A stretch of DNA of 64,000 nt from Paracoccaceae bacterium. Lineage in GTDB: Bacteria; Pseudomonadota; Alphaproteobacteria; Rhodobacterales; Rhodobacteraceae. The notes under the pieces were generated by a model that made no database searches, was not told where the DNA came from, and saw only the letters and a list, made by a program, of their open reading frames with translations. This document shows, in pieces, positions 1 to 64,000 of this stretch. The position numbers were made by a program, and so were the translations under genes. The stretch spans positions 64,747-128,746 of the forward strand of contig JAWVXG010000003.1 in NCBI GenBank assembly GCA_033723355.1, written 5' to 3'. The stretch's first letter is position 1, and each line of letters starts with the position of its first letter.

Positions 1-115
1 ACGCGGATTTCAAGGCTCCACTTACGCTGACCGTCCCACCGCACCGGGTCCAGCATCCAACCCCCCGCACCGCCTGCCGACCAGTTCATGTGCCAGTCAG
101 ACCGAAGGAGCGACC

Positions 116-1738
116 ATGACCCCGCTGGACAAGGCCATCGCCGCTTTCACCGCCACGCAACCGCAGGACCATGACGGGTTGCGCCATCTCTGGGCGGAAT
201 GGGCAACACAGATCGCGCAGACGCCCGAGGTGCTTGCGGGCCTTTACCAAACCTATCTGGACACGGTCCGGCAAAGCCTTGACGACAACGCGCCACCTGC
301 GCTGGGTGGTCAGGCAGGTGCCGGCCGCTTCGTTCTGGCCTTTGCCAACGGAACATATCTACCTGATTTCCAGCATAAGAAGCGCGCCTGGACGCTGCTG
401 CAATCGCATCATGCCGAACATCTGTCCTTGATCCGGCAGGCCTTGCTGCGGCCCGACCATGTGGTTTTTGACGATCCCCCGCGCGGTGCCACCGGACGAT
501 GGGGGGCCGTCGTCGGTGCCATGTTGACGCTTTATCGCCAGCACAAGGTTTTCGGGCCGGGCTCCGAGGTGCTGGAGGGTGATGTCATCCCCCTGATGCC
601 CGCCTTCTTCCGCGCCTTCCCGCAAGAGGGGAACCATATCCTGCTGTCCATGCTGGCCGACCATGCTGACGCCGCCGATGTCATGGCCTATTGGCTGCGC
701 TATCATTGCGACAGCGAAGCCGATCTGGCGCAGACGCCCACCGTGTCGGTCGCACTCGGTCTTCTGGGACCGCATGGCCATCAGAGCGGCGCATTCTTCG
801 CGATGGGGGCCAGGATCTTCGCGCGTCTTCTGCATGACGCGGCAACATGGCCGCCGACGCGCCTTGCCGCCTTCTGGCGCGCCTTCGTAGAGGCGCCCAT
901 GCAGATCGAGCCTGTCACCCGACAGGATGCAGCCGCGAAAGCGCGGCATTTGGCGGCAATGTATCGCAGATGGGCGGAGCAGGAGGGCGACGATACCAGC
1001 TTCGCCGCACAGGCGCGGCGCGAAAGGAATGAAGTCTCTGCCCGCGCGCAGGAGGCTGAAGCAGAGCAGATCGAGGCGGATTTCGACGCATGGACCGCCC
1101 GCCGCAGGCGCAGCGCCGTGCGATCCCTGGCAAGCTCTGCCACGCGGCGCAAGACCTTGGCGGCAGTCGCGCAAAGGCTTCCGTCCCCCTATGCCGCAAT
1201 GGCCAAGACCCTGCTGGACGAGGCGAAAGCCGATGCCGCGCGCCCCAAGCTCTTTGCCATCGGCAAACCGGCGCAGAACCGCTTTCGCGATCCGGGTTTC
1301 AAACTGCTGGTGATCGAAGAGTTGATGTATCGGCAGGGTGTGCTGCTGCCCAAGTTCGACATCCATGCACTTGCCGCCGAATACGACAAACGCGAGATCC
1401 GGGTGGAACTGGAGGGATATGCCATCATCCCCGAAGCGAAGACCTATTTCGCCAATCTACCCATCACCGATGACCTGCTGACCCGCGTGACAACCCTGCA
1501 CCAGTCCAGCGGAATGGACGGAGGGCCGCGCCACATGGACCATCTGTTCCCCTTCTGGGATCCCGGCGCTGGTGACGGCCCTGTGCCGGTGACGGCCAAG
1601 GCCGTGGCGGATCTGGACCTTCTGCCGAACCTGACGCGCATCAGCGGATTGGAGAACAGCAAGCCGAACAGAACGCTGCTTGCCGCGCTCAAGGCACGCG
1701 GAATCGCACTTTTGCACGAAGGGCAGAAGCAGGATTGA
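116..1738 (+). CDS. hypothetical protein (540 aa), no motif recognised
   Basis: Longest ORF here. The ATG is preceded by GAAGGAG 6 nt upstream. Overlapping ORFs are shorter and low-complexity. Confidence 0.5.
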   Translation: MTPLDKAIAAFTATQPQDHDGLRHLWAEWATQIAQTPEVLAGLYQTYLDTVRQSLDDNAPPALGGQAGAGRFVLAFANGTYLPDFQHKKRAWTLLQSHHAEHLSLIRQALLRPDHVVFDDPPRGATGRWGAVVGAMLTLYRQHKVFGPGSEVLEGDVIPLMPAFFRAFPQEGNHILLSMLADHADAADVMAYWLRYHCDSEADLAQTPTVSVALGLLGPHGHQSGAFFAMGARIFARLLHDAATWPPTRLAAFWRAFVEAPMQIEPVTRQDAAAKARHLAAMYRRWAEQEGDDTSFAAQARRERNEVSARAQEAEAEQIEADFDAWTARRRRSAVRSLASSATRRKTLAAVAQRLPSPYAAMAKTLLDEAKADAARPKLFAIGKPAQNRFRDPGFKLLVIEELMYRQGVLLPKFDIHALAAEYDKREIRVELEGYAIIPEAKTYFANLPITDDLLTRVTTLHQSSGMDGGPRHMDHLFPFWDPGAGDGPVPVTAKAVADLDLLPNLTRISGLENSKPNRTLLAALKARGIALLHEGQKQD

Positions 1739-1797
1739 TCCGCAACGGCGTCCCTTGGCGGTGGCCAAGGCCGCAGCCCACCCCGAAGCATCCTTGG

Positions 1798-2553
1798 TCA
1801 AAGATGATGCAGGACCAGCGGGCGGCCATCCTGCCGGATCACGCGCAGTCGGGTGTCGTAAAGCGCGCCCAGAACATCGGGCGCAAAGACCGTCTCAGGG
1901 GTGCCATGGGCCAGAACCCGACCGGCCTTCAACGCCACGACATGATCCGCCCAGGCGGCGGCATAATTCACCTCATGCAGCACCATGACGATGCTTTTGC
2001 CGCTGTCGCGCAACCGCGCCAATGTCTGCATCAACGCGCGGGCATGGGCCATGTCCAGCGCGGCCAAAGGCTCATCCAGCAAGAGCCACGGCGTATCCTG
2101 CGCCAGTGCCATGGCCAGATGGGCCCGCTGACGCTGCCCGCCGGAAAGTTGATCCAGAAAGCGGTGGGACAGATCATCAAGCCCCATGTCGTGCAGCGCC
2201 GCCGCGACCTTGGCCGCATCCTGCGGGCCGGGCCGTCCCTGATGATGCGGCCAGCGCCCGAATGCCACCAGTTCGCGCACACGCAACCGGCTGAAGACAG
2301 CGGCATTCTGCGGCAGGATCGCCATGGTCCGCGCCAACTCTCGGCTGGGCGCGCGTTGCACATCCAGCCCGGCCACGGTGATCTGCCCCTGCTGCAACGG
2401 GGTCAACCGCGCGACAAGAGACAAGAGCGTTGATTTGCCCGCACCATTCGGCCCGATCAACGCGGTGATCTTCCCGACCGGCAGAGTCAGGGTGATGTCC
2501 CGCAGGATCTGGGCCTGCCCGATATGGTGGTGCACATCCGATACCGCGATCAT
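1798..2553 (-). CDS. iron-siderophore ABC transporter ATP-binding protein (FecE/FepC family)
   Basis: Walker A GPNGAGKST, signature LSGGQRQR, Walker B LLLDEP. An internal ATG at 2553 overlaps the upstream stop (ATGA). Confidence 0.9.
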   Translation of the reverse strand: MIAVSDVHHHIGQAQILRDITLTLPVGKITALIGPNGAGKSTLLSLVARLTPLQQGQITVAGLDVQRAPSRELARTMAILPQNAAVFSRLRVRELVAFGRWPHHQGRPGPQDAAKVAAALHDMGLDDLSHRFLDQLSGGQRQRAHLAMALAQDTPWLLLDEPLAALDMAHARALMQTLARLRDSGKSIVMVLHEVNYAAAWADHVVALKAGRVLAHGTPETVFAPDVLGALYDTRLRVIRQDGRPLVLHHL

Positions 2554-3509
2554 CTGATCCGACCTTTCAGCAAGAGCCATAGAAACGCCACACCGCCCGC
2601 CCCTTCCAGCACGGCAGGCAGGGCCGATTGCAGGCGCTGCACCCGTTCAAAGACCAACTGCCCCGCCACCAGCATCAGCACGGCCAGCACGCTGGCGGTG
2701 ATGAGCAGCGGCAGATGACGCGCGCTTCCTGCCAGCGGGCGCGCCAGGGCCACGACGATCAGGCCCAGAAACGTCAGCGGGCCGACCAGCGCCGTCGCCA
2801 CCGCTACCAGAACCGCCACCAGGGCCAGCGCCAGCATCACCAGCCCGTCATGGCGCAACCCCAGGGCCACCGCCGTCTCGCGCCCCAGCGCGGCTACGTC
2901 CAGACGCGGAGCCAGCCACACTGCCAGCCCTGCGGCCAGCCCCGTCACCCCGGCGGCAAAGGGCAGCAGACCCGCATCAAGCCGGGTCAGACTGACCACG
3001 GATTCCGCCTGCACCACGGCAAAGGCGTTGGGGTCCATCAGCCGCGCGATCAGATTGGCCAACGACCGCAACAGGATGCCAAGGATCACCCCTGTCAGGA
3101 TCATCCGGGCCACATCCTGCGACCCGCGCCCCAGCAACGTGCCGAACAGCGCCAGCGCGGCCAGAACCATGACCACCAGCTCCAGCGTGAACTTGCCTGC
3201 CACCGGCAGGGTCGCGAAACCGACCGGACCAAGCACCAGCACCAGCCCGGTCTGCAACAGGATATAAAGCGCATCGACCCCCATGATCTGCGGGGTCAGG
3301 ATGCGGTTGCGGCTGACGGTCTGGAACAGGACCGTGGCCACGGCGATGGCCACGCCCAGCACGACCATGCCGGCCAGCCGCGTGGCGCGCAGCGGCAGCA
3401 CCACATCCGCGCGCGGGCCAAGCCCCGCCAGAAGATAGACCGCCCCCACCATCAGCAGCGCCAGCATCAGCCACAGCCCCGGCCAAGGCAGGCGTCCCAC
3501 GCTAGTCAT
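2550..3509 (-). CDS. iron chelate ABC permease (FecCD family)
   Basis: Polytopic hydrophobic protein between the FecCD-like paralogue and the ATPase. The start at 3509 overlaps the upstream stop by 8 nt. Confidence 0.85.
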   Translation of the reverse strand: MTSVGRLPWPGLWLMLALLMVGAVYLLAGLGPRADVVLPLRATRLAGMVVLGVAIAVATVLFQTVSRNRILTPQIMGVDALYILLQTGLVLVLGPVGFATLPVAGKFTLELVVMVLAALALFGTLLGRGSQDVARMILTGVILGILLRSLANLIARLMDPNAFAVVQAESVVSLTRLDAGLLPFAAGVTGLAAGLAVWLAPRLDVAALGRETAVALGLRHDGLVMLALALVAVLVAVATALVGPLTFLGLIVVALARPLAGSARHLPLLITASVLAVLMLVAGQLVFERVQRLQSALPAVLEGAGGVAFLWLLLKGRIR

Positions 3510-4452
3510 GGCCCGGCCTCCGCCACAAAAGCCACAGAAAGACCCCCGCCCCCAGCACACCCAGAACGGTCGAGACGGGTAATTCATAGGGAAAGATCAG
3601 AAGCCGCCCGATGATGTCGCAGATCAGCAACAAGCCCGCCCCTGCCAGTGCCGTGACAGGCAGGCTGGCCCGCAGATTGTCGCCCATCACGCGTGAGACG
3701 ATATTGGGCACGACCAGCCCCAGAAAGGGGATCATGCCAACCGTGGCCATGACCATGGCGGTGACAACGGCAACGATCACCAGCCCCAGGCGCATCACGG
3801 CCTCGGGGTTCAGCCCCAGACCGCGCGCCACCCCATCACCCAAGCCAAGGATGGCCAGACGATCCGCCGCGAAAAGGGCCAGCCCGGCCGCCAGCCCCGC
3901 GATCCACAAAAGCTCGTATCGCCCGGCGATCACGCCCGAAAACTCGCCCGTCATCAGCCAGATACCGACAAGCTGGATCAGGTCGGTCTGCCAGCCGATA
4001 TGCAGGACGACAGCGCCCAGCACGCCGGACCAGATCAGCCCGGTCAGGGGGATCAGAAGAACCTCTTGCGGGGGCAGATGCCGGATCAGGGACAGAAACA
4101 CCGCTGTTCCCGCAAGCCCCCCCAGACTGGCCGCGATCATGCGCGTGCCGATGCCGGCCTCGGGAAAGGCCAGCGTCGCCAGCAGCAGGCCCAGCGCCGC
4201 CGCCTCGCCCGTGCCGGTGGTGCCGGGTTCGACAAAACGGTTGCGCACCAGCTCCTGCATCACCACCCCCGCGACAGCAAGCGCCGCCCCCGTCAGCATC
4301 ACCGCCAGCGTGCGCGGCCAGCGCGAGATGGACAGGATCAGGCCGCCCTGCGCCCCCGACAGATCCGCGACGCCGATCAGCAGACTGGCCAACGCCAGCG
4401 GGATCAGGGCCAGCACCATCAAGACAAGCGGACGGGCGCGCAAGACGATCAC
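3502..4452 (-). CDS. iron chelate ABC permease (FecCD family)
   Basis: Polytopic membrane protein, paralogous to the next gene. Its GTG start overlaps the stop of the binding-protein gene. Confidence 0.85.
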   Translation of the reverse strand: MIVLRARPLVLMVLALIPLALASLLIGVADLSGAQGGLILSISRWPRTLAVMLTGAALAVAGVVMQELVRNRFVEPGTTGTGEAAALGLLLATLAFPEAGIGTRMIAASLGGLAGTAVFLSLIRHLPPQEVLLIPLTGLIWSGVLGAVVLHIGWQTDLIQLVGIWLMTGEFSGVIAGRYELLWIAGLAAGLALFAADRLAILGLGDGVARGLGLNPEAVMRLGLVIVAVVTAMVMATVGMIPFLGLVVPNIVSRVMGDNLRASLPVTALAGAGLLLICDIIGRLLIFPYELPVSTVLGVLGAGVFLWLLWRRPGHD

Positions 4453-5351
4453 CCCGCGAAGGCCGCCAGAAGCTCGTCCAGCGTGGTCATCAGCGCGGAA
4501 TAGCCGCCGGCGGCGACATAGACCGGGGCCGGTGACAAGGCGACGATCCGCCCGGCCTGCGCTGCCTTGGTCCCGGCCACCAAGGGGTTGTCCAGCGTCG
4601 CACTGACCGAGGCCGGTTGGCCGATGGCCGCCGACCTGTCCACCACGATCAGCCAGTCAGGATCGACCTTTGCGATGAATTCAAAGGAAATGGCATCGCC
4701 ATGCACCTGCGGGTCAAGATCGGCATGGGCTTCCGCAAGGCCCAACGTCTCATGTATCCAGCCAAAGCGCGTGCCGCGCCCATAGGCCGACAGTTTCGGC
4801 CCGTTGGTCATCACGATCAGCGCGTTCCCCTTGCCCTGCACCGCGTCGCGCAGCGCCTCGATCCGGGCCAAAAGGGCACCGTCCAAGGCCGCTGCCGCAT
4901 CGGCCTTGTCGAACAGCGCGCCATAGGCGACCAGCCGCGCCCGCGCCTCGGCCAGCGGATCGTCCCAGATCGTCATGTCGATCACCGGGGCCAGGGCCGC
5001 GACAGCATCGAACTGCGTGGACGACCGTCCACCGACAATGATCAGATCCGGCCCCAGCATGGCCAGCCCCTCAAGGTCCGGCTCGAACAGCGTGCCGATC
5101 ACCGCGGCGCTGTCCTGCACCGCCGCGAGGCTGTCGAGGTAGAGCCGGTCCGGCACCCCGGCGACCGGCACGTCCAGCGCCGTCAGCGTGTCAATCGCGG
5201 CGATGTCATAGACGGCAATCCGCTCTGGCATCAGCGCCAGCGTCACCGGGCCGCGCGCTGTCTCGATCGTCACCTCCCGCGCGGACAGGTGCAGCGGCAT
5301 CAGCGCAGCCAGCACGGCACAGAGCAGGATAGGGCGGACATGACGTAACAT
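4449..5351 (-). CDS. periplasmic iron-siderophore binding protein (cluster A/class 8 SBP)
   Basis: N-terminal signal peptide MLRHVRPILLCAVLAALMPLHLSA. First gene of the permease/ATPase operon. Confidence 0.8.
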   Translation of the reverse strand: MLRHVRPILLCAVLAALMPLHLSAREVTIETARGPVTLALMPERIAVYDIAAIDTLTALDVPVAGVPDRLYLDSLAAVQDSAAVIGTLFEPDLEGLAMLGPDLIIVGGRSSTQFDAVAALAPVIDMTIWDDPLAEARARLVAYGALFDKADAAAALDGALLARIEALRDAVQGKGNALIVMTNGPKLSAYGRGTRFGWIHETLGLAEAHADLDPQVHGDAISFEFIAKVDPDWLIVVDRSAAIGQPASVSATLDNPLVAGTKAAQAGRIVALSPAPVYVAAGGYSALMTTLDELLAAFAG

Positions 5352-5473
5352 CAGGCTCTCCGTAGGGTCAGACGTGTGGCTGGAGATCTGGCTGCACGGT
5401 TGCCCCGGTGATTAGCGGCTTGTCGGGCAAGGGTCCAGCAGGTATTCCGACAAAAACAGACGGGAATTATATC

Positions 5474-5767
5474 ATGCTAGTCAGCACCGCCCATTATCCG
5501 ACGGCCCATGGCCCGAAATACCTGCAACAACTGTGCAAGCATTTCGCCCACAAGGCAGAGGTCAGCCATACCGAGACGACGGGTCGCGCCGTCCTTGGCG
5601 AGGGTCTGGCCCATCTGGACGCGGATGCCACGGGCCTGACCATCCGGGTCGAGGCGCCGGATGCCAAGGCAGTCATCCAGACCCGTTATGTGATCGACGT
5701 GCATCTGGTGAACTTTGCCTTCCGCGAAGGGTTCACAGGCCTGACATGGACGATGGCCGCAGCCTGA
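5474..5767 (+). CDS. DUF2218-like small protein
   Basis: YLQQLCKHFAHK ... HLVNFAFRE pattern recalled for DUF2218. Divergent from the iron importer. Start placed at the internal ATG at 5474. Confidence 0.55.
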   Translation: MLVSTAHYPTAHGPKYLQQLCKHFAHKAEVSHTETTGRAVLGEGLAHLDADATGLTIRVEAPDAKAVIQTRYVIDVHLVNFAFREGFTGLTWTMAAA

Positions 5768-5848
5768 TCCGGCCTGGGGCCAAGGCGGGTCGCCGCAGCA
5801 ATCGCACCCTCGCAAATCGGGGCGCGGCGGGGTAAGGACGGGCCTGCA

Positions 5849-6367
5849 ATGACCCTGACAGGACAGCGCGTGGAACATTCACCCCCGGACGGCCCGGTAT
5901 CTGACCAGATCGCCTTTGGCGACGATGATCCGCGCATCGCCTATAACCGCGCCTTCTTTGCGCTGCTGCGGGTCAATCGCTCGCTGATGCCCGAAATCAC
6001 CAAGTCGCTGCGCGCCATCGGGATCGCAGATCCGATCTGGTATGAGATCCTGCTGGCAACCGAGGAGGCCGGGGCAGACGGTATCCAGATGATCGCGCTG
6101 CAACGACGCCTTTTTCTGCCGCAATACGCCCTGTCCCGCCATGTCGCGCGGATCGAGGCGGCCGGCCTGATCCGCCGCGAAGCGATGGCAGGCTCGGGGC
6201 GCGGCGCAGGGCGGGCGCAGATCCTGCATGTGACGGACAAGGGCAAGGGCCTGCATCAGCAGGTCTGGCAGGTCTATGTGACCAAGATCCAGTCCGCGTT
6301 GGCCCCGCGCCTGACGACGGACGACGCCTATGCCCTGACCCGGATGCTGAACCGGCTTTACGATTGA
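5849..6367 (+). CDS. MarR family transcriptional regulator
   Basis: Winged-HTH segment QMIALQRRLFLPQYALSRHVARIEAAGLIRRE. Size is typical of the family. Confidence 0.75.
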   Translation: MTLTGQRVEHSPPDGPVSDQIAFGDDDPRIAYNRAFFALLRVNRSLMPEITKSLRAIGIADPIWYEILLATEEAGADGIQMIALQRRLFLPQYALSRHVARIEAAGLIRREAMAGSGRGAGRAQILHVTDKGKGLHQQVWQVYVTKIQSALAPRLTTDDAYALTRMLNRLYD

Positions 6368-6432
6368 TCCCGGTCCCCCGGCATGAAAAAGGGCCGGTCG
6401 CCCGGCCCTCTCCCCTGCTCATCCTGTCCCGT

Positions 6433-8427
6433 TCAGAACGTGAAACCGGCCGTCACCGAGATTGTCCGGCCCGGCTCGTAAAGCGGTGTCAAGCTCGAGA
6501 AATCGGCGCCATAAGTGGCGCGGTCGGCATATTCCTTGTCAAAGACGTTGTCGATGGCCGCCCGGATCACCAGCCCGTCGATGGTCGAGGGGCGGTATTC
6601 CGTGAACAGGTTCAGCACGGCATAGCCGGGGATGGCCCGATCCGCGAAACCCACGATCTCCTCATATTTCTGCGCGGCCTCGATGCTGCCGCCAAAGGTG
6701 AAATCGCTGCCATTCGGGTTGTGCTGCACCTCGATCGCCAGCACGCCGCCCAAGGGCGCGGCCAGATCCAGCGCGGCGAAACTATCCGCTGCGGCGCCGT
6801 TCACCTCCAACTCGCTATAGGAATAGCTGGCCCGCAGGAAGCCACCTTGCCAGCCATAGCCGAGGCCCAGATTATAGCCCTGAGTTTCCAGATCGCCGTT
6901 GCCATTGGCGCGGAACGAACTGACGCGGGCATTGTCGATCTGCGTCATGAAAACCTCGCCGTCCACGCGCAGGGTGCCATTGTCATAGACCGCGCCCAGC
7001 GTGTAATTCGTGGCCCGCGCCGGCTCCAGCGCGTCATAGGTCCAGGCCGGGTTGAAGATGAAGTTGTCCTCGATGCTCAACCCGCCGAAAACCGACGAGA
7101 CACCGGCCCGCAGCGTCAGCGTCTCGGTCACGTCATAGGCGACGGACAGATTGCCGCTGAAGCCGTCATAGTCGCCCCGGAACCCTGATGTGCCGGTGAA
7201 TTCCTGACGGTCCCAGCGCATCCCGAAGGACAGCGACAACGCCTCGGTCGGATCAAGCCGCGCCTGCGCATAGATGCCGACATTGCGCGACTCCTCGGTG
7301 ATGGGCGCGGTGGCATCATCGCGGTAGCTGCTGGTGCGATCATGGAAATCGACACCCACCGTGACCGTATCCGTGGCCCCGATGTGAAAGCGGTTCTCGA
7401 CCTTGCCGGACAGGGTCTCGGTCTTGCCGACACTGACGCCAAGTGCGGGAGAGCTGGGCTGATCCACACCGATGGTCACATCGGACTGGCCGAAAACGAT
7501 CCGGGGATCCCATAACCCTGCCGCCTGCGTATTCTCATAGGTGAACCCATAGGTATTGCGCTCTGTCTCATAGCGGCGCAGGGGGCGCGGCGCGCCATCC
7601 GCGATGAAATTCGCACGAAAGGGTCGCAGCGCATCGTCGATCATCCGCTGACCCGACAGCTCGAACCGGTGCCCCGTATCGGATTCATAGGCCAGTTTCA
7701 GCAACCCCGTGGTCAGGTCAGCCGCGCTGCCTTCCACCACCAGACCCGAGCCTGTCTCGTAATCCTCGCCGGTGGCGCGCTTGCCATAGGCCAGAACCTC
7801 AAACCCCTGATGCTGCGCCGCAAGGGTCAGCGCACGGCCGAAAGTCTCACCGTTGTCGCCGTAAGACAGGCGCGCATTGCCACCCACGGCCTGCCCTTCT
7901 GCCAGAACATCGGCCACATCGACGGTTTCCATCACCACAGCCCCCGCCAATGCGTTGGGTCCGGCATCGGCAGGGGCGGCCCCGGCATCGACCCTGACGG
8001 ATTTCAGCAGCCCGGGATCAAAGGCATTGGCCGACACATGGTGGAACAGGCGGTTGTTCTGCGCCACACCGTCTACCGAGACCGACAGGTTCAGCATATC
8101 CACGCCATTGACAAAGATCTTCTGCGCGATGGGAATCCCGCCGCCGACCGAAACCGAGGCGATCCCGCTGAACAGATCCTTGAGGTCGCCCATCCGCGCG
8201 CGGTCCAGTTCGGCATCCGCCACATATTGACTGTTGATCCGGTCGGCCGCGTTCCCGTCGGGGTCGCGGGCGCGCACATAATCAGGGTCCAGAAGGATCG
8301 TGCCAAGGAACCCGCCCTCGGCCTCTTGCGCCTGTGCAGGCAGGACCAGACACAGGGCCAGTGCCGTCGTGCAGGACAGCAGGGACCACGAGAGGGGACG
8401 GTGGTTTTGGGAAAACAGGACAGCCAT
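6433..8427 (-). CDS. TonB-dependent outer-membrane receptor
   Basis: Signal peptide ending AQAQE, plug-like N-terminus, beta-barrel-type sequence, C-terminal aromatic residue (...TAGFTF). Confidence 0.85.
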   Translation of the reverse strand: MAVLFSQNHRPLSWSLLSCTTALALCLVLPAQAQEAEGGFLGTILLDPDYVRARDPDGNAADRINSQYVADAELDRARMGDLKDLFSGIASVSVGGGIPIAQKIFVNGVDMLNLSVSVDGVAQNNRLFHHVSANAFDPGLLKSVRVDAGAAPADAGPNALAGAVVMETVDVADVLAEGQAVGGNARLSYGDNGETFGRALTLAAQHQGFEVLAYGKRATGEDYETGSGLVVEGSAADLTTGLLKLAYESDTGHRFELSGQRMIDDALRPFRANFIADGAPRPLRRYETERNTYGFTYENTQAAGLWDPRIVFGQSDVTIGVDQPSSPALGVSVGKTETLSGKVENRFHIGATDTVTVGVDFHDRTSSYRDDATAPITEESRNVGIYAQARLDPTEALSLSFGMRWDRQEFTGTSGFRGDYDGFSGNLSVAYDVTETLTLRAGVSSVFGGLSIEDNFIFNPAWTYDALEPARATNYTLGAVYDNGTLRVDGEVFMTQIDNARVSSFRANGNGDLETQGYNLGLGYGWQGGFLRASYSYSELEVNGAAADSFAALDLAAPLGGVLAIEVQHNPNGSDFTFGGSIEAAQKYEEIVGFADRAIPGYAVLNLFTEYRPSTIDGLVIRAAIDNVFDKEYADRATYGADFSSLTPLYEPGRTISVTAGFTF

Positions 8428-8592
8428 TTTTCGCTCCGATCAGTGATTTCTGGCTGAGAGGGCATCCTGGCTTTGGCGGGCAGCTAGCATGGCCGGACCA
8501 AACATGCAACTGCATGAAACGGGATTTCTTCCATTCGGGCGTGCCGCTTTTCGGGGGCTCGGCAGGGATTGCCGCGCAGGCCTTGTCATTCC

Positions 8593-8607
8593 TGATTATT
8601 TTTGTCA
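8593..8607. promoter_or_regulatory. TGA-N9-TCA element in an AT-rich patch of the divergent receptor/AraC promoter region
   Basis: The sequence tgattatttttgtca sits in the only AT-rich stretch of the 8428-8681 intergenic region. Its form matches the RirA IRO operator shape. Confidence 0.3.
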
Positions 8608-8681
8608 ATTATGAAGCCACCCCTCGCCGCAGGTGCCGCCCTGACCCTGCCTGACCTCGTCGCTTCTTCGGAACCTGTCCC

Positions 8682-9635
8682 ATGCCCTGCCCCAGAAAAC
8701 CCCGGCAGGACGTGTTCATGCCACGGATGACCGCGCGCACCCATGCGTTGCGGACGCTGGCACCGTTGCAGTTCCAACGCCTTGACGGGGCGGTCGCGGA
8801 TGTCTGGTCGGTGGACGGGCAGGAAGGCGGGGGCGGGTTCTACATCGCGCCCGATCCGCGACTGGTCGTTTTCCTGGACCCGACCCCGCCGCCACTTGGG
8901 TTGCGAACGGCCGAGACGGGCGAGGATCACATCGGCCTGCGCGGGGTCTACATTCCGGCCGGCATACCCCTGTGGAGCAGGGTCCGAACCGCAACCCGCC
9001 TGAACCATCTGGACATTCACTTGTCAGCCAGCATGTTGAGCCGCCGCCTGGGGACAGCCGGTGTGCGGACCGATCTGACAGCGCCCCGCATGATCGCCCA
9101 AAGCGCGACACTGGAAACCCTGGCAAATCTGGCAGCCGAGGAGGTGCGCCACCCGCGCCGCGGTCCGATGCTTCTGGACGGGTTACTGACCGCAGCGCTG
9201 GCCGAAGTCTTTGCCACAGCGGCCCCCACCCCCGCGCCGGATCTGTCCGGCGGTCTGGCCCCCTATCAACTTGCAGCGGTCGAGCGGTTGCTGCACGCAA
9301 ACCTGGCGCGGCACATCACCATCGCTGAAATGGCCGCAGCCGCCGGATTGTCGGAAAGCTGGTTTGCCCATGCCTTCAAGCAATCCATGCAGGAAACACC
9401 CCAACGCTGGCAGGCGCGCCTGAGGCTTGAGGCCGCCTGCGCGCTGATGCGTGACCTGTCCCTGTCGCTGGCGGAAATCGCGGATATGACCGGATATGCC
9501 GATCAGGCCCATATGTCGCGGGTCTTTCGCGCCGCCCATGGCACACCACCTTCGGCATGGCGCCGGCAAAATTTGCAACGGCCCGGGACAAATGACGGCA
9601 GCCCGGTTCAAGACGCCACCGATTTCCTGAGTTAA
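8682..9635 (+). CDS. AraC family transcriptional regulator (siderophore-responsive type by context)
   Basis: C-terminal AraC HTH LAEIADMTGYADQAHMSRVFRAAHGTPPSAWRR. Lies between two TonB-dependent receptor genes. The start is uncertain (alternative ATGs at 8718 and 8727). Confidence 0.8.
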   Translation: MPCPRKPRQDVFMPRMTARTHALRTLAPLQFQRLDGAVADVWSVDGQEGGGGFYIAPDPRLVVFLDPTPPPLGLRTAETGEDHIGLRGVYIPAGIPLWSRVRTATRLNHLDIHLSASMLSRRLGTAGVRTDLTAPRMIAQSATLETLANLAAEEVRHPRRGPMLLDGLLTAALAEVFATAAPTPAPDLSGGLAPYQLAAVERLLHANLARHITIAEMAAAAGLSESWFAHAFKQSMQETPQRWQARLRLEAACALMRDLSLSLAEIADMTGYADQAHMSRVFRAAHGTPPSAWRRQNLQRPGTNDGSPVQDATDFLS

Positions 9636-9661
9636 ACGCTCGGACAATCTGATCTCAAAGA

Positions 9662-11797
9662 ATGGCTGCTGATATGACACAACTCTCCACACTCCTGACC
9701 GGGGTCAGCCTCGCCGCGGTCGTGGCCACAGGTGCGCTGGCGCAGGATGCCTCTCCCTCGCGCGAGACGTTTCTGGGCTCGATCACCCTTGACGGGCAGG
9801 AAAATCCGACCAGCCCGCTGGATAGCCCCGTCGCCCGTGCCGCCGCCACGACCAAGACCGCCCGCCCGATCCTCGAGACGCAGACCTCGGTCTCGGTCAT
9901 CCCCCGCGCGCAGATCGAAGCACAGGGCGCCACGAACCTCGCCGAGGCGCTGACCTATTCAGCCGGGATCATCGCCGAGAATTACGGTGGCGATCCCCGT
10001 TTCGACAGCCTCTTCCTGCGCGGCTTCAATCTTGAGAATGACAAGTTTCTGGATGGCCTGCGGCTCATGCGCTCGACCGAATTTCCCACCAGCGCCCCGG
10101 CATTCGAGCTTTATGGCATCGAGCGGGTCGAAGTGCTGCGCGGCCCTGCCTCGGTTCTCTATGGCGCGGGCACGCCGGCGGGTCTGGTCAATCTGGTGCA
10201 GAAACGGGCGCAGGCCTCGGGTGACTTTTCCGAGGTCGGCACCAGCGTCGATTCCAACGGCTCTGCCGCCATTTTCGGGGATGCGAACCGCGTGGTCGAT
10301 GACCGTTTCGCCTATCGCGTGACCGGCAAGCTGGGCAACAGCAAGACCGATGTCGCGGAAATCGACAACGAACGCGCCTATCTGGGCCTTTCGGCCAGCT
10401 ATGCGCTCAGCGCGGCGACGGAACTGGAATTGATGGCCAGCCATCACGACGACGCGCCCATCTCGCCCACGGGCGTGCCGACAGGCCTGATCGGCAGCCA
10501 TGACAGCCGCGATTTGCGCGGGTTCTATTTCGGGGACGAAGCGATCAACCGCAGCGACCGCAAGATGAGCACGCTGAGCTTTGGCCTGACGCATGATTTC
10601 GGCAATGGCTGGAAGCTGAACAACACCTTCCGCTACACCAATTTCGACTGGACCTATGCCGCCCTCTACATCAGCGGCACGATTGGCTCCTCGGTGGATC
10701 GCGGGATCATCCTTCAGGACGAAACCTTCCTCAGCTATGCCAATGACCTGCGTCTGTCCGGGCGGGTGACGACCGGCACGGTGGATCACAATCTGACCAT
10801 CGGCCTTGATGCGCAAGAGTTCGAGGAGGACGCCTATACCGGCTTTTCCTATTCCACCGCGATCGACTATGCCGCACCCAGCTATGGCGGCCTCAGCATC
10901 GGCGCGCCCTGGTATACGGCGAACAAGACGGTCAAGGCGCGGCAGGTCGGCCTTTATGTGCTGGACGAGGTCGAGGCCGGCAACTGGCGCGCGACCCTGG
11001 GCCTGCGGCATGAATGGACCCGCCAGACCGGCGCGCGCGACACCAATTTCGGCGCGACCGATTTCGCGCGCGAGGATCAGCACACGACCGGCACGCTGGG
11101 ACTTGGCTATGTCTGGGACAACGGGCTGGCGTCCTATCTGTCCTATGCGACATCCTATCTGCCCCAGCCGGGCTTTGCCATTGATGGCAGCGCGCTGAAG
11201 CCGACCACGGGCGAGCAATGGGAACTGGGCCTGAAATACGACCCGCTGGCCTTTGACGGTTTCTTCACGGCCACGCTTTTCCACCTGGAGGAACAGGACC
11301 GCAACACCAGCGTCACCGAAACCATCGGTGGCGGCACGATCACCGGAACCCGCCAGATCGGCAAGGCCCGCATTCAAGGGCTGGAACTGGAAGGCGTGGC
11401 CGATCTGGCGGCAGGCTGGACACTGAAGGGCGCCTATACCTTCACCGACACGCGCATCAGCGGCGACAATGACGGCAACGAACTGGCCAATACGCCGCGC
11501 CACGCGGCAAGCCTTTGGCTGTCGCATCGCTTCGAGGATGGCGCGCTGGACGGTCTGACCCTGGGCGGCGGTCTGCGCCACATCGGCAGCCGCTGGTCCA
11601 GCGACGCGAACACCGCCCGGCTTGACGCCGTGACCCTGCTGGACCTGAGCGCCTCTTACGATTGGGCCAACGGGATGCAGGGCCGCCTGAGCGTGACCAA
11701 TCTGACGGATGAGGCCTATGTCTCGGCCGTGGGCCTGGGGTCAAGCTACTATGGGGACGGGCGCACCGTGCAGGCCAGCCTGAGCTATAGATGGTGA
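9662..11797 (+). CDS. TonB-dependent siderophore receptor (FhuA/FhuE-like)
   Basis: Signal peptide, plug motifs (RVEVLRGPASVLYG), long barrel, terminal ...SLSYRW. Confidence 0.9.
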   Translation: MAADMTQLSTLLTGVSLAAVVATGALAQDASPSRETFLGSITLDGQENPTSPLDSPVARAAATTKTARPILETQTSVSVIPRAQIEAQGATNLAEALTYSAGIIAENYGGDPRFDSLFLRGFNLENDKFLDGLRLMRSTEFPTSAPAFELYGIERVEVLRGPASVLYGAGTPAGLVNLVQKRAQASGDFSEVGTSVDSNGSAAIFGDANRVVDDRFAYRVTGKLGNSKTDVAEIDNERAYLGLSASYALSAATELELMASHHDDAPISPTGVPTGLIGSHDSRDLRGFYFGDEAINRSDRKMSTLSFGLTHDFGNGWKLNNTFRYTNFDWTYAALYISGTIGSSVDRGIILQDETFLSYANDLRLSGRVTTGTVDHNLTIGLDAQEFEEDAYTGFSYSTAIDYAAPSYGGLSIGAPWYTANKTVKARQVGLYVLDEVEAGNWRATLGLRHEWTRQTGARDTNFGATDFAREDQHTTGTLGLGYVWDNGLASYLSYATSYLPQPGFAIDGSALKPTTGEQWELGLKYDPLAFDGFFTATLFHLEEQDRNTSVTETIGGGTITGTRQIGKARIQGLELEGVADLAAGWTLKGAYTFTDTRISGDNDGNELANTPRHAASLWLSHRFEDGALDGLTLGGGLRHIGSRWSSDANTARLDAVTLLDLSASYDWANGMQGRLSVTNLTDEAYVSAVGLGSSYYGDGRTVQASLSYRW

Positions 11798-12678
11798 CAG
11801 CCGGACCACAGGGTCTGACCCGGCGCGCCTGTCTTGTTGCTGCGGCCATGGCCGTGGTGACGGGATGGGCGCCGCGCGTCCGGGCGCAAGGGGTCGCGCC
11901 GCGTGTCGCCGCGATTGACTGGGCCATGGCGGAAACGGCGCTGGCGCTGGATCACGCCCCGGCAGCGATTGCGGAACTGCTCAGGTTTCGCCCGCTGGCG
12001 CCCCTGCCGCCTGCCCCCGCCACCGTCGATCTGGGCCTGCGCGGCGCACCGAATATCGAGGCGCTGAGCCTTGTCGCCCCCGATGTGATCCTGTCGTCGA
12101 ACTACTACGCTTTCATCGAAGACCGCCTCGCGACCCTGGCCCCCGTGTTCAGCCGCACGATCTATGTCCCGCGCGAAGCGCCATTTCCGCGCGTGATGAC
12201 CCTGCTGGCCGAACTGGCCGAAGTTCTGGGGCGCCCCGCCGACGGGCTGCGCGCACAAGAGGCGGCGCATGTGCGGCTGGACGGTCTGGCGCGCCGTCTG
12301 TCCGGCCATGCCGACCGGCCCTTTCTGCTGATCGAGATCGGGGACGCGCGCCATGTCCGCATCTTCGGAGATGACAGCCTTTTCGGTGGCACGCTGACGG
12401 CCATGGGGCTGCGCAACGCATGGTCCGAAGGGACGCGCTTTGCCTTTGCCGCCCCAGTGCCGCTGGAGCGGCTGGCCGCCTTCCCCGACGCCCGGTTGAT
12501 CCTGCTGGGCGAGGTTCCACCCCATGTCACGCGCGCGCTACGTGATGCGGCACTCTGGAACGCGCTGCCGCCGGTGCGCCATGGCCGGTTGCACCGCCTG
12601 CCCGCCTTGAACGGCTTTGGCGGAATGCCAACTGCGCTGCGCTTTGCCGATGCGCTGACAGGGGCACTGGCGACATGA
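11791..12678 (+). CDS. fhuD: periplasmic iron-hydroxamate-type binding protein
   Basis: Twin-arginine-like signal LTRRACLVAAA. Overlaps the receptor stop and the permease start. Symbol assigned by operon context only. Confidence 0.7.
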   Translation: MVTAGPQGLTRRACLVAAAMAVVTGWAPRVRAQGVAPRVAAIDWAMAETALALDHAPAAIAELLRFRPLAPLPPAPATVDLGLRGAPNIEALSLVAPDVILSSNYYAFIEDRLATLAPVFSRTIYVPREAPFPRVMTLLAELAEVLGRPADGLRAQEAAHVRLDGLARRLSGHADRPFLLIEIGDARHVRIFGDDSLFGGTLTAMGLRNAWSEGTRFAFAAPVPLERLAAFPDARLILLGEVPPHVTRALRDAALWNALPPVRHGRLHRLPALNGFGGMPTALRFADALTGALAT

Positions 12679-14642
12679 CCCTGACCCGCGCGATCCTGCC
12701 ACTGGCGCTTGTGCTGGCGATGGCGCTTTGGGGGTTTACCGCCCTGCGCCTGCTGCCATGGGCGCAGTGGCCAGCCCTGCCCTGGCAGGTCGATGCGATG
12801 AGCGTGCCGCAGATCCTGCTGTCTTATGGCGCCATGCCGCGCGGCGCGATTGCACTTCTGGCGGGGGCGGCGCTTGGTCTGGCCGGGGCGCTGATGCAGG
12901 CCGTGCTGCGCAATCCGCTGGCCGACCCCACGACATTGGGCACCGCCGCTGGCGCGCAACTGGCCCTTGTGGCCGCTACCATTTTCACACCGGGCCTTCT
13001 TGTGACCTCGCATCTGCCGGTGGCTTTTGCCGGGTCCGCGCTGACGACGGCGCTGGTGATCTGGCTGGGCGCGCGCCGGGATTTCGCACCTGTGACCGTC
13101 ACCATCGCAGGGCTTCTGGTCGGGCTGATGGCCGCCGCCATCGCCACGGCTTTGACCCTGTCGCAGGGGCATTACCTGCTGTCCCTGATCATGTGGAACG
13201 GAGGGGCGCTGACCCAGACAGACTGGAGCGGGGTCTGGCGTCTGGCGGCCTGCCTTGTGCCTGCGGTGATCCTGGCAGCGGTGCTGGCACGTCCCTTGAT
13301 GGCCCTGTCTCTGGGCGATGCGCAGGCCCGCGCCCTGGGCGTGCGCCTGGCCGGACTGCGCGGCGCAACGCTGGTGCTGGCCGTGGCGCTGTCGGCGCTG
13401 GTATCGGCCGAGCTGGGGCTGATCGGCTTTGTCGGACTGGCGGCCCCGGCACTGGCGCGCAGCCTTGGCGCGCGCAGCCTGTTGCAGCGCCTGATGCTCG
13501 CACCCGTCGCAGGGGCGGTGATCCTGTCGCTGGCGGATGGGGTGCTCATGGCCACGGCCAGCCTGGGCGGACCGAGCCTGCCGACAGGTGCCCTGACCGG
13601 GTTGATCGGCGGGCCGCTGCTGCTGTGGCTCTTGCCGCGCATGACGGCACAGGTGCCCGGTCGCGTCGAACAGGGCGTGCAGACCGCAGGCCGTGCCCGC
13701 CAACCGGGACGGATGATCGGCAGCCTTGCACTGGTCACGCTGGCGCTTGTGCTGGGCCAGCTGCTTCTGGGGCGCGGACCTGCGGGATGGGGCCTCGTCC
13801 CCTCTGCCCTCTGGGCTGATTTCCTGCCGCTGCGCGCCACCGCGCTGCTGGCGGCCATGTCCGCCGGCGCGTTGCTGGCCATGGCCGGCGCCGTATTGCA
13901 GCGATTGACGGCCAACCCGATGGCCGCGCCCGAAGTGCTTGGCGTGACCGGAGGGGCAGCCCTCGGCTATGCGGCGGTGGTCTTTTTGCTGGCCGCCCCC
14001 GGCATCATGGCGCTGGCACTTGGCGCGACGACAGGGGGCGCGCTGGCCCTGACGGGCCTTGCCGCCTATGCCCTGCGGCACGACATGGCCCCGGCCCGGT
14101 TGTTGCTTGCGGGTCTGGCCATCGGCGCGCTGGCATCGGCGGTGCTGGCTGCGATCATGGCCTCGGACGACCGCCGCGCCTGGGTCGTGCTGGGCTGGAT
14201 GTCCGGCACCACGGCGCAGGTGACACCCGCCACCGCCCTGACATTGGCAGGGTTGGCGCTGGGCATCCTGACGCTGCTGCTGCTCGCCACCCGCTGGCTT
14301 GAGATCATGCCGCTGGGCAGCGCGGTCGGTCAGGCGCTGGGCCTGCCCCTGATTCGGGCGCGGCTGGCGCTTGTCCTGCTCGCCGGGCTGGCCACGGGGG
14401 CCGCCACCTTGCTGGTCGGCCCTGTCAGTTTCGTGGGGCTGATGGCACCGCATCTGGCCCGCAGCCTTGGCCTGATGCGGCCGCACCATGCCCTCTGTGG
14501 CAGCGCGGTGATCGGGGCCGCATTGATGGGGCTGGCCACATTCGGCACCCGCACGCTCAGCTATCCCTATGACCTTCCGCTTGGCCTGATGGCGACCCTG
14601 ATCGGCGCGCCCTGGCTGTTCATCCTGTTGTTGCGAAAGTGA
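12675..14642 (+). CDS. fhuB: fused double FecCD-type permease (FhuB architecture, 655 aa)
   Basis: Two tandem polytopic FecCD-like halves in a single polypeptide, which is the FhuB hallmark. Confidence 0.85.
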   Translation: MTLTRAILPLALVLAMALWGFTALRLLPWAQWPALPWQVDAMSVPQILLSYGAMPRGAIALLAGAALGLAGALMQAVLRNPLADPTTLGTAAGAQLALVAATIFTPGLLVTSHLPVAFAGSALTTALVIWLGARRDFAPVTVTIAGLLVGLMAAAIATALTLSQGHYLLSLIMWNGGALTQTDWSGVWRLAACLVPAVILAAVLARPLMALSLGDAQARALGVRLAGLRGATLVLAVALSALVSAELGLIGFVGLAAPALARSLGARSLLQRLMLAPVAGAVILSLADGVLMATASLGGPSLPTGALTGLIGGPLLLWLLPRMTAQVPGRVEQGVQTAGRARQPGRMIGSLALVTLALVLGQLLLGRGPAGWGLVPSALWADFLPLRATALLAAMSAGALLAMAGAVLQRLTANPMAAPEVLGVTGGAALGYAAVVFLLAAPGIMALALGATTGGALALTGLAAYALRHDMAPARLLLAGLAIGALASAVLAAIMASDDRRAWVVLGWMSGTTAQVTPATALTLAGLALGILTLLLLATRWLEIMPLGSAVGQALGLPLIRARLALVLLAGLATGAATLLVGPVSFVGLMAPHLARSLGLMRPHHALCGSAVIGAALMGLATFGTRTLSYPYDLPLGLMATLIGAPWLFILLLRK

Positions 14643-15415
14643 CCAACATGCCGCTGTTTTCCGTCTCATCCGTAACCTATGACGTGCCGGGCAGACGCCT
14701 GATCGAAGGGCTCACCCTCGAGATTCCCCAAGGTGGCGTCACAGCACTTCTGGGGTGCAACGGCTCGGGCAAATCCACGCTGCTGCGCCTGCTGGCCGGG
14801 CAGACCCGCCCCACGGCAGGGCGTATCACCTATGACGGGCGCGATCTGGCAGACTGGCCCATCCGCGCGCTTGCCCGTGACCTGGCCTATCTGCCGCAGA
14901 CCACCCCGCCCGCCGAAGGGATGCGCCTGCAAGAATTGGTGGCACTGGGGCGCTATCCCTGGCGCGGCGCACTGGGGCGCTTGCGCCCCGAGGACCATGC
15001 CGCCGTCGCGCGGGCCATCGCCCGCTGCGGGCTGTCAGGCATGACCGACAGGTTGGTGGATACGATGTCAGGGGGCGAAAGGCAGCGTGGCTGGATCGCC
15101 ATGATGCTGGCGCAGGGCGCGCGCACCCTGCTGCTGGATGAACCCACTTCGGCGCTGGACATTGCCCATCAGGTCGAGGTGCTGGGGCTGGTGCAGACCA
15201 TGTGCCGCGCCGAAGGGATGAGTGCAGTAGTCGTGCTGCATGATATCAACATGGCTGCCCGCTACTGCGATCATGTCGTCGCGCTGACAGGCGGGCAGCT
15301 TCTGTTGCAGGGGCCCATCCAGACGCTGATGCAGCCCGCAGCCCTGAGCCGCATCTATGGCCTGCCGATGCAGGTGATCCACAATGGCGGGCAGACCCTC
15401 GCCCATCCCTGCTGA
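14639..15415 (+). CDS. fhuC: iron-siderophore ABC ATP-binding protein
   Basis: Walker A GCNGSGKST, signature MSGGERQR, Walker B LLLDEPTSALD. GTGA overlap with the permease gene. Confidence 0.85.
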   Translation: MTNMPLFSVSSVTYDVPGRRLIEGLTLEIPQGGVTALLGCNGSGKSTLLRLLAGQTRPTAGRITYDGRDLADWPIRALARDLAYLPQTTPPAEGMRLQELVALGRYPWRGALGRLRPEDHAAVARAIARCGLSGMTDRLVDTMSGGERQRGWIAMMLAQGARTLLLDEPTSALDIAHQVEVLGLVQTMCRAEGMSAVVVLHDINMAARYCDHVVALTGGQLLLQGPIQTLMQPAALSRIYGLPMQVIHNGGQTLAHPC

Positions 15416-15432
15416 ACCGGAAAGATACCCCG

Positions 15433-17133
15433 ATGCTGCGCAAATTCTTTGCCTATTACCGCCCCCATACCCGCCTTTTCTGGTTGGATTTCGGCTCGGC
15501 TGTCCTGTCAGGCCTGCTGGAACTGGCCTTTCCGCTGGCGATCACTTGGTTCATCGACAGGCTGCTGCCCATGGGCGACTGGGGCCTGACGGTCACGGCG
15601 GCGCTGGTGCTGCTGGCGATCTATGCCGTGAACACGGCGCTGATGGGCATCGTGATCTATTGGGGTCACATGCTGGGGATCGAGATCGAGACGGAACTGC
15701 GCGCGCGCGCCTTCTCGCATCTGACCCGGCTCAGCTGGCGCTGGTTCGACCATGCCCGCACCGGCAAACTGGTGGCGCGCGTGACCCGCGACCTTGAAGA
15801 GATCGGAGAGGTCGCACATCACGGCCCCGAGGATCTGTTCATCGCCGTGATGACCTTCCTTGGTGCCTTCGCGCTGATGCTGACCCTGCATCCGACACTG
15901 GCGTTGGTGACAGCCGCCATCGTGCCGCTCAGCATCTGGCTGGTCGTGGTCTATGGCGGACGGATGACCCGGACCTGGCAGGACATTTACAGCCGTGTCG
16001 GGCACTTCAACGTGCGCCTCGAAGAGGCGATGGGCGGCATCCGTGTCGTGCAGGCCTTCGCCAACGAGCGCCACGAGGAAGGGCTCTTTGCCCGCGACAA
16101 CCGCGCCTATCGCGCGACCAAGCTGGATGCCTATCGCTATATGGCGATTTCGTCGGCCATTCACTACATGGGTCTGCGTTTCGTGCAGGTGGTGGTTCTG
16201 GTCGTGGGCGCGGGCTTCGTGTTGCAGGGCGACATGACCACCGGGGCCTTTGTGGGCTTTCTGCTGCTGGTCAACGTGTTCTTCCGGCCCCTCGAAAAGA
16301 TCGCCGCCGTGATCGAGACCTATCCGCGCGGCATCGCCGGCTTTCGCCGCTATCTGGAACTGCTGGACACCGAGCCCGAGATTGCCGATGCGCCGGACGC
16401 AACCCCGGCCCCGGCGCTGGCGGGGCATGTGACCTTTGACGATGTCTCTTTCGGCTATGACAGCACGCGCCCTGTGCTCAGGCATGTGTCCCTTGATGTG
16501 CGCGCGGGTGAAACCGTGGCCTTTGTCGGTGCCTCAGGTGCTGGCAAGACCACGCTTCTGGCGCTGGTGCCGCGCTTTTATGAACCCGGCGCGGGGCAGA
16601 TCCTGATCGACGGGCGCCCCCTGGCCAGCATGACACTGGACAGCCTGCGCCGCCAGATCGGTCTGGTCAGTCAGGACGTTTTCCTGTTCGGCACCACCCT
16701 GCGCGAGAACATCGCCTATGGCCGTCTGGACGCGACCGAGGCCGAGATCATCGCGGCCGCGCACAAGGCGCAGCTTGGGCCGATGATTGCCAGCCTGCCG
16801 GACGGGCTGAACACGATGGTGGGAGAGCGTGGCGTCATGCTGTCGGGCGGTCAGAAGCAGCGCGTGGCGATTGCGCGCGCGTTCCTGAAGAACCCGCCGA
16901 TCCTGATCCTGGACGAGGCGACATCGGCCCTCGACAGCCAGACCGAGCGCGAGATCCAGTCCGCGCTGGAAGCATTGTCGGTGGGGCGCACCACATTGGT
17001 GATCGCGCACCGTCTGGGCACGATCCGCAACGCCGACCGGATCGTGGTGATGCAGGACGGTCAGGTGCGCGAAGTGGGCAGTCACACGGCGCTGATGGCG
17101 CAGGACGGGCTCTATGCCCGTTTGGCCAGTTGA
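15433..17133 (+). CDS. ABC transporter, fused TMD-NBD exporter fold (MsbA/IrtA/YbtP-like half transporter)
   Basis: Six-TM N-terminal half followed by Walker A GASGAGKTT, signature LSGGQKQRVAIARA, Walker B ILILDEATSALD. Confidence 0.85.
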   Translation: MLRKFFAYYRPHTRLFWLDFGSAVLSGLLELAFPLAITWFIDRLLPMGDWGLTVTAALVLLAIYAVNTALMGIVIYWGHMLGIEIETELRARAFSHLTRLSWRWFDHARTGKLVARVTRDLEEIGEVAHHGPEDLFIAVMTFLGAFALMLTLHPTLALVTAAIVPLSIWLVVVYGGRMTRTWQDIYSRVGHFNVRLEEAMGGIRVVQAFANERHEEGLFARDNRAYRATKLDAYRYMAISSAIHYMGLRFVQVVVLVVGAGFVLQGDMTTGAFVGFLLLVNVFFRPLEKIAAVIETYPRGIAGFRRYLELLDTEPEIADAPDATPAPALAGHVTFDDVSFGYDSTRPVLRHVSLDVRAGETVAFVGASGAGKTTLLALVPRFYEPGAGQILIDGRPLASMTLDSLRRQIGLVSQDVFLFGTTLRENIAYGRLDATEAEIIAAAHKAQLGPMIASLPDGLNTMVGERGVMLSGGQKQRVAIARAFLKNPPILILDEATSALDSQTEREIQSALEALSVGRTTLVIAHRLGTIRNADRIVVMQDGQVREVGSHTALMAQDGLYARLAS

Positions 17134-17151
17134 ACAAGGAGGGCGCGCGCC

Positions 17152-18204
17152 ATGACCCGTCACATCGTGCTGGGGCAACTGATGCCCGTCACATGGCCCG
17201 CGCTGGAAGGGTTCGCCCGGGCCCTGTCCACCTTTTGCAGCGTGCATGTGGCCCCGAACCGCGTGATCAGCAGCCATGTCGGCCCCGGCAACATCGAGAT
17301 CACATGGCGCGCCAGGCGGGCCAGTCTGCGGCTGGACGCAGGCTCCGAAGCGGGATTGCAGAACCTGCGCGATACGCTGGGGCATCTGCTGGAGGAGGTC
17401 GAGGAAGGTCTCTCGGCACGGCTGGACTGGCAGGCAGAGGGTAATCTGGAGGGGCGGCTTCCCCCCAATTTCCGTAGCGCGCGGGTCAGCCGCGTCACAC
17501 GCCTGTCGCGCGGGTTCATGCGGCTGCGGCTGGAGGCCGAGGATCTTGGCTATCTGGCGCAGAACGGCCTGCATCTCCGCCTGCTGCAACCGACTGACCC
17601 GGATGCGCCGGTCTGGCCCCGCTTGAACCGCAACGGGCGCACGGTCTGGCCGGGGGCAAGTGACCTGCATATGCCAGTCTACACCATTCGCGCCATCGAC
17701 CCGGCGCAGGGCTGGCTCGATGTCGATGTGTTCCTGCATGGGCACGGACGCACCTGTGCATGGGCGCTGCAAGTTCGGGCAGGCGCGCGCGTCGGCCTGA
17801 CCGGCCCCGGCGGCGGCTGGCTGCCCCGGACGCCGACCCTCTGGCTGGGCGGGGACGAAACGGCCCTTCCCGCCGTGGCCCGCATCCTGCACGAGGCCAG
17901 CCCGGATACGCAGGGTCATGCGATGCTCACGGTCTCTGATGCGGCCAATATCCTGCCCCTCGACGCGCCGCCGGGGGTGCAGGTGGAATGGCTGGTGCAG
18001 GGGCGTGACGCCGCCTCGCGTGACGAGGTCACGGCCCATCTTACCCGCTCCGCCGCGCGCTGTCTGACGCAGGCCGCGACCGCCACGATCCAGTTCGCGG
18101 GCGAGAAATCCGTCGCGCAGGCGATCCGCGCCAGTCTGCAACGGATCACGGGCAAGCTGCCCGCCAATGTGACCTGCGCCGCCTATTGGACGCGCACAGC
18201 CTAA
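17152..18204 (+). CDS. siderophore-interacting FAD-binding protein (ViuB/SIP family) with an N-terminal extension of about 110 aa
   Basis: YTIRAIDPAQGWLDVDVFLHGHGRTCAWA ... GLTGPGGG ... LGGDETALPAV pattern of SIP ferric reductases. Confidence 0.75.
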   Translation: MTRHIVLGQLMPVTWPALEGFARALSTFCSVHVAPNRVISSHVGPGNIEITWRARRASLRLDAGSEAGLQNLRDTLGHLLEEVEEGLSARLDWQAEGNLEGRLPPNFRSARVSRVTRLSRGFMRLRLEAEDLGYLAQNGLHLRLLQPTDPDAPVWPRLNRNGRTVWPGASDLHMPVYTIRAIDPAQGWLDVDVFLHGHGRTCAWALQVRAGARVGLTGPGGGWLPRTPTLWLGGDETALPAVARILHEASPDTQGHAMLTVSDAANILPLDAPPGVQVEWLVQGRDAASRDEVTAHLTRSAARCLTQAATATIQFAGEKSVAQAIRASLQRITGKLPANVTCAAYWTRTA

Positions 18205-18336
18205 CCGCATGATCCCCCGCCTTGGCCGACGGCCAAAAATGCGCCGAACGGACAGTTTCAAAACCATCATTGCTTTGTCATTCTACAGTCACGAAACCCG
18301 CCTAGCCCTGCCGTCACACATGACAAAGGAGACGAC

Positions 18337-19152
18337 ATGTCACTTCCCGTGATTGGCGCGGCGCTGGGCACCGCAGGGCTGGAAACCTGGCGCGACTGGG
18401 TGTTGGAAAAGAACCGCGATCTGGAATTGCAGGCCTTCCACACCGCCGCCGTTCTGGACGGCGACTGGTCGGCCGAAGTGGCCCATACGCGCAAGCTGCT
18501 GGATGGCTATAGCGGCCGGCTGGGCATCCATGGCCCGTTCTGGGGATTCACCATCGGCACGTCGGACCCCGAGGTGCAGAAGATCGTGGCCCACCGCATG
18601 GATCAGGGGCTGGATGTCTGCGCGGCACTGGGGGCCACGCAGATGGTGATCCATTCGCCCTATTCCACCTGGGATTACAACAACCTGGACAATTTCCCCG
18701 ACAACCGCCGCAACCTGATGGACAATGTCCATGCCTGCATCGGCGCCGCCGTCAAACGGGCCGCGGATCAGGGCGTCACCCTGGTGATGGAGAATATCGA
18801 GGATATCGACCCGCTGGACCGTCTGCGTCTTGTGGACAGCTTCGCCTCACCCGCGCTGAAACTGTCAATCGACACCGGACATGCACAATATGCCCATGGC
18901 CGCACCGGAGCGCCGCCCGTGGATTACTTCGTGACCGCCGCAGGCGACATGCTGGACCACATCCATTTGCAGGATGCCGAAGGCTATGCCGACCGTCACT
19001 GGGCACTGGGCGAAGGCACGATCCGCTGGACGGCCGTGTTCCGCGCCATCGCCGCGCTGAACGTCAAGCCGCGCCTGATCCTCGAACTGCGCGACAAGAC
19101 GGGGATCGGCCCGTCGATGGACTATCTGGAGCGGATGGGGCTGGGGCAATGA
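18337..19152 (+). CDS. sugar phosphate isomerase/epimerase (xylose-isomerase-like TIM barrel)
   Basis: MVIHSP ... LVMENIED ... SIDTGHA ... HIHLQD metal-ligand pattern of the AP-endonuclease-2/TIM-barrel family. Confidence 0.7.
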   Translation: MSLPVIGAALGTAGLETWRDWVLEKNRDLELQAFHTAAVLDGDWSAEVAHTRKLLDGYSGRLGIHGPFWGFTIGTSDPEVQKIVAHRMDQGLDVCAALGATQMVIHSPYSTWDYNNLDNFPDNRRNLMDNVHACIGAAVKRAADQGVTLVMENIEDIDPLDRLRLVDSFASPALKLSIDTGHAQYAHGRTGAPPVDYFVTAAGDMLDHIHLQDAEGYADRHWALGEGTIRWTAVFRAIAALNVKPRLILELRDKTGIGPSMDYLERMGLGQ

Positions 19153-19988
19153 GCAAGCCGTTGAAACTGGTGATCATGTCCGACCTGCATCTGGTGCCCG
19201 AAGGCGAGGTGTCGAATACCCTTGATACCGCCGCCCGGCTGCGTGCCGCCGTGGACAGCGTGAACCGCGATCATGCCGATGCGGATCTGTGCATCCTGGC
19301 GGGCGATCTGGCCGATCTGGGCGAGGCTGCGGCCTATGCCCGGCTGCGCGACATCATCGCGCCGCTCGGGGTGGACACGCATCTGATGCTGGGCAATCAC
19401 GACGACCGCCCCACCTTTCTTGAGGTGATGGGCGCGGATCATGCCGATGCGAATGGCCATGTGCAAAAGGTGATCGACATCAAGGGCCACCGGGTGATCC
19501 TGCTGGACAGCAGCGAACCGGGGCTGGTCGAAGGCATGATCTGCCCCGCGCGCCTGGACTGGCTGGCCGCGCGTCTGGACGAGGCGATGGACCGCCCCGT
19601 GATCGTGGTGCTGCATCACCATGTCCTGCCCCTGTACATGCCCGTGGACAGCATCATCCTGCGCGATGGTGCGGCGCTGGTCGATGTGCTGCGCCGCCAT
19701 CCCGACATCCGCCACGTGATCGCCGGTCATGTCCATATCACCACCACCGGGGTCTGGCGCGGCATCCCCTTCACCACGCTGGCAGGCGGGCATTACAACG
19801 TCAGCGTCAACCTGCCCGGTCATGCCGCCCCGCAGGACCGTCTGGAAGGTCCGGGGCAATATGCCGTGGTTCTGGCGGATCAGGACAGCTGCGTGGTGCA
19901 TTTCGAGAACTTTCTGGACCGTCACCCGGTCATTGCTCCCGAGAACTTCGGCCGCCTGCGCGCGGCGCGGCGCGGCGCCGACGCCTGA
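19149..19988 (+). CDS. metallophosphoesterase (CpdA/GpdQ-like phosphodiesterase)
   Basis: Motifs MSDLHL, GDLAD, GNHD, HHH, GHVH. ATGA overlap with the upstream gene. Confidence 0.8.
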   Translation: MSKPLKLVIMSDLHLVPEGEVSNTLDTAARLRAAVDSVNRDHADADLCILAGDLADLGEAAAYARLRDIIAPLGVDTHLMLGNHDDRPTFLEVMGADHADANGHVQKVIDIKGHRVILLDSSEPGLVEGMICPARLDWLAARLDEAMDRPVIVVLHHHVLPLYMPVDSIILRDGAALVDVLRRHPDIRHVIAGHVHITTTGVWRGIPFTTLAGGHYNVSVNLPGHAAPQDRLEGPGQYAVVLADQDSCVVHFENFLDRHPVIAPENFGRLRAARRGADA

Positions 19989-20036
19989 ACCGAAGACAAG
20001 ACCCCCACTCTTGCCCCAACCTGTCACCCAAGGCCG

Positions 20037-20069
20037 CGGATCATCCCCGCGGCCTTGGGCATTCACGCC
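20037..20069 (+). terminator. GC-rich hairpin downstream of the phosphodiesterase gene
   Basis: Perfect 13-bp inverted repeat CCCAAGGCCGCGG / CCGCGGCCTTGGG with a 7-nt loop. No clear T-tract follows. Confidence 0.35.
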
Positions 20070-20219
20070 CCCCGGATCCGCGCTGTCGCATCCCTGATTC
20101 ATTTCCGTCAACGAAGGATCATGCCCCTGTCACCTCCGGTTCACCCAAAGGTCACAGCATGGGGTCACGGTGCGCCCGAACACATCCCGTTCCATCGCAA
20201 CATCAGGAGATGACCCGCC

Positions 20220-21851
20220 ATGTTGATCACCCGCCGCAATACCCTGCGCCTTGGCGCCGCCGCCGCAGGCAGCCTTGCCCTGCCGCGCCTGTCCTTTGCC
20301 CAGGGCAACCGCCCCGCGATCACCATCGCCGTGCAGAAGATCGTGAACTCGAACACACTCGATGTGCTGCGCGAGCAGTCCAATGTCGGCGAGCGCGTGT
20401 TCTTCGGCTCGATCTGGGAAAGCCTGATCGGCCGCAACCTGCGCGGACAACTGGAAGCGCAGCCGATGCTGGCGACGGAATGGAAGCGCATCGACGACCA
20501 GACGGTCGAGTTGAAACTGCGCGAAGGCGTGCGCTTTCACAATGGCGACGAGATGACCGCCGAGGATGTGGTCTTCACCTTCTCGCGCGAGCGGATGTTC
20601 GGCGAAACCGAACCCAAGAACCGCAGCACGATCAAGGCCTTCGAGGCGATCCCGACGCCCCGCCCCGGCAAGGAACTGCCGCCCGAGGTGCCCGCCGTCG
20701 CCCGCCGCGCCTGGCCCGATCTGGCGCGCGTGGACATCGTGGACAAATACACCGTGCGTTTCGTCAACGCGACGCCTGATGTGACTCTGGAAGGCCGCCT
20801 TTTGCGCTACGGCTCGGACATCATGTCCCGCCGCGGCTGGGAAGAGGCCGCCTCCTATCTTGACTGGGCGCGCAAGCCCGTCACCACCGGCCCCTACAAG
20901 GTGGAACGCTTCACCCCGGATACCGAATTGCTGCTGGTCTCGCATGACGATTACTGGGGCGGTCTGCCGCCGCTGCAATCCATCCGCTTCGTCGAGGTGC
21001 CCGAAGTGGCCAGCCGCGTGAACGGCCTGCTATCCGGCGAATACCAGTTCGCCTGCGACATCCCCCCCGACCTGATCGGCGAGATCGAAGGCAATTCCGG
21101 GTTCGAAGTGCAGGGCGGCACGATCCTGAACCATCGCCTGACCGTGTTCGACAAGAACCACGCCCAACTGGCCGATCCGCGCGTGCGCCGCGCCCTGACC
21201 CATTCCATCGACCGTCAGGCCATTGTGGACAGTCTTTGGGCGGGTCGCACCGTGGTGCCTGCGGGGCTTCAGTGGCCCTATTACGACGACATGTTCCATG
21301 CCGACTGGACCGTGCCGGAATTCAACCCGGAACTGGCGGCAAACCTGCTCAAGGAAGCGGGCTACAAGGGCGATCCCATCCCCTACCGCCTTCTGAACAA
21401 CTACTACACCAACCAGAACGCCACCGCGCAGATCCTGGTCGAGATGTGGAAGGCCGTGGGCCTGAACGTGCAGATCGAATCCAAGGAAAACTGGGCGCAG
21501 ATCATGGAACGCGGCGAGACGCGGGCGATCCGCGACTGGTCGAACTCGGCCCCGTTCAACGATCCGGTCTCGTCCATCGTGAACCAGCACGGGCCGAACG
21601 GACAACAGCAGCAGATCGGCGAATGGACCAACGCCGAAATGAACGAGCTGTGCCTGTTCCTTGAAACCTCGCTGGATCGTCCGGCCCGCCGCAAGGCCTT
21701 CCGCCGGATGCTGGAAATCTGCGAACGCGAAGACCCGGCCTTCACGGTGCTGCACCAGAACGCGACGTTTACGGCCAAGTCAAAGGCGATCACATGGCAG
21801 GCCTCGCCCGCCTTTGCCATGGACTTCGGCCCCGGCAACTTCGCGGTGTGA
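20220..21851 (+). CDS. ABC transporter substrate-binding protein, family 5 (peptide/nickel/opine type)
   Basis: 543 aa with the signal MLITRRNTLRLGAAAAGSLALPRLSFAQ. Followed by two ATPases and two permeases of Dpp/Opp type. Confidence 0.8.
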   Translation: MLITRRNTLRLGAAAAGSLALPRLSFAQGNRPAITIAVQKIVNSNTLDVLREQSNVGERVFFGSIWESLIGRNLRGQLEAQPMLATEWKRIDDQTVELKLREGVRFHNGDEMTAEDVVFTFSRERMFGETEPKNRSTIKAFEAIPTPRPGKELPPEVPAVARRAWPDLARVDIVDKYTVRFVNATPDVTLEGRLLRYGSDIMSRRGWEEAASYLDWARKPVTTGPYKVERFTPDTELLLVSHDDYWGGLPPLQSIRFVEVPEVASRVNGLLSGEYQFACDIPPDLIGEIEGNSGFEVQGGTILNHRLTVFDKNHAQLADPRVRRALTHSIDRQAIVDSLWAGRTVVPAGLQWPYYDDMFHADWTVPEFNPELAANLLKEAGYKGDPIPYRLLNNYYTNQNATAQILVEMWKAVGLNVQIESKENWAQIMERGETRAIRDWSNSAPFNDPVSSIVNQHGPNGQQQQIGEWTNAEMNELCLFLETSLDRPARRKAFRRMLEICEREDPAFTVLHQNATFTAKSKAITWQASPAFAMDFGPGNFAV

Positions 21852-21855
21852 TGCG

Positions 21856-22860
21856 ATGAAAGCGCCGCTGGTCAGGATCGAGGGGCTGAACGTGGCCTTT
21901 GACGGAGCACCTGCCGTGCGCGGGGTGGACCTTGCGGTCCATCCCGGCGAGGCGCTGGGTCTGGTCGGGGAGTCGGGTTCGGGAAAGTCGGTCACATGGC
22001 TGGCGGCGCTGCGCCTTCTGCCCGGCAAGGCCGCCGTGCAGGGGCGTGTGACATTGGACGGCCGCGATCTTCTATCGCTGCCGACGCCTGAGATGGAACG
22101 TATCCGGGGCGGGCGCATCGGGATCATCTTTCAGGATCCCTCCTCCGCGCTGAACCCGGTGCTCACGATCCGCCGCCAGATCTCCGAAGTGCTGGCCCTG
22201 CATCGCGGCCTGTCCGGGTCTGCCATCCGGGCCGAGGCGAAACGCCTGCTGGATCTGGTGGGGATGCCCGATGCCGAAGGCCGTCTCAATTCCTATCCGC
22301 ATGAGATGTCGGGTGGTCAGAACCAGCGGGTCATGATTGCCATGGCGCTGGCCGGGCAGCCCGATCTGCTGGTCGCGGATGAACCCACAACCGCGCTGGA
22401 TGTCACCATTCAGGCGCAGATCCTGGACCTGCTGCAACTGATCCGCCGCGAAATGGGCATGGCCCTTGTGCTCATCAGCCACGACCTTGGCGTGGTGGCC
22501 GAAAACTGCGACCGTGTGGCGGTGATGTATGCCGGGCGCATCGTGGAAAGCGGCCCCGCCGCCGCCCTGTTCGACGCGCCCCGCCACCCCTATGCGCGCG
22601 GCCTGATCGACGCGCTGCCCACGCTCGAGGATACGCGGCGGCTGGCCGCGATTCCGGGCGTCGTGCCCGATCCGCGCGACATGCCGCGCGGCTGCGCCTT
22701 TGGTCCGCGCTGCGCCCATGCCGGGCCCGAATGCCTGCTGGACAGCCCGCCCCTGCGCGCCGTGGCCCCGGGCCGACGGCTGGCCTGCGCGCGCCCCGAT
22801 CTGGACCTGACCCCGGCACGCCCGACCCCCGCCCCGCATCTGGCCGAGGTGACATCATGA
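21856..22860 (+). CDS. ABC ATP-binding protein (DppD/OppD-like)
   Basis: [33 protein letters not shown], plus an oligopeptide-type C-terminal extension. Start placed at the internal ATG at 21856. Confidence 0.85.
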
Positions 22861-23834
22861 GCGCGCTTCTGGACCTGCACGACATCGCCCGCAGCTATGT
22901 CACCCGCAAAGGCCTGTTTGGCCAGCGCAAGCTGGTGCGCGCGGTCGATGGGATCAGCCTGACCGTGAACCCCGGCGAAACCCTTGGGATCGTGGGGGAA
23001 TCCGGTTCCGGCAAATCAACGCTGGGGCGCATGGCGCTGGGGCTTGAGACGCCGGACGAAGGGCATGTGACCTTTGATGGCGCGCCGATGCCCGCCCATG
23101 GCACCCCGGCGTGGCGCGCCCTCCGACGGCAGATGCAGATGGTGTTCCAGGATCCGCTGGGCGCGCTGGACCGCCGTCTGCCGGTGATCGAGCAGATCAT
23201 CGAGCCGCTGATTATCCACGGCATTGACGGCGACCACCGCCGCGCCGGTCTGACCGCGCTGTCGGCCGTGGGCCTCTCCGCCGATCACGGTCTGCGCTAT
23301 CCGCATGAACTCTCGGGCGGGCAGCGGCAAAGGGTGGTCATCGCCCGCGCCCTGATCACCGATCCGCGCCTTCTGGTCTGCGACGAACCCGTATCGGCGC
23401 TGGATGTCTCTATTCAGGCGCAGGTGGTGAACCTGTTGATCGACCTGCAAGCGGCGCGCGGACTGGGCATGGTCTTCATCAGCCACGATCTGCGCGTGGT
23501 GCGCCAGATCGCAGCGCGCGTCGCCGTCATGTATCTGGGCCGCGTGGTCGAGGAGGCCGCCGCGACCGATCTGTTCCGCGCACCGCAGCATCCCTATACC
23601 CGCGCGCTGGTCTCGGCGGCGCCAAGCCCCGGTCCGCGCCGCATCGAACGGGTGATCCTGACCGGCGAGCCGCCCAACCCGGCCGCGCGCCCCACGGGCT
23701 GCGCCTTCCACCCGCGCTGCCCCGTGGCCCTGCCCCGCTGCCGGACCGAAGCGCCCGCCCTGTCCCGCATCGCCCCCGGCCATGCCGCCGCCTGCCACCT
23801 GCTGAGCCCCGCCGCAAAGGTTGCCGCCCGATGA
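22857..23834 (+). CDS. ABC ATP-binding protein (DppF/OppF-like)
   Basis: [39 protein letters not shown] overlap with the upstream ATPase gene. Confidence 0.85.
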   Translation: MSALLDLHDIARSYVTRKGLFGQRKLVRAVDGISLTVNPGETLGIVGESGSGKSTLGRMALGLETPDEGHVTFDGAPMPAHGTPAWRALRRQMQMVFQDPLGALDRRLPVIEQIIEPLIIHGIDGDHRRAGLTALSAVGLSADHGLRYPHELSGGQRQRVVIARALITDPRLLVCDEPVSALDVSIQAQVVNLLIDLQAARGLGMVFISHDLRVVRQIAARVAVMYLGRVVEEAAATDLFRAPQHPYTRALVSAAPSPGPRRIERVILTGEPPNPAARPTGCAFHPRCPVALPRCRTEAPALSRIAPGHAAACHLLSPAAKVAAR

Positions 23835-24763
23835 TCCGCTTTATCCTGACGCGCCTGTTGCGCGCCTTTGTCACCATCGTTCTGGTCGTGACCTTCGCCT
23901 TTGTCGTGCTGCGCCTGTCGGGCGATCCGGCCACGATCATCCTTGGCCCCGAAGCCCCGCCCGAGGCGATTGCCGCCTTTCGCGCCAGCTGGGGTCTGGA
24001 TCAGCCGGTGATGGTGCAATATGTCCAGTATTTCGCCGCCATCCTTCAGGGCGACCTGGGCATGTCCATGCGCGACGGCCGCCCCGCCTTCGACCTGGTG
24101 ATGGAGCGTATCCCCGCCACGCTCGCCCTGACGATACCCGCCCTGTTCCTGAAACTGGCGCTGGGTGTGCCTGCGGGTGTCTATGCCGCCCTGCATCAGG
24201 GCACAGCCTTTGACCGGACGGTCATGGTGGCCGCCGTCATGGGCTTTGCCGTGCCCAGTTTCGTGCTGGCGCTGGGGCTGGTGCTGGTCTTTGCTGTCAA
24301 TCTGGGCTGGTTGCCATCGGGCGGGCGCGACACGGTCTGGCACGCGATCCTGCCCATCATCACGCTGGGTCTGGGCGGAGCGGCGGCGCTGGCGCGCTTC
24401 ACCCGCTCGGCCATGCTCGAGGTGCTGGGACAGCCCTATATCCGCACGGCATCCTCCAAGGGGCTGGCCTGGGCGGTCGTTGTGCGCAGCCATGCCCTGC
24501 CCAATGCGGCCATCCCCACTGTCACGTTGATCGGCTTTCTGGTGGGCAGCCTGATTGCCGGGGCCATCGTGGTGGAAAGCGTGTTTTCCTGGCCCGGCGT
24601 CGGCCGCCTGATGGTGGTGGCTGTGGCCAATCGCGATCTGGCGGTGGTGCAATGTATCCTGCTGCTGGTGGCCACGACCATGGTCACGTCGAACCTGATC
24701 GTGGATTTCCTTTACGGCGCGCTGGACCCCCGGCTGCGCCACGGCGCGCGTGCCGCTGCCTGA
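23831..24763 (+). CDS. ABC permease (DppB-like)
   Basis: Polytopic protein whose N-terminus MIRFILTRLLRAFVTI is typical of DppB/OppB permeases. Confidence 0.8.
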   Translation: MIRFILTRLLRAFVTIVLVVTFAFVVLRLSGDPATIILGPEAPPEAIAAFRASWGLDQPVMVQYVQYFAAILQGDLGMSMRDGRPAFDLVMERIPATLALTIPALFLKLALGVPAGVYAALHQGTAFDRTVMVAAVMGFAVPSFVLALGLVLVFAVNLGWLPSGGRDTVWHAILPIITLGLGGAAALARFTRSAMLEVLGQPYIRTASSKGLAWAVVVRSHALPNAAIPTVTLIGFLVGSLIAGAIVVESVFSWPGVGRLMVVAVANRDLAVVQCILLLVATTMVTSNLIVDFLYGALDPRLRHGARAAA

Positions 24764-24779
24764 ACCGACGGAGCCTTTC

Positions 24780-25637
24780 ATGACCGACATCGCCACCGCG
24801 ACACCTGCCCCTGCCCTGCGCCTGCCCCGGATGCCGTGGTATGTGGCACTGGGGATGGGTTGGATCATCTTCGTTCTGACCGTCGCATTGCTGGCCGATG
24901 TGATCACGCCATATGTCTTCACCGCGATGGACCTGAAATACAGGCTGGTGCCGCCGTTCCAGACATGGGCGCATCCCCTGGGCACGGACGAGCTGGGCCG
25001 GGATGTGCTGTCACGGCTGATCGTGTCGATCCGCGTCTCGCTGCTGATCGCCTTTGGCGCCACGGTCATCTCGGCCGTGCTGGGCACCACCCTGGGCTTT
25101 CTGGCGGCCCATTTCCGCGGAATCGTGGAACAGGCCGTGCTGATGCTGGCGGATTTTCAGGCGGCACTGCCCTTTCTGATCCTGGCACTTTCGGTGCTTG
25201 CCTTCTTCGGCAACTCGCTGCCGCTGCTGATCGGGCTGATGGGCCTTTATGGCTGGGAACGCTACGCCCGCATCGCGCGGGGTCTTGCTATTTCTGCCAG
25301 TGCGCAGGGCTATGCGACCGCGATCACGCAACTGGGGGCCACGCCGCAGCGCGTCTACCTGCGTCATATCCTGCCCAATATCGCCTCGACCCTGATCGTG
25401 TCGATGACCCTGATCTTCCCCGAGGTGATCCTGCTGGAATCTGGCCTGTCTTTTCTGGGGCTGGGCGTGCAGCCCCCGATGACCAGCCTTGGCAACATGG
25501 TGGGCTACGGGCGTGAATACATCACCCGCGCCGCCTGGATCATGCTCTGCCCGGCCACGGTGATCGTTCTGACCACGCTGGCCGTGTCCCTTGTCGGGGA
25601 TTGGCTGCGCGACCGGCTGGACCCGACGCTGGGGTGA
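24780..25637 (+). CDS. ABC permease (DppC-like)
   Basis: Polytopic protein with a DppC/OppC-like core (HPLGTDELGRDVLSR). Start placed at the ATG at 24780. Confidence 0.8.
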   Translation: MTDIATATPAPALRLPRMPWYVALGMGWIIFVLTVALLADVITPYVFTAMDLKYRLVPPFQTWAHPLGTDELGRDVLSRLIVSIRVSLLIAFGATVISAVLGTTLGFLAAHFRGIVEQAVLMLADFQAALPFLILALSVLAFFGNSLPLLIGLMGLYGWERYARIARGLAISASAQGYATAITQLGATPQRVYLRHILPNIASTLIVSMTLIFPEVILLESGLSFLGLGVQPPMTSLGNMVGYGREYITRAAWIMLCPATVIVLTTLAVSLVGDWLRDRLDPTLG

Positions 25638-25755
25638 TCACCCCGCAGCTGCACGGTTCGTCAATGGCTGTGCCAAACATCGGCACATGATCATAATTCT
25701 CTACCGCAAGGTCAGCACTTCCGCTTATCCTTCCCCCAGGACGGAGGGAATTGCG

Positions 25756-26430
25756 ATGAACAGACGAACCTTTGCAGCGGCGGCGTTGTCCCTGCTTCCC
25801 GTGGCAGCACCGGCCTGGGTCGAGGCTGATCTGCGCCAGACCCTTGCCACCAAGACCTGCGCGACCTGCGACCTGTCCGACAGCGACCTCAGACGCGCCG
25901 ATCTGATGGGCGCGGACCTGTCCGGGGCCAATCTGTCGGGGGCAAAGCTCTGGGCCAGCGATCTGGACCGCGCGACATTGACCGGGGCCAATCTCGCCGG
26001 GGCCAATCTTGGCGCGGCACGGCTGACTACCGCCGATCTGTCACAGGCCAGTCTCGCAGGGGCCTATCTGACCACGACCGACCTGAGCCGTGCCAATCTG
26101 ACAGGGGCCGACCTTGGCGGTGCCGTTCTGACCCAGACGCGGCTGGACGGGGCCGATCTCTCAGGGGCCAATCTGGCCCGCGCCTATATGGAACTGTCCA
26201 GCCTTGCCGGGGCCAATCTGACTGGCGCGGATCTGCGCGGGGCGAACCTGACCTCGGCCAATCTGGCGGGGGCGGTGCTGACGGGGGCCAAACTTGATGG
26301 TGCGGTCCTGCTGGGGGCCGATCTTGAAGCAGCGGCGCTGGACCGGGCCAGCCTATGCAACACCGTGATGCCCGACGGCCGGCGCGAGACGGCGGGGTGC
26401 GTCCCGTCCACCACCGCCCCCGCCGACTGA
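25756..26430 (+). CDS. secreted pentapeptide-repeat protein
   Basis: Signal peptide MNRRTFAAAALSLLPVAAPAW, then more than 30 tandem A(D/N)LxG pentapeptides. Confidence 0.8.
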   Translation: MNRRTFAAAALSLLPVAAPAWVEADLRQTLATKTCATCDLSDSDLRRADLMGADLSGANLSGAKLWASDLDRATLTGANLAGANLGAARLTTADLSQASLAGAYLTTTDLSRANLTGADLGGAVLTQTRLDGADLSGANLARAYMELSSLAGANLTGADLRGANLTSANLAGAVLTGAKLDGAVLLGADLEAAALDRASLCNTVMPDGRRETAGCVPSTTAPAD

Positions 26431-26462
26431 CACCGCCGCCACGACCGCTGCACCGCCCCGCG

Positions 26463-27125
26463 CTAGAGGCAGCCCACCCGCTGCGCCCCGGTCAGAAGAT
26501 CTGGCGCAATCACATGGCCCAGCGCGACAATCTCGGCCGGAGGCGGGATGAGATCGGGCACCTGCACCGTGACAAGCCCGGCAGAGACCGCAGCCCGGAC
26601 GCCATTCGACGAATCCTCGAACGCGACGCAGGCTCCGGGCTGGTGCCCCAGACCACCGACCGCTGCAAGATAGACATCCGGCGCAGGCTTGCCGCGCGCC
26701 ACCTCATCCCCGCAGACCAGCAGGGCGAAACGGTCCAGAATACCCGCCCTCTGCAACAGGGCCACAGCCTTGCACCGTTTGGTGGACGTGGCCACCGCCA
26801 TGGGCAACCCCCTGACCCGCAAGGCATCAAGCAGATGGATCACCCCCGGCTTCAGGGGCACATGATCCGCCACCGACGCGGCGAACTCCGCAGCCCAAAG
26901 GGATTTGAACTGCGCCACATCCAGATCACGGGGCAAGGCCTTGTCCAGCAACGCCTCGCTCATCCGCTCGTTCAGACCGACCAGCGCCATGAACAGGTGC
27001 GGGTCAGCGACAAGCGCCATCCGGGCGCAGGCCCGCTCATAGGCCCGCTGCTGAAGCCGCTCGGTGTCCAGCAGCAGCCCGTCCATGTCAAACACGACCG
27101 CATCGAGGCGCGGCAGGCCGGTCAT
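26463..27125 (-). CDS. HAD-superfamily hydrolase (beta-phosphoglucomutase-like subfamily IA)
   Basis: DxD nucleophile motif VVFDMDGLLLDTE, later STKR and EDSSNG motifs. Confidence 0.8.
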   Translation of the reverse strand: MTGLPRLDAVVFDMDGLLLDTERLQQRAYERACARMALVADPHLFMALVGLNERMSEALLDKALPRDLDVAQFKSLWAAEFAASVADHVPLKPGVIHLLDALRVRGLPMAVATSTKRCKAVALLQRAGILDRFALLVCGDEVARGKPAPDVYLAAVGGLGHQPGACVAFEDSSNGVRAAVSAGLVTVQVPDLIPPPAEIVALGHVIAPDLLTGAQRVGCL

Positions 27126-28006
27126 CCTTTGACGCCGGTCATGGTGATCCCCCGGATGAAGGACCGGCGCGCGAACAAGAACACCAGCATCATCGGAATG
27201 GTGATCACCGTGGCCGCGGCAAAGCTCCGGCCATAGTTGGTGTCGAATTCGGATTGATACTGCATCATCGACAGGGTGGCCGTCATCTTTTCCTGGCTCT
27301 GGACCACGATCAGCGGCCAGTAGAGGTCATTCCAATGCGCGACAAAGGAAAAGACCGAGAAAGCCGCGATGGCGGGCAAGGCACTTGGCACGATCAGGCG
27401 TATCACGATCTCGATCTCCGAAAACCCATCGACACGGGCCGCATCAATCACGCTGTCTGGAAAGCCCTTGAAGAACTGCCGGAACAGAAAAATCGCAAAG
27501 ACCGAAACCATGAAAGGAAACATCATCGCGAAATAAGTGTCCAGCAAGGACAGCTTGACCAACCCAAGGTAAAGCGGGATCGAGGTCACGTTGATCGGGA
27601 TCGTCAGACAGGCGATGACCGTTCCCAACAGGATCGCGCTGCCCCGGAACCTCAGCTTGGCCAGCGCATAGCCGGCAGGGATCGCCGTCACCAGCTGAAC
27701 CGCCAGAATGCCCAGACAGACGATCGTGCTGTTCATCAAAAACAGGGGATAGGGCTGTTCGAACAACACGCCGTGATAGTTTTCGAACCCCGAAAAGGAC
27801 TTTGGCCAGATGGTAAAATCGGCATCATAGACTTCATTCGTCGGCTTCAGACTGGACGACACCATCCAGATATAGGGGAACACGGCGATCCATGCCCCGG
27901 CCCCCAAGGCAAGCCAGATCAGGGTCTGCCCGACCGTGACCCTGGCCCATGCACGGCGCAGCGGATGCAACTCGGCCCGGGATGTCACAAAGGGTGCGTC
28001 GGTCAT
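27122..28006 (-). CDS. carbohydrate-type ABC permease
   Basis: Six TM segments. EAA loop DAARVDGFSEIEIVIRLIVP. Start placed at the internal ATG at 28006. Confidence 0.8.
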   Translation of the reverse strand: MTDAPFVTSRAELHPLRRAWARVTVGQTLIWLALGAGAWIAVFPYIWMVSSSLKPTNEVYDADFTIWPKSFSGFENYHGVLFEQPYPLFLMNSTIVCLGILAVQLVTAIPAGYALAKLRFRGSAILLGTVIACLTIPINVTSIPLYLGLVKLSLLDTYFAMMFPFMVSVFAIFLFRQFFKGFPDSVIDAARVDGFSEIEIVIRLIVPSALPAIAAFSVFSFVAHWNDLYWPLIVVQSQEKMTATLSMMQYQSEFDTNYGRSFAAATVITIPMMLVFLFARRSFIRGITMTGVKG

Positions 28007-28014
28007 GATCTGCC

Positions 28015-28908
28015 TCAGGAATTGATGCGCCGATCCGACAGCAAAGTCTGGATCAGGGCGAAAACGAAGATGAGCCCCAGAAAAAAGACCGACAAAGCCG
28101 CCGCATAGCCCATGTTGAAATACTCGAACCCTTCCAGAAAGGTCAGGTAAAGAAAGACCTCGCTGGACCGGGCAGGTCCGCCCTTGGTCAGGACCGCGAC
28201 CGTATCGAACAACTTGAATGCGGTGATCGAGGTGGTCACGGCCACGAAGACGGACGTTGGCGCCAGCATCGGCCATGTGACCCGAAAGAAGCGGTCCACA
28301 GGATGATCCGCCCCGTCAATGGCCGCCGCATCATATAGATTTCTGGGGATGGCCGTCAGACCGGCCAGAAACAGCACCATGTTGAACCCGATGATCGACC
28401 ACAGCGAAATGGCCGCAAGTGCTGCAAGCACGAAGCCCGGATCACCCAGAAAATTCACGGGCTCCAGCCCGAAGGACGTGAGCGTGTTGTTGATGACACC
28501 TTGCCGGCTGTCCATCAGCGCCGCCCAGACAAGGGCCATCGCCGCCAGTGTCGATGTGACCGGCAGGAAGAAAAGCACCTCCAGAACCGAGCGGAACTTC
28601 TTGCGCGACTGGATGGCGAGGGCCAGAAACAGGCTGATGAAAAACGCGCCCGGCAGGAAGAAGGCAGCATAGATGACCGTATTCCGCAAGGCGTTGGCAA
28701 AGGCCTCGTCCGCGAACATCGCCGTGTAATTCTCCAGCCCGACAAAGGAAAACCCGTCCCGGACCAGCGTGTAATCGGTCAGACTGGCAAAGATCACCGC
28801 GATGATCGGCCCGATATAGATCAGCAGGATCAGCACGCTCGCAGGTGCGACCAGAGCGTATGCCAGAAGCGCCCGCCGTCGCGCCAGCGATCCGCTTGCC
28901 GCGCTCAT
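28015..28908 (-). CDS. carbohydrate-type ABC permease
   Basis: EAA loop YDAAAIDGADHPVDRFFRVTWP. The start at 28908 overlaps the ATPase stop (ATGA). Confidence 0.8.
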   Translation of the reverse strand: MSAASGSLARRRALLAYALVAPASVLILLIYIGPIIAVIFASLTDYTLVRDGFSFVGLENYTAMFADEAFANALRNTVIYAAFFLPGAFFISLFLALAIQSRKKFRSVLEVLFFLPVTSTLAAMALVWAALMDSRQGVINNTLTSFGLEPVNFLGDPGFVLAALAAISLWSIIGFNMVLFLAGLTAIPRNLYDAAAIDGADHPVDRFFRVTWPMLAPTSVFVAVTTSITAFKLFDTVAVLTKGGPARSSEVFLYLTFLEGFEYFNMGYAAALSVFFLGLIFVFALIQTLLSDRRINS

Positions 28909-30107
28909 CCCACGCTCTCCAGACTGGTGGGCAGCGACGCCGCGCGCTCTGCCCCGGCCCTGATCCGCGCGCCCGATGCCGCGAACAGCCTGCATGACCG
29001 GGGCGAAAAGGACAGGTTCAGATCAAGCGGCAGGTTGCGCAGATCCAGATCGACACCGCCTGCCTCCTTTTGCAACCTTGCCCGCAGGTCAATGCCCGGC
29101 AGACCCTTGACCGCCGTGTGCAGGATGATCTCGCCGCCCAGATCTTCCATCCCTGTCCGCGTCACCGCCAGAGTGACCATCTGGCGCCCGTCACGCGCGC
29201 CTGCACCGGCCACCATGACCCCCTCGGGGCGCACCGCCAGAAACAGATCGCTGCCCAACTCAAGCTGATGCGGGACGGGGATGAACTGGTCGCCCACCTC
29301 AAAGCCGCCCGCCCGCGCCTGCGCTGGCAGGACATTGATCTCGGGGCTGCCGATGAAACGGGCCACGCTCAGACTGTCCGGGTCGGAATAGAGATCGTCC
29401 GGCGTGCCCACCTGCAACAACCGCCCTTCCTGCAACAGGGCAACGCGGTTCGACATGGTCATCGCCTCAACCTGATCATGCGTGACATAGACAAAGGTCA
29501 GTCCGGTGTTCTGGTGCAATTCGACGATTTCCTGGCGCACCTGAACACGCAGCTTGGCATCCAGATTGGACAGCGGCTCGTCCATCAGGAACAGATGCGG
29601 GTTGCGCACCAGCGCGCGACCCAGCGCCACCCGCTGCCGCTGTCCGCCGGACAGTTGCGCGGGCTTGCGTTCCAGCAGGTGATCAATACGCAACTGCCGG
29701 GCGACAGTCTCGACCTGCGTGGCAATCTCGCGGCGCAAGGGGGCAAAACCGGGGGTCAGAAGACGCATCCCCGGCAAGCGCGCCCGCATCGGCAGGCGTC
29801 CCATGATCAAGGGCATCGCCATGTTCTGCGCGACGGTCATATGGGGATAAAGCGCATAATCCTGAAAAACCATCGCGACATTGCGCGCCTTGGGACTGGC
29901 CTCATCGACGGGCTTGCCGTCAATGCTGACGCTACCCTCATCGGGATGTTCCAGCCCGGCGATGATGCGCAGCAGGGTTGACTTGCCGCAGCCCGATGCG
30001 CCGACCAGAGAGATGAACTCCCCGTCCTCGACATCCAGTGTGATGCCCTTGAGTATCTCGGTTCTGGCGAATGATTTTCGGATGCCCTGCAAGCTCAAGC
30101 GTGCCAT
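28905..30107 (-). CDS. sugar/glycerol-3-phosphate-type ABC ATP-binding protein (UgpC/MalK family)
   Basis: GASGCGKST, LSGGQRQRVALGRA, LFLMDEPLSNLD, plus a MalK-like C-terminal regulatory domain. Confidence 0.85.
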   Translation of the reverse strand: MARLSLQGIRKSFARTEILKGITLDVEDGEFISLVGASGCGKSTLLRIIAGLEHPDEGSVSIDGKPVDEASPKARNVAMVFQDYALYPHMTVAQNMAMPLIMGRLPMRARLPGMRLLTPGFAPLRREIATQVETVARQLRIDHLLERKPAQLSGGQRQRVALGRALVRNPHLFLMDEPLSNLDAKLRVQVRQEIVELHQNTGLTFVYVTHDQVEAMTMSNRVALLQEGRLLQVGTPDDLYSDPDSLSVARFIGSPEINVLPAQARAGGFEVGDQFIPVPHQLELGSDLFLAVRPEGVMVAGAGARDGRQMVTLAVTRTGMEDLGGEIILHTAVKGLPGIDLRARLQKEAGGVDLDLRNLPLDLNLSFSPRSCRLFAASGARIRAGAERAASLPTSLESVG

Positions 30108-30171
30108 GGATGCCTCTTTGGAAAAGCAAAGGATCGGGGGCCGGAGTTGGCCCCCGATCCGGGGTCAAGGA

Positions 30172-31449
30172 TCAGCGTTTCATCAGATCCGTGGCAATCG
30201 TCACCAATTGCGCGGCACCTTCCTCCGGGGCAACCTCGCCCAGCATCACCGAACGGATCACCGCGCGCTGATCGCGCCAGATCTTCTCGGACTGCGTGCC
30301 CGCATAGCCATACCAGGCCCCAGCTCGCTCATACTGACTGGACGGTGTCGCGTAATAGGGCTTCTCGGCATAATATCCGCCCAGAAACTCATCCGCGAGC
30401 GATCCGATATTGGTCGGCAGATAGCCGGTGTTGCGCGCCGTGATGTCCTGCCCCTGCGGTCCGGTCAGGAACTTGATGTAATCCCAGGCCGCAGCCGCCT
30501 TGACCAGGTCTTTGGTCGTGATGATGGCCGCATTGCCACCAGTGGGCAGACGCCCTTGCGCATCATTCCAGACCGTGAACTTGACCGAGCGCAGATCAAA
30601 GGCACCGCCAACCCGCTCCTCGATCTGTTTGGCCGAAGCCGGCGAATTGGCATAGATCCCCAGCTTGCCCTCGGTGAACGAGGTCAGTTGCGTGTTCAGA
30701 TCGGTCTCGGGGTTATAGCCCCCCTCCTCGACCATGCGCCGGGCCAGCGTCATCGCCTCCACATGGCGGCCCGCTTCGTCGAAGGCCACCGCATCGCCGG
30801 CGTCGTTCAACATCCGGCCACCCTGCTGTAGGATCAGAACCTGGAACGGCCAGTCATCGCCCCACTGATCGACACCGAACGACAGACCCTCGATGTCATC
30901 ACCCAGAGCGTCGATCCGACCGGCCAGCTCCAGAACCCCGTCCCAATCGGTCGGGAAATCCTCGACCGCGACGCCCACCTGCTCAAGCAGATCGGCGTTG
31001 ACATACCACTGGATCACCGAAGCATTGAACGGCATCCCGTATTGCACGCCATCCACACGCCCCAGATCCAGCATGGCATCGCTGTAATTCGCCTCGACCC
31101 AGCCCGCAGGCTCCTGATCCATCAGGGTCTTGAGATCGACCAGCTGATCGCGGGCCGCCAGCGAACGGGCCAGCGACGGCAGCTGATTGAACGCCTGAAA
31201 CGCGCAATCGGGCAGCGTATCCGTCGCCGAGGCACGGAACAGACGCAGATGCGTATCCGCATAGTTCTGCGCGGGGGCTGCATAGATCACCTCGACCTCG
31301 TCCTGCATGTCGTTGAACATCTTGGCCAGCGGCTCGTGCTGACGTGTCAGGTGGCCGGCATTCGTCAGGCAGGTGATCTGAACCTGGGCCTGCGCCCCGC
31401 CAGCCAGACCCAGAGCGATGAACGCCCCTACAGAGAAGTGTTTCAGCAT
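30172..31449 (-). CDS. extracellular solute-binding protein, family 1
   Basis: Signal MLKHFSVGAFIALGLAGGAQAQ. The ATG at 31449 is preceded by GAGGAAAA. Confidence 0.8.
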   Translation of the reverse strand: MLKHFSVGAFIALGLAGGAQAQVQITCLTNAGHLTRQHEPLAKMFNDMQDEVEVIYAAPAQNYADTHLRLFRASATDTLPDCAFQAFNQLPSLARSLAARDQLVDLKTLMDQEPAGWVEANYSDAMLDLGRVDGVQYGMPFNASVIQWYVNADLLEQVGVAVEDFPTDWDGVLELAGRIDALGDDIEGLSFGVDQWGDDWPFQVLILQQGGRMLNDAGDAVAFDEAGRHVEAMTLARRMVEEGGYNPETDLNTQLTSFTEGKLGIYANSPASAKQIEERVGGAFDLRSVKFTVWNDAQGRLPTGGNAAIITTKDLVKAAAAWDYIKFLTGPQGQDITARNTGYLPTNIGSLADEFLGGYYAEKPYYATPSSQYERAGAWYGYAGTQSEKIWRDQRAVIRSVMLGEVAPEEGAAQLVTIATDLMKR

Positions 31450-31684
31450 CGGAGTTTTCCTCATCTCGACATGTTCTGACCCAGCCTCAGGCCGATGGCA
31501 TTCATGGCCTGCCCGGTCGCGCGGTTGAGGAGTGCCTGCCAAAGGTAACGGTTTGACTGCGGTTGCATGAACATATTGAAACGGAAGTTTTTCACTTTTG
31601 AAACAATACCTTGACGCGGCAGATCGTCACGCGAACGTCATATTCCTTGTCTAGGCGGCCGCCAGACAGCAAAGGAACGACCAC

Positions 31685-32455
31685 ATGAAAATCATTCAGA
31701 TCACCGACACGCATCTTGTTCCTCCGGGGCAACTTCTGCACGGGCTTGACCCTTCGGCGCGGCTGCGCAAGGTGCTGGATCACGTCCGGGACACCCGTGC
31801 CGATGCGGATCTTCTGGTGTTCACCGGCGACATCGCCAATGACGGTGCCGAGGAGGCCTATCTCTCTCTCCGGGACATGCTGTCGGACATCCCGCTTCCG
31901 GTGCGTTTCATGCTGGGCAACCACGACCGCCGCGCCTCATTCCGCAAGATCTTCCCCGAGGCCGAGGTGGATGGCGCAGGCTTTGTGCAATCCGCCCTCG
32001 CAACAAGGGACGGGCGCGACCTGCTGGTTTTCCTCGACAGTCTGCACGAAGGGCAGATCGGCGGGCGGTTCTGCGATCAAAGGGCGGACTGGCTGCGCGA
32101 CACACTGGCCCAAACGCCAAAACTCCCGGTCACGGTCTTTGTCCATCACCCGCCGGTGGCCCATGGAATGCGCCATTTCGACAACACCGGCTTTCACGAT
32201 GCGGACACTCTGATGCAGGTTCTGCGGGCGCATCCCGGTGGGGTCCGGCACATCTTCTTTGGCCATATCCACATCCCGCTGAACGGTGTGACACGCGACG
32301 GCATCGGGTTCTCGGCAGGACGCGGATGCAACCACCAATTCGTGCAGGAATTCGACAACCCGGCACCGCCCTGGGCTGCCGGTCCTCTGAACTATACGAT
32401 CATCACGATCCGCGAGGATGGTGTCTTCGCCCAAGCGATCAGAGGGGTCGTTTGA
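31685..32455 (+). CDS. metallophosphoesterase (GpdQ-like phosphodiesterase), 3' end possibly altered by the island junction
   Basis: ITDTHL, GDIAND, GNHD, VHHPP, GHIHIP. Paralogue of 19149..19988 but ends earlier, exactly where the IS-derived sequence starts. Confidence 0.75.
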   Translation: MKIIQITDTHLVPPGQLLHGLDPSARLRKVLDHVRDTRADADLLVFTGDIANDGAEEAYLSLRDMLSDIPLPVRFMLGNHDRRASFRKIFPEAEVDGAGFVQSALATRDGRDLLVFLDSLHEGQIGGRFCDQRADWLRDTLAQTPKLPVTVFVHHPPVAHGMRHFDNTGFHDADTLMQVLRAHPGGVRHIFFGHIHIPLNGVTRDGIGFSAGRGCNHQFVQEFDNPAPPWAAGPLNYTIITIREDGVFAQAIRGVV

Positions 32456-32865
32456 TCGGCCGGACCAAGGGCGGCATGAACACCAAACTGCACGCCGTTA
32501 CCGATGCCGATGGACGTCCAATCCGCTTCTTCATGACCGCAGGCCAGGTCAGCGACTACACGGGGGCTGCGGCCCTGCTGGATAGCTTGCCATCCGCAGA
32601 ATGGCTGCTTGCCGACCGCGGCTATGATGCCGACTGGTTCAGAGATGCGTTAAAAGACAAGGGGATAAAGCCCTGCATCCCGGGCCGGAAGTCGCGCGGC
32701 AAGCCTGTCAAATACGATAAGCGCCGCTACAAACGCCGCAACAGGATCGAGATCATGTTCGGCCGCCTGAAGGACTGGCGCAGGGTTGCCACGCGCTACG
32801 ACAGGTGCCCGAAGGTCTTCCTCTCCGCCGTCGCCCTCGCCGCAACCGTCATGTTCTGGCTATGA
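32455..32865 (+). pseudogene. IS5-family (IS427-group-like) transposase, C-terminal DDE fragment only
   Basis: GRTKGGMNTKLHAVTDADGRPI ... LLADRGYDADWFRDAL ... YKRRNRIEIMFGRLKDWRRVATRYDR matches the C-terminal two thirds of OrfB-type IS5 transposases. The N-terminal DNA-binding part is absent. Confidence 0.75.
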
Positions 32866-33073
32866 CGAGAGAATGAGCCTGACCATAGTCAGATGGATTT
32901 GTTACGCACACATTCGCGCATGGGAGGAAACCTCGGTTCTCAGGCGCGCTCTCTGGTGTTGAGTGGTTGAGGCCAAGTCGGCAGTTAAACGTCTGCTTCT
33001 GCCGTCGGTCATTGGAGCCTTCGCACCCGTGGCGACCGTCCGCTTCCCGCTTAAGAAGGCTCTCAGGCCAAAT

Positions 33074-34021
33074 TCAGACCGGTTCGAATATTCCGAAGTT
33101 AGGAAGGTACCGATAGATTTCTTTAAACTGTCCCCTGTCTCGCTCCTTCAGCCATTCAATTTCAGGAATCCCGTCCGATGGCATTAGCCTCTCAAGTTTC
33201 GAAACCTCGAAAGGCGTAAGCTTCGGTATCTTAATAACGAATGCATCATCCGCATTCCTGTAGTAAATTAGCTGATCTAAACAACAGCCATCAAATGCAT
33301 CCTGCTCGTTGCGTTTGTATATAACCCACCCAACAGTCGCCATTGCTGCGCCATCACGATATCTGAAATAGCAAACCTGGGAGCAAATTCTTTGCTCGTC
33401 ATATGGCTTAGTTGCATCAGAATCATGCAGGGCACGCTCTAATGCCGCCCCTAGCGCTTCCCGCCCAAGATCAGAGTATTTTTTCCCAGAAAAGTCCTCT
33501 GGCTTTGAATCTTCGCCCACAAAATCAGGGAACTCTTCTCGAAGCCGATCCATTTCTTTGCCTGAACCAACTGTATCTGGAGGAATCCCACTGGCAAAAG
33601 AGACACAAAGGAAAGAGCCACTCTTGAGCCTCGCCCCAAGCGATGTGATGTCCGCTGCCATGTTTGCCGATAGCCGATCATCGTAATCAAGCCAGCAGAT
33701 CGACCTCCGCTCGTAGCTGAGCTTCGGAATGACATCCCAAGTATATCCGAACTCCATCTTAATACAGGCAAGCGGAGAATTCTGTCGAAAACGCTCCCGC
33801 GCGGCTTCGTCCTCCGTCGCCTCAATACTTACCATGTCGCAAATACCTAGACCACGATGGAACATGCGATGATCAATGAAACCAATTGAGCCCATGCCAA
33901 TATAAGAATACTGATCCACGTGATCGAACCTCAGTCTGCCAACGAGCTCGACTAGCATTTGCCTTTCCGCATGCTTCGCCGGGCGAAGCCTGTAATCGAT
34001 GCTTTCAAAGCTCCCCGTCAA
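33074..34021 (-). CDS. hypothetical protein, coupled partner of the GHKL ATPase (possible Rossmann/methyltransferase-like fold)
   Basis: 4-nt overlap with the upstream ATPase gene. YIGMGSIGFID ... MVSIEATED ... ICWLDYDD resembles the beta1, beta2 and beta4 motifs of class I SAM enzymes. This similarity is weak. Confidence 0.5.
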   Translation of the reverse strand: MTGSFESIDYRLRPAKHAERQMLVELVGRLRFDHVDQYSYIGMGSIGFIDHRMFHRGLGICDMVSIEATEDEAARERFRQNSPLACIKMEFGYTWDVIPKLSYERRSICWLDYDDRLSANMAADITSLGARLKSGSFLCVSFASGIPPDTVGSGKEMDRLREEFPDFVGEDSKPEDFSGKKYSDLGREALGAALERALHDSDATKPYDEQRICSQVCYFRYRDGAAMATVGWVIYKRNEQDAFDGCCLDQLIYYRNADDAFVIKIPKLTPFEVSKLERLMPSDGIPEIEWLKERDRGQFKEIYRYLPNFGIFEPV

Positions 34022-35403
34022 AGATCGTCCTCCTCAACAAGACGAGAAAATGCGAACTCAAAAGATTTGACGCCGACCTCTTTTGCGCTGCTCGCGCCGA
34101 GCGCAGTTTGAAGAGATGCTATTTCTGGCTCAGGTTTCTTGTAGGCAATATTCTTAAGTACCGGACCTCTCTTTACCGTAGCTTTTTGATAGGAGAATGT
34201 CTGCTGTACGGCCATCTTCGAAATCGGCGTGAGCGGCGCTTTTTGTAGAACACGCGAGATCACTTGATCTTCTGGAGAGAAATCCTTCTCGCTATCGAGT
34301 TCATTGAGAAAGTTAATAACAGGGCGAGCTATTTCCACAAGCCTTTGCCGAAGTCTGACAAAATCTGGGTGGTCAAAATCCAAATCTGTTTTTGTTGTAT
34401 TCCATGGAAGTCGATCCGGATCGTTGGAATCAAGAAATGCGTAGCCTCTAAATCTAGTAAACTGATTGTGGAATTTTGGCACGGACACCCCACCGGCACC
34501 AGGAAGATCACCCCAACCGGTTGTCGAACTTTGGTCTGCTGAAACAATGCATCTACCGTTGCAGAAAACATACCAGCCCGCTGCAGCCGGAGCAGATGGT
34601 CCAACTCCAGCATATATGCGACTTTTTAGAAGGCTCGCGCCACCTTCATCTTCGTAGACTTGATAGAATGGTGTGAGCTGCTCACTGGATGCGAGCTGCC
34701 ATGCAGGAGAGATAATTGCATCACCATTAACTCGGATGCTAAGACCGTTTCTGATAAAGTGCTGCTGAGACGTTTTGATCTCATGCACTACCCGATCATT
34801 AAAAAACTTTGTCGAAAAAAGACTGGAAACACCGGAATACAGTTTATTGACTGTGATTTTCGTGCCGGTACCCTCAACTCCTATCTCTTTCGTCTCCAAA
34901 CTTGATATCCTAAAATCCCAGTGCGGATCGGATATCCAAGCAGGTACATCAACCGATATCTCGTAGCTATCGCTCTGCGTCGTGGTCTCAACCTTGAAGT
35001 TCGCCCCCATTTTGAATAGAGATCGCTTCATCCCAACGCCAAATTGACCTACAGAACCGGGGGTGCCGTCAAATCCTTGGTCGCGGCCAAACTTGAACGC
35101 GTATTTCCTTGCAATATCCAGATCAATTCCGCCGCAATTATCTTCTATCGAAAAGCGTTCGGCGCTAAATTGAAGGTCTATCCACAATCCGTCGTACAGG
35201 CCCCCCCCGTCGCCAGCTTCGGAACTGCCGCGCAACCTCTTGGCGCCGTCGACGCAGTTGTCTACAAGGTCGGCGATGGCGTCCTCCAGACTCAGGTCTC
35301 TTGTGATGACCGAGCAGAAGAAGGCCTTTGTGGGGCTTGCATCAACGGATAGCGGGTCGCGCTCCGCCCCTTCCGCTCTGAGCTTGTTTCCGTCGTTCGT
35401 CAC
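34018..35403 (-). CDS. GHKL-superfamily ATPase (HATPase_c_3 / MORC-paraMORC-like)
   Basis: N-box DAIADLVDNCVDGAKR, G1 box IEDNCGGID, G2 box GSVGQFGVGMKRS. Confidence 0.8.
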   Translation of the reverse strand: MTNDGNKLRAEGAERDPLSVDASPTKAFFCSVITRDLSLEDAIADLVDNCVDGAKRLRGSSEAGDGGGLYDGLWIDLQFSAERFSIEDNCGGIDLDIARKYAFKFGRDQGFDGTPGSVGQFGVGMKRSLFKMGANFKVETTTQSDSYEISVDVPAWISDPHWDFRISSLETKEIGVEGTGTKITVNKLYSGVSSLFSTKFFNDRVVHEIKTSQQHFIRNGLSIRVNGDAIISPAWQLASSEQLTPFYQVYEDEGGASLLKSRIYAGVGPSAPAAAGWYVFCNGRCIVSADQSSTTGWGDLPGAGGVSVPKFHNQFTRFRGYAFLDSNDPDRLPWNTTKTDLDFDHPDFVRLRQRLVEIARPVINFLNELDSEKDFSPEDQVISRVLQKAPLTPISKMAVQQTFSYQKATVKRGPVLKNIAYKKPEPEIASLQTALGASSAKEVGVKSFEFAFSRLVEEDDL

Positions 35404-35483
35404 GTGAAATCCTCTTCATACCTGCTCGCTAAAACGCGCGCACCCAACTCGACTTACATACTGCTACATGCTATCGGGCGACA

Positions 35484-36602
35484 ATGAAAATGGAAAACAA
35501 TCGCGTAGTTGACCTGTTCTGTGGATGTTCAGGGCTTGGCCTAGGCGCCCGTCAGGCTGGCTTCGAGATTGCGCTTTCGATCGACATCGACCCCATCTTG
35601 ACCAGTTCCCACAGCAAGAACTTCCCCGGTGAAAGCGTTCACCTGGGAGATGTCGCGTCCATGAGCGGAAGCGAGCTGAAAAAGCTGGCTGGCGGCCCGA
35701 TCAATGGCATAGTGGGCGGGCCGCCGTGCCAAGGGTTTAGCTCCATGGGTAAATCTGACCCAAGTGACGTTAGACGGTCGCTGCTCGGCCATTTTTTTCG
35801 GATCATCTCCGAAGTGGAACCCGATTTCTTCCTGATGGAGAATGTTAAGGGACTGTTGGATCGACGCAACGTCGGTGAACTCGAGGCAGCTTTGGATCAG
35901 GTGAGAGATCGGTATAGCATTGCCGGTCCACATGTATTCAATGCAAAGGATTTTGGCGCAGCGACTAATCGGCCAAGAGTTTTCGTTCTGGGGCTAAAAA
36001 ATGGTGGATCAGAGCGTTTCTTGTCATGCATAGAAGCTAGAAAAAAGCCAGCAATCTCCGTTCGAGACGCAATCGAAGACCTTATTGGCGCAGAGCTTAT
36101 CTCTGATCGCAAATCGGAGATTGACTGGTGGCGAATAGAAGAAGGTGCTCGATTCAGCGAATACTCAAAGACAATGAGGGCTGAAGATGGTATTACGAGC
36201 GGGTTGAGAACTGTGCCCCATAGAGATGAGGTTGCTCAGAGATTCGCATCCGTGTTACCTGGCAAGGTGGATAAGATTGGTAGGCATTATAAGCTCGACT
36301 GGAATGGTCAGTGCCCCACTCTTCGCGCCGGCACTGGCCCGGACAAAGGATCATTTCAATCAGTACGTCCGCTGCATCCAGAACTGCCGCGTGTGATCAA
36401 TGTCCGTGAAGCCGCTCGGCTCCAAGGATTTCCTGATTGGTTCCAGTTTCATGGAACTTCTTGGCACAGCTTTAGAATGATCGGAAATAGTGTATCCCCT
36501 ATCATCTCACGCGAGATTTTTCTAGCCCTGATTGATGCAGGAATTGCAATCTGTGAGCCGCGGCCAAACTGGTCGCCTTATGCATGCACAGTACTGTTAT
36601 AG
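35484..36602 (+). CDS. dcm: DNA (cytosine-5)-methyltransferase
   Basis: Motif I DLFCGCSGLGLG, IV GGPPCQGFS, VI LMENVKGL, VIII TNRPRVFVLG, IX AARLQGFPDWF, X GNSVSP. Confidence 0.92.
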   Translation: MKMENNRVVDLFCGCSGLGLGARQAGFEIALSIDIDPILTSSHSKNFPGESVHLGDVASMSGSELKKLAGGPINGIVGGPPCQGFSSMGKSDPSDVRRSLLGHFFRIISEVEPDFFLMENVKGLLDRRNVGELEAALDQVRDRYSIAGPHVFNAKDFGAATNRPRVFVLGLKNGGSERFLSCIEARKKPAISVRDAIEDLIGAELISDRKSEIDWWRIEEGARFSEYSKTMRAEDGITSGLRTVPHRDEVAQRFASVLPGKVDKIGRHYKLDWNGQCPTLRAGTGPDKGSFQSVRPLHPELPRVINVREAARLQGFPDWFQFHGTSWHSFRMIGNSVSPIISREIFLALIDAGIAICEPRPNWSPYACTVLL

Positions 36603-37322
36603 CTTATGGCTCATTAAAACGCCGCTTTCAAAGGTTAACTCTTGGCACCATTAAGACATCGACGGGCATCGCATGACGAGAGCCATTGTGTTTGGATATC
36701 TTTAATGCATATTAGGTCGGAATTCGAACGGTTCTTGGGGGTGAGATCAGCTCTGCGGTTTGTGCTTATAGGGTGATCTTAGATACCAATTTTGGTGATT
36801 CGCGATTTTGATCGGTCGAATTCACATTCGGCGCACGGATCTCCCAGTCAAGTTCGGTGCCACGAATAGCGGCTTTCCGCCCTTCAAGTAGATTGTGCAC
36901 CGCAGCCCAATACGAGGTTCAGAATGCAACTTTGATTGCTATGTGATGCGTTTGGATGTCAGTTCCAGCTGAAACACCGAGACCCGCGTCGAGAAGCGAT
37001 TTTTAATCCAAATATTTTTACTACCAATCAATAACTTATAAACTCTTCACCAAATCGGCCCAGTCATCAGGTGTAGAGAATTTTGCAGCCTAGAGAACGT
37101 TTGTCAGCTGATGCTCGTCAAGTCAGGTGATCAGCCAAACATGCATAACTCTCTAAAACCACGGGAAAATCCGGGGGCCTCTAAACGGAGAGAATGTTTT
37201 CACCGGGGCAACTGGCGGAGGGGATGACTCTAATTCCCAACCCTCTCCCGTGCCGGTGTCCGCCTCGGCGTGATGGTTGCGAAACTCTGCGCAAATCTGA
37301 CGGACGTTAAAAAACCAGTTTG

Positions 37323-37640
37323 TCAGCCCGGACCAAAGTCATCCCGAAAGCGATCGATTTGGTGCATGCGTTCATGCAGGATGGTCACGATACCGATGTC
37401 GCCATTCGAGAGATGCCGCCAACAGACGAAATGGCGTTCGTATCGAAAGAAGAACCCTTCGACGCCGAACTCGGCCGGGATGGGCTTTGAAGCGACACCG
37501 TGAGCTGCGATCCTCTCGAAGGCTGCGAACAGGCCAGTGATGTAGGTCTCGGCTTGCGCATCACCCCATCTGTCGCGGGTGTAGCGGTAAATGTCGTCGA
37601 GGCGATGGGACGCCCCTTCCTGAATGCGAATGGCGGGCAC
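37323..37640 (-). CDS. parE: type II toxin, ParE/RelE family
   Basis: 105 aa with the ParE-like signature (RLDDIYRYTRDRWG ... ILHERMH). Lies 4 nt downstream of the antitoxin gene. Confidence 0.8.
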   Translation of the reverse strand: MPAIRIQEGASHRLDDIYRYTRDRWGDAQAETYITGLFAAFERIAAHGVASKPIPAEFGVEGFFFRYERHFVCWRHLSNGDIGIVTILHERMHQIDRFRDDFGPG

Positions 37641-37644
37641 TGGG

Positions 37645-37899
37645 TCAGCCCTGGTTCCGCGCGATCACCTCTGCCGCCGTTAGCGGCTTATACGTCTCCT
37701 CCGGAGCAGCGAAAGCATGGGCCAACTCGGCCTTCAACCGATTGAAGGCCTCCGCCTCAACCCGCTCCTTGTCACGTCGGATCAGGTCGCGGATGTACTC
37801 GCTGACGCTCTCATAGGACCCGTCATCGCCAACATTGGCCGAGACGAAGTCGCTCAAGGCTCCACCGATGCGGACGGTCATTGTGGTCGTTCGGGACAT
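37645..37899 (-). CDS. parD: type II antitoxin, ParD/CopG ribbon-helix-helix family
   Basis: 84 aa with YESVSEYIRDLIRRDKER, typical of ParD-like RHH antitoxins. Confidence 0.8.
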   Translation of the reverse strand: MSRTTTMTVRIGGALSDFVSANVGDDGSYESVSEYIRDLIRRDKERVEAEAFNRLKAELAHAFAAPEETYKPLTAAEVIARNQG

Positions 37900-37982
37900 G
37901 GCGCGGCACCCCTCATCTCATGTGTGTTCAATATAACCAAAAAAGCACACAAAACAAGCTATCATACCCCGTGCGGACACCA

Positions 37983-38288
37983 CTAGTCGTCTGGCTCTTC
38001 GACAACGTGGCGGCCCGCAAGCGCCAGCAACACGTAAAGCACGGCATCCGAGTGCCGCGTGAGAGCGATCAGATGGTCACCGCTCGGCCCCCGTTCGCCC
38101 GAGAACCAGTATTTCACGGTACGTTCGCTGGCCCCCGTCCAGCGCATGGCCATCTTGATCGCGCGATGTGTTTCGCCCAGTTCCTCGTGCAAAGCCCGCG
38201 CCACCGCTGTTCGATAATCGGCTGGTTCTTCGACTAGGTGCACAAATGTGCCCATTTTCGGCACAACTGTGCCCATCTTCACCCGCAT
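37983..38288 (-). CDS. small HTH protein divergent from the serine recombinase
   Basis: HTH-like segment GASERTVKYWFSGERGPSGDHLIAL. The start is uncertain: ATGs at 38288, 38276 and 38255, with GGAGAAGGA before 38288. Confidence 0.5.
   Translation of the reverse strand: MRVKMGTVVPKMGTFVHLVEEPADYRTAVARALHEELGETHRAIKMAMRWTGASERTVKYWFSGERGPSGDHLIALTRHSDAVLYVLLALAGRHVVEEPDD
38247..38265. promoter_or_regulatory. palindrome TGTGCC-N7-GGCACA within an 18-bp direct repeat pair
   Basis: cacaaatgtgcccatttt (38241-58) and cacaactgtgcccatctt (38262-79) match at 16 of 18 positions, 21 bp apart. They lie in the divergent HTH/recombinase region. Confidence 0.35.
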
Positions 38289-38546
38289 ATCCACGTCCTT
38301 CTCCGTTAAATATCTGAAGAAGCATGAAAACGGCGAGAGCCGGATTTGTCCGTGACGGGTCATCAGACCGCGCCTGACAGATACGATTGATGGGAGAGGG
38401 CCGAGATGGATTGGCGAGTGAACCCGGGCATGCAGGCGAACGGAAAAACAATGCCCGTTTCGGGAAACAAATTTCCGGGCCCGTTCGCGTCAGATCGGAA
38501 AACGAAAGCCAACCCGAGCCGGATCGGCTGAATAGGAAAAAGCAAT

Positions 38547-40118
38547 TTGAGTAACGGTCGAGGCAACAGAACGGACGAAGGTGACGAGGTTGGGCAGGAT
38601 ATCCCAGCCGTCGCCTATGTCCGAATGTCGACTGATCACCAAAAATACTCGACCGAGAACCAGCTCGACGTCATCCGCAGCTACGCCGTTGCCCGCGGAC
38701 TGCAGATCTTGCGCGTATTCGAGGATTCAGGGCGTTCCGGGCTGCGGCTCGACGGCCGGGAGGCACTGCAGAACCTGATGGCCGAGGTCCAGTCTGGCCA
38801 GGCCGATTTCAAGGCGATCCTCGTCTATGACGTCAGCCGCTGGGGCCGGTTTCAGGATGCCGACGAGGGCGCCTACCACGAGCATGTCTGTTCACGCGCC
38901 GGGATCCGGGTCCACTACTGCGGCGAGCAGTTCGAGAATGACGGCAGCATCGGCTCGAACCTGCTAAAAACCGTCAAGCGGGTGATGGCCGGGGAATACA
39001 GCCGCGAGCTGTCGGTCAAGGTATTCGCCGGACAGTGCCGCCTCGTGGAACTCGGCTATCGTCAGGGAGGCGCAGCGGGTTACGGGCTGCGGCGCGTGCT
39101 CATCGACGAGCACGGCAATCCGAAGGGCGAACTGTCTCGCGGTGAGCAGAAAAGCCTGCAGACCGACCGCGTGATCCTCGTCCCCGGCCCCGAGGAGGAA
39201 CAGCGGGTCGTCCAGCGCATGTACGAGATGTTCGTCAACGAGATGCGCACGGAGCGTGAGATCGCGGAAATCCTGAACGGCGAAGGACACCGCACCGATC
39301 TCGACCGACTGTGGACGCGGGCCACCGTCCATCAGGTGCTGACGAACGAAAAATACATCGGGAACAATGTTTTCGCGAAGGTATCTTTCAAGCTGAAGCA
39401 GCGCCGCGTTGTGAACCCGCGAAAAATGTGGATCCGCGCGGAGGGTGCTTATCCCGCCATCGTCGATCAAGCGCTGTTCTTGCGCGCAAGAGAGATCGTG
39501 GATGCCCGAAGTCGCCATTTCTCGGATGAAGAACTGCTCGAGGCCCTACGCACCATCCTCAATCGCCAAGGCATGCTGTCGGGGCTGATCATCGACGAGC
39601 AGGACGGCCTGCCGTCCTCCAGTGCCTATCGCAGTCGATTCGGCAGCCTGCTGCGCGCCTACAGACTGATCGGATACGAGCCAGACCGGGACTACAGTTA
39701 CATCGAGGTCAACCGCACGCTGCGACAGGCGCATCCGCAGGTGGTGGCCGAGATTATCGCCGGGGTCACGCGGCAAGGCGGGTCGGCGGTGCAAAACCCG
39801 GAAACCGACCTGCTTCGCGTCAACGATGAGTTCACTTTGTCCATCGTGCTGGCCCGATGCACGTCGACAGAAGCCGGAGCCCTGCGCTGGCGCATCCGAC
39901 TCGACACCGGCCTGGTGCCGGACATCACCATCGCCGTGCGCATGGACGAGCTGAACGAGGTGCCACGCGATTACTACGTGCTGCCCAGCATCGACATGAC
40001 TTTTGGAAAACTGAAGTTCGCCGAGCAAAACGGGCTCGCGCTGGATGCGTACCGCTTCGACACACTCGATTTCTTCTACGCGCTCGCTTCGCGGGCCAGG
40101 ATCGCGGAGGTGGCTTGA
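38547..40118 (+). CDS. large serine recombinase
   Basis: Resolvase catalytic domain AYVRMSTDHQKYSTENQ ... VYDVSRWGR ... GEYSRELS, followed by a long recombinase domain. TTG or GTG start. Confidence 0.88.
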   Translation: MSNGRGNRTDEGDEVGQDIPAVAYVRMSTDHQKYSTENQLDVIRSYAVARGLQILRVFEDSGRSGLRLDGREALQNLMAEVQSGQADFKAILVYDVSRWGRFQDADEGAYHEHVCSRAGIRVHYCGEQFENDGSIGSNLLKTVKRVMAGEYSRELSVKVFAGQCRLVELGYRQGGAAGYGLRRVLIDEHGNPKGELSRGEQKSLQTDRVILVPGPEEEQRVVQRMYEMFVNEMRTEREIAEILNGEGHRTDLDRLWTRATVHQVLTNEKYIGNNVFAKVSFKLKQRRVVNPRKMWIRAEGAYPAIVDQALFLRAREIVDARSRHFSDEELLEALRTILNRQGMLSGLIIDEQDGLPSSSAYRSRFGSLLRAYRLIGYEPDRDYSYIEVNRTLRQAHPQVVAEIIAGVTRQGGSAVQNPETDLLRVNDEFTLSIVLARCTSTEAGALRWRIRLDTGLVPDITIAVRMDELNEVPRDYYVLPSIDMTFGKLKFAEQNGLALDAYRFDTLDFFYALASRARIAEVA

Positions 40119-41026
40119 TGCCCGAAGATTTGGAACTGACCAGCCAGAAGCAAGTGACCCTGATCCCGACCGACCGGATCCGGATCCTCAATCCCCGCGT
40201 CCGCAACCGGCGCGCTTTTGCAGAAATGGTCGAGAACATCGCTCGCATCGGCCTGAAGCGCCCGATCACTGTGGCGCCGCGCGCCGGGACCGATCCGCAG
40301 GAATACGACCTCGTCTGCGGACAGGGCCGGCTCGAGGCTTTCATCGAACTCAAACAGGACAGCATCCCTGCAATCGTGATCGACGCCGACGAGAGCGACT
40401 GCCTTGTCATGAGCCTCGTCGAAAACTGCGCGCGGCGGCAGCACAACCCCATCGACCTGATGCGGGAGATCGGCGCGCTCCGCCAGCGCGGCTACAGCGA
40501 CCGCCAGATTGGCGAGAAGATCGGCGTGTCCACCGAGTATGTAACCATGATCGCCGGGCTTCTGGAGAAGGGAGAGGAGCGTCTGGTATCGGCCGTGGAA
40601 ACCGGAACTCTTCCGCTGAACCTCGCCATCCAGATTTCCAAGACCGATGCGAAGGGCGCTCAGAAGGCGCTTATGGACGCCTACACCCAGAACAAGCTGC
40701 GCGGCCGAAAGCTGGCGCTTGTTCGCCGGCTGATCCAGCAACGCGAACTGCGTGGCCCCCAACTCCAGAACAACCCGCTCGGACGCCGGATAGCAAAGCG
40801 GGGGCTGACCAGTGAAGGCCTTGTCCGGGCTTATCAGCAGGAGGCCACGCGCCAGAAGCTGCTGATCAAGAAGGCAGAGCTCACCCAGAGCCGACTGATG
40901 TTCGTGCGCGAGGCCTTCCGAACGCTCTGCACGGACGCGCATTTCATGACGCTGCTCAGGGCCGAGGGGCTGGAGACGATGCCTGCCGATCTCGCCCGGT
41001 CCGTCACTGAGGGGGCATCGGCATGA
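40118..41026 (+). CDS. ParB N-terminal domain protein
   Basis: ATGA overlap with the recombinase stop. ParB/Srx box LVCGQGRLEAF, followed by an HTH (YSDRQIGEKIGVSTEYV). Confidence 0.75.
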   Translation: MPEDLELTSQKQVTLIPTDRIRILNPRVRNRRAFAEMVENIARIGLKRPITVAPRAGTDPQEYDLVCGQGRLEAFIELKQDSIPAIVIDADESDCLVMSLVENCARRQHNPIDLMREIGALRQRGYSDRQIGEKIGVSTEYVTMIAGLLEKGEERLVSAVETGTLPLNLAIQISKTDAKGAQKALMDAYTQNKLRGRKLALVRRLIQQRELRGPQLQNNPLGRRIAKRGLTSEGLVRAYQQEATRQKLLIKKAELTQSRLMFVREAFRTLCTDAHFMTLLRAEGLETMPADLARSVTEGASA

Positions 41027-41940
41027 AACGCGAGGCCCGCGAGCCCCCACGCAGGGTCAGTCTCGGGTTCGAGGACGACTGCGTCACCCTCCCCATTGAT
41101 GCCATTCTGCCGCTGCGCGCCTTCGGCAAGTCCGCCAAATCCAGCCGGAAGTACCGGCAGATCGTGGCCTCCATCGCCCAGATCGGGATCGTCGAGCCGC
41201 CCGTCGTCGTCCGGAACCCTGACAAGTCCGCAACCTGGTTGCTGCTCGACGGTCACATGCGCATCGAGGCGTTGAAGGACGCAGGCGCGATCGAGGTGGA
41301 ATGCCTGGTCTCCACCGACGATGAAGCCTTCACCTACAACCGGCAGGTTAGCCGTCTCGCGCCGATCCAGGAACACAAGATGATCCGAAAGGCGATTGAG
41401 CGCGGCGTGCCGGAGGAGAAGATCGCGCTCGCGCTCGATCTCAACATGAGCAGCATCAGGCGTAAGGTCCGCCTGCTGGACGGCATCTGTGAGGAAGCCG
41501 TCGCGATCCTGAAGGACAAGCCCGCGACCGGCGCAGTGTTCGACGCGCTGCGCAAGATGAAAACCATGCGCCAGATCGAGGCGGCCGAACTGCTTGTCAA
41601 CGCCAACAACTATTCCGTCGCCTACGTGAACGCGATCCTCGCGGGAACGCCGCAGGCCCAGCTGGTCGAGTCCTCCAAGCCGAAGAAGGTCAAGGGCATT
41701 ACGCCCGAGGCGATGGCACGGATGGAGCAGGAACTGGCCCGCCTGCAGGAAGGGATCGCTTCCATCCAAGACACCTACGGCCAGGACCATCTGCACTTGA
41801 CCGTGATCAAGGGCTACGTCGGCAAGCTGCTCGGGAACGCCCGGGTCGTGCGCTACCTGGCTCAGAACCATCCTGAGTTTCTCGGTGAATTCCAGACCAT
41901 CACCGAGATCACGCCGGCAGAGGCCACTGAGGCCGGGTAG
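41023..41940 (+). CDS. ParB-like protein (RepB-C-terminal-like)
   Basis: ATGA overlap with the upstream gene. ParB box LLLDGHMRIEAL. HTH EEKIALALDLNMSSIRR. Confidence 0.7.
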   Translation: MKREAREPPRRVSLGFEDDCVTLPIDAILPLRAFGKSAKSSRKYRQIVASIAQIGIVEPPVVVRNPDKSATWLLLDGHMRIEALKDAGAIEVECLVSTDDEAFTYNRQVSRLAPIQEHKMIRKAIERGVPEEKIALALDLNMSSIRRKVRLLDGICEEAVAILKDKPATGAVFDALRKMKTMRQIEAAELLVNANNYSVAYVNAILAGTPQAQLVESSKPKKVKGITPEAMARMEQELARLQEGIASIQDTYGQDHLHLTVIKGYVGKLLGNARVVRYLAQNHPEFLGEFQTITEITPAEATEAG

Positions 41941-42430
41941 CGGTTTGCAGCGACGATGGGGACCCGGACCCGATAAGCGCGGGGACCGCAGGAGACGCCG
42001 GACTGTGGGCCGGATCAATCGCGGCGGTGGGGATGGCGGCGAACCCGCTCGGAGCCCACCAGGCCGGCTCGAGATTTCGCCGGCTGCGCAGTCGCGTTTG
42101 CGGCTGCGATCTTTTCGGGGCGTGTCGGAGGCTGAGCCACTCCGGCACGCCCAGTTTTCGCTGAATGAACCGCAGGATTGGTGGAGCCAGTACCGCGCGC
42201 CAACTGCTCTTTGTGGCTAAGGAAACCTTCTGCGCCCATTCGCCGAAACCAACCGGTGACGCTCGTGTCCTTTTCAGATCCGCAATGAACAGCCAGTACT
42301 TCCGAGCAACCACATCAGCTCATCCTCACCCGCCGTGCGACACTCGCTCCCACTCTGCAAAAAGATCATGTTTTGTTCTTGCGATGACGCACTACCTATG
42401 TTTAGTAGGGTTTGGGATAGTTTGACAGCC

Positions 42431-42628
42431 ATGAACGAAGCAGCCGCACCGACAACTCATCTCACCATAAGGGAGGCTGCAAACCTCCTAGGTGTATCTG
42501 TTGCAACGCTAAGAAACTGGGATCGGCAGGACAAACTGAAGCCGCGCCGCCATCCGATCAATGGCTACCGCATGTATGACCGTGCCGAGATCGTGCGGCT
42601 TAAAGAACAAATCGAAGGGAAAGTATGA
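42431..42628 (+). CDS. MerR-family/excisionase-type HTH protein, leader gene of the methyltransferase operon
   Basis: LTIREAANLLGVSVATLRNWDRQDKL. Its stop overlaps the M1 start. Confidence 0.7.
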   Translation: MNEAAAPTTHLTIREAANLLGVSVATLRNWDRQDKLKPRRHPINGYRMYDRAEIVRLKEQIEGKV

Positions 42629-43599
42629 AACCCGCCGCCCAATCTCTCACGGAAAAAGATCAAACGAACCTTCAGCCTGCAAAGCGCCGGGGCCGCCCAC
42701 GCAAAGATGCCGAGCCAAAGGCTATGGTGGAAGCTGAAACAGATAGCGCTGGCCAGGACGACCTTCCCGCCACCGTCGACCCTCGCAATAAACTCAACGA
42801 CCTGACTGCGAAGGAATGGATTCCCGAGACCGTTTCCGTTTGGAATCAGCGCGGGCTTGGTGCCGGGCATCCCGATGCACAGATTGAGCGACAGCATCCT
42901 GCGCCGTTCTCTTTCACGGACGTTGGCCGTCTCATTCGTTTCTTCACCAAGAGAGGCCATACTGTCCTCGACCCCTTCGTTGGCGTTGGCTCAACCTTAA
43001 AGGCCTGCGCGATCGACGAACGCCATGGCATCGGTATCGAACTAAACCCTGATTTTGCGGAGTTGTCTCGGCAGAGGCTTGCTACCGAGGTCCGCGATAT
43101 GTTCTCAACCGTGGACGGGCAGCGCATCCTCGAAGGCGACGCTCGGGATCACTTACCTACACTTGCTGACGAGAGTGTGGATTTTGTCGTAACCAGTCCA
43201 CCCTATTGGTCTATCCTCAAAAAGGTAGACCACAAGGTGCGCCAAGAGCGCACTGGCAAGGGACTAGCCAAAGACTACGGCGAACATGAGGACGACCTTG
43301 CAAAGATCGAAAACTATGACGATTTCTTGCGAGAGCTAGCAGCAATCTTCGGTGAGTGTGCCAGAGTTCTGAAACGTGGCCACTATATGGCAATCATCGT
43401 CAGCGACTTCCGCGACAAATCAAAATACATCATGTTCCACGCCGACTTAGCACGAGCACTGGAAGCCTATGGAATGGAAATGCGCGGCCTTAAGGTCCTG
43501 TATCAGCGCCACAAGAAAGTGTTCCCCTACGGATACCCTTATTCCTACGTCCCCAACATCCACAATCAGTACATCCTAATCCTCCAGAAGCCGAAATAA
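42625..43599 (+). CDS. DNA methyltransferase (N4-cytosine/N6-adenine family; SPPY type)
   Basis: HPAPFSF ... VLDPFVGVGST (AdoMet motif I) lies upstream of the catalytic DFVVTSPPYW. Confidence 0.85.
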   Translation: MKPAAQSLTEKDQTNLQPAKRRGRPRKDAEPKAMVEAETDSAGQDDLPATVDPRNKLNDLTAKEWIPETVSVWNQRGLGAGHPDAQIERQHPAPFSFTDVGRLIRFFTKRGHTVLDPFVGVGSTLKACAIDERHGIGIELNPDFAELSRQRLATEVRDMFSTVDGQRILEGDARDHLPTLADESVDFVVTSPPYWSILKKVDHKVRQERTGKGLAKDYGEHEDDLAKIENYDDFLRELAAIFGECARVLKRGHYMAIIVSDFRDKSKYIMFHADLARALEAYGMEMRGLKVLYQRHKKVFPYGYPYSYVPNIHNQYILILQKPK

Positions 43600-44393
43600 T
43601 GTTAGAATCCCACATCGTTCATGGCGATTGCATTGAAGGGATGGCCGCCCTTGAAGCTGGTTCCTTCAATCTAATTGTGGCCGACCCACCATATAACTTG
43701 AACAAAGATTTTGGTCCGTGGAAGGAGACTGAGCGCAAAGCAGAATGGCGCGATTGGACACGCTCATGGCTAGAGGAAGCCAGCCGCCTCCTCTCTGATG
43801 AAGGTAATATTTTCGTCTATGGGATTCATCACCACATGTGCTGGGTTCAATGCATGATGCTGGAAATGGGATTGATTTACAGGCGTCAGATCATTTGGCA
43901 CTATGAGAATGGCTTTGCCGGCTACGGGAAGCGTTCCCTCAATGCCACCTACGAGCCCTTGCTTTGGTTCTCAAAAACTGACCGCTATATCTTCACGCCC
44001 ATCCGCGAGCCCTACAAAAGTCAGGAACGCCTGAAGCACAAAATAATAAAGAACGGCAAAGTTTGGGAACCCCATCCTGACGGCCGCATGGCTGGTGACA
44101 TTTGGTCATTCCCGACTCTAGCGGGCCGCCGATTCCGTGACGAAAAGGTCAACCACCCGACTCAGAAGCCGCTCTCGATATCTCGAAGAATCGTAAAGCA
44201 CTTCTCCAATCCCGGCGACACGGTGCTTGTGCCTTTTGCCGGCAGTGGGAGCGAGTGCGTAGCGGCCGTTATGGAGGGGAGAGGTTATCTTGGCTTCGAG
44301 CTAAATGGTGAATATATCGAATTGGCGCGCAATCGCATCGACAGTGTTCCGGTCGCCACTGATCCGGACCAGGCAGATATGTTTTCTACTTAG
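43599..44393 (+). CDS. DNA methyltransferase (beta-class N6-adenine/N4-cytosine; DPPY type)
   Basis: Catalytic IVADPPYN near the N-terminus, HPTQKP, then VLVPFAGSGSE. Its start overlaps the M1 stop. Confidence 0.88.
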   Translation: MLESHIVHGDCIEGMAALEAGSFNLIVADPPYNLNKDFGPWKETERKAEWRDWTRSWLEEASRLLSDEGNIFVYGIHHHMCWVQCMMLEMGLIYRRQIIWHYENGFAGYGKRSLNATYEPLLWFSKTDRYIFTPIREPYKSQERLKHKIIKNGKVWEPHPDGRMAGDIWSFPTLAGRRFRDEKVNHPTQKPLSISRRIVKHFSNPGDTVLVPFAGSGSECVAAVMEGRGYLGFELNGEYIELARNRIDSVPVATDPDQADMFST

Positions 44394-45414
44394 CCGGTTT
44401 GAACGCGCCAGCATATGGTTCAATCAGCTTTGCATTATCGAGACCAAGAAATTCGTCCAAGTTCACCACACTTTCACCGATAGTGTATGCGTCGCCGTTA
44501 AAACCGTCGAGCTTCGTGCAATTCCACATGAGTGCGACAAGCGCACCGATCGTGACGGTGCGACATCTGAGACCAAGCACCTTCTCGATGTCGCGGATCA
44601 CCTGATAGTACTCCGAACGGACGTTTGGAAGTGACAGGATGATACTGACAGGATCGATACCATCGACTGCGTAGCCATAGCGGGAGTGCAGCACGGCCAC
44701 GTCCTCGAGAAGCGCGCGTGGGGAATCCAGCACACCTGCGCCTGTTTCAATCTCCGCTACAAATGGTCTTTCGTTGCGCGAGAAACCAACAGCGTCAATG
44801 CGCATGTTGGTATCCCCGCGCCGCCGTGTGCGGGCGTTTAGTCCAACTTCGTTAAGAAGGTTCCTGACGAACAGGGTTGTCCGAGCATCCTCCAGGGACC
44901 CGACAGTTGTCGGAAAATTGGCGGCGGCGGGTGCGTCCAGTGTTGCAATCTGCCCGCTGCGATTCACTTCCGGATGCTCGCCTTTCGTCGCGGCCAAAAC
45001 GACCAGTCCGTCGGGGTCCGCCGTTTCGACGCTGGCGGTCAGACCATTGAGCAAGCTGATTGCGCCGTAGGGGCATCGCCTGATGCACAAACCGCAGCCA
45101 ATGCAATCATCCGCGACGACATAAGCGCTGGAGGCTTCGCTGTCCCAACGGATTGCTCTCGTCGGGCAAACATCGCGGCTGGGATCGCCGGGAAAAGCAT
45201 CGAGAGCGCCGAACAGCGTCAGCTCGCTGTCCTCCTTTTCCATACAGGGTGCGCTGCCGCATCCGAGGCAGCTTCCGGCACCGGAGCGCCCATCAGCCAG
45301 CATGATCGCCGTGCGTGTCTCATGTTCGTAACGCACCCCTTCCACGTTCGCGGCGTAGTGCCGCGCAAATGTCCCAGCTGGGCGTGTGCCTTTGTGAACG
45401 ACGAAATCAGACAT
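44386..45414 (-). CDS. ferredoxin-type 2x[4Fe-4S] domain protein with an uncharacterised C-terminal domain; coupled to the restriction nuclease
   Basis: Eight Cys arranged CLGCGSAPC ... CP and CIGCGLCIRRCP. The start at 45414 overlaps the upstream stop by 8 nt. The C-terminal half contains RIDAV ... FVAEIET. Confidence 0.75.
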   Translation of the reverse strand: MSDFVVHKGTRPAGTFARHYAANVEGVRYEHETRTAIMLADGRSGAGSCLGCGSAPCMEKEDSELTLFGALDAFPGDPSRDVCPTRAIRWDSEASSAYVVADDCIGCGLCIRRCPYGAISLLNGLTASVETADPDGLVVLAATKGEHPEVNRSGQIATLDAPAAANFPTTVGSLEDARTTLFVRNLLNEVGLNARTRRRGDTNMRIDAVGFSRNERPFVAEIETGAGVLDSPRALLEDVAVLHSRYGYAVDGIDPVSIILSLPNVRSEYYQVIRDIEKVLGLRCRTVTIGALVALMWNCTKLDGFNGDAYTIGESVVNLDEFLGLDNAKLIEPYAGAFKPAK

Positions 45415-47116
45415 CAAGGAACCCCCGAAGCTGGCTGAGTTGCCCTGCTTCAATCGTCACGCCATCGCGCATTGCGCGAAGGGTGAGGTGGGCAAGGGTC
45501 GTCAAATCGATCACGCCCAGACGCAGACCAAAGGCTTTGAACACGTCATCAATCAAGTTCGACATCTCGCCGCGTTCGTTGGGAAGGCGATTGCCGACAA
45601 CGAGACTTGCCAAGTCGGGATGTGTTTCCAACCCTCCCCGCGAGAGCAGGATCACCTTGTTTTCGAGCGCCTGCCGAACCGCCTTCGTAGACAGCATGAC
45701 CTCTTCTGTAGGTGACTTGATCTCGACCGGCAGAGCATAGCCATCGACCTTTATATAGGCATCCCAACGCTGGTAATTCACGCCAGCGCGCGAATAATCG
45801 CTCTCAAATCCAAGTATTTGAAAGAGGTGCGTCACTAGCGGGTAGAACGCGGTTTGCGTGTCCTTCGCGTGGTTTTCCGCGAATTTCGCAGCTGCAACAC
45901 TGATCTTGCCGTGAGCTTCCAGCAATTCGGCTAATTCAGCCCTAAGCGTGTCAGGGCCGCCCACGCCAGCCCCTTCTGCCGCGACCAAGTTCGGATGCAC
46001 GAACAAGTGCGAACGGTCGTCCCGCCCGTCCGGGGCTTCCAACGCCATCACACGGCCTTTACCTTCCTCTATGTGGGCGGTTTGCTCACTAGGCGCAAAG
46101 GCGGCGGCAATATCACCAAGCGAAAGGGACTGGAACGGCGAGAACAACAGGTCGCGTCCATCCGCGCCTAACCTCCCGAACACCGGCGCTACGGTAGTTT
46201 CCGCGTCAGCGATGCGCTGCTCAAGCGGCGCGATGTCAAAGCCCGACCGTTCCAGCATACGAAAGTGAGCCACGACGGCGAGCGCGTTGCGCTCTTCCGG
46301 AGCGATCTGCGCCGCCTCATCGGCGCGCAGATCGACGCTGCCGTCTACGCGCTCTGCTAGCATCTGGCCTTTTTCGGTCAGATGGAAGGTTCCGTATTTT
46401 CTGCCATCCCTGAATCTCGCCTGTCCCCGCGTCGCCCATCCCAAATCCCGAAGCAGGGCAATCGGCCATCGCGTGTAGTTCTGCAGCGTGTTGACCTGAA
46501 TCTTCCGCGCATCCGACACCGTTTGCACAGCTTCGCCCGAAGCCACCGCGCTCTCGCGCGCGGCTTCGATAGTCGCTACCACCGCATCCAGATCCTTCTT
46601 GCCGCGATCCCTCGCGGCACTCAGCGGCCCAATGATCATTTCGTCGCGTGACAGGTGGCCGCCGCAAGCCGCCATCACGCGCAAGATGAAGGCAAAAGGT
46701 CGAAGGTCGAAATCGCCCTTCACTGCAAGGATAGGCGTCGGATAAACGATCCCGAGCACGCACTCTTCGAGGAGCGGGCCGAAATCACGCCCGGCCGCGA
46801 CTACTTGCTGGCCAAGCAGTGTGAACGTGAAGTTCAAGGCGCTTTGCGGAGTAGGATGCAGCCATCCCAAAATCCGGAACAATTCAGCATACATCTTGAG
46901 CTGATTGTAGAGCGGATCACGGCTGCGATCAGCGCGGGTAGAACGCGCCACTGCTTCCTCGCCCATGTAGCCTGACGACGTTGCCATATTGGCGGCGACC
47001 ACCGCTGCGACAATCTCGTCGAGGTTTACTGTACGCCCGCTCAATCGCTCGAAAGCCGCCCCATAGACACGTACAAAATTCTCAATTGTGGAGCCTGGAT
47101 TTGGAAATCTCAACAT
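45407..47116 (-). CDS. restriction endonuclease, large subunit (C-terminal PD-(D/E)xK; possibly AlwI/BstNBI-like)
   Basis: RWDAYIKVDGYALPVEIKSP gives a D...E-x-K motif. Lies between the C-protein gene and the FeS gene, convergent with two methyltransferases. Start placed at the ATG at 47116, just after the C-gene stop. Confidence 0.7.
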   Translation of the reverse strand: MLRFPNPGSTIENFVRVYGAAFERLSGRTVNLDEIVAAVVAANMATSSGYMGEEAVARSTRADRSRDPLYNQLKMYAELFRILGWLHPTPQSALNFTFTLLGQQVVAAGRDFGPLLEECVLGIVYPTPILAVKGDFDLRPFAFILRVMAACGGHLSRDEMIIGPLSAARDRGKKDLDAVVATIEAARESAVASGEAVQTVSDARKIQVNTLQNYTRWPIALLRDLGWATRGQARFRDGRKYGTFHLTEKGQMLAERVDGSVDLRADEAAQIAPEERNALAVVAHFRMLERSGFDIAPLEQRIADAETTVAPVFGRLGADGRDLLFSPFQSLSLGDIAAAFAPSEQTAHIEEGKGRVMALEAPDGRDDRSHLFVHPNLVAAEGAGVGGPDTLRAELAELLEAHGKISVAAAKFAENHAKDTQTAFYPLVTHLFQILGFESDYSRAGVNYQRWDAYIKVDGYALPVEIKSPTEEVMLSTKAVRQALENKVILLSRGGLETHPDLASLVVGNRLPNERGEMSNLIDDVFKAFGLRLGVIDLTTLAHLTLRAMRDGVTIEAGQLSQLRGFLDV

Positions 47117-47117
47117 A

Positions 47118-47357
47118 CTATCTATCTGAATTCCTTGCTGAATAAGAAAAAAGTTCGGCCAAATTGATCTCCAGCCCTTCAGCAATTTTCTCGATAACGC
47201 TTAGAGTTGGGTTGCGGTCTCCGCGTTCGACACCGCCTATGTAGCTCCTGTCCAGTCCGGCACGCTCGGCCAACTCTTCTTGTGTGAGCCCAGCCGTCGC
47301 GCGCGCCTGACGGACAGCGTCTCCGAATCTGCTCGAATTCTTGTTTTTTTTCGCCAT
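47118..47357 (-). CDS. XRE-family controller (C) protein
   Basis: 79 aa with the HTH GLTQEELAERAGLDRSYIGGVERGDRNP. Lies immediately upstream of the nuclease, with C-boxes upstream. Confidence 0.85.
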   Translation of the reverse strand: MAKKNKNSSRFGDAVRQARATAGLTQEELAERAGLDRSYIGGVERGDRNPTLSVIEKIAEGLEINLAELFSYSARNSDR

Positions 47358-47380
47358 CGGAACATAATCATCGAGGAGGA

Positions 47381-47406
47381 GACTATGAGTCCACAGACTA
47401 TCAGTA
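47381..47406 (-). promoter_or_regulatory. tandem C-box operator
   Basis: GACTATGAGTC-CACA-GACTATCAGTA has the form GACT-N3-AGTC / N4 / GACT-N3-AGTa. It lies 24-49 bp upstream of the C-gene ATG. Confidence 0.7.
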
Positions 47407-47650
47407 CCATCGATGGGGGTGGCTGCCTTGGGGTCCGTTGAGTTTGCAGCGTTTAACTGAAGAAACCTACCAGCAAACCCTCAAGAGGAACGTGGTTCGC
47501 TTCGGCAGCAAGCTGAGAGCGATGATGCTTGAACCGCATTCAACGAGCGGGTGCTGTTTTGCTATTCTGACTAGGAGCCACGCGCCAATCCCGGCGTAGC
47601 ATCCCGGCCCTCAGGCATGAAATGTCCTGAAATACGCATCATGGTGGTGA

Positions 47651-47905
47651 TCAGAGCAAGCACACCTGAGCCTGTTCACGCATAACGGCGTAGTCCGCGA
47701 GCATCTCCGCGACCGCCGAACCCTCCGGCAGCAGGGCCAGCTCATCAGCCGCGCGCGCCTGAGCCTCGCGGCTGTACTGGACCACTGGCGGGCAAACGAT
47801 GCCGATGGGCGGATTAGAACCGACCGTCGCGCAGCCGCTCAGCAAGCTCGTCGCGATCGCGAGGGCGGCGAGACGCAGCCTCCAGCATCCGGCGTTGGAC
47901 ATCAT
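47651..47905 (-). CDS. outer-membrane lipoprotein, o-spanin candidate
   Basis: Lipobox LLSGC after the signal peptide. Small and Pro-containing. Its start lies inside the preceding gene in another frame. Confidence 0.65.
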   Translation of the reverse strand: MMSNAGCWRLRLAALAIATSLLSGCATVGSNPPIGIVCPPVVQYSREAQARAADELALLPEGSAVAEMLADYAVMREQAQVCLL

Positions 47906-48071
47906 TGGCCTTCTCCGTGGTTTTAAGGCGATCGGCGAGGCGTCCCGCTCGCTCGCCAGACCGCCGAAGCGAAAGCAGGAATAGGAGCACGGCGAGGACG
48001 ATGGCGCCGTAGCGCAGCGCCGCCCGCACCCACGGGCTGGCCGTGATCCCGGTGAGGAGCGCAGCGATCAC
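47814..48071 (-). CDS. small N-terminal-TM protein, i-spanin candidate (or holin)
   Basis: One N-terminal TM segment followed by a charged helical region. Overlaps the lipoprotein gene by 92 nt and the endolysin stop by 4 nt. Confidence 0.5.
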   Translation of the reverse strand: MIAALLTGITASPWVRAALRYGAIVLAVLLFLLSLRRSGERAGRLADRLKTTEKANDVQRRMLEAASRRPRDRDELAERLRDGRF

Positions 48072-48748
48072 CGCCGCCCACGCTTCCAGTCATCGAGCCG
48101 GGCGTAGATCGTGACCGCGATGCCGCCGAGCGCCACGGCGATGAACACCCAGCGCAGGGTGTCGAGATACGGCACAAGCGGCAGGATGGCGGTCTGGGTC
48201 TCGGCCAGGACGCTCTGCGCGACCTCCACGCCCGCAGCACCCAACGTCGCCACACCGGCCGCCCCGCCGCCCTTCATCGTGCGGCTGTCGGCCAGCACCT
48301 CGCGCGCGGGCGGCGTCTCGGCTGCAAATGCCGTCGCCCGCACCGGGAACCGCTCGCCCCACTGGCGCGCGGGGCCGAGGTCGACGTGCATGAAGCCCGA
48401 GCGCGGATAGAACCCGAAGCCGAGGAACCCGACCTCCCGTGCCGCGGCCTCGAACGCCGCCGGGTCGTGGTTCGCCATGGCGATGTCGAAGGCGGCGCCG
48501 TCGAGGTGCTTGGAGCGGGTCGCGCCGCCCACCTTGCGGTTGTGCTCAGGGCTGCGATAGGCGGACCGTACGATCAGCGGCTTGCCCAGCCGGTCGCGCA
48601 GAGCTTGCAGTTTGTCCAGCGCCTCGGGGTGCAGCTTGATCTGCCCCGTGCCACGGCAGGCGATTTCGGCGGGCGAGAAGTTCGGCCACCGCCAAAGGTT
48701 CTGCGGCACATCGCGGAAATGGCGGAAGGTGCGAATGGGTTCAGACAT
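48068..48748 (-). CDS. peptidase M15-type (D-Ala-D-Ala carboxypeptidase-like) endolysin with a C-terminal TM segment
   Basis: SAYRSPEHNRKVGGATRSKHLDGAAFD ... MHVD zinc-ligand pattern of M15 peptidases. Hydrophobic C-terminal helix. Confidence 0.75.
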   Translation of the reverse strand: MSEPIRTFRHFRDVPQNLWRWPNFSPAEIACRGTGQIKLHPEALDKLQALRDRLGKPLIVRSAYRSPEHNRKVGGATRSKHLDGAAFDIAMANHDPAAFEAAAREVGFLGFGFYPRSGFMHVDLGPARQWGERFPVRATAFAAETPPAREVLADSRTMKGGGAAGVATLGAAGVEVAQSVLAETQTAILPLVPYLDTLRWVFIAVALGGIAVTIYARLDDWKRGRR

Positions 48749-48857
48749 AGGAGAGTTCCTTTGCGAAGGGACGACAAGACGCGCCCGCAGTGACGCGAAT
48801 GCGGGTTGGCGTGGTTTCAGGTGATGGGGTTGGGTCGCGGGACGACCCGGTTGGCGC

Positions 48858-49148
48858 TCAGCCGCCCGGACCGAAGATCTTCAGCTTCAGCGCGATGCCC
48901 GCGAGCAGCGCGAGGATGATGCCGGTGGTGACGAGATGGACCGTGGTCTGCACCGCGGTGCGTCGCACGAAGCGGATGCAGTCGAGCAGCGCGCGCAGGT
49001 CGCGGACATCCATCGCGGCCTCCTCGCCGTCGAGTCCGGCATCCGCGAGCGCGCGCTTGGCGCCCTCTTGGGCCGCACGTACCAGCAGTTCCTCGAACTC
49101 GGCATCGGGCATGCGGACATGGCCCTCTCCGGAGCGACGCGGGCTCAT
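48858..49148 (-). CDS. small membrane protein (holin candidate)
   Basis: 96 aa with the C-terminal TM VHLVTTGIILALLAGIAL. ATGA-coupled to the upstream tail gene. Confidence 0.45.
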   Translation of the reverse strand: MSPRRSGEGHVRMPDAEFEELLVRAAQEGAKRALADAGLDGEEAAMDVRDLRALLDCIRFVRRTAVQTTVHLVTTGIILALLAGIALKLKIFGPGG

Positions 49149-50143
49149 GCCGACAGGATCCCGACCTCGTTGGGCAAGGTCAGATCGCTCCAGGGGCTCG
49201 CGTCGGCCGGGTTCACCGCCCAGCTCGAATAGACGGGCTTGGGCGCGAGGTCCGGCACGGTCTCGGGGGCGGCATCGTGGTTGACCCCGCCGATGCGCAG
49301 GAAGCCTGCCGTGGCGTCGGGCCCAACCGTGCCCGCCTGCGCGATCTGCTTGAGATGCACGCCCGCGATGGCCGAAACCGAGGCGGGTCCGGTCGGGCCA
49401 GTCAGAGAGAAGGACATGCGCTGCCCCGCTGCCGTGCTGGCGACCCGCGTGGCGATATCGCCATCACGAAGCGCATCGATGCTGCCCACCATCTGGTTGA
49501 AGCTGGCAATGGCATTCGGGCTGCGGCGCACAAAACGCCGCCCGATGGTCGAAACCCCGTCGAGCGCCGCGATATGGGCGTAGTACCAGGTGCGGATGGA
49601 GGAAGTCCCGTGCAGGGCGGTGTTGGCAAAGACCACGTGGCGCGGCTTGCCCTTTCCATTCGCATTCGCGGCGGTGGCCGTCGATTGCAGGACGCCCTCG
49701 ACATGGAACTCGATGGTGATCTGGGCGCCGACCGCCACCCGCACGTCGATCCATTGCGGCTGGCCATTGGGGGCGGTGTAGGAGGAGCTGCCCTGCACGC
49801 TGGTGTCGCCAGCGGCGATGGCGTGATAGCGGTTGGTCGTCGTGACCGGCTTGATCTGGGCCAGCAGCACGTTGGTAGCTGAATAAAATTCCAGAAAGCT
49901 TGCCTCTGACCGCGAGATGCTGTTGGCATCCCCGTTGGGCGGCACATAGCGGAACCCCAGCCAGAGATCGCCCGCAGGTTCCGGCACCGAGAAGGAGAAC
50001 GGCGCGGAATAGGTGCTCGATCCGGAATGCCGGACGGCGTTGACGTCGAGCGTCGGGTCGAACCCTCCGGCGGTCGTGTTCAGAAGCCCCGAGATGCCGG
50101 CGATGTCGGTGGGCTGGTGGCCCAAATGCAGGATGTAACTCAT
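49145..50143 (-). CDS. phage tail-associated hypothetical protein
   Basis: Start at the ATG at 50143, overlapping the upstream stop (ATGA). The annotated 651-aa ORF extends artefactually upstream. Confidence 0.55.
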   Translation of the reverse strand: MSYILHLGHQPTDIAGISGLLNTTAGGFDPTLDVNAVRHSGSSTYSAPFSFSVPEPAGDLWLGFRYVPPNGDANSISRSEASFLEFYSATNVLLAQIKPVTTTNRYHAIAAGDTSVQGSSSYTAPNGQPQWIDVRVAVGAQITIEFHVEGVLQSTATAANANGKGKPRHVVFANTALHGTSSIRTWYYAHIAALDGVSTIGRRFVRRSPNAIASFNQMVGSIDALRDGDIATRVASTAAGQRMSFSLTGPTGPASVSAIAGVHLKQIAQAGTVGPDATAGFLRIGGVNHDAAPETVPDLAPKPVYSSWAVNPADASPWSDLTLPNEVGILSA

Positions 50144-51009
50144 GGCAGTTCCACTTCGATGTAGAGGGCGGATTGGGCGGCGGTGAGGGACGTGCCCCCG
50201 CCGTGATCGAGGAAGATCGAGACGCCGCCCGAGGTTAGACGCGTGCCGCCGCCGAGATCGAACCAGGCCTCGAACTCGCCGACGCTGAGGTCCTTGTCCC
50301 AGGCCAGTTCGATGAAGGCATGCGCCTCGAAGATGCGCAGGTCTGGGTGTTCGTATCCGAGAGGCAGCACGCCGGGCGGCACCGGATAGCTGAACTGCGA
50401 GGGCTGCGAGCGCAGCGTGCCGCCGTCGCCGGGATTGCGGCCCTGGACCTGCGGATAGAAGGCCGTGCTCTGCGCGGCCGTCCAGGTGGCCGCCCCGCTC
50501 ACCGGATCGTCGCGCCAGACGCCGTTCTTCCCGACCCAGAGGCGCGCAATCGCCGGATCGAGAACGAACATCAGCACGTCGCCCGCGCCGAAGGTGGGCA
50601 GGCCAGTGAGGCGCTGCTCGGCCACGGTGTTGTTTGACGACCAGAGGGAGCCGTTGCCGCGATAGGCGATCGAGCCCAGCGTGATCGGGTTGTTGCCGGT
50701 ATTGAACTCCTCGCGCTGCGCGGCGGAGACGACGCCTATGTAGCCGTCGAAACTGGCGGCCCCGCTGGCTACACAGAGAACTTCCCAATAGCGCCGCCCA
50801 TCCGAGGGCAGGATGGCCTTGGCACTCGGCACCCAGCGCATGTAGTTGGTCCCGCCAGAGGTGTTCACTGCGGTCTGGTTGCCATCCGACAGCGTGTAGC
50901 CCGGAGGGCGCCGCGTAGTGTCGAGCTGCCAGACAGTGCCGATATCGACCGGCGGGGCCGTATCGCCGCCTTGCGCGAGGATGGCGGCGCGCATCATCAG
51001 CAGGCTCAT
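50140..51009 (-). CDS. SPRY-domain phage protein
   Basis: DGRRYWEVLCVASG ... YIGVV ... GDVLMFVLDPAIARLWVGKNG shows the SPRY hallmarks. Start at 51009 (ATGA overlap). Confidence 0.65.
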   Translation of the reverse strand: MSLLMMRAAILAQGGDTAPPVDIGTVWQLDTTRRPPGYTLSDGNQTAVNTSGGTNYMRWVPSAKAILPSDGRRYWEVLCVASGAASFDGYIGVVSAAQREEFNTGNNPITLGSIAYRGNGSLWSSNNTVAEQRLTGLPTFGAGDVLMFVLDPAIARLWVGKNGVWRDDPVSGAATWTAAQSTAFYPQVQGRNPGDGGTLRSQPSQFSYPVPPGVLPLGYEHPDLRIFEAHAFIELAWDKDLSVGEFEAWFDLGGGTRLTSGGVSIFLDHGGGTSLTAAQSALYIEVELP

Positions 51010-51683
51010 GCGACGGCCCCCGCCAGCGCGCCCTGGATGATCCAGGCATCCGCCCCGCGTTTGACGAGGGCGGCGCCTGACCACTGGCCATCGAGCGCAA
51101 CAGAACCGCCCGTCACGCCATTGAGCGACACCCCCGCTGCCGCCGTGACCGTGGCGATCCCGGCACCGACCTGCGTCACGTTGATGAGCGTGCCGATCTC
51201 GAAGGGTACGGTCGCCTCGACCGGGATCGTCACGGTGACGGCCGAGGAGCCAGTTGTTTCGAGGATGCTGCCCAGATCGACGGCTTCCAGCGTGTGGCTG
51301 GTTGCCGTCAGCGTCCGGATCCTCACCACACCGGGTCTGGGCACCTCGACCCATGCCCCGGCGGTGAAACGGACATGCCGCGCTTCATCCGCGATCCAGA
51401 CCTGCCAGCCCTCCTCTGGGGTCAGGAAGACCCAAGCAGCCGCCCCGGCTGGCGACTGATCCCAGAGGGCGAGCGCATTGGCATTGGCGCCAGCCGAGGC
51501 GGGCACGATGGCGATCTGGCCCGCGGTGCCGGTCGCAGGAAGTGCTGCGGTCCGCGATGTGGCGCGCGCCTGCACGAGGGCCGAGAGACGGCGCAGGTCT
51601 TCGCTGAGGCTGGTGCCCCAGTTGCGCTGGCCGGGATCGTAGAAGGCGCGCAGCCCCAGTCCCGGCATGATCCGTTCGGGCAT
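51006..51683 (-). CDS. DUF2793-like phage tail fibre/accessory protein
   Basis: AGQIAIVPA ... LALWD ... WVFLTPEEGWQVWIADEARHVRFTAGAW pattern recalled for DUF2793. Located after the J-like gene. Confidence 0.55.
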   Translation of the reverse strand: MPERIMPGLGLRAFYDPGQRNWGTSLSEDLRRLSALVQARATSRTAALPATGTAGQIAIVPASAGANANALALWDQSPAGAAAWVFLTPEEGWQVWIADEARHVRFTAGAWVEVPRPGVVRIRTLTATSHTLEAVDLGSILETTGSSAVTVTIPVEATVPFEIGTLINVTQVGAGIATVTAAAGVSLNGVTGGSVALDGQWSGAALVKRGADAWIIQGALAGAVA

Positions 51684-51718
51684 GCTTGGTCTCGCTTGTC
51701 GTTATGTGATGGCGGGGC

Positions 51719-54700
51719 TCAGGTGCCCCAGAGGAAGCCCCAGCCGCGATCCCAGCCGGCAGCAAAGGGCGCGGTGAGCCGGAACCGGCGCGCCTCGCGG
51801 TCGGTGAGCCAGGCGCCTCCAACCAGACGACGCGAGCGCACGGCGAGGTCGATCTCGGCGGTCCGCTCCGGCGCGCCGGTCTCGGGGATGTCCTCGGGCG
51901 CCAGCGTCCAGCTTGTGCCGGTGCCAGCATCAATGACGATGCCGGGCGGCATGAGCGCTGCGCCCGTGTCGGGGTCGATCCAGCGCACCTCAATCGCGTA
52001 ACCGACGCCTGGCTCCGGCCCGATGGAGGCTGCGGTGTGATCGACGATCACGGGGCTTGTCTGGGTCAGCCGGTCCCGATGTGTCCAGGTCAGCACCAGA
52101 TCATCGGCGATCAGCGCATCGACATCGGGAGCATAGCTGCCATTGGCCTGCACCCGACCGGGCGGCAGGGGCCGGATGGCGCGCCGGTCGAGCGTCACGC
52201 TGTCCTCGGGCGCCAGCGCGAAGGCGAGCGTGCCACGCCCCGTTTCGGGTAGAAGCCGGATCGCGAGGGTCTCGCCTGCCGCCCAGCTGTCCTCGGTGAT
52301 CCGCGCGCCCTCGTCGAAGAAGATCACTGGCGTATCTGCGTCATGCGCCCTCGGCACGGTATCGAGGCATCCCCTGCCAACGGTGATGGCCGTTGAGGTG
52401 ATCCCGTCGACGCGCACCAGTTCGCCACCGAGGCTCGCCAGTGTGCCGATCCCGACCTCGCCGATGTCGCGCCAGCCGGTGACCGGGAGAACGCGCGCCT
52501 CCGGGCTATAGGTCACGTCAGCAGCGAGCAGCGCCATGGGTGCGAAGGCGACCACGCCCTCCTGTGCCGGGCCCGTGCCAGGATCGATCCAGAGCTCGGC
52601 CGCCAGCGCATCGGCACTGGGACGTTCACCGGTGGCGACCACCGCGCCCGCATCAGGATCCTCCGACAGGATCCGGTCGGCCTCACTGTGACCGAGTTCG
52701 CGGACCAGCAACCAGTACGGGGCTTCCTCCACCATGCGGCGGGACAGTGCGCGCGGCGGAGCAGCGACCCCTGACCCGGTCGGCATGCGCCCGCCTGCGA
52801 TGGCAGTGGCTCCCAGTGCAAAGACGTCCTCGGCGAGCTTCAGCCGGATGCCGTTGTCGCGGCCGTCGCCCTGACCGATCTCCGAGATGCGCATGACAAC
52901 ATCGTCGAGCCCGAGGCGGGGCGACCGCAGTCGGATCACATCGCCGGGCCCGAGATCCGCGCCTTCGCGGTTCACCACGATCTCGCCCGTAAGCAGCGGT
53001 ACCGAGAGCGCCCGCAGGTCGCGCTCGGCCACACGGATCGCCAGCCCCTGGTAGCGGATGCCCGGATAGTCGAGCGTGGTGGCGATCACCTCGCCCATGG
53101 ACTGGACGCGCGCGGTGTCGGTGACAGAGACCGCCCCCGTGTCGTCGGTCCAGGCATCGGTGAAACGCACGGCGACGCTGTTAACCAGATCCGACGGCGC
53201 ACGACGCCCCAGCCTCCCCCAATCCACGACATTGGTCTCGTCGAACAAGGGCAGTGCGCTGGCCGTGTAGTCGGCCCGGATCAGCCTGATCTCCCAGAGC
53301 CCGGTGCGCCGGTCGATGAAGAGCGTCGCGTCGATATGGTCGAGAACGCTGCCGATGAACTCCTCGATGGAACTGTCCTGCTGCCAGATCAGCGACAGGC
53401 CAAAGCCCTCGGTGTAGAGCGTGTCCGCGGCGGTCGTGAAACTCGCCCCGATCTCGACCGTGGAATAGCCAAGCCCCCAGTCACGGTTCGTCAGGCACTC
53501 CCGGATGATATGGGCCGGGTTCATATCCGGGCCGTTCCCGAAGGCGCCGCGCAGGGAGGCAACCAGCGCCTGCGGGTTGCCGGCCGGGATCACCGGCACG
53601 CCGTCCACGGGCGTGTTGTCGATGCGCGCGGTAGAGGTCGTGTTCGCGAGCGCGATGTTGAAGCCGAAGATGTCGGCGGGCGGCAGGGTGCGGATGATCG
53701 CCAGCGCCGCGTCGACCGAAGAGACCGGCGATGGCTCGCCATCGGTCACGAAGATCACGATCCGCCGCTTCGACCCGCCGCCCGCGAAAAACGCTCCCGC
53801 CTGCGAAAAGGCGGCATCGAAGCTGGTTCCACCAGCGGTGCTGTTCGAGAGCGCCAGCATCCAGGCTTCGAGCGCGGCATAGTCGTCCGGGCCCATGTTA
53901 CGGCGCTCGATCGCGCCTGCAACGCCCGCGTTCCAGAGCACGATGCGGATGTCGTTCGGCCGGTCGGGATCGACGCTGGCCCCGATCTCGCGGATGAGCG
54001 CCGCGACGCCCGCCTTTTGGGCCGCCATTCGGGTGCCGGACATCGAGCCCGAGACATCGAGCGCGATGTAGATCGCCGCGTCCGAGATATTGGCCTCGGG
54101 CACGATGGCGGCCTTCTCGGGGTACCATTGCGCTGCACCCGCTTCGCCCGTCAGCACGCGGGTCACGCGCACCGCCCAAGGCTTCAGGTACGGGTTGATG
54201 CCGAGATAGACCTGCCGCAGCACGAGGCTGCAGAGTCCGCGATAGCCGGGCACGTCGCCATTCATGGCTGCTGCGAGGTAATCGTTCTGCCCTTGGGCTG
54301 GCCCGCCCATCAGCACATCGACATCGCCGCGAATGCCCCCCTCGCGGCTGTCGCCGCCGAAGAGGTCGGGCTTGTCGATACGGATACGCCCGCCACCGGC
54401 ACCTGTGTTGCTGGCGGCGGTGGTCGCCTCGAACACCTCGACCGCTTGCGTGGGGAAGCTCAGCGCCTCGGGCAGCACGGACCACGCGGTCACATTGGTG
54501 GCGGCGTTGAAGGTAACACCGCGCAGCGTGATGGTCTGGCTCGTGCCATTCGCCAATTGCAGCCGGTAGTCCCGGCCGATGCGCACCCCGGCGCGCGTCC
54601 CCGGAAAGGTGATCGTGGCGCCGGTATCGCCCGCCAGCGCGGCAGTGGCGGTCATGCCTGCAACCGCGCCGATCCGCGTCTCCACGGCAGCACCACCGCC

Positions 54701-54850
54701 CGAGACGCCGCCGCCGGTCGTGACAGACCAGGCGGTGCGGCGGTCAACGAGGATCTCGCGGATGGCATCGATCGGCCCATGGCAGAGCGCCAGATGCATC
54801 CCCAGCGAGTACCGGAAGCCAACAGTCTGCGCCTTGCTACGCCCGCCCAT
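51719..54850 (-). CDS. host-specificity / central tail fibre protein (lambda gpJ / GTA g15-like) with an embedded vWA domain
   Basis: N-terminus MGGRSKAQTVGFRYSLGMHLALCHGPID parallels the start of lambda J. 1043 aa. MIDAS motif DVSGSMSG ... T ... VTDG at residues about 258-375. Confidence 0.8.
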   Translation of the reverse strand: MGGRSKAQTVGFRYSLGMHLALCHGPIDAIREILVDRRTAWSVTTGGGVSGGGAAVETRIGAVAGMTATAALAGDTGATITFPGTRAGVRIGRDYRLQLANGTSQTITLRGVTFNAATNVTAWSVLPEALSFPTQAVEVFEATTAASNTGAGGGRIRIDKPDLFGGDSREGGIRGDVDVLMGGPAQGQNDYLAAAMNGDVPGYRGLCSLVLRQVYLGINPYLKPWAVRVTRVLTGEAGAAQWYPEKAAIVPEANISDAAIYIALDVSGSMSGTRMAAQKAGVAALIREIGASVDPDRPNDIRIVLWNAGVAGAIERRNMGPDDYAALEAWMLALSNSTAGGTSFDAAFSQAGAFFAGGGSKRRIVIFVTDGEPSPVSSVDAALAIIRTLPPADIFGFNIALANTTSTARIDNTPVDGVPVIPAGNPQALVASLRGAFGNGPDMNPAHIIRECLTNRDWGLGYSTVEIGASFTTAADTLYTEGFGLSLIWQQDSSIEEFIGSVLDHIDATLFIDRRTGLWEIRLIRADYTASALPLFDETNVVDWGRLGRRAPSDLVNSVAVRFTDAWTDDTGAVSVTDTARVQSMGEVIATTLDYPGIRYQGLAIRVAERDLRALSVPLLTGEIVVNREGADLGPGDVIRLRSPRLGLDDVVMRISEIGQGDGRDNGIRLKLAEDVFALGATAIAGGRMPTGSGVAAPPRALSRRMVEEAPYWLLVRELGHSEADRILSEDPDAGAVVATGERPSADALAAELWIDPGTGPAQEGVVAFAPMALLAADVTYSPEARVLPVTGWRDIGEVGIGTLASLGGELVRVDGITSTAITVGRGCLDTVPRAHDADTPVIFFDEGARITEDSWAAGETLAIRLLPETGRGTLAFALAPEDSVTLDRRAIRPLPPGRVQANGSYAPDVDALIADDLVLTWTHRDRLTQTSPVIVDHTAASIGPEPGVGYAIEVRWIDPDTGAALMPPGIVIDAGTGTSWTLAPEDIPETGAPERTAEIDLAVRSRRLVGGAWLTDREARRFRLTAPFAAGWDRGWGFLWGT

Positions 54851-55043
54851 CGCATGCCTCCCGCTGCTCGGCGATCGTGATCACCGGCTCCACCAGCGCA
54901 TCCCCGGTCGCGCGCAGCCGATCGACCTCGATGCCGTGAGCAAGGAAATCCTGCCAGTCCAGCCCATGGCGGCGGAACCATGGCCGCACGCCTGCGAGGC
55001 AATAGCGGGCATCGCGCAGGTCCTGGATCGTCACGCGGGTCAC
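54837..55043 (-). CDS. small phage protein (68 aa) between the I-like and J-like genes
   Basis: GTG start overlapping the upstream stop (GTGA). Its 3' end overlaps the J start by 14 nt. No motif recognised. Confidence 0.4.
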   Translation of the reverse strand: MTRVTIQDLRDARYCLAGVRPWFRRHGLDWQDFLAHGIEVDRLRATGDALVEPVITIAEQREACDGRA

Positions 55044-55288
55044 TTCTTTCCGCCTTTCTTCTTGATCGGATCAACCTTCAGGTCGCCTGCCCAGACGACG
55101 TTCGGCCCGGTGATCAGCACCGTCCCGAACACCACCGGGATCGGCCGACCCTCCTCGGCGGTGGGCAGCGAAAAATCATCGAGCCCTGCGGCTTGCGGCT
55201 TCTCGACCTTGGGGCGCGGGCTCAGCGCATAGGAAATCGCCGAGAGCACCAGCCCGAGGACGAGCCGTGCGATAAAGGTCCAGACCAT
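55040..55288 (-). CDS. tail assembly protein, lambda gpI C-terminal-domain-like
   Basis: A hydrophobic N-terminus followed by PTAEEGRPIPVVFGTVLITGPNVVWAGDL parallels the gpI C-terminus (NVLPVLYGEMRVGSRVV). Confidence 0.6.
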   Translation of the reverse strand: MVWTFIARLVLGLVLSAISYALSPRPKVEKPQAAGLDDFSLPTAEEGRPIPVVFGTVLITGPNVVWAGDLKVDPIKKKGGKK

Positions 55289-55459
55289 GGATGGTGCTCA
55301 CGATGGGTTGCAACAGTCAGCGAGTCGTTGTTCTTGATAGGATCGTCGCTGGACGCTTCGTACCCGTCTGCGTCCAGATCAAAGGGCGAAAGATCTTGAA
55401 CGATTTACCGGCACTGGCAGTGGCATAAGCCCAGTCCGCATAATAGAAGACGCTACGAT

Positions 55460-56272
55460 ATGATAATACAATTGGGGGTGACCTTGCGGATGGCTGGCAC
55501 ATTAATGAATGCGCTTGGTGTCAGCTTAGTCATGACTTTGTCGCTCTACCTTTGGCGCTCTTTTTATCCCGCAACTGATTTTGCTGCCTTTTTTCTTGTG
55601 CCTTTGTCAGTGTTAGTTTTCATAGGATCTCTCTGGGCTGGATCTGCAGTGCATCGGGCCAGCATGAAGGCTGCAGTGCGAGGGGACTCACCCCTTGCAT
55701 GGCTCTTAACCGGAAGGCTTCGGGCAATTTTTGGAGCATCTCTATTTATTATTGTTGCTGCGCCTCTCCTCGCGTGGCACGCAATCTCATCAACCCTTCC
55801 CGAATTTATCCTGTTTGGGTTCCTATGCTTCGTCGCATCGATGCTGTTCGCCGGCATCGAGAAAAGATTGCTCCGACACCTCACACCCGCATTCGCACGA
55901 GCGACCGCTTTGACAGCAGCAACTTTGGTCGCGTGCGCGATTTTCATTCCAGTCCTCGCGTGGGCTAATTGGAATTTCACTCTTCAGCCCGGTGCGATCA
56001 GATCTGCGAGTCTCGAGCAGGCTCTACAACTTGGGTTTGACCAGCTACCGGCACGCCGAGGTTGGGTTGCAGAGATAATGGCGCCGCTTTACGCACTCGA
56101 GTACGCAAAGCTCTGGTTCGCAGTGCAAGCAGGTTCACCCAAGTGGTTTTCTTTCTGGTACAGCATCGATGCCGCGCTGATAAGCATTATCGCTGCGCGA
56201 GTGAGCACTGTCTTGATGTCCATAGTCCATCGTACCAGAGGGAGCTTTAATGAGCCAAAGCCTCAACACTGA
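55460..56272 (+). CDS. polytopic membrane protein (moron gene 1)
   Basis: At least 5 predicted TM helices. Lower GC than the flanks and on the opposite strand to the tail operon. Confidence 0.6.
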   Translation: MIIQLGVTLRMAGTLMNALGVSLVMTLSLYLWRSFYPATDFAAFFLVPLSVLVFIGSLWAGSAVHRASMKAAVRGDSPLAWLLTGRLRAIFGASLFIIVAAPLLAWHAISSTLPEFILFGFLCFVASMLFAGIEKRLLRHLTPAFARATALTAATLVACAIFIPVLAWANWNFTLQPGAIRSASLEQALQLGFDQLPARRGWVAEIMAPLYALEYAKLWFAVQAGSPKWFSFWYSIDAALISIIAARVSTVLMSIVHRTRGSFNEPKPQH

Positions 56273-57248
56273 CAAGCAAGTGGCTGAACCCGATCACAAA
56301 CGGAATAAAAGGATTGTTTCCCTCTCCTTCTGGGCAACGGTCTTTTTTCTTGCTTTCGCAACAATTGGACTCATGCTCGCCAGTCGCCCGCACGTGGTGG
56401 GTATACCTCATCCTCAGACGGTCGAATTGCCTCGGACAACGCTCGAAAGGCTTCTCAGTGAAACTGCAGTTGCTGCGATCCAAGTGGTTGAATTGGATAT
56501 CGATTCTCTGCTGGACACCGTATACGGACCAGCTTACGCAGCCATTTCGGAGTATGCGACCTTCCATTACTCTGTTCTCGGCCAGTACGTCGAGCTAACT
56601 GCGGCAGTCCAGGGCCAGATGAGCGAAGGCATAAACGACCGTATATTTGAGGGCTTCGAGCAACGCCTGACAGACGCTGCGTCGGTACTAGATCAACGAT
56701 ATGTTGAGGCTTATAGAACCATACTGCAGGATCAGATAGCGGCTCAGCTTGCGACAGATGGCATTTCGCTCCCATTGGGTGAGATCACCGACGCCGTATT
56801 ACAGGACGCGGTTGCCAGGGCTCAGACAACTTTGCCCCTTGGCGCAGTTGCTGCGGGCATCGTTGGAAGCGGGTCACTTAGGGCAGTCTCTGCAGCCATT
56901 GCGGCAAAATTGGCGACCAAGATTACAGCCAAGCTGGCTGCCTCGGGCGTGATCAAGGGAGGCACCATCTTTGCCGGCGCGGGGGGTGGCGCGCTTTTGT
57001 GCTCATGGAGCGGCCCTGGCGCGGTTTTGTGTGGTGTCGTCGGAGGGGCCGCTGCTTGGTTGTTGACCGACGCGGTCGTGGTAAACCTCGACGAATATTT
57101 CAATAGAGAAGAGTTTGAGAGCGACCTTAGAACGTTACTGGATGAAGATCGGGCCAGAATACGCGGTATCCTTCTCGTCGCATTGGAAGACAAGGCTGCG
57201 GCGATTGACGAGCAAACGGACCAGATTTTCAGGTTGCGTGACCTCTGA
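56250..57248 (+). CDS. membrane protein with a glycine-zipper-rich hydrophobic region (moron gene 2)
   Basis: N-terminal TM IVSLSFWATVFFLAFATIGLMLA. GAVAAGIVGSGS ... FAGAGGGALLCSWSGPGAVLCGVVGGAAAWLL. Overlaps gene 1 by 23 nt. Confidence 0.6.
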   Translation: MSQSLNTDKQVAEPDHKRNKRIVSLSFWATVFFLAFATIGLMLASRPHVVGIPHPQTVELPRTTLERLLSETAVAAIQVVELDIDSLLDTVYGPAYAAISEYATFHYSVLGQYVELTAAVQGQMSEGINDRIFEGFEQRLTDAASVLDQRYVEAYRTILQDQIAAQLATDGISLPLGEITDAVLQDAVARAQTTLPLGAVAAGIVGSGSLRAVSAAIAAKLATKITAKLAASGVIKGGTIFAGAGGGALLCSWSGPGAVLCGVVGGAAAWLLTDAVVVNLDEYFNREEFESDLRTLLDEDRARIRGILLVALEDKAAAIDEQTDQIFRLRDL

Positions 57249-57317
57249 TCCCGTTACCGGAGTGTTTCAAGTTAGCTCAAATTTTCGCCGCGTCGGGATA
57301 GGCAGATTTTTCTCCTG

Positions 57318-58184
57318 TCATACGATGCTCCCTCCGTCAAAGGGGTTGCGGCCGGGGATCTCGGGGAAGCCCCCAAAGTTGGCGAGGTTGCCGAACTTCG
57401 CGGCGCAAGTGGCGGCGCGCAGATCGCAGCCCGGGGCGATGTCGGCGAGAACCGGGAGCGGTGTGCCGGTTTCCGGGTCGATCTCCGGCGCAGCGAGCGC
57501 CGCCGCCAGTTCCGGCATCGGGCGCGACAGCGAGAGGATGGCCCCGGCATGGCCGGTGATGAACCCGAGTTGCGCCCCAAACCTGAGCACACCGCCCCGG
57601 TACCAGCCGGTTGGCTCGGCTGCCGATTCGGGGATCGTCAGGCTTGAGGCGTTGCCGGATACGGCCGTCACCGTGCCGGTCAGCCAGTAGAGCGCGATGT
57701 CGAGTCCGCAGCCCCGACCATAGAGCGCATGGCGGCAAAGCCGCTGGTACTTCGCCCGCACGCCCGCGCGACGCAGCGTGCTGAAGATCGACTCCGCCTG
57801 CAGGAGGATGCGCTGCCCCTCGACCTCTGCGCCCACCACGCGGCCCTTCCAATGCGCGACCGTCTCGCCCAGCACCTGCTCGTGCCCGCGGAAGATCGTC
57901 AGCGTCACGGGTGTGGTGCCCAAGGGGGCGAGGAAGCGCCGCGCGAAAGGATGCGAGAGCGGCCAGGTCAGTTCCAGCCGCCCGCGCTCGATCTCGCTCG
58001 TCTGCACCACATCCCCATGGGCGACGGCGGCAGGCTCCCAGGTGATCTCGGTCCCGCCGCTCCCCGCGCTGGTCCAAGCCGTGGCGCGGCTGGTGAAACG
58101 CCAGACCTGATCGCCTTCCACGAACTGGTAGAGGAAATAGGGGCGGCCCTCTGCGACCGAGGCTTCGATGCTTGCATAGGTCAT
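57318..58184 (-). CDS. minor tail protein, lambda gpL-like (DUF2163 plus BR0599-type C-terminus)
   Basis: Four-Cys pattern CRHALYGRGC ... GCDLRAATC and terminal FGGFPEIPGRNPF, as in BR0599/gpL-type proteins. Confidence 0.7.
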   Translation of the reverse strand: MTYASIEASVAEGRPYFLYQFVEGDQVWRFTSRATAWTSAGSGGTEITWEPAAVAHGDVVQTSEIERGRLELTWPLSHPFARRFLAPLGTTPVTLTIFRGHEQVLGETVAHWKGRVVGAEVEGQRILLQAESIFSTLRRAGVRAKYQRLCRHALYGRGCGLDIALYWLTGTVTAVSGNASSLTIPESAAEPTGWYRGGVLRFGAQLGFITGHAGAILSLSRPMPELAAALAAPEIDPETGTPLPVLADIAPGCDLRAATCAAKFGNLANFGGFPEIPGRNPFDGGSIV

Positions 58185-59353
58185 GTGGGCACCTCGATGA
58201 CAGGCAGCGTGACCTCGCTCGCCACAGCGCCATGCTGGATCTCGACGCGGTCGGCATCCGCGCGCATCGCGGTCAGAACATGCACCTTCGTCGTGAGCGA
58301 AACCGGCTCGCCCAAGTTCGAGGACAGCGTGAGCCGGTGATCCGCGCCCTCGGCGATGGCGGCGGTGATCGTCCGGAAGCGCAGTGCGGTCGGCATTTCC
58401 AGCAGGATCGCGCGGCCGACATAGGCCGGGAGCGACGCGACCGGCGCCACGCGCATCAGCGTGGAACCAGAGGTCATGGCTGCGCGCAGCTGCAGCTCGC
58501 GCCCCCAGGTCGGCAGCCAGAAGCTGGCCTGGCGCCCGCGAAGCGACCAGAGCCAGCGGCGCAGGCCGTGGCGTGCGGCCGGGCCTTGCGCCTTCAACGT
58601 GATCGTCTCGCCCCGCTCGAAGACGTCACGCAGCGGCTCAACCACAACCGGGCCGAAGCCATTGTCGACGTATTCGACCGCGCGGCGCAGGCTGGCGCTG
58701 AGCGGGCGGCGCACAAGACTCGGGTCGGTCTGGACCGGGCGGCCGAGATAGGTCGGCAGCACCGGTGCGGTGATGTCCGGCGCATCGCGCAGCAGGAAGC
58801 TGGTCGTGACCGTGCCATCTCCCTGCCTGCGGCGCGCAACCTCGATGGCCGAGGTCAGCACGCCTGCGCGGATCGGCGCGACCGTGATGCGCGGGGCAGC
58901 AACCATCGGACTGGGCAGTTGCAGCACCAGAGGCTCCGCCAGGATCAGCCGGTCGGCCAGAACGCTGGCGATGGACACGGCCGCCGCCTCACGGCCATCG
59001 ACCGTGATCGCTGCCAGTTCCCCGCTGCGAAAATCCGAGAGCCCCGTGTCAAGCAGGATCTCGGTCGCGCCTTGCACCAGGTCCGCCACTGGCAGCAGCG
59101 CCATGTGCCAGAGCGGCACATGCCAGTCGCCCGCGAACCCGGCGCGGGCGAGTTCCGCGGCGCGCGCCATCCCCAGCGCGTCGAGCCTGTGCCGGAACGT
59201 CACTATCTCCCGCGGGTGGGGCCGGAGCGCGATGCGCTGTTCGCCCGCGCGCGATGTCAGCACATCGGTGCGCCATTCCAGCACTTCGGTGATCTCCTGC
59301 GCTGCCGGGAAGGGCCAGAACAGCAGCGGCAGTGGGCCTCCAACCTCAGGCAT
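58181..59353 (-). CDS. distal tail protein (position of lambda gpM / GTA g12)
   Basis: Lies between the tape measure and the gpL-like gene, with 4-nt and 8-nt overlaps. The call is positional only. Confidence 0.5.
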   Translation of the reverse strand: MPEVGGPLPLLFWPFPAAQEITEVLEWRTDVLTSRAGEQRIALRPHPREIVTFRHRLDALGMARAAELARAGFAGDWHVPLWHMALLPVADLVQGATEILLDTGLSDFRSGELAAITVDGREAAAVSIASVLADRLILAEPLVLQLPSPMVAAPRITVAPIRAGVLTSAIEVARRRQGDGTVTTSFLLRDAPDITAPVLPTYLGRPVQTDPSLVRRPLSASLRRAVEYVDNGFGPVVVEPLRDVFERGETITLKAQGPAARHGLRRWLWSLRGRQASFWLPTWGRELQLRAAMTSGSTLMRVAPVASLPAYVGRAILLEMPTALRFRTITAAIAEGADHRLTLSSNLGEPVSLTTKVHVLTAMRADADRVEIQHGAVASEVTLPVIEVPT

Positions 59354-61778
59354 TCAGCGCACTCCGGTTCCGGCGGATGACGTTCAGGATGGCCCGCTCT
59401 CCCGAGGGTGTGGCGAGATAGTCGCCGACCACGGACGGGTCGAGCACGTTGATGATGCGCGTCGACATGTCCTGCGCCGGTTGGGCGGGTGCGCTGTTCA
59501 TCTCGACCCCGAGCCGCCCGTCGCGCCCACGCCGCAGCGGCAGGATCGCCTCGGGCCCTGCTTCGCCCATCAGTCCGATCCCGCGGGAGAACGGGAACAC
59601 TGTGGGCCGGTTCACTACGCCGCCGCGCGCGAAAGCCGTCAGTTCGTGGCCACCTGCAAATGCGCCGCCCCTGGCGAAGCCGAACAGGCTCGCGAAGAAC
59701 CCGCCACCGCCGCCCATGCCCGAGAAGGCCCGCATCAGCGCGTTCTCGATCGGCTTGAAGGCCAGCTCGATCAGCCGGTTCGCGAGGTTCTGCGCGATGC
59801 GCGAGATGGCGCTGGCAAAGGTCTCCCAGGTGAACTCGCCGGACTGCAGCGCCTCCTTGATCGGGCCGACAATGTCCTGCGCGAGGCCTTGGGCGATCTC
59901 GCGCGAGCGTTCCTGTGCCGCACGGACCGCCTCGGCGGTGGCCTCCCAGGCGCCACGTGCCGTATCGGCCGCCTCACGCAGAGCCTGACCAGCGCCGCGA
60001 CCAGCACCACCTGCGCGACCCGCAGCCCCACCGGTGGCATCAAGCGACTCTCCCAGCCCGTCGGCGGCCGTGCGCGCGCCGTTAAGCGCCGCTTCCGCGT
60101 CGAGACCGCTACCCGTCACCGCCTCGCGCAGGGCGGCAATGGACTCGAGCGGTGCTGTCGCCGCTTCCGCCACACCGGTCATCGTCGCGCGCAGGGCCTC
60201 GGCCTGGCCGCGCGCTTCCTCTGCGTAAGCATTCAGCCCGAGGTCCGGCATCCTGATCGGCTCGGCAGTGAACGCCGCCTGGAACGCTGCCCTTGCCTCG
60301 GCCCCGGCCTCAGCCGCCGACCCCGCGAACGGGTTCTCGATCCGCCCCAGTTCCAGATTGCCGATCAGCGAAATCCGCCGCTCGATCCCCAGCGCCTCGA
60401 GCCCGCCATTGATCCCCTCGAGGAAACCGTTGATCCGCTGCCCGACGCCATTGAGCATGGCTTCGACGCCCGCGATCAGCGCATTCGCCGCCTGAAACGC
60501 GAAATCCCCGATCGCCGCGGGCAGTGCGCCCCAGAGCACCTTGATCGCGTCGAGCGCCCCCTGGAAGGTGTTCAGCGCCCCGTTCCCGAAACCGACCACG
60601 GCTTGCAGCGAGGTCTGCAGCGCCTCGGCGATGGCGGCCTTGATATCGGCCCAACTCGCCATGATCGCGAGACCCATGGCGACAGCGCCGAGCTTCATGC
60701 GCTCCCAGACCTCGCGGGCAAGATCGCCCAGAAGGGAGAGCGCGTTGCCGAAGCCGCCCGCACCGCGCACCAACTGACCGAACCAATAGATCAGCTCGCC
60801 CGCGCCCACGATGAGCGCACCGATCCCGGTGCGGATGATCGCCCCGCGCAGGAGCGTCAGCGCGCCCGCGAGGCTGATGGTGGCGACCTGCGCTGCAATG
60901 AACCCCGCAACCCAGCGCGCAGCCATGAAGCCCGCGAAGGCAATGCCGATGGCTGCCAGCCGCTCCATGTTGTCGGCGAGCCCGATCAGTGCTGCGGCCA
61001 CCGTCGATGTGGCACCGACCATCTGGTCCCAGGTGCCGATCAGCTGCAGCGCGGCATTGCCGATCAGCGTGAAGGCATCGCCGATGGTCGCCGGCATGCT
61101 GTCGGCTTCCTCGCGCAGCAGCTCGAGATTGCCGATCAGCGCCGTACGGATCACCTCGCCGGTGATCCCGCCCTCCTGGCCCAGCCTGCGCAAGCCCGAG
61201 ACGGTGGTGCCAAGCTCTTCCGCCAGCAGTTCGGCCAGCCGCCCACCATTCTGGATCACCGTGTTGAGGTTGTCCCCGCTGAGAGTACCAAGCGCCATGG
61301 CGCGCGACAGCGCGGTCTGGACCGAGGCCGCGCGTTCGGCACGCGCGCCGGACACCACCATCGCATTGTTCAGCGCCTCGGTGAAATCCAGCGACTCCGC
61401 TGTCGTCAGCCCCAGCTCACGCAGCGCCGTGGCATTGGCCAGCCAGGACTCCGTGGTCTGGCCGAGGCTCGAATAGGTCCGCCGCGCCATGGCGGCGAGC
61501 CGTTCCATGACAGCAGCGCCGGCCTCCTGCGAACCCGTCGCCAGATCGACGCGCGAGCGCAGATCGGTCCACTGGTCGGCATAAGCCACGAGCTGGCGCG
61601 TGCTGATCGCAGCCCCGAGGATGCCCATGACCCGGCGCACCACGGCGCCGGTGATGTCGGCCTGCCGCTCGATCCGCTTGAAATTGCGCTCGCCTGCATC
61701 GCCGATCCCCTGGAATTCGGCCTTCACCTGCCTGCCGCCCTCGGCAACGAGGCGGACGGAAACGCGCTTCTGGGCCAT
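59346..61778 (-). CDS. tail tape measure protein
   Basis: 810 aa, Ala/Gly-rich helical repeats with hydrophobic segments. Lies directly downstream of the G/GT chaperone pair. Confidence 0.85.
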   Translation of the reverse strand: MAQKRVSVRLVAEGGRQVKAEFQGIGDAGERNFKRIERQADITGAVVRRVMGILGAAISTRQLVAYADQWTDLRSRVDLATGSQEAGAAVMERLAAMARRTYSSLGQTTESWLANATALRELGLTTAESLDFTEALNNAMVVSGARAERAASVQTALSRAMALGTLSGDNLNTVIQNGGRLAELLAEELGTTVSGLRRLGQEGGITGEVIRTALIGNLELLREEADSMPATIGDAFTLIGNAALQLIGTWDQMVGATSTVAAALIGLADNMERLAAIGIAFAGFMAARWVAGFIAAQVATISLAGALTLLRGAIIRTGIGALIVGAGELIYWFGQLVRGAGGFGNALSLLGDLAREVWERMKLGAVAMGLAIMASWADIKAAIAEALQTSLQAVVGFGNGALNTFQGALDAIKVLWGALPAAIGDFAFQAANALIAGVEAMLNGVGQRINGFLEGINGGLEALGIERRISLIGNLELGRIENPFAGSAAEAGAEARAAFQAAFTAEPIRMPDLGLNAYAEEARGQAEALRATMTGVAEAATAPLESIAALREAVTGSGLDAEAALNGARTAADGLGESLDATGGAAGRAGGAGRGAGQALREAADTARGAWEATAEAVRAAQERSREIAQGLAQDIVGPIKEALQSGEFTWETFASAISRIAQNLANRLIELAFKPIENALMRAFSGMGGGGGFFASLFGFARGGAFAGGHELTAFARGGVVNRPTVFPFSRGIGLMGEAGPEAILPLRRGRDGRLGVEMNSAPAQPAQDMSTRIINVLDPSVVGDYLATPSGERAILNVIRRNRSALNA

Positions 61779-61825
61779 GGATCAGGGTTCCTGACGAGCG
61801 GGACGTGGAATGCGGGGCGGGTTCA

Positions 61826-62538
61826 TCAGCCGCGGGACAGAGACGCCCGGTCATCAGCCGTGCTCTGCTCGTTGAACTTGCGGACCATCACGGCCTCGAT
61901 CACGGGCAGGCATTCGGCCGCGATCAGCGGGTCGACCCCGAGCGCCCGCGCCATTGCCAGCGCCGCGGTCATGTCCCAGCCCAGAACCACAGTCCCGTCG
62001 GCGCTGGATGCGACGCGCAGTTGCCCCATCAGACGCTGCGCGAGATCCCAGGCCTGCCAGCCTTCGACGGTTTCCGGCTGGTTCAGCCGCGCCGGGCAGT
62101 CCGGGCACGGGCCCCCGGTGCTTTCGCAGGGCGTGCAGGCTGAACAGTAGCGATCGCCCCCGCCGAGCCACCATTCGGCAAGGGCGCAGAGACGTTTTTT
62201 TCCTGCTCGAGGAGCAGCCATTTCGCGACATAGGCGGACTGGAAGGCGTCGAAGGCCGGCCAGATGTCGAGGAGTGCGTCGATCCCCTCAGGCGTCACCG
62301 GAACCGGGTTGCCGTCAGCGTCACCGACGCCCTCCCAATCCAGCACCGCGCGCCGCGCGACCGCCTTGGCCATGATCATCGCCAGTTCCTCGGGCCCGGC
62401 CTCGGGCGGCAGCGCCTGGATCGCGGCATCGCTGCGCGCCGAAACCATCAGCGCGGTGGTCAGCGGCCGCAGCTGCAGTCGCACGCCCGGCAACAGGTCG
62501 AGCCAGCGCGGCGCGTTCGTCAGATCGAGTGTCAGCAT
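61826..62538 (-). CDS. tail assembly chaperone fusion (gpGT-like) made by -1 programmed frameshift
   Basis: The -1 frame ORF 61826..62221 is open across the slip site and ends 47 nt before the tape measure gene. Confidence 0.65.
62083..62538 (-). CDS. tail assembly chaperone (gpG-like, zero-frame product)
   Basis: The ATG at 62538 overlaps the major tail stop (ATGA). Contains a slippery heptamer about 110 codons in. Confidence 0.75.
   Translation of the reverse strand: MLTLDLTNAPRWLDLLPGVRLQLRPLTTALMVSARSDAAIQALPPEAGPEELAMIMAKAVARRAVLDWEGVGDADGNPVPVTPEGIDALLDIWPAFDAFQSAYVAKWLLLEQEKNVSAPLPNGGSAGAIATVQPARPAKAPGARARTARRG
62194..62200 (-). promoter_or_regulatory. -1 ribosomal frameshift slippery heptamer A_AAA_AAC
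   Basis: The minus strand reads cag gaA AAA AAC gtc in the zero frame (plus strand gttttttt at 62194-62201). Confidence 0.7.
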
Positions 62539-63479
62539 CAGTAGGTCTCCCGTTCGTTCACCAGCGTGACAGTGCACATGCGCCCCGCTACAGGATCCTT
62601 CGCCGCCTGCCAGTCGAAGCTGGCCTGCACGCCCTGCGGGCCGGAAATCTCGATGCGCGGGCGCGGCAGGTAGACGGCATGCGCCACCATCGTCAGGCTT
62701 TCGCCCGAGGGCAGCGTGTAGGCGAAGGTCATCTCGCAGGGCTCGCCGTTGATCGCCTGGTTGACCAAGAGCTGATCGGCGAAGCGCACCTCGATCCGAC
62801 CGGTAAGCGCGGTCATGCAGGGGTCGGCGCCGTCGATGCGTCCGTCCGAGCGGATCGTCTCGATCCGGTCGAGCGTGTTGGAATAGGTGATCTCGGCCGA
62901 GACGATGTTGCCGAGCGGCTGGCCGTTGCGCGTGATCGCCGCGTTGAAATGCCCGAAGCGCTGCAGCTCGATCTCGGCCAGCGTGCCGGCAGCGGAGGTC
63001 GTGGCGATGGCCTCGCCCTGCGCGACCAGGCTTGCCGTCGCGGTCAGCAGGCCCGAGCGCTGTATCTGCCAGGACAGCGTATCGAGCACGCATCCCGAAT
63101 ACATCGCAAAGCGCGGCACCTCCGGCATGCCGGTCTCGATAGACATCGAGGGTAGCACCCAGCTGCCCGAGCGGAACTCGTGGCTGTAGGGCGCAGCGGT
63201 GCCAGTGGTGATCGGCTGTCCGAAGGCGGCCTTCAGCCAGAACCCGAACGCCTCCGCGTCGATCGGTACGACGACATTGCCATCGGCCGTCAGCGCGTCC
63301 TTGATCGGCGCCAACGGATCGCGGCCGTAGCCGAGGAGCTCGCTGTTCAGGAGCGGCTGCTCCGCCCCCAGCGTCGCGCTGGCGAATGGCATTCGTGTGA
63401 AGCCGCCGACAGGCGGCGTGCCATAGGTCGTCTCGAACGCAAGCGCCATCTGCGCCCGCGCCCCCTGGGCTCGTGCCAT
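62538..63479 (-). CDS. major tail protein
   Basis: 313 aa, immediately upstream of the chaperone pair and downstream of the terminator-like gene. The call is positional. Confidence 0.7.
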   Translation of the reverse strand: MARAQGARAQMALAFETTYGTPPVGGFTRMPFASATLGAEQPLLNSELLGYGRDPLAPIKDALTADGNVVVPIDAEAFGFWLKAAFGQPITTGTAAPYSHEFRSGSWVLPSMSIETGMPEVPRFAMYSGCVLDTLSWQIQRSGLLTATASLVAQGEAIATTSAAGTLAEIELQRFGHFNAAITRNGQPLGNIVSAEITYSNTLDRIETIRSDGRIDGADPCMTALTGRIEVRFADQLLVNQAINGEPCEMTFAYTLPSGESLTMVAHAVYLPRPRIEISGPQGVQASFDWQAAKDPVAGRMCTVTLVNERETY

Positions 63480-63503
63480 GGTGTTCTCCTCGGATTTTCA
63501 GGA

Positions 63504-63923
63504 TCAGCCGAGCGGATCGGCTGTGGTGTAGTGCAGGACGACCGGGATCACGGCGGCCTTCAGGCTGGCTGCGCCCTCGACCGGCAGATCGACGGGGCGC
63601 GGCGCTTCCGCCTCGATCCAGTCGCAGAGGCCGCCCAGCGTGCGGTCGGCGGCGAGCGCCGCGCCCACACTGGCGCAGATCGTGTCGAAGGCGGCGTCAC
63701 GGTCGGCGCCCTGCACGACGGCCTCGATCTCGGCACGATGCTGGTAATGGTAGCGCAAAGGCGACAGCGTCACCTCCGGCTCTCCCGGCTCGCCGTCGCG
63801 CAGGATCAGAAGGCCGGTAGCCGGCACGCGCTCGGGCAAGACCTCACCGCGCAGGGTGGTGGCGGGGAGCGCCGAGAGCCGCGCGTGCAGCGCGGCGAGG
63901 ATGGTTTCGCGAGGGGTTGGCAA
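63504..63923 (-). CDS. tail terminator / tail completion protein-like
   Basis: 139 aa upstream of the major tail gene. TTG start directly after a TAA stop of a partial upstream ORF. Confidence 0.5.
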   Translation of the reverse strand: MPTPRETILAALHARLSALPATTLRGEVLPERVPATGLLILRDGEPGEPEVTLSPLRYHYQHRAEIEAVVQGADRDAAFDTICASVGAALAADRTLGGLCDWIEAEAPRPVDLPVEGAASLKAAVIPVVLHYTTADPLG

Positions 63924-64000
63924 TTAGTTCAGCCTTTTGCTATCCGAGCGAGGACTGGTAAGAAGCTGACCAATTGCACTCGAACTTCTTACTGCGCGGC

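Follow-up and report, generated by a model that had tools for sequence, protein, structure and literature searches.

A 2008 study predicted that bacterial MORC-type ATPases belong to R-M systems and are ancestral to the eukaryotic MORC chromatin silencers, and it linked prokaryotic MORC and paraMORC genes to Dcm, Vsr, and HNH proteins (Iyer, Abhiman & Aravind, 2008; PMC2292703). This agrees with the statement, made in a preliminary description of the DNA studied here, that such ATPases had been placed computationally in R-M-like systems. The MORC operons in question are predictions; most encode an SF2 helicase together with a recognisable nuclease, and a minority class with methylases and without a helicase is mentioned explicitly (PMC2292703). 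A search of the literature found no characterised bacterial MORC-type ATPase.

Several other described systems are relevant to the present locus. HEF_HK/Response_reg_2 duplets adjoin C5 methylases (Bellieny-Rabelo et al., 2021; PMC8011034), and DndI is a phosphorothioate-sensing ATPase that is released from self DNA by ATP hydrolysis (PMC11662687). MutL/GHKL-type ATPases are also part of two validated anti-phage systems, Mza (mzaABCDE) and Shedu type I-D/paraMORC3 (VcSduA). In eukaryotes, MORCs work downstream of DNA methylation, a point that also appears in the discussion of PMC2292703.

The locus compared here with these systems is a cassette of three genes within a 64-kb stretch of DNA (the window). 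Its features are as follows:

33074–34021, minus strand: partner gene (315 aa, TTG start), encoding a standalone protein of family PF20553 (Methyltransf_35) with a predicted class I SAM-methyltransferase fold
34018–35403, minus strand: MORC-type GHKL ATPase gene (461 aa, GTG start), encoding a GHKL domain, an S5-like transducer, and a basic C-terminal helical region
34018–34036, minus strand: translational-coupling junction, where the ATPase stop TGA overlaps the partner TTG start (sequence read directly)
35404–35483, no strand: divergent intergenic region of 80 bp between the ATPase–partner operon and dcm
35484–36602, plus strand: dcm, a Dcm-type C5 cytosine DNA methyltransferase (372 aa) with all catalytic motifs
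33047–36889, no strand: boundaries of the three-gene cassette, the only DNA common to the window and Salipiger aestuarii L001, low in GC

The gene coordinates, the 4-nt overlap, and the methyltransferase diverging across 80 bp are all as first described. Between the window and its closest relative, S. aestuarii (L001), only 33047–36889 is held in common, with 89% identity over 3852 nt, and the GC content of the cassette is 0.47–0.54 vs ~0.65 in the surrounding sequence. Judged by these comparisons, the three-gene block is a horizontally transferred unit. The same triad forms an accessory-region block in the Pseudomonas Pf phage PfAC20. In the window, the neighbours of the cassette are an IS fragment, a ParE toxin gene (of a toxin–antitoxin pair), a serine recombinase, and RepB/ParB-like genes; at other loci, McrBC or Mrr adjoin the pair.

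The ATPase and partner genes share positions 34018–34021 (4 nt). The junction reads ...GAG GAG GAC GAT CTT TGA, with the partner TTG start lying within CTTTGA, and a Shine-Dalgarno-like (ribosome-binding) run, GAGGAGGA, is located shortly 5′ of this start. In most of 80 related loci, the overlap at this junction is likewise 1–4 nt. The two genes, on this reading of their junction, are translationally coupled, and their products co-diverge (rho 0.71, Mantel p 0.001), in agreement with the earlier view of the second protein as a coupled partner. The 80-bp spacer presumably holds both promoters; a sigma-70 consensus scan found no site within it, and across the wider region sites were no more frequent than chance would give.

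The ATPase matches PF13589 (HATPase_c_3; E 6.5e-10, 39.6 bits, cut-off 25), and PF13589 and PF02518 are its only Pfam matches. The Bergerat motifs previously read in its translation, DLVDNCVDG (45–53), DNCGGID (88–94), and GQFGVGMK (119–126), are present at these residues and coincide with columns that do not vary in an alignment of 30 family sequences. All four GHKL motifs (I–IV) can be recognised – the N-box E/DxxxNxxD, DxGxG, the GxxGxG lid, and the conserved T/GT – and D45/N49/D52, D88-N-C-G91-G92, G119-Q-F-G122-V-G124, and T181 are invariant or nearly so among 30–80 sequences; the lid extends as an invariant G119-x-F-G-x-G-M-K. With the AF2 model (pLDDT 83), Foldseek retrieved the N-terminal and middle domains of Hsp90/TRAP1 and the ATPase and transducer of GyrB (E 1e-13 to 1e-11), in alignments that span ~400–480 columns and whose TM-scores are low (~0.3) owing to domain orientation. 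As modelled, the protein is a GHKL ATPase whose GHKL domain is followed immediately by an S5-fold transducer. The MORC-specific S5 motif GhXhhpXXRhl is found as GWYVFCNGRCI at 276–286, a call made by pattern matching rather than by aligning individual residues with a bona fide MORC S5 domain; strict matches occur in 66 of 80 family members vs 17 of 694 other long ORFs, with both G276 and R284 invariant. Intact motifs, fold, and S5 motif together support the MORC-like assignment proposed before. The best PDB profile matches, MORC4 (E 0.13) and MORC2 (E 0.5), are non-significant and cover the N-terminal motifs only.

The partner had been described as a protein of unknown function with weak Rossmann-like motifs. 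Its Rossmann-like character is retained, and the rest of that description is replaced by a full-length match to PF20553 (E 4.7e-94, 315.6 bits, cut-off 27), in which residues 4–310 of 315 align to profile positions 2–305 of 309. This family, matched by all 32 aligned partner homologues, comprises 2269 representatives at 50% identity, nearly all of 305–345 aa; large as it is (>2000 clusters), it is missing from PADLOC, NCBIfam, and PHROGs. The AF2 model (pLDDT 86) has the seven-strand methyltransferase topology, with strand 1 (39–43) followed by G42-x-G44, strand 2 (62–67) ending at E67, strand 4 (107–116) carrying D112-Y-D114, and a strand 6/7 hairpin at 211–236. The invariant residues include G42/G44, E67, D112-Y113-D114, and R13/K16/E19/R20. 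More than 500 Foldseek matches of the partner are methyltransferases, and the best in the PDB are cation-dependent O-methyltransferases and Trm1, the label "O-methyltransferase" being an annotation and not a tested function. According to its model, then, the partner has a class I SAM-methyltransferase fold. Judged by their conserved residues, both proteins seem catalytically competent. Both are also acidic (pI ~5–6), the only basic part being the C-terminal helices of the ATPase, and strong stand-alone DNA binding by the partner is not favoured because of its acidic pI.

The third gene encodes a complete Dcm-type methyltransferase, as reported earlier: it matches PF00145 (E 2.1e-58), TIGR00675 (143.9 bits vs a cut-off of 100.65), and the PADLOC type II MTase model (E 7.7e-88), and its translation shows FCGCSG, PPCQGFS (GGPPCQGFS), ENV (MENVKGL), and GNSVSP. 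It is presumed to be the self-marking component. PADLOC matched this methylase only, with 0 families for the ATPase and the partner. The absence of vsr and of any recognisable endonuclease was also borne out, since neither PADLOC nor a tblastn search of the 64-kb window, queried with representatives of Vsr, HNH, PLD-helicase, glycosylase, and Dnd taken from related loci, gave a genuine case; the sole tblastn match was rejected as an antisense artefact within the ATPase gene. In the ATPase and the partner themselves, Pfam, NCBIfam, PADLOC, PDB sequence, and Foldseek searches detected no nuclease domain, and at many loci, that of the window among them, no accessory nuclease lies within 7 kb. A classical type II R-M system was rejected because these searches found no recognisable nuclease fold beside the methylase.

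The pair itself is strictly conserved. An ATPase gene lies directly upstream of the partner gene, on the same strand, at 156 of 156 loci with room for it (80/80 genome, 8/8 viral or phage, 1/1 further, and 67/67 metagenome loci). A C5 methylase is found nearby at 55 of 80 genome loci, at all 8 viral or phage loci, at the single further locus, and at 16 of 23 well-flanked metagenome loci. The earlier expectation of co-conservation with a methylase holds for most loci and is refined here to a DNA self-marking module in general, as about a quarter carry dnd genes instead. The genome loci divide into 55 with Dcm, 21 with dnd, and 4 with neither (2 at contig ends, 1 with a degraded ATPase gene, and 1 intact), and the well-flanked metagenome loci into 16, 7, and 0. 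Overall, ~70% of well-flanked loci have a Dcm-type methylase, frequently accompanied by Vsr, and ~25–30% have a dnd phosphorothioation cluster; all but two have one or the other, and DNA-marking genes of these two kinds adjoin the pair in ~98% of informative loci. For the intact exception, L062, neither a methylase nor a dnd gene lies within 10 kb. This would be unexpected if the pair were toxic without protection, and a marking gene could be present elsewhere in that genome.

In dnd loci, the pair sits within the modification operon, right after dndC–dndD–dndE/HerA. Besides one large clade, Dnd-linked pairs form at least two distinct groups that nest within the Dcm-linked ones, and Dcm and the pair co-diverge only weakly (rho 0.20–0.26). 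By this pattern, the marking module is an exchangeable part that has been swapped several times. The ATPase motifs and the SAM-loop, acidic, and motif-IV residues of the partner are invariant in Dcm-linked and Dnd-linked clades alike.

Compared with the operons predicted in 2008, the cassette has the same GHKL plus S5 architecture with intact ATPase motifs and a MORC S5 signature, the same links to Dcm, Vsr, and sometimes HNH, and the same sporadic, horizontally mobile distribution (PMC2292703). However, it has neither the SF2 helicase nor the recognisable nuclease of most of those operons, and the PF20553 partner, the obligate two-gene unit, and the phosphorothioation link are not described there. 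It is a variant of the kind of system predicted in that study, of which the partner, the obligate pair, and the dnd link are new. The ATPase–partner pair is not described in PADLOC, NCBIfam, PHROGs, the Protein Data Bank, or the searchable literature, in keeping with the previous remark that no mechanism is established for such two-gene modules.

The HEF_HK duplet also joins a HATPase_c_3 protein to a small conserved partner and an adjoining C5 methylase, and is likewise paraMORC-related and uncharacterised. In contrast, the ATPase of the window has no PF19191 match and no second HATPase_c domain, and its partner belongs to PF20553, not PF19192. Membership of HEF_HK, Mza, or Shedu I-D/paraMORC3 was rejected, as PADLOC and Pfam gave no match to PF19191/PF19192, MzaB–E, or the DUF4263 nuclease. 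In about a quarter of loci, the pair holds beside dndA/C/D/E the restriction-partner position of DndFGH, DndI, SspE, SspFGH, and PbeABCD/CxC, and DndI offers a mechanistic parallel, its ATPase activity being tuned by the self mark. Homology to DndFGH, DndI, SspE, or Pbe was not found in PADLOC, NCBIfam, and PDB sequence searches, the last of which cover a deposited DndI crystal structure; SspE, too, has been structurally characterised. Unlike the phosphorothioate restriction systems, which carry identifiable nuclease or nickase domains, the pair of the window has no detected nuclease and is linked to Dcm rather than Dnd. Finally, BREX and eukaryotic MORC silencing provide a functional analogy only: both act on DNA with no obvious nuclease and combine ATPases with a methyltransferase or a methylation mark. 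The cassette has no homology to BREX components, and, whereas eukaryotic MORCs repress methylated DNA, its logic would be to target unmarked DNA.

Altogether, the cassette is a strong candidate for a new DNA-mark-dependent phage and plasmid defence system. More specifically, we favour, with a probability of about 0.55, a self-contained mobile R-M-like defence system in which a MORC–partner complex is the ATP-dependent effector. From the gene content, conservation, coupling, and modularity described above, we infer restriction by the cassette, in the following steps. The host's own DNA would be marked with 5-methylcytosine by Dcm. The ATPase and its PF20553 partner, produced from one coupled operon, would form the effector complex, which probably binds SAM. 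It is proposed, by analogy with the systems above, that ATP binding dimerises the ATPase into a clamp on DNA and that ATP turnover is stimulated, and the clamp released from self DNA, by the self mark or by the enzyme that makes it; where incoming DNA lacks the mark, the complex would stay closed and hold the invader back. The pair would read no specific sequence and would work with whichever marking module is attached: a sister clade has DndACD(E) phosphorothioation in place of the Dcm of the window. Two terminal steps are rated about equal. One is a block without nucleolysis, in which DNA is clamped or compacted as by BREX or eukaryotic MORCs; the other is cleavage by a nuclease, either cryptic or recruited, some operons carrying inserted Vsr or HNH genes. 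A non-cleaving mechanism is possible because no nuclease domain was detected.

The conserved, apparently active methyltransferase fold of the partner has no explanation in a restriction effector and counts against the defence reading, as do the lack of a nuclease in the searches above, the acidic pI of both proteins, and the intact pair of L062. Alternatively, the MORC–partner complex could help or regulate the marking enzymes, through DNA loading or by limiting over-modification, or the partner could place a further methyl mark; on this view, the cassette would serve mobile elements purely as an epigenetic or self-protective (anti-restriction) module. All SAM-binding and catalytic-type residues are preserved in the partner, which may therefore be an active methyltransferase, no nuclease was found in the pair, mobile elements and phage that carry the cassette gain from protective marks, and the position within dnd modification operons agrees with such a role. 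However, one invariant partner chemistry serves two unrelated marks, base methylation and backbone sulfur, and a common downstream reader or effector fits this better than a per-enzyme helper. Moreover, Dcm lineages are swapped freely, and the Dcm and Dnd enzymes of characterised systems act without such helpers. We consider this explanation unlikely.

Within the defence reading, a stronger version, to which we give a low probability, is that the ATPase and its partner form a nuclease-free immune effector, which senses the missing self mark (5-methylcytosine or phosphorothioate) and neutralises the invader by ATP-driven clamping or compaction. If true, this would make the pair the first functional MORC of a prokaryote, from which eukaryotic MORC-based epigenetic silencing would directly descend, and would give Dnd phosphorothioation systems a new restriction partner.

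The MutL-like ATPase and its partner could instead coordinate repair where the marks give rise to lesions (T:G mismatches after 5mC deamination, for instance, or breaks related to phosphorothioate), in parallel with the stimulation of Vsr by MutL in E. coli. The GHKL plus transducer architecture is common to MutL, whose functional interaction with Vsr is established (cited in PMC2292703), and the 55 Dcm-linked genome loci include 35 with Vsr, 5 with HhH-GPD glycosylases, and 4 with HNH proteins. However, Vsr and glycosylases are absent from the window, 15 genome loci, most viral loci, and all Dnd-linked loci, and one would not expect to find a repair factor among phage accessory genes or within defence islands, nor to find it missing from most Dcm-bearing genomes; this role is quite improbable. 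An abortive-infection or toxin-like system, in which the partner would be a toxic effector that methylates a cell component other than DNA (RNA, protein, or nucleotide) when the ATPase detects infection, with the marking module only as sensor or antidote, is very improbable: the partner is acidic, its nearest folds are small-molecule O-methyltransferases and a tRNA methyltransferase rather than DNA methylases, and the context is that of a defence island, but the tie to two kinds of DNA-marking genes is left unexplained, MORC and MutL relatives act on DNA, and methyltransferase toxins are, to our knowledge, unusual among defence effectors.

With three genes in 3.85 kb, the cassette is a minimal clonable example of a bacterial MORC-type system. 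As the pair plugs into both 5-methylcytosine and phosphorothioate, it offers a natural experiment in how a generic effector might read "self". It may also explain some of the many "orphan" Dcm or Dnd modification systems without a known restriction partner, for example the Pf-phage methylase reported as an incomplete R-M system. As for its family, the ATPase could equally be one of the paraMORCs, among which paraMORC1 has been described with a C-terminal extension and HNH neighbours.

The cassette consists of three genes:

33074-34021, minus strand: partner gene, 315 aa, TTG start
34018-35403, minus strand: GHKL ATPase gene, 461 aa, GTG start
35484-36602, plus strand: C5 methylase gene (dcm), 372 aa

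Reading of the sequence shows that the ATPase and partner genes have 4 bases in common, the ATPase stop codon TGA overlapping the partner TTG start, with a GAGGAGGA run just 5' of this start. This operon is separated by 80 bp from dcm, which lies on the opposite strand. The three ORFs, their overlap and their divergent spacing are therefore as stated in the preliminary description. The methylase belongs to PF00145 according to Pfam and also passes TIGR00675. The cassette forms a low-GC island (0.47-0.54 vs ~0.65 in its surroundings); scans of it for promoters, terminators and repeats gave nothing above chance, and the repeat scan found no flanking inverted or direct repeats that would define an insertion. 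The absence of vsr and of a conventional endonuclease, noted from the outset, was borne out: by tblastn, the window contains no vsr, HNH, PLD-helicase, glycosylase or dnd gene, the sole vsr match being an antisense ORF within the ATPase gene, which was rejected as an artefact.

The ATPase is a member of PF13589 (HATPase_c_3; Pfam). In a 30-sequence alignment, its Bergerat motifs (D45/N49/D52, D88-N-C-G-G, and G119-x-F-G-x-G-M-K) are all invariant, and the C-terminal half is likewise strongly conserved. The AF2 model (pLDDT 83) matches the N-terminal and middle domains of Hsp90/TRAP1, as well as the ATPase and transducer domains of GyrB. The layout, as modeled, is GHKL plus S5, as in MutL and MORC proteins, followed by a predicted basic, helical tail; the model shows no nuclease domain. 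An invariant segment, G276-W-Y-V-F-C-N-G-R284-C-I, conforms to the S5 motif specific to MORC proteins, GhXhhpXXRhl (Iyer et al., 2008; PMC2292703), a pattern found in 66/80 family members vs 2.4% of other long ORFs. Sequence similarity to the solved MORC2 and MORC4 is marginal only.

The partner had been described as a protein without known function that carries weak Rossmann-like motifs. The protein is not without a family: its whole length aligns with PF20553 (Methyltransf_35, "putative O-methyltransferase"; Pfam, E 4.7e-94). Its AF2 model (pLDDT 86) is a canonical seven-strand class I methyltransferase, in which a G42-x-G44 loop is present, E67 ends strand 2 and D112-Y-D114 ends strand 4, and whose core is supplemented by a helical insert and a C-terminal extension. 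The closest solved folds, with modest TM-scores, are cation-dependent O-methyltransferases and Trm1, and a viral structure library returned generic methyltransferases only. Some 30 positions do not vary, and many of these are occupied by polar residues; like the ATPase, the partner is acidic. PF20553 is a large family (2269 representatives at 50% identity), virtually all of whose members are standalone and 305-345 aa long. Domain fusions, sought exhaustively by profile, did not turn up: every protein found was standalone, so that there is no Rosetta-stone clue. No secondary family similarity emerged from a permissive Pfam scan of 32 homologues, and the family is isolated in sequence space.

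Conservation of the pair was assessed in 80 loci from GTDB species genomes (Proteobacteria, Acidobacteria, Verrucomicrobia, Firmicutes, Actinobacteria, Chloroflexi, Bacteroidetes, and others), and contexts were defined by clustering neighboring ORFs and then annotating representatives; several "conserved" neighbor clusters (3, 8, and 10-15) were rejected as antisense shadows of real genes. The ATPase gene lies directly upstream of the partner gene, on the same strand, in 80/80 loci, with a junction overlap of 1-4 nt in most of them, and the two proteins co-diverge (rho 0.71). Two exclusive contexts, Dcm and Dnd, emerged. In the first, a C5 methylase is present in 55/80 loci, at 200 bp or less in 30 of these 55, where the three genes most often share a strand, in the order dcm, ATPase, partner. 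In 35 loci Vsr is present alongside Dcm, and HNH proteins, HhH-GPD glycosylases or an unassigned 272-aa protein occur occasionally. In the second, found in 21/80 loci, a phosphorothioation cluster comprises DndC, which passes the TIGR03183 cut-off, an ABC ATPase resembling DndD, DndE fused to HerA/FtsK, and a cysteine desulfurase in convergent orientation, sometimes with DndB or the PLD-helicase "dnd_restrict_1." The remaining four loci are in neither context: two are cut short where their contigs end, in one the ATPase gene is degraded, and the fourth, L062, is an intact pair that sits in an integrase island and has an Mrr gene downstream of it (L062:11111-11959).

Other collections gave the same picture. 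Dcm, ATPase and partner occur together in 8/8 viral loci (seven IMG/VR viral contigs and the Pseudomonas Pf phage PfAC20). In one distant member, independent gene calls list HATPase_c_3, Methyltransf_35 and DNA_methylase as consecutive genes, with McrBC next to them. Among 80 metagenome loci, the ATPase is adjacent in 67/67 with room, and 23 well-flanked loci comprise 16 with Dcm, 7 with dnd and 0 with neither. Some contigs recur across collections, so that totals are not fully independent; in the 169 loci, no third type of modification partner (N6A, N4C, or others) was found. The co-conservation of the pair with a methylase, proposed as a test in the preliminary description, is thus observed in genome, viral and metagenome loci alike.

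Several neighbors of the pair deserve mention. L062 is the sole intact pair without a methylase or dnd gene within 10 kb. Type IV restriction genes adjoin the pair in two related loci (Mrr in L062, McrBC in L089:229-4033), which confirms a defence-island setting. In the Dnd-linked operons the order is dndC, dndD-like, dndE-HerA, ATPase, partner, with the cysteine desulfurase convergent, and in L018, L022, L024, L025, L027, L028, L031, L033, L048 (L048:5464-6951), L053, L061, L063, and L079 the DndE-HerA/FtsK fusion ends at the start of the ATPase gene; neither DndFGH nor other known restriction genes were found near the pair in these loci. Such fusion systems were reportedly first described by Krishnan et al. 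in 2020. The 272-aa family, which has no Pfam or NCBIfam match (L076:5532-6350, minus strand; homologs in L013, L045, L057, L059, and L069), occurs beside the pair only jointly with Dcm and Vsr and is a candidate for an unrecognized restriction endonuclease. In L003, L004, L007, L009, and L080 (e.g., L080:7829-8743), an HNH_2-domain protein is encoded directly upstream of the ATPase gene; it has an N-terminal domain of ~180 aa without assignment, and its HNH domain resembles, with a score below the family cut-off, that of phosphorothioate-DNA-binding restriction enzymes.

In the partner tree, Dnd-linked pairs fall into one large clade and, apart from it and embedded among Dcm-linked pairs, at least two more groups; this scatter indicates several exchanges of the marking module. 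Among the Dcm-linked loci, the methylase and the pair co-diverge only weakly (rho 0.20-0.26). Neither the SAM-binding and catalytic-type residues of the partner nor the ATPase motifs differ between the two contexts; context-specific substitutions cluster in the ATPase transducer loop (G296, P309, and Q314) and C-terminal helix (N367 and D370). The closest relative, in Salipiger aestuarii, is 89% identical in nucleotide sequence, and the common DNA is restricted to 33047-36889, exactly the three genes, which identifies the triad as the transferred unit. In S. aestuarii, a 1053-aa PLD-ResIII helicase-DUF3427 protein and a small class I methyltransferase adjoin the cassette (L001:11315-15196, minus strand); they are putatively a separate restriction module, absent from the window.

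The pair is one functional unit tied to DNA self-marking, indifferent to the mark or to the methylase lineage; any function assigned to the cassette is wholly inferential. Swaps of marking module such as these would be incompatible with a sequence-specific nuclease. It is more likely that the pair would read the mark itself or dock on the modifier, much as Res subunits depend on Mod in type III systems. The most parsimonious interpretation is that of an R-M-like defence cassette whose MORC-partner complex would be the ATP-dependent effector, because of the defence-island and prophage-accessory contexts and of the general theme predicted in 2008, prokaryotic MORC/paraMORC ATPases beside Dcm, Vsr, and HNH (Iyer et al., 2008; PMC2292703). 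The ATPase of DndI is stimulated by phosphorothioate so that DndI leaves self DNA (PMC11662687); by analogy with DndI and GHKL clamps, the mark would stimulate release of the complex from self DNA, and on unmarked DNA the complex would stay engaged. No nuclease domain was found in either protein. Minimal triads, with no accessory nuclease alongside, make up 15 of the genome loci and most of the viral ones, and the window has such a triad. As its terminal step, the complex might block the DNA without cutting it or, with about the same likelihood, cleave it through a cryptic or recruited nuclease. Why the effector would need an apparently active methyltransferase fold is unexplained by this proposal. 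Three possible rivals each account less well either for the linkage to both Dcm and Dnd or for the minimal triads: a modification helper, in which the pair would aid the marking enzymes, a MutL-like repair module, and a methyltransferase toxin. The restriction/defence reading first put forward is supported as a candidate.

Among known systems, the HEF_HK/Response_reg_2 duplet is a sibling that also adjoins C5 methylases (PMC8011034), whereas Mza and Shedu I-D/paraMORC3, both validated GHKL defence systems, differ in architecture and do not match the pair. A 2024 reappraisal of Dnd neighborhoods never mentions GHKL/MORC proteins; it does note the systems with a DndE-HerA/FtsK fusion, and the ability of cytosine methylases to take the place of phosphorothioation. 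In the PfAC20 sequencing study, the methylase was listed as an incomplete R-M system and the two neighboring genes were unrecognized. Our literature searches on PF20553, GHKL/MORC with phosphorothioation, and HATPase with dndFGH found no account of the pair and no paper naming PF20553. No significant match came from sequence searches of the PDB, whether with single proteins or with family profiles. The cassette, small, widespread and nuclease-free, is also absent from the defence-system and annotation libraries searched: neither protein has a match in PADLOC or NCBIfam, and PHROGs matches are solely to families without known function. It is best filed as of a predicted kind, without prior characterization. 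To the preliminary description, the present analysis adds what the partner is, that its pairing with the ATPase is obligate, and that Dcm and Dnd marking modules are interchangeable. The cassette also bears on the origin of MORC-based silencing.

The flanks of the cassette show a mobile setting:

32326-32865, plus strand: truncated IS5-type DDE transposase fragment (Pfam), abutting one side of the cassette
37323-37899, minus strand: ParE toxin gene and adjacent 84-aa antitoxin-like ORF, on the other side
38547-40118: large serine recombinase gene
within 38547-41940: two RepB/ParB-like genes, after the serine recombinase gene
42625-44393 (plus strand), with 44386-47185 (minus strand): second low-GC patch, with two adjacent N6/N4 DNA methyltransferase genes (PF01555) and their neighbors (see below)

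A tandem 20-nt direct repeat (GCACAAATGTGCCCATTTTC / GCACAACTGTGCCCATCTTC; 38240-38280) lies just upstream of the serine recombinase gene and, together with this gene and the RepB/ParB-like genes, looks like the integration/partition core of a mobile element. The PF01555 genes, which are adjoined by a 4Fe-4S protein and a 592-aa ORF without Pfam match, could be another modification/defence module of the same island. A third low-GC patch, at 55000-57000 (0.55 vs ~0.69 around it), is possibly another acquired segment.

Follow-up and report, generated by a model that had tools for sequence, protein, structure and literature searches.

A putative two-subunit restriction enzyme whose predicted second-strand-cutting subunit carries a ferredoxin-type 2x[4Fe-4S] domain

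The window analysed here, a 64,000-nucleotide stretch of a Paracoccaceae contig, contains a cassette with two methyltransferase genes (M1 and M2) and a small regulator gene on the plus strand and, on the minus strand, the genes for a controller (C) protein, a putative large nuclease subunit (L) and the 342-aa protein that is the subject of this report (S):

42335–42628, plus strand: small MerR/HTH_17-type regulator overlapping the M1 start (Pfam MerR, E 2e-12)
42625–43599, plus strand: M1 methyltransferase, 324 aa, SPPY motif, permuted N6/N4 class (Pfam N6_N4_Mtase, E 1e-24; PADLOC MTase_II)
43599–44393, plus strand: M2 methyltransferase, 264 aa, DPPY motif, MboIIA-like (Pfam N6_N4_Mtase, E 3e-49)
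44386–45414, minus strand: S, 342 aa, ATG start, the most 3' member, after C and L
44515–44889, minus strand: PD-(D/E)XK nuclease core of S, about residues 176–300 (AF2 model, Foldseek, hhalign)
44794–44796, 44752–44754 and 44746–44748, minus strand: acidic residues D207, E221 and E223 of S, respectively
45049–45282, minus strand: predicted ferredoxin-type 2x[4Fe-4S] domain of S, about residues 45–122 (Pfam Fer4 families)
45407–47116, minus strand: L, putative large subunit, 569 aa
47118–47357, minus strand: C (controller) protein, 79 aa, HTH_3 (Pfam HTH_3, E 2e-17; PADLOC Control_protein, E 2.6e-18)
47382–47405, minus strand: C-box operator upstream of the C-protein gene, ACTGATAGTC-TGTG-GACTCATAGT, predicted from its sequence pattern

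The ATG of S (45414–45412) lies within ATGTCTGA, and the same string holds the TGA stop codon of L (45409–45407), so that the two genes overlap by 8 nt, which confirms the 342-aa reading frame and the overlap with the nuclease gene given in the initial annotation. The stop codon of the C-protein gene lies 1 nt ahead of the L ATG, and the M2 and S genes are convergent, with 3' ends that overlap by 8 nt. The locus has the layout of a C-protein-controlled restriction-modification (R-M) system, i.e. a C-box made up of paired GACT-N3-AGTC-type palindromes, an HTH_3 controller gene and then the R gene. The C-box was matched only once across the window (0 matches expected, 100 shuffles), and its pattern was also present just 5' of the C gene in 9 related loci. 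Among PDB entries, M1 was best matched by 2zie and M2 by M.MboIIA (1g60, E 1.4e-40). The MerR/HTH_17-type regulator, whose real start is probably an internal ATG near 42431, is kept in the equivalent position in many related loci; a C-protein gene with a C-box upstream was seen in the window and in close relatives.

The N-terminal part of S contains two cysteine motifs, C49-x2-C52-x4-C57 ... C83-P84 and C104-x2-C107-x2-C110-x3-C114-P115 (nt 45073–45270), to which eight of the ten cysteines of the protein belong, a small correction to the earlier count. The spacing of these eight residues had been read as that of a dicluster ferredoxin, and this reading was borne out: the Pfam bit scores exceeded their cut-offs (Fer4_7, 33.7 against 27; Fer4, 31.5 against 21.1; LdpA_Fe-S-bd, 33.0 against 27.6; Fer4_9, 28.5 against 27) and all eight motif cysteines were 97–100% conserved in 130 representatives, some of them only ~30% identical to S, so the pattern is beyond what chance would produce. 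Each representative stands for one cluster at 50% identity and was drawn from the 670 such clusters (E <= 1e-3), distributed over many phyla, that make up the S-like family. The second motif is canonical, with CxxCxxCxxxCP present in 122 of the 130 representatives, and the first is a non-canonical variant (C-x2-C-x4-C-x21-26-CP). Few residues of the domain other than the cluster ligands are conserved across the family. Searches of PDB sequences with S returned Fe-S subunits and ABCE1, and the Fe-S domains of ABCE1/RLI and LdpA were among the best sequence matches of the ferredoxin domain. Foldseek matched a structural model of S to the Fe-S subunits WOR5-beta (6x1o_B, prob 0.94), 2ivf_B and 1siw_B, although no cysteine-sulfur distances lie behind this match. 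The ferredoxin-type identity of this domain is shown by the sequence data; actual cluster binding is inferred.

The AlphaFold2 (AF2) model of S, for which 94 more diverse sequences were used, was confident (pLDDT 92.6, pTM 0.92); a version made with 22 close homologues (pLDDT 52.5) was not used for the fold search. DSSP analysis of the model gave an alpha-beta-beta-beta-alpha-beta core (helix 176–189, strands 193–197, 208–211 and 217–223, helix 226–246, strand 254–259), in which D207 opens strand 208–211 and E221 and E223 lie inside strand 217–223. When the model was compared with the PDB using Foldseek, the C-terminal half of the protein matched PD-(D/E)XK nucleases: EndoMS (5gke, E 8.8e-4, prob 1.0), FokI (2fok, prob 0.97–0.98) and the nickase Nt.BspD6I (5lhc, 6qnz and 2ewf, prob 0.91–0.98), with Card1/Can2 and EcoO109I also among the top matches, and in a viral library it matched entries labelled 'restriction endonuclease'. 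The likeness to BspD6I and FokI is at the level of the fold only, with TM-scores of 0.2–0.3 over the whole chain, and PDB sequence searches, in which S matched only Fe-S proteins, revealed no sequence-level similarity to either enzyme. The initial annotation had pointed to a weak D...E-x-E nuclease-like pattern within RIDAV-x9-FVAEIET; the motif is present, but its spacer is x8 rather than x9, and far from being weak it is strongly conserved among the 130 representatives (D207 in 95%, E221 in 97% and E223 in 91%). The PD-(D/E)XK signature is therefore complete except for its lysine, which is replaced by E223 to give a D...ExE variant; residue 223 is Glu or Asp in 124 of the 130 sequences and Lys in none. 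A D...ExE site is active in BamHI, where it is formed by D94, E111 and E113. An inactive BamHI mutant, D94N/E113K, is named in the literature (PMC8845596). A C-terminal lysine of S is conserved in 126 of the 130 sequences and could supply the missing base.

The nuclease domains of S and L were found to be related (BLASTP E 5e-5; hhalign prob 88%, E 2.8e-6), the hhalign alignment pairing RIDAV of S with RWDAY of L and FVAEIET with LPVEIKS. This profile comparison identifies the nuclease domain of S as paralogous to the D...ExK domain at the C-terminus of L. In the latter PD-(D/E)XK domain, D452, E465 and K467 (RWDA...PVEIK) are invariant in an alignment of 21 sequences, and R-x-D...E-x-K is present in all 68 full-length L homologues. 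The ~400-aa N-terminal region of L contains no known domain, DNA-binding domains included, according to searches of Pfam, PADLOC, NCBIfam and PDB sequences, and is presumed to be the DNA-recognition region. For L as a whole, single-sequence and profile searches against PDB sequences returned only noise, and there were no matches in PADLOC, NCBIfam or PHROGs.

Across ~100 loci drawn from many phyla, the S gene always follows the L gene and lies beside the same two methyltransferase genes: wherever the contig is long enough, L is directly 5' of S, usually overlapping it, and M1 and M2 are adjacent. These loci show the co-occurrence of S homologues with the 569-aa nuclease and paired methyltransferases. 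The linkage set consists of loci L001–L005, 20 of the 21 genome loci L006–L026 (the 21st ends at a contig edge) and the metagenome loci L087–L166. The hosts include Proteobacteria, Chloroflexota, Nitrospinota, Planctomycetes, Bacteroidota, Elusimicrobiota and others; in L018, M1 and M2 are fused into one ORF. L and S co-diversify. Genes for a partner oxidoreductase, a radical-SAM protein or a glycosylase were absent from all loci examined. Searches of PLSDB plasmids (tblastn) and of the E. coli genome (blastn) gave no match.

In 26 metagenome loci (L087–L112, with an uncut S gene in 25) and in Clostridium phage CWou-2020b, S is only ~215 aa long; the ferredoxin domain is absent and R-x-D...E-x-E is kept. 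The same L, M1 and M2 genes are present in these loci and in the phage, and no separate ferredoxin ORF was found anywhere in the ferredoxin-less loci. In a neighbour-joining (NJ) tree, the ferredoxin-less forms of S constitute one monophyletic clade, the members of which originate mostly from gut and fermentation metagenomes, in addition to the phage. When the tree was rooted on the L domains, the ferredoxin-bearing S of L026 was basal to both clades on a single long branch; its position hints at loss of the ferredoxin domain rather than gain, although this branch is not to be trusted. As the ferredoxin-less clade has the same system, the Fe-S module is accessory to catalysis. The clade shows only that the Fe-S domain is dispensable for the core chemistry and does not resolve whether its role is structural or one of sensing.

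The initial annotation had proposed that the 342-aa protein could be the small, second-strand-cleaving subunit of a heterodimeric enzyme. Four independent lines of evidence support this proposal, namely the nuclease fold, the S/L paralogy, the conserved acidic triad and the strict linkage to L and two methyltransferases. S most likely cuts the second strand as part of a two-subunit restriction enzyme that has not been described before, an activity that is inferred. Fold, paralogy and linkage lead us to infer that it is the small member of a BspD6I-like large-plus-small enzyme. For the cassette as a whole, we consider it probable that it is a C-protein-controlled type II R-M system with an L+S heterodimer as nuclease and an Fe-S domain that serves a structural or docking purpose; there is no biochemistry for any member. 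According to this proposal, L would recognise an asymmetric site and cut one strand via its canonical D452/E465/K467 site, while S, produced in step with L through the 8-nt gene overlap, would cut the other strand by means of its paralogous PD-(D/E)XK domain with the BamHI-like D...ExE site D207/E221/E223. M1 (SPPY) and M2 (DPPY, MboIIA-like) would each protect one strand. The domain identities, the paralogy, the conservation of residues and the linkage of the genes are demonstrated by the analysis; the heterodimer, the assignment of strands, the restriction activity and the recognition site, asymmetry included, are all inferred. The N-terminal 2x[4Fe-4S] domain is predicted to be rigidly packed against the nuclease domain; its most likely function is that of a structural or docking module that depends on the clusters and takes no part in the phosphodiester chemistry, in which case functional S, and hence double-strand cleavage, would depend on cluster insertion and integrity. 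This inferred structural role of the clusters is a default assumption, made by analogy with other nucleic-acid enzymes.

The cassette fits the definition of Type IIT enzymes, in which site recognition and cleavage of one strand fall to the larger subunit, cleavage of the second strand falls to the smaller one and two methyltransferases are present (PMC4081073). R.BspD6I/R.BstNBI, a heterodimeric Type IIS/IIT enzyme, consists of the 604-aa nickase Nt.BspD6I and a 186-aa small subunit. As in BspD6I, the large subunit combines a recognition region (presumed in L) with one PD-(D/E)XK site, the gene for the small subunit, which consists of a related catalytic domain in BspD6I and presumably cuts the second strand, lies just downstream, and an asymmetric site, inferred for the cassette, would call for methylation of both strands (PMC4081073). 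Unlike the BspD6I small subunit, S is 342 aa long, has an N-terminal 2x[4Fe-4S] domain that BspD6I lacks and a D...ExE active site, and the N-terminal region of L is unrelated to known domains. Because the likeness is structural only, the cassette is best described as working like the BspD6I enzymes and not as a member of their sequence family. In BsrDI and BtsI, the large B subunit nicks site-specifically on its own, and a second catalytic site comes from the small A subunit (PMC1950550). These enzymes share with the inferred L/S pair the heterodimer of large and small subunits, but their large subunit carries its canonical site N-terminally, their small subunit has a non-canonical PD-Xn-E-X12-QR site and there is no Fe-S domain; no similarity of L or S to BsrDI/BtsI was found. 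The C-terminal domain of S has its best structural matches in the FokI cleavage domain and in EndoMS/NucS, but FokI is a single chain that dimerises via identical cleavage domains, EndoMS acts in mismatch repair, and both are without an Fe-S domain.

A PD-(D/E)XK-type nuclease is combined with an iron-sulfur cluster (inferred in S) in AddB, Cas4, Dna2 and Exo5 as well. These proteins have one cluster, bound by a staple of four cysteines placed on either side of the nuclease core, whereas the conserved cysteines of S all lie within residues 49–114, N-terminal to the core (176–300) and not bracketing it, and the eight motif cysteines form a separate ferredoxin-fold domain with two predicted clusters. 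The initial annotation was thus right to set the protein apart from AddB, Cas4 and Dna2 with their four-Cys staple. As in the dicluster domain of ABCE1/RLI and the Fe-S domain of LdpA, a 2x[4Fe-4S] module is appended in S to a non-redox or sensing protein, but the partner domains are an ABC ATPase in ABCE1/RLI and a clock-input protein in LdpA, with no link to DNA cleavage.

A possible alternative, to which we give only tentative credence, is that the ferredoxin domain is a sensor and that oxidation, nitrosylation, iron starvation or incomplete cluster maturation turns S off, so that the enzyme falls from a double-strand cutter to an L nickase or to nothing; the host would be protected under stress, or lethal cleavage delayed after the cassette enters a new cell. 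In line with this, the eight cysteines are conserved in aerobes and anaerobes alike, and the domain gives an above-cut-off Pfam match to the Fe-S domain of LdpA, a redox-sensing clock protein. Since few non-ligand residues are conserved in the ferredoxin domain and the cassette is without a redox-partner gene, a sensor or scaffold fits better than an electron-transfer chain. The habitats of the domain-less clade and its Clostridium phage are ones in which oxygen sensing would be of little use, but this contrast is anecdotal and, as the domain-less forms are a single clade, confounded with phylogeny. Moreover, ferredoxin-bearing members also occur in strict anaerobes (Desulfoprunum, Anaerolineae, Dehalococcoidia), and redox lability is without direct evidence. 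The redox or FeS checkpoint suggested in the initial annotation is thus neither backed nor ruled out by the data. A genuine Fe-S switch, in which completion of the double-strand break would require holo-S carrying both of its clusters, is possible but rated less likely than not. If it were true, oxidative or nitrosative stress, iron limitation or a lag in cluster maturation after horizontal transfer would turn the enzyme into a harmless nickase, placing a metabolic or redox checkpoint on self-killing and new-host establishment atop the C-protein timer, and the near-universal C-terminal lysine of S might be a displaced catalytic residue positioned by the switch.

It also cannot be excluded that S is inactive, because its canonical active-site lysine is replaced by Glu. 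As a catalytically dead pseudo-nuclease, S would serve only to activate L or to hold it in position, for instance by standing in for a second L cleavage domain in the manner of a FokI dimer, and L molecules would cut both strands. In favour of this, the E-x-K lysine is replaced by an acidic residue in nearly all representatives and is found in none, and the S and L nuclease domains, being paralogues, might associate in the way that FokI cleavage domains do. However, conservation of the three acidic residues at 91–97% among ~30%-identical sequences, the ferredoxin-less clade included, would be surprising in a dead site, D...E-x-E is an active configuration in BamHI and the C-terminal lysine could replace the missing base, which makes this explanation unlikely. 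Still more improbable, to the point that we give it very little weight, is that the ferredoxin domain carries out redox chemistry on DNA or a cofactor, such as the sensing or processing of a base that is modified or damaged, or charge transport over long distances along DNA, and that the system goes beyond hydrolytic restriction: the domain is of the low-potential dicluster type that normally transfers electrons and is rigidly joined to the DNA-cleaving domain (pTM 0.92), but a whole clade uses the same L, M1 and M2 set without it, no locus contains a partner oxidoreductase, radical-SAM or glycosylase gene, and the methyltransferases are ordinary N6/N4 enzymes.

Other identities for S were ruled out: a metabolic ferredoxin adjacent by chance, by the strict synteny in ~100 loci; an AddB/Cas4-type cluster protein, by the wrong cysteine layout; and a radical-SAM or glycosylase type, by the absence of such motifs and matches.

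Few DNA enzymes have been studied as thoroughly as the type II restriction enzymes, none of which was found described with an iron-sulfur cofactor. No report of a ferredoxin-type Fe-S domain in restriction enzymes was found in the literature searched, which agrees with the earlier statement that such domains are undescribed in type II enzymes, and neither a 2014 Type II review nor a 2025 R-M review mentions one. The same literature contained no description of the S family, and Pfam, NCBIfam, PADLOC and PHROGs have no entry for it, generic Fer4 matches aside. This large family, strictly tied to one R-M gene set, thus goes unrecognised by the defence and domain libraries now in use. As a large-plus-small restriction enzyme of a new kind, the L/S pair is potentially the source of a new natural nickase, and the sister clade without the Fe-S module offers a natural with/without comparison, making the L/S system a simple way to ask what Fe-S clusters do in DNA-cleaving enzymes.

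Public records routinely label S homologues as metabolic ferredoxins or hydrogenase components, and the exact S sequence (MDX1820053.1, from a Paracoccaceae MAG) is labelled '4Fe-4S dicluster domain-containing protein'; if left uncorrected, such labels would inflate 'ferredoxin' counts in metagenomes. "Short" S homologues of 285 aa first resembled forms without the first cysteine motif. At the DNA level, the true start of one of these was a GTG that overlaps the L stop codon by 8 nt, and on the strength of this checked case the 285-aa homologues were taken to have mis-called starts.

The gene for S, the 342-aa protein under study and putative small subunit, lies in a cassette comprising the following features:

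42335-42628, plus strand, small MerR/HTH_17-type regulator gene, overlapping the start of M1
42625-43599, plus strand, M1, N6_N4 methyltransferase with an SPPY motif
43599-44393, plus strand, M2, N6_N4 methyltransferase with a DPPY motif
44386-45414, minus strand, S, 342-aa ORF with an ATG start
45407-47116, minus strand, L, 569-aa ORF (putative large subunit), beginning 1 nt after the 79-aa HTH_3 gene
47118-47357, minus strand, C protein (controller), HTH_3, 79 aa, matched by PADLOC 'control protein' models (E 2.6e-18)
47382-47405, C-box of the classical form, ACTGATAGTC-TGTG-GACTCATAGT

As read in the initial annotation, the end of the L gene and the start of the S gene overlap by 8 nt (ATGTCTGA). 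The MerR-type HTH gene, M1 and M2 converge on the S gene from the plus strand. The C-box occurs once in the window, against zero expected, and nine related loci also have it upstream of their C gene. Given the HTH_3 C protein, the C-box, the two methyltransferases and the ORF arrangement, the cassette is a C-controlled type II restriction-modification (R-M) system. The position of the MerR-like gene at the start of M1 is conserved at many related loci, so each operon of the cassette has its own regulator: the nuclease operon the C protein, the methylase operon the MerR-like protein. The S and M2 genes lie tail-to-tail with their 3' ends overlapping by 8 nt (44386-44393), leaving no room between them for a terminator, and a similar overlap is present in other loci (e.g. 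17 nt in L004, a locus with a close homologue). Convergent transcription of S and M2 may play a role in regulation. The nearest solved relative of M2 is M.MboIIA (E 1.4e-40).

In line with the co-occurrence envisaged initially, L was found immediately upstream of S, usually overlapping it, with M1 and M2 adjacent, in five contigs carrying close homologues, and the L-S-M1-M2 arrangement recurred in 20 of the 21 genome loci, which come from many phyla (the 21st ends at the contig end), and in those metagenome loci whose length allows it to be seen. M1 and M2 are either convergent or co-directional with L-S. Exceptions to the linkage were a split L (frameshift) in loci L013, L026 and L158 and a 2.2-kb insertion between L and S in L021; S, M1 and M2 are intact in these loci, as is commonly seen when restriction genes decay and the methylases are kept. 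Within the set, conservation is highest for M1 and M2, suggesting, as far as sequence conservation can tell, that specificity is shared or similar among related loci.

HMMER, run exhaustively against 1.84 billion cluster representatives, gathered 670 relatives of S (139 with E<=1e-30), and most of those among the matches listed are 340-360 aa long with an alignment spanning both halves. S matches Fer4_7, Fer4, LdpA_Fe-S-bd and Fer4_9 over the curated Pfam cut-offs, and among PDB sequences it is matched best by Fe-S subunits, ABCE1 and PsaC. Its eight motif cysteines (residues 49, 52, 57, 83 and 104, 107, 110, 114) are 97-100% conserved in 130 relatives, some of them ~30% identical to the query, usually in the pattern C-x2-C-x4-C-x21-26-CP plus CxxCxxCxxxCP. 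Judged by this conservation, the dicluster ferredoxin domain proposed earlier is real. Many database entries for the family (homologues P0060, P0067, P0090 and others) are truncated to 285 aa, without the first Cys motif. In the one case checked at the DNA level (L003, 7830-8858), a GTG start overlapping the upstream stop by 8 nt had been missed by the gene caller, and the other 285-aa entries probably reflect starts mis-called for the same cause. A ferredoxin-bearing short form of ~271 aa with 11-12 Cys (metagenome loci L113, L115 and L116, also homologue P0306) is missing the first ~45 residues, and its linker is shorter; ~100 nt separate L from S in L113 and L116, without overlap.

A first AF2 model of S, for which close homologues were used, scored poorly (pLDDT 52.5). 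With more distant relatives added, a second model reached pLDDT 92.6 and pTM 0.92, on which scores the ferredoxin and nuclease domains are predicted to be joined in a single rigid body. In its C-terminal part the model has an alpha-beta-beta-beta-alpha-beta core, in which D207 opens strand 208-211 and E221/E223 lie within strand 217-223. Foldseek against the PDB matched the model to EndoMS (E 8.8e-4, prob 1.0), FokI (prob 0.97-0.98), Nt.BspD6I (prob 0.91-0.98), Card1/Can2 and EcoO109I, and its N-terminal part to Fe-S subunits; matches in the viral library were 'restriction endonuclease' proteins. The nuclease-like D...E-x-E noticed initially corresponds to a conserved triad (D207 95%, E221 97%, E223 91%), and, going by the model, the C-terminal half of S is a nuclease domain. 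Lysine at position 223, the canonical strand-3 Lys of the nuclease motif, was absent from all 130 relatives compared. Of the 130 divergent representatives (P0241-P0389), 126 end in Lys and three more in Arg (last residues of S encoded at 44386-44391); this C-terminal Lys may replace the strand-3 Lys in catalysis from a new position, either in cis or by extending into L.

No match to L was found in Pfam, PADLOC, NCBIfam, PHROGs or PDB sequences. At its C-terminus lies a motif, RWDA...P(V/I)EIK, that is invariant and occurs in all 68 full-length homologues. The C-terminal domains of S and L of the window align by BLASTP (E 5e-5) and by profile-profile comparison (prob 88%, E 2.8e-6) and are paralogues. 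The profile alignment pairs RIDAV of S with RWDAY of L, and FVAEIET with LPVEIKS, so that E223 of S occupies the place of the putatively catalytic K467 of L.

A tblastn search against phage genomes gave one match, the Clostridium botulinum phage CWou-2020b (Clostridium phage, L086, CP063968.1, 4119-6441), with the gene order HTH, M, M, a 563-aa protein (31% identical to L) and a 214-aa protein. The match of the latter is limited to S residues 198-342 (34% identity), with D...EVE kept and Lys at the end. A metagenome scan revealed 26 further ferredoxin-less loci (L087-L112). The S gene is uncut in 25 of them (210-243 aa), and all retain R-x-D...E-x-E; L lies upstream wherever the contig reaches, and M1/M2 are present where it is long enough. 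No ORF with a ferredoxin motif was found anywhere in the phage locus or these 26. The short forms (~215 aa) are monophyletic by neighbour-joining on the nuclease domain. Their L partners, too, form a single clade, indicating that L and S co-diversify. Apart from CWou-2020b, the clade derives mostly from gut and fermentation metagenomes. As a natural control, the clade keeps the same L, M1 and M2 set, and the ferredoxin module is therefore, judged from gene content, not required for the core mechanism; where the module is present, its ligands are under strong selection.

We class L plus S as a type II restriction enzyme of the heterodimeric kind whose cofactor domain is new; every statement on function is a prediction until the enzyme has been produced. 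In Type IIT enzymes, site recognition and cleavage of one strand fall to the larger subunit, and the smaller subunit, without specificity, cuts the second, with two methyltransferases alongside (PMC4081073); the cassette anatomy matches this large-plus-small design. The closest counterpart of L plus S is BspD6I/BstNBI, in which the small subunit duplicates the cleavage domain of the large one, and the pair would work like BspD6I without a sequence relationship to it. L would nick one strand via D452/E465/K467 and S would cut the other via D207/E221/E223 in a BamHI-like configuration, both inferred from prediction only. Through the 8-nt overlap, synthesis of S would be coupled to that of L. The role we prefer for the Fe-S domain is a structural or docking one that depends on its clusters, in which case double-strand cleavage would still depend on Fe-S maturation. 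The most interesting alternative is a true redox or iron checkpoint. Less likely are that S, with a glutamate in the place of the lysine of L and its triad retained across the family, is a dead nuclease, and that the Fe-S domain, dispensable as it seems, performs redox chemistry on DNA.

S differs from the Fe-S nucleases AddB, Cas4 and Dna2 in cluster type and placement, which upholds the contrast drawn in the initial annotation. Its other statement, that ferredoxin-like Fe-S domains are not known to be described in type II enzymes, agrees with the absence of iron, Fe-S or ferredoxin from the 2014 Type II review (PMC4081073); the sole mention of iron-sulfur in a 2025 R-M review is a reference about DndC, and full-text literature searches found no description of the S family. 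Public names of its members are 'ferredoxin', 'Fe-S-cluster-containing hydrogenase component 2', 'PreA subunit' and 'hypothetical protein'; S of the window is recorded as MDX1820053.1, from a Paracoccaceae MAG.

The cassette lies within a lower-GC island (~33-47.4 kb), where GC falls from ~65-70% to 47-60%. The island and its boundary contain:

33074-34021, minus strand, Methyltransf_35
34018-35403, minus strand, HATPase_c_3 protein
35484-36602, plus strand, C5 cytosine DNA methylase
38547-40118, large serine recombinase, adjoining the cassette
40118-41026 and 41023-41940, two RepB/ParB-like genes, adjoining the cassette
47651-48071, minus strand, two small overlapping ORFs after the Peptidase_M15 gene
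48068-48748, minus strand, Peptidase_M15 (endolysin-like)

The serine recombinase, the RepB/ParB-like genes and the GC drop suggest that the island is an integrated mobile element. Related cassettes adjoin Rep, ParA, integrase and resolvase genes. The second methylase module (33074-36602) could be another defence or epigenetic system, and the genes at 47651-48748 look like a phage or GTA lysis module beside the island boundary.

Follow-up and report, generated by a model that had tools for sequence, protein, structure and literature searches.

Among the described systems, HK97 gp15 is an inner-membrane superinfection-exclusion protein that is encoded by a moron in the tail operon, comes from a chromosomal family and stops superinfecting phages at the DNA-entry step (Cumby et al. 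2012; PMC3594210). The locus described here lies in a window of 64,000 nucleotides from a metagenome scaffold of a Paracoccaceae bacterium (GenBank assembly GCA_033723355.1, contig JAWVXG010000003.1), and it resembles HK97 gp15 in that extra DNA of a composition unlike its flanks sits in a siphovirus tail operon and encodes predicted inner-membrane products, and in that the parent family is, like the YebO family of gp15, mainly chromosomal and non-phage. In contrast, gp15 is one small protein, whereas the cassette encodes two large ones (A and B, 260 and 332 aa), and stands on the opposite strand. Also, we found no homology of A or B to YebO/gp15 (no Pfam or PHROG match) and no similarity of fold.

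Two-gene prophage modules are known as well. Lambda RexAB and mycobacteriophage Sbash gp30/gp31 both have a polytopic membrane component that is thought to depolarise the membrane, RexA and gp30 being soluble sensors. The cassette is likewise a two-gene module carried by a prophage with one polytopic membrane protein. However, both A and B are membrane proteins, PADLOC homology is absent, and the cassette occupies a tail operon rather than the immunity region. Finally, the layout is like that of MotAB, ExbBD, TolQR and ZorAB, in which a gene for a polytopic protein precedes and overlaps one for a bitopic protein with a basic N-terminus, one transmembrane helix (TM) and a periplasmic domain. 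Unlike in MotAB/ExbBD/ZorAB, where the polytopic partner has three or four TMs, A has six, and the TM of B is without the conserved acidic residue. A MotAB-like stator was rejected, as there was no Pfam MotA_ExbB or OmpA match, no PADLOC ZorA/ZorB match and no Foldseek similarity.

A low-GC gene pair between two tail genes

From the tape measure gene to the J-like gene, all tail genes lie on the minus strand with ends that overlap or abut (Table 1). The prophage is of the lambda-E/D-capsid siphovirus type. Between the L-like and p82 genes we found two plus-strand open reading frames, A (55460..56272, 270 aa) and B, which overlap by 23 nt. The GC content drops from 0.67-0.70 in the flanks to 0.50-0.58 across the L-p82 interval, and the GC3 of A and B (0.52 and 0.57, respectively) is well below that of the tail genes (0.82-0.88). 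The first-pass annotation had described a low-GC, opposite-strand two-gene cassette amid a minus-strand tail operon, and its coordinates, the 23-nt overlap and the GC drop were all reproduced.

Table 1. Features of the tail-tip region, in window coordinates.
Feature	Position	Strand	Basis or remark
Tape measure protein (TMP), 810 aa	59346..61778	-	TMP_3
Distal tail protein, 390 aa, intact	58181..59353	-	PHROG 1082 and relatives
L-like tail-tip gene, 288 aa, intact	57318..58184	-	Phage_BR0599, phiJL001 gp84 N domain, PHROG 778
Orphan stretch, 30 nt, from the unit to the L stop codon	57288..57317	.	like neither L001 nor the empty sites
Horizontally acquired unit, 1,986 nt (188-nt leader, gene A, gene B)	55302..57287	+	ends set by alignment
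Gene B, 332-aa membrane protein	56250..57248	+	alignment, AlphaFold2, topology
Gene A, 260-aa inner-membrane protein (270 aa from the 55460 start)	55490..56272	+	alignment, AlphaFold2, topology
Residual spacer, p82 side	55289..55301	-	minus-strand reading GTGAGCACCATCC
p82, 82-aa tail protein, intact	55040..55288	-	PHROG 1180, full length
68-aa tail protein	54837..55043	-	PHROG 1196
J-like central tail-tip protein, 1,043 aa, intact	51719..54850	-	Phage-tail_3 with VWA insert

The acquired unit has a GC content of 0.533 and is 93.3% identical in DNA to positions 9050..11038 of another locus (L001), a non-phage chromosomal island that is itself of low GC on a non-phage contig of 68.5% GC. On the p82 side of the insertion, the residual spacer resembles the L stop and spacer of relatives (e.g. 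TGAGCATCATCC in L021), and the junction shows a 5-nt microhomology (CCATC) with the unit end. The empty site in relatives reads ...CCATCGTCTGA-GAACGCCC-ATGGTCTGG, and in close relatives a spacer of 8-9 nt separates the L stop from the p82 start. More broadly, L and p82 lie 12-149 nt apart in 70 of 74 related loci, compared with 2,029 nt here, and neither A nor B occurs in any of these 74 other tail loci.

Since 70 of the 74 relatives are uninterrupted at this place and without a K gene, and since p82 has its full length and is 100% identical to its counterparts in uninterrupted loci (L006-L009, L016 and L049), we interpret the cassette as a clean insertion of ~2 kb into a 9-nt spacer. It is extra DNA that separates genes which are neighbours in related phages, and its composition is unlike that of the surrounding genes, both of which belong to the Juhala/Hendrix definition of a moron. 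That the cassette is a clean moron, that is extra DNA for which no tail gene was replaced, we regard as highly likely, and the earlier reading of a horizontally acquired moron is borne out by the empty sites, the GC contrast and the L001 match. As for the mechanism, a mobile chromosomal gene pair would have been the source of ~2.0 kb of lower-GC DNA that entered the L-p82 spacer by illegitimate (microhomology) recombination, and the event would have left every tail gene undeleted and untruncated. A transposon, IS or integron cassette was ruled out, because we found no terminal inverted repeats at 55302 and 57287, no target-site duplication and no recombinase gene in the unit. We also considered recombination with a divergent donor phage; unusual divergence is confined to the final ~36 nt of L (77% versus ~91%), a tract too short to decide on.

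Proteins A and B and their family

By family consensus, A starts at ATG 55490, and a Shine-Dalgarno sequence (GGGGGTGA) is found at 55474-55481. Hydropathy and topology prediction gave six TM helices in an N-in/C-in arrangement, in agreement with the polytopic membrane protein proposed earlier, whose start alone was refined. A conserved 71-aa loop rich in Trp, Pro and Arg between TM5 and TM6 is predicted to be periplasmic. The AlphaFold2 model of A (pLDDT 87, pTM 0.84) had no match at E<0.1 among PDB and BFVD folds, the top Foldseek matches being rhodopsins and AmtB at E of at least 0.17. The sole match of A in PADLOC-DB v2.0.0 was to CARF_TM, which is spurious at E=0.14, and its profile search returned only unannotated proteins.

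B has its own Shine-Dalgarno sequence (GGGAG, 56240-56244) within the 3' end of A. Its basic N-terminus is followed by a TM at residues 25-43, a 155-aa acidic helical domain predicted to be periplasmic, a Lys/Ala amphipathic helix, a Gly-zipper hairpin at ~236-273 with conserved Cys251 and Cys261, and an acidic helix at the C-terminus. Topology and the AlphaFold2 model (pLDDT 72.5) thereby confirm the first-pass description of an N-terminal TM, a helical region and a glycine-zipper block. The model had no fold match in the PDB at E<0.1, and a ClyA-type alpha pore-forming toxin was rejected, as ClyA chains appeared only at E=0.22-0.55 with a TM-score of 0.14. A search of B against PADLOC v2 gave nothing at E<=1, and a profile search of 1.84 billion proteins retrieved unannotated proteins only. 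For both proteins together, Pfam (to E=10), PHROGs and NCBIfam yielded no credible match, and profile searches against PDB sequences gave chance-level matches only. A holin or spanin was ruled out by the wrong strand and the lack of a PHROG match.

The B family comprises 1,258 clusters at 50% identity. In 33 of 39 loci from Alpha- and Gammaproteobacteria and Verrucomicrobiota, B is immediately preceded by A, and natural A-B fusions make up 9 of the top 150 representatives. A and B are predicted to be translationally coupled genes, and they most likely form one inner-membrane complex. Both are under purifying selection, with dN/dS values versus L001 of 0.43 for A and 0.14 for B. Some B variants have a 220-aa C-terminal extension; no Pfam match was obtained for ten long or fused relatives of B, and the gene that follows B in some genomes proved not to be homologous to this extension.

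The pair was absent from 50,697 phage genomes (B by tblastn) and occurred in 2 of 2.9 million IMG/VR contigs, both of them proviruses in which it adjoins a serine integrase. Phage carriage of the pair is therefore rare. Among 72,556 plasmids, tblastn with B gave one weak partial match only. More distant family members have host-like GC and conserved housekeeping neighbourhoods: in Paracoccus the pair stands between lgt-MTase-yfiH and ybjN, in Mameliella and Antarctobacter it follows metG, and one further locus (L136) also places it in a conserved housekeeping neighbourhood.

The close clade, defined as low-GC mobile copies with at least 55% identity to the B of the window, is found in other surroundings. 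By raw count, 7 of its 10 contexts lie at most 10 kb from Zorya, pVip, CBASS, GmrSD, AIPR or PDC genes. One close copy adjoins a type I Zorya system, and a pVip-AIRS-ThyA trio is directly upstream of the pair in two different mobile elements. Nearby genes at other loci are those for GmrSD, CBASS and NACHT (L137), AIPR (L135), PDC-M26A and McrBC-like proteins (L002), and GmrSD with insertion sequences (L003). Decay is seen in some defence-island copies: the L131 copy of A has lost its 5' end, and in L137, where an IS transposase gene directly precedes B, B itself is truncated. In the wider family, only ~8-10 of 132 neighbours (24 genome loci) match PADLOC, and the family taken as a whole is therefore no dedicated defence system. 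Defence islands gather general accessory genes too.

Candidate roles of the pair

Because its closest copies elsewhere are mostly in anti-phage defence islands, the pair is a candidate new phage-exclusion module, and a role of the cassette in phage exclusion or defence is plausible. Our leading reading, which we hold tentatively and place just short of an even chance, is that the moron encodes an A-B inner-membrane complex with an anti-phage function. We infer expression, complex formation and anti-phage activity along the following lines. In the lysogen, the complex would be expressed from the strand opposite to the silent late operon, and it would act at the cytoplasmic membrane against incoming phages. 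Either it would block genome entry, which amounts to superinfection exclusion as with HK97 gp15 or P22 SieA, or its Gly-zipper element would open as a membrane-depolarising abortive-infection effector.

A broader proposal, to be taken with somewhat more reserve, is that A and B could be an unrecognised two-component, wholly membrane-embedded anti-phage system (exclusion or abortive infection) that occurs widely in Proteobacteria and counts more than 1,200 clusters. Under that proposal the system may also move among defence islands, integrative elements and a phage tail operon, a possibility that we would sooner doubt than assert. Should the pair protect lysogens, the anti-phage repertoire would gain a new, purely membrane-based module, and 55302..57287 would be a clonable 2-kb unit for studying a block of phage entry or abortive infection in marine and freshwater Rhodobacteraceae.

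The best-surviving alternative is that the moron carries host-physiology cargo unrelated to phages, acting in envelope homeostasis, stress tolerance or as a transporter or channel, so that a borrowed chromosomal operon would bring about ordinary lysogenic conversion. The host-like GC and conserved housekeeping contexts of most family members point in this direction, as does a family that is large and old (1,258 clusters in several phyla), and A and B have no homology to defence proteins. Moreover, other morons at the adjacent hot spot are non-defence, and the accessory genes that collect in defence islands could include this pair. However, 7 of the 10 contexts in the closest clade are in defence islands or mobile elements, and neither protein matched a transporter, enzyme or stress-protein fold or family. 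We consider such cargo unlikely, although it has to be taken seriously.

The insertion might also be a recent unselected accident, in which A and B are not usefully expressed and 2 kb of antisense DNA may lower the expression of p82, the 68-aa protein and J, impairing the prophage. It has been seen once: none of 185,579 species genomes matched the junction in an exact search. A consensus scan of the plus strand found neither a sigma-70-like promoter nor an intrinsic terminator, although the sigma-70 consensus may not fit alphaproteobacterial promoters, and a -10-like GATAAT is present at 55462-55467. Folding z-scores were unremarkable at both cassette ends, Rfam detected no RNA family over 54800-57600, and the upstream regions of the pair showed no conservation across the clade. 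Given the spacing of 8-9 nt between the L stop and the p82 start of close relatives, these two genes may have been translationally coupled, a coupling that would now be lost. The near absence of the family from phages would fit an accident as well. On the other hand, A and B are intact with dN/dS below 1 versus the nearest copy, the tail genes are all intact, and no minus-strand terminator was found inside the insert. In addition, related prophages tolerate inserts of 0.6-4.8 kb on either strand, both between L and p82 and at the neighbouring junction. Taken together, we judge an accident improbable.

Gene order of the tail tip

In lambda and RcGTA, a K/g14 gene follows L/g13, and the slot between L/g13 and J/g15 is filled by gpK/g14 (MPN and NlpC/P60) and gpI. 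RcGTA g13 presumably carries a BR0599 domain as the L-like protein does here. From this template, the first-pass annotation had expected a gpK/g14 gene after L, taken p82 for the C-terminal part of gpI, and concluded that the cassette had replaced K together with the 5' part of I and that the prophage may be tail-defective. These claims did not hold. First, the two isolated phages PaMx74 and Xanthomonas Elanor have the order L, 77 aa, ~68 aa and J, and ~70 related Rhodobacteraceae prophages have L followed by a 77-82-aa gene, a ~68-aa gene and J. Thus, the comparison with related prophages, which was to reveal an uninterrupted L-K-I-J arrangement, revealed instead an uninterrupted L, p82, ~68 aa, J order without K, and a domain search of the module found no MPN or NlpC/P60 domain in its proteins. 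In contrast to lambda, the slot in the present lineage holds the 82-aa and 68-aa proteins (PHROG 1180 and 1196) and no K homologue.

Second, both of these small proteins are complete. p82 spans positions 3-78 of the 78 of PHROG 1180 and the copies of relatives are identical, while the 68-aa protein equals PaMx74 gp35, Elanor gp43 and the proteins of relatives in length. Third, the insertion sits in the 8-9-nt spacer between L and p82. Residues 1-288 of the L-like protein align with its closest relatives at 94-96%, and the tail-tip proteins are full length with 91-100% identity to relatives. As all six tail-tip genes are full length, the sequence holds no evidence for a defective tail, although the 2 kb of antisense insert may have a polar effect. 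Replacement of a gpK/g14-like gene and the 5' part of a gpI-like gene in a tail-defective prophage, for which the lambda and RcGTA order and the BR0599 domain of the L-like protein had spoken, is thus refuted by the 74 related loci and hardly deserves further consideration. The lambda/GTA gene order does not apply to this prophage lineage, and an error driven by the template is corrected.

A metagenome assembly chimera, with a phage contig joined to unrelated low-GC DNA, could be suspected of a metagenome scaffold whose junction is in no isolate genome, but it is scarcely credible, given that the ENA scaffold and a Logan assembly contig (L128, 100% match to the window over 14.9 kb spanning both junctions, probably from the same reads) agree, that contiguous phage genes in correct order flank both sides of the insert, and that the microhomology and retained spacer are as in real recombination.

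This prophage lineage is very common, and its tail-tip operon has two junctions that act as cargo hot spots, the L-p82 junction and the next one, between the 390-aa and L genes. The latter carries low-GC cargo in 21 related loci, including the non-defence genes for a CheB-CheR-kinase hybrid, an MFS-like protein and a DUF305 protein. The L-p82 junction itself also holds a PIN7 gene in one relative (L064) and a ~200-aa open reading frame in three others (L051, L053 and L062).

Site and origin of the inserted gene pair

In the minus-strand late region of the prophage, in the right-hand part of the window, the tail genes successively abut or overlap, with the step from the L-like gene to the gene of an 82-aa protein (p82) as the sole exception. 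There, a gap of 2,029 nt holds two plus-strand ORFs, A and B, overlapping by 23 nt. The cassette has a GC content of 0.50-0.58 versus 0.67-0.70 around it, and GC3 amounts to 0.52 in one ORF and 0.57 in the other, compared to 0.82-0.88 for the tail genes. This ORF pair, the GC drop and the GC3 contrast thus bear out the low-GC, opposite-strand two-gene cassette described in the first-pass annotation. According to its homologues, gene A starts at the ATG preceded by GGGGGTGA.

Features of the tail module, the cassette and the second low-GC region (window coordinates)
Feature	Position	Strand	Remarks
Tail tube gene	late region of prophage	minus	
Tape measure gene	59346..61778	minus	
Distal tail protein, 390 aa	58181..59353	minus	PHROG 1082
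L-like protein	57318..58184	minus	Phage_BR0599 and phiJL001-gp84 N domains; PHROG 778
Gene B	56250..57248	plus	
Gene A	ATG at 55490	plus	260 aa
p82	55040..55288	minus	PHROG 1180
68-aa protein	54837..55043	minus	PHROG 1196
J-like protein, 1,043 aa	51719..54850	minus	Phage-tail_3 with VWA insert
DUF2793 fibre-like protein	after J-like gene		
M15 endolysin	48068..48748		after fibre-like gene
Orphan, 592 aa	45407..47185		
N6/N4 DNA methylases (two)	42625..44393		
Large serine recombinase	38547..40118		
Dcm-type C5 methylase	35484..36602		
HATPase_c_3 protein	34018..35403		
Methyltransf_35	33074..34021		
ParB/RepB-like genes (two)	within 33000-48000		
4Fe-4S protein	within 33000-48000		

It had been proposed that the cassette replaced a gpK/g14-like gene (K), expected at this position, together with part of a gpI-like gene, leaving p82 as a C-terminal remnant and perhaps a defective tail. 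Comparison with related loci refuted this. We mapped all module proteins onto 79 loci from species genomes, found via the L-like protein, and onto two isolated phages. Instead of an uninterrupted L-K-I-J order, p82 directly follows L, after 12-149 nt, in 70 of the 74 loci holding both genes (12-13 nt in the closest relatives, with L 94-96% and p82 100% identical). The isolated and viable Pseudomonas phage PaMx74 and Xanthomonas phage Elanor show the order TMP, ~376 aa, L, 77 aa, 67-70 aa and J, and a domain search found no MPN or NlpC/P60 domain in any protein of the module. Thus, the absence of K is the norm of this lineage. Moreover, p82 is no fragment but a full member of PHROG 1180 (it covers positions 3-78 of 78), and the length of the 68-aa protein is typical of its family. 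Since all six tail-tip proteins aligned end to end with 91-100% identity, nothing pointed to a defective tail. The insert might exert a polar effect on the tail genes; a terminator scan and folding found no minus-strand terminator inside it. In the J-like protein, the von Willebrand factor A (VWA) domain occupies residues ~260-390, upstream of Phage-tail_3.

The empty site in relatives reads ...CCATCGTCTGA, GAACGCCC and ATGGTCTGG in succession. In the window, 30 orphan nt, the foreign unit and GTGAGCACCATCC-ATG come after the L stop codon, in that order. The GTGAGCACCATCC stretch is still similar to the stop-plus-spacer of relatives (e.g. locus L021), and a CCATC microhomology lies at the insertion junction. 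No terminal repeats, target duplication or recombinase were found in the foreign unit (55302..57287). Its DNA matches a stretch of the metagenomic contig L001 at 93.3% identity; in that contig, both genes form an island of low GC (0.527 vs 0.685) that has a cold-shock gene on one side, a peptidase M3 gene on the other and no phage genes in its vicinity. The sequence of the window derives from a metagenome scaffold of 253 kb, and both junctions were exactly reproduced in a separate Logan assembly, probably of the same reads; an exact search matched the junction in no species-representative genome. The cassette is therefore very probably a clean moron insertion. Both of its genes are intact and encode a two-protein module of the inner membrane, belonging to a family without a name. 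We also noticed that, in the region 57288-57355, the 3'-terminal ~36 nt of the L-like gene are ~77% identical to the closest relatives versus ~91% overall, while encoding a near-identical C-terminus (DGGSIV vs GGSSIV) ahead of the orphan nucleotides. Possibly, the cassette entered via an earlier, more divergent phage and then recombined into this prophage.

Cargo at two junctions of the tail-tip module

The L/p82 junction is a hot spot, with other occupants at exactly this position. Locus L064 carries a 1.1-kb opposite-strand insert (6847-7944; GC 0.54 vs 0.70) with a PIN7 protein, and loci L051, L053 and L062 a ~640-nt insert (about 6847-7482) with a ~200-aa ORF without Pfam match; both are independent of the window's cassette. 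The adjacent junction, between the 390-aa and L genes, is a second moron hot spot, where 21 related loci (among L014-L078) hold cargo of lower GC, 0.6-4.8 kb long and on either strand, including an AT3-SGNH acyltransferase (L043), a 1,355-aa CheB-CheR-PAS-kinase-receiver hybrid (L014), an AlkZ-like glycosylase (L078) and several orphans. These inserts fit the classical moron pattern. Tail-operon morons are an already known phenomenon: HK97 gene 15 likewise lies within the tail operon, and its product, an inner-membrane protein for superinfection exclusion, derives from the chromosomal YebO family (PMC3594210). As a separate observation, Ruixingdingia sedimenti, Roseovarius autotrophicus and Alterinioella nitratireducens each hold 3-4 copies of this prophage type in a single genome (L009/L018/L030, L012/L032/L037/L040 and L010/L059/L064/L066).

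The A-B protein family

Neither protein matched Pfam (to E=10), PHROGs, NCBIfam or PADLOC. From hydropathy and the positive-inside rule, protein A is predicted to have six TM helices, N-in/C-in; the loop joining TM5 and TM6, 71 aa long and rich in Trp, Pro and Arg, is conserved. Its AlphaFold2 model is confident (pLDDT 87, pTM 0.84), and Foldseek returned no match below E=0.1 in PDB or BFVD. Protein B is composed of a basic N-terminus, a TM at residues 25-43, an acidic 155-aa helical domain with an FHYSVLGEY motif (invariant H106, S108, Y113 and E115), a Lys/Ala amphipathic helix, a Gly-zipper hairpin with two nearly invariant cysteines and an acidic C-terminal helix. It was modelled as an all-helical bundle (pLDDT 72.5; low confidence in the Gly-zipper segment) without fold match in PDB by Foldseek.

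Searching with a profile of B yielded 1,258 clusters at 50% identity, of which 347 fell below 1e-30. Among the best matches, about one in three (P0108-type long forms) has a conserved ~220-aa C-terminal extension without Pfam match, which the window's short form lacks. Nine of the top 150 are A-B fusions (P0105, P0118, P0122, P0124, P0126, P0142, P0168, P0174 and P0175), some of which could be gene-calling artefacts. Of 39 genomic loci from Alpha- and Gammaproteobacteria and Verrucomicrobiota, 33 have gene A as the immediate upstream neighbour of B, and dN/dS against the L001 copy is 0.43 for A and 0.14 for B. Family size, fusions, adjacency and dN/dS together establish a constrained two-component membrane module, whose proteins are predicted most likely to form a complex. 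The gene family is new and would merit cloning.

Genomic contexts and candidate function

The family has two kinds of context, that of the window copy's clade (at least 55% identity) and that of distant members. The clade is mobile, with a GC of 0.49-0.53, and in 7 of its 10 contexts recognised defence genes lie within 10 kb: a complete type I Zorya; a pVip-AIRS-ThyA-like trio, directly upstream of the pair and present on two distinct mobile elements; GmrSD, CBASS and NACHT (L137); AIPR (L135); PDC-M26A with McrBC-like genes (L002); and GmrSD with insertion sequences (L003). In two IMG/VR proviruses, the pair adjoins a serine integrase. The trio, in the same orientation as A-B, consists of a prokaryotic viperin (pVip, E=1e-82), an AIRS/PurM-like and a thymidylate-synthase-like protein (L121:6444-11011; L132:6421-11008; L133); its carriers are a Sulfitobacter island with a serine recombinase and a MOB/T4CP element with IS66. 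Trio and pair could form a five-gene unit or reflect repeated co-transfer.

As the most likely function, we tentatively propose that A-B counters incoming phages at the membrane, whether by blocking their DNA entry or through depolarisation that the Gly-zipper of B would mediate. The moron-borne membrane effector of the first-pass annotation is thereby kept as a candidate, shorn of the replacement of K and I. Counting against defence, none of 50,697 phage genomes contained the pair, and a sigma-70-type consensus scan, which may not suit alphaproteobacteria, found no promoter for the cassette. Two decaying copies also speak against it: beside Zorya, A is 5'-truncated to its C-terminal 123 aa (L131:606-977), and in L137:10001-10753 B is truncated, with an IS transposase immediately upstream. 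The cargo might alternatively serve a non-defence envelope function, which we consider less likely. Host-like GC and conserved housekeeping surroundings characterise the distant members (no more than ~54% identical to the window's B), as in Paracoccus, Mameliella, Antarctobacter and L136, and PADLOC matches among their neighbours number only about 8-10 of 132. Less probable still is an unselected recent accident of insertion.

Lastly, lower GC (0.47-0.61) also marks a second, larger region at 33000-48000, which separates the M15 endolysin gene for prophage lysis from host genes; it resembles an accessory or defence region of the prophage close to an integrase.
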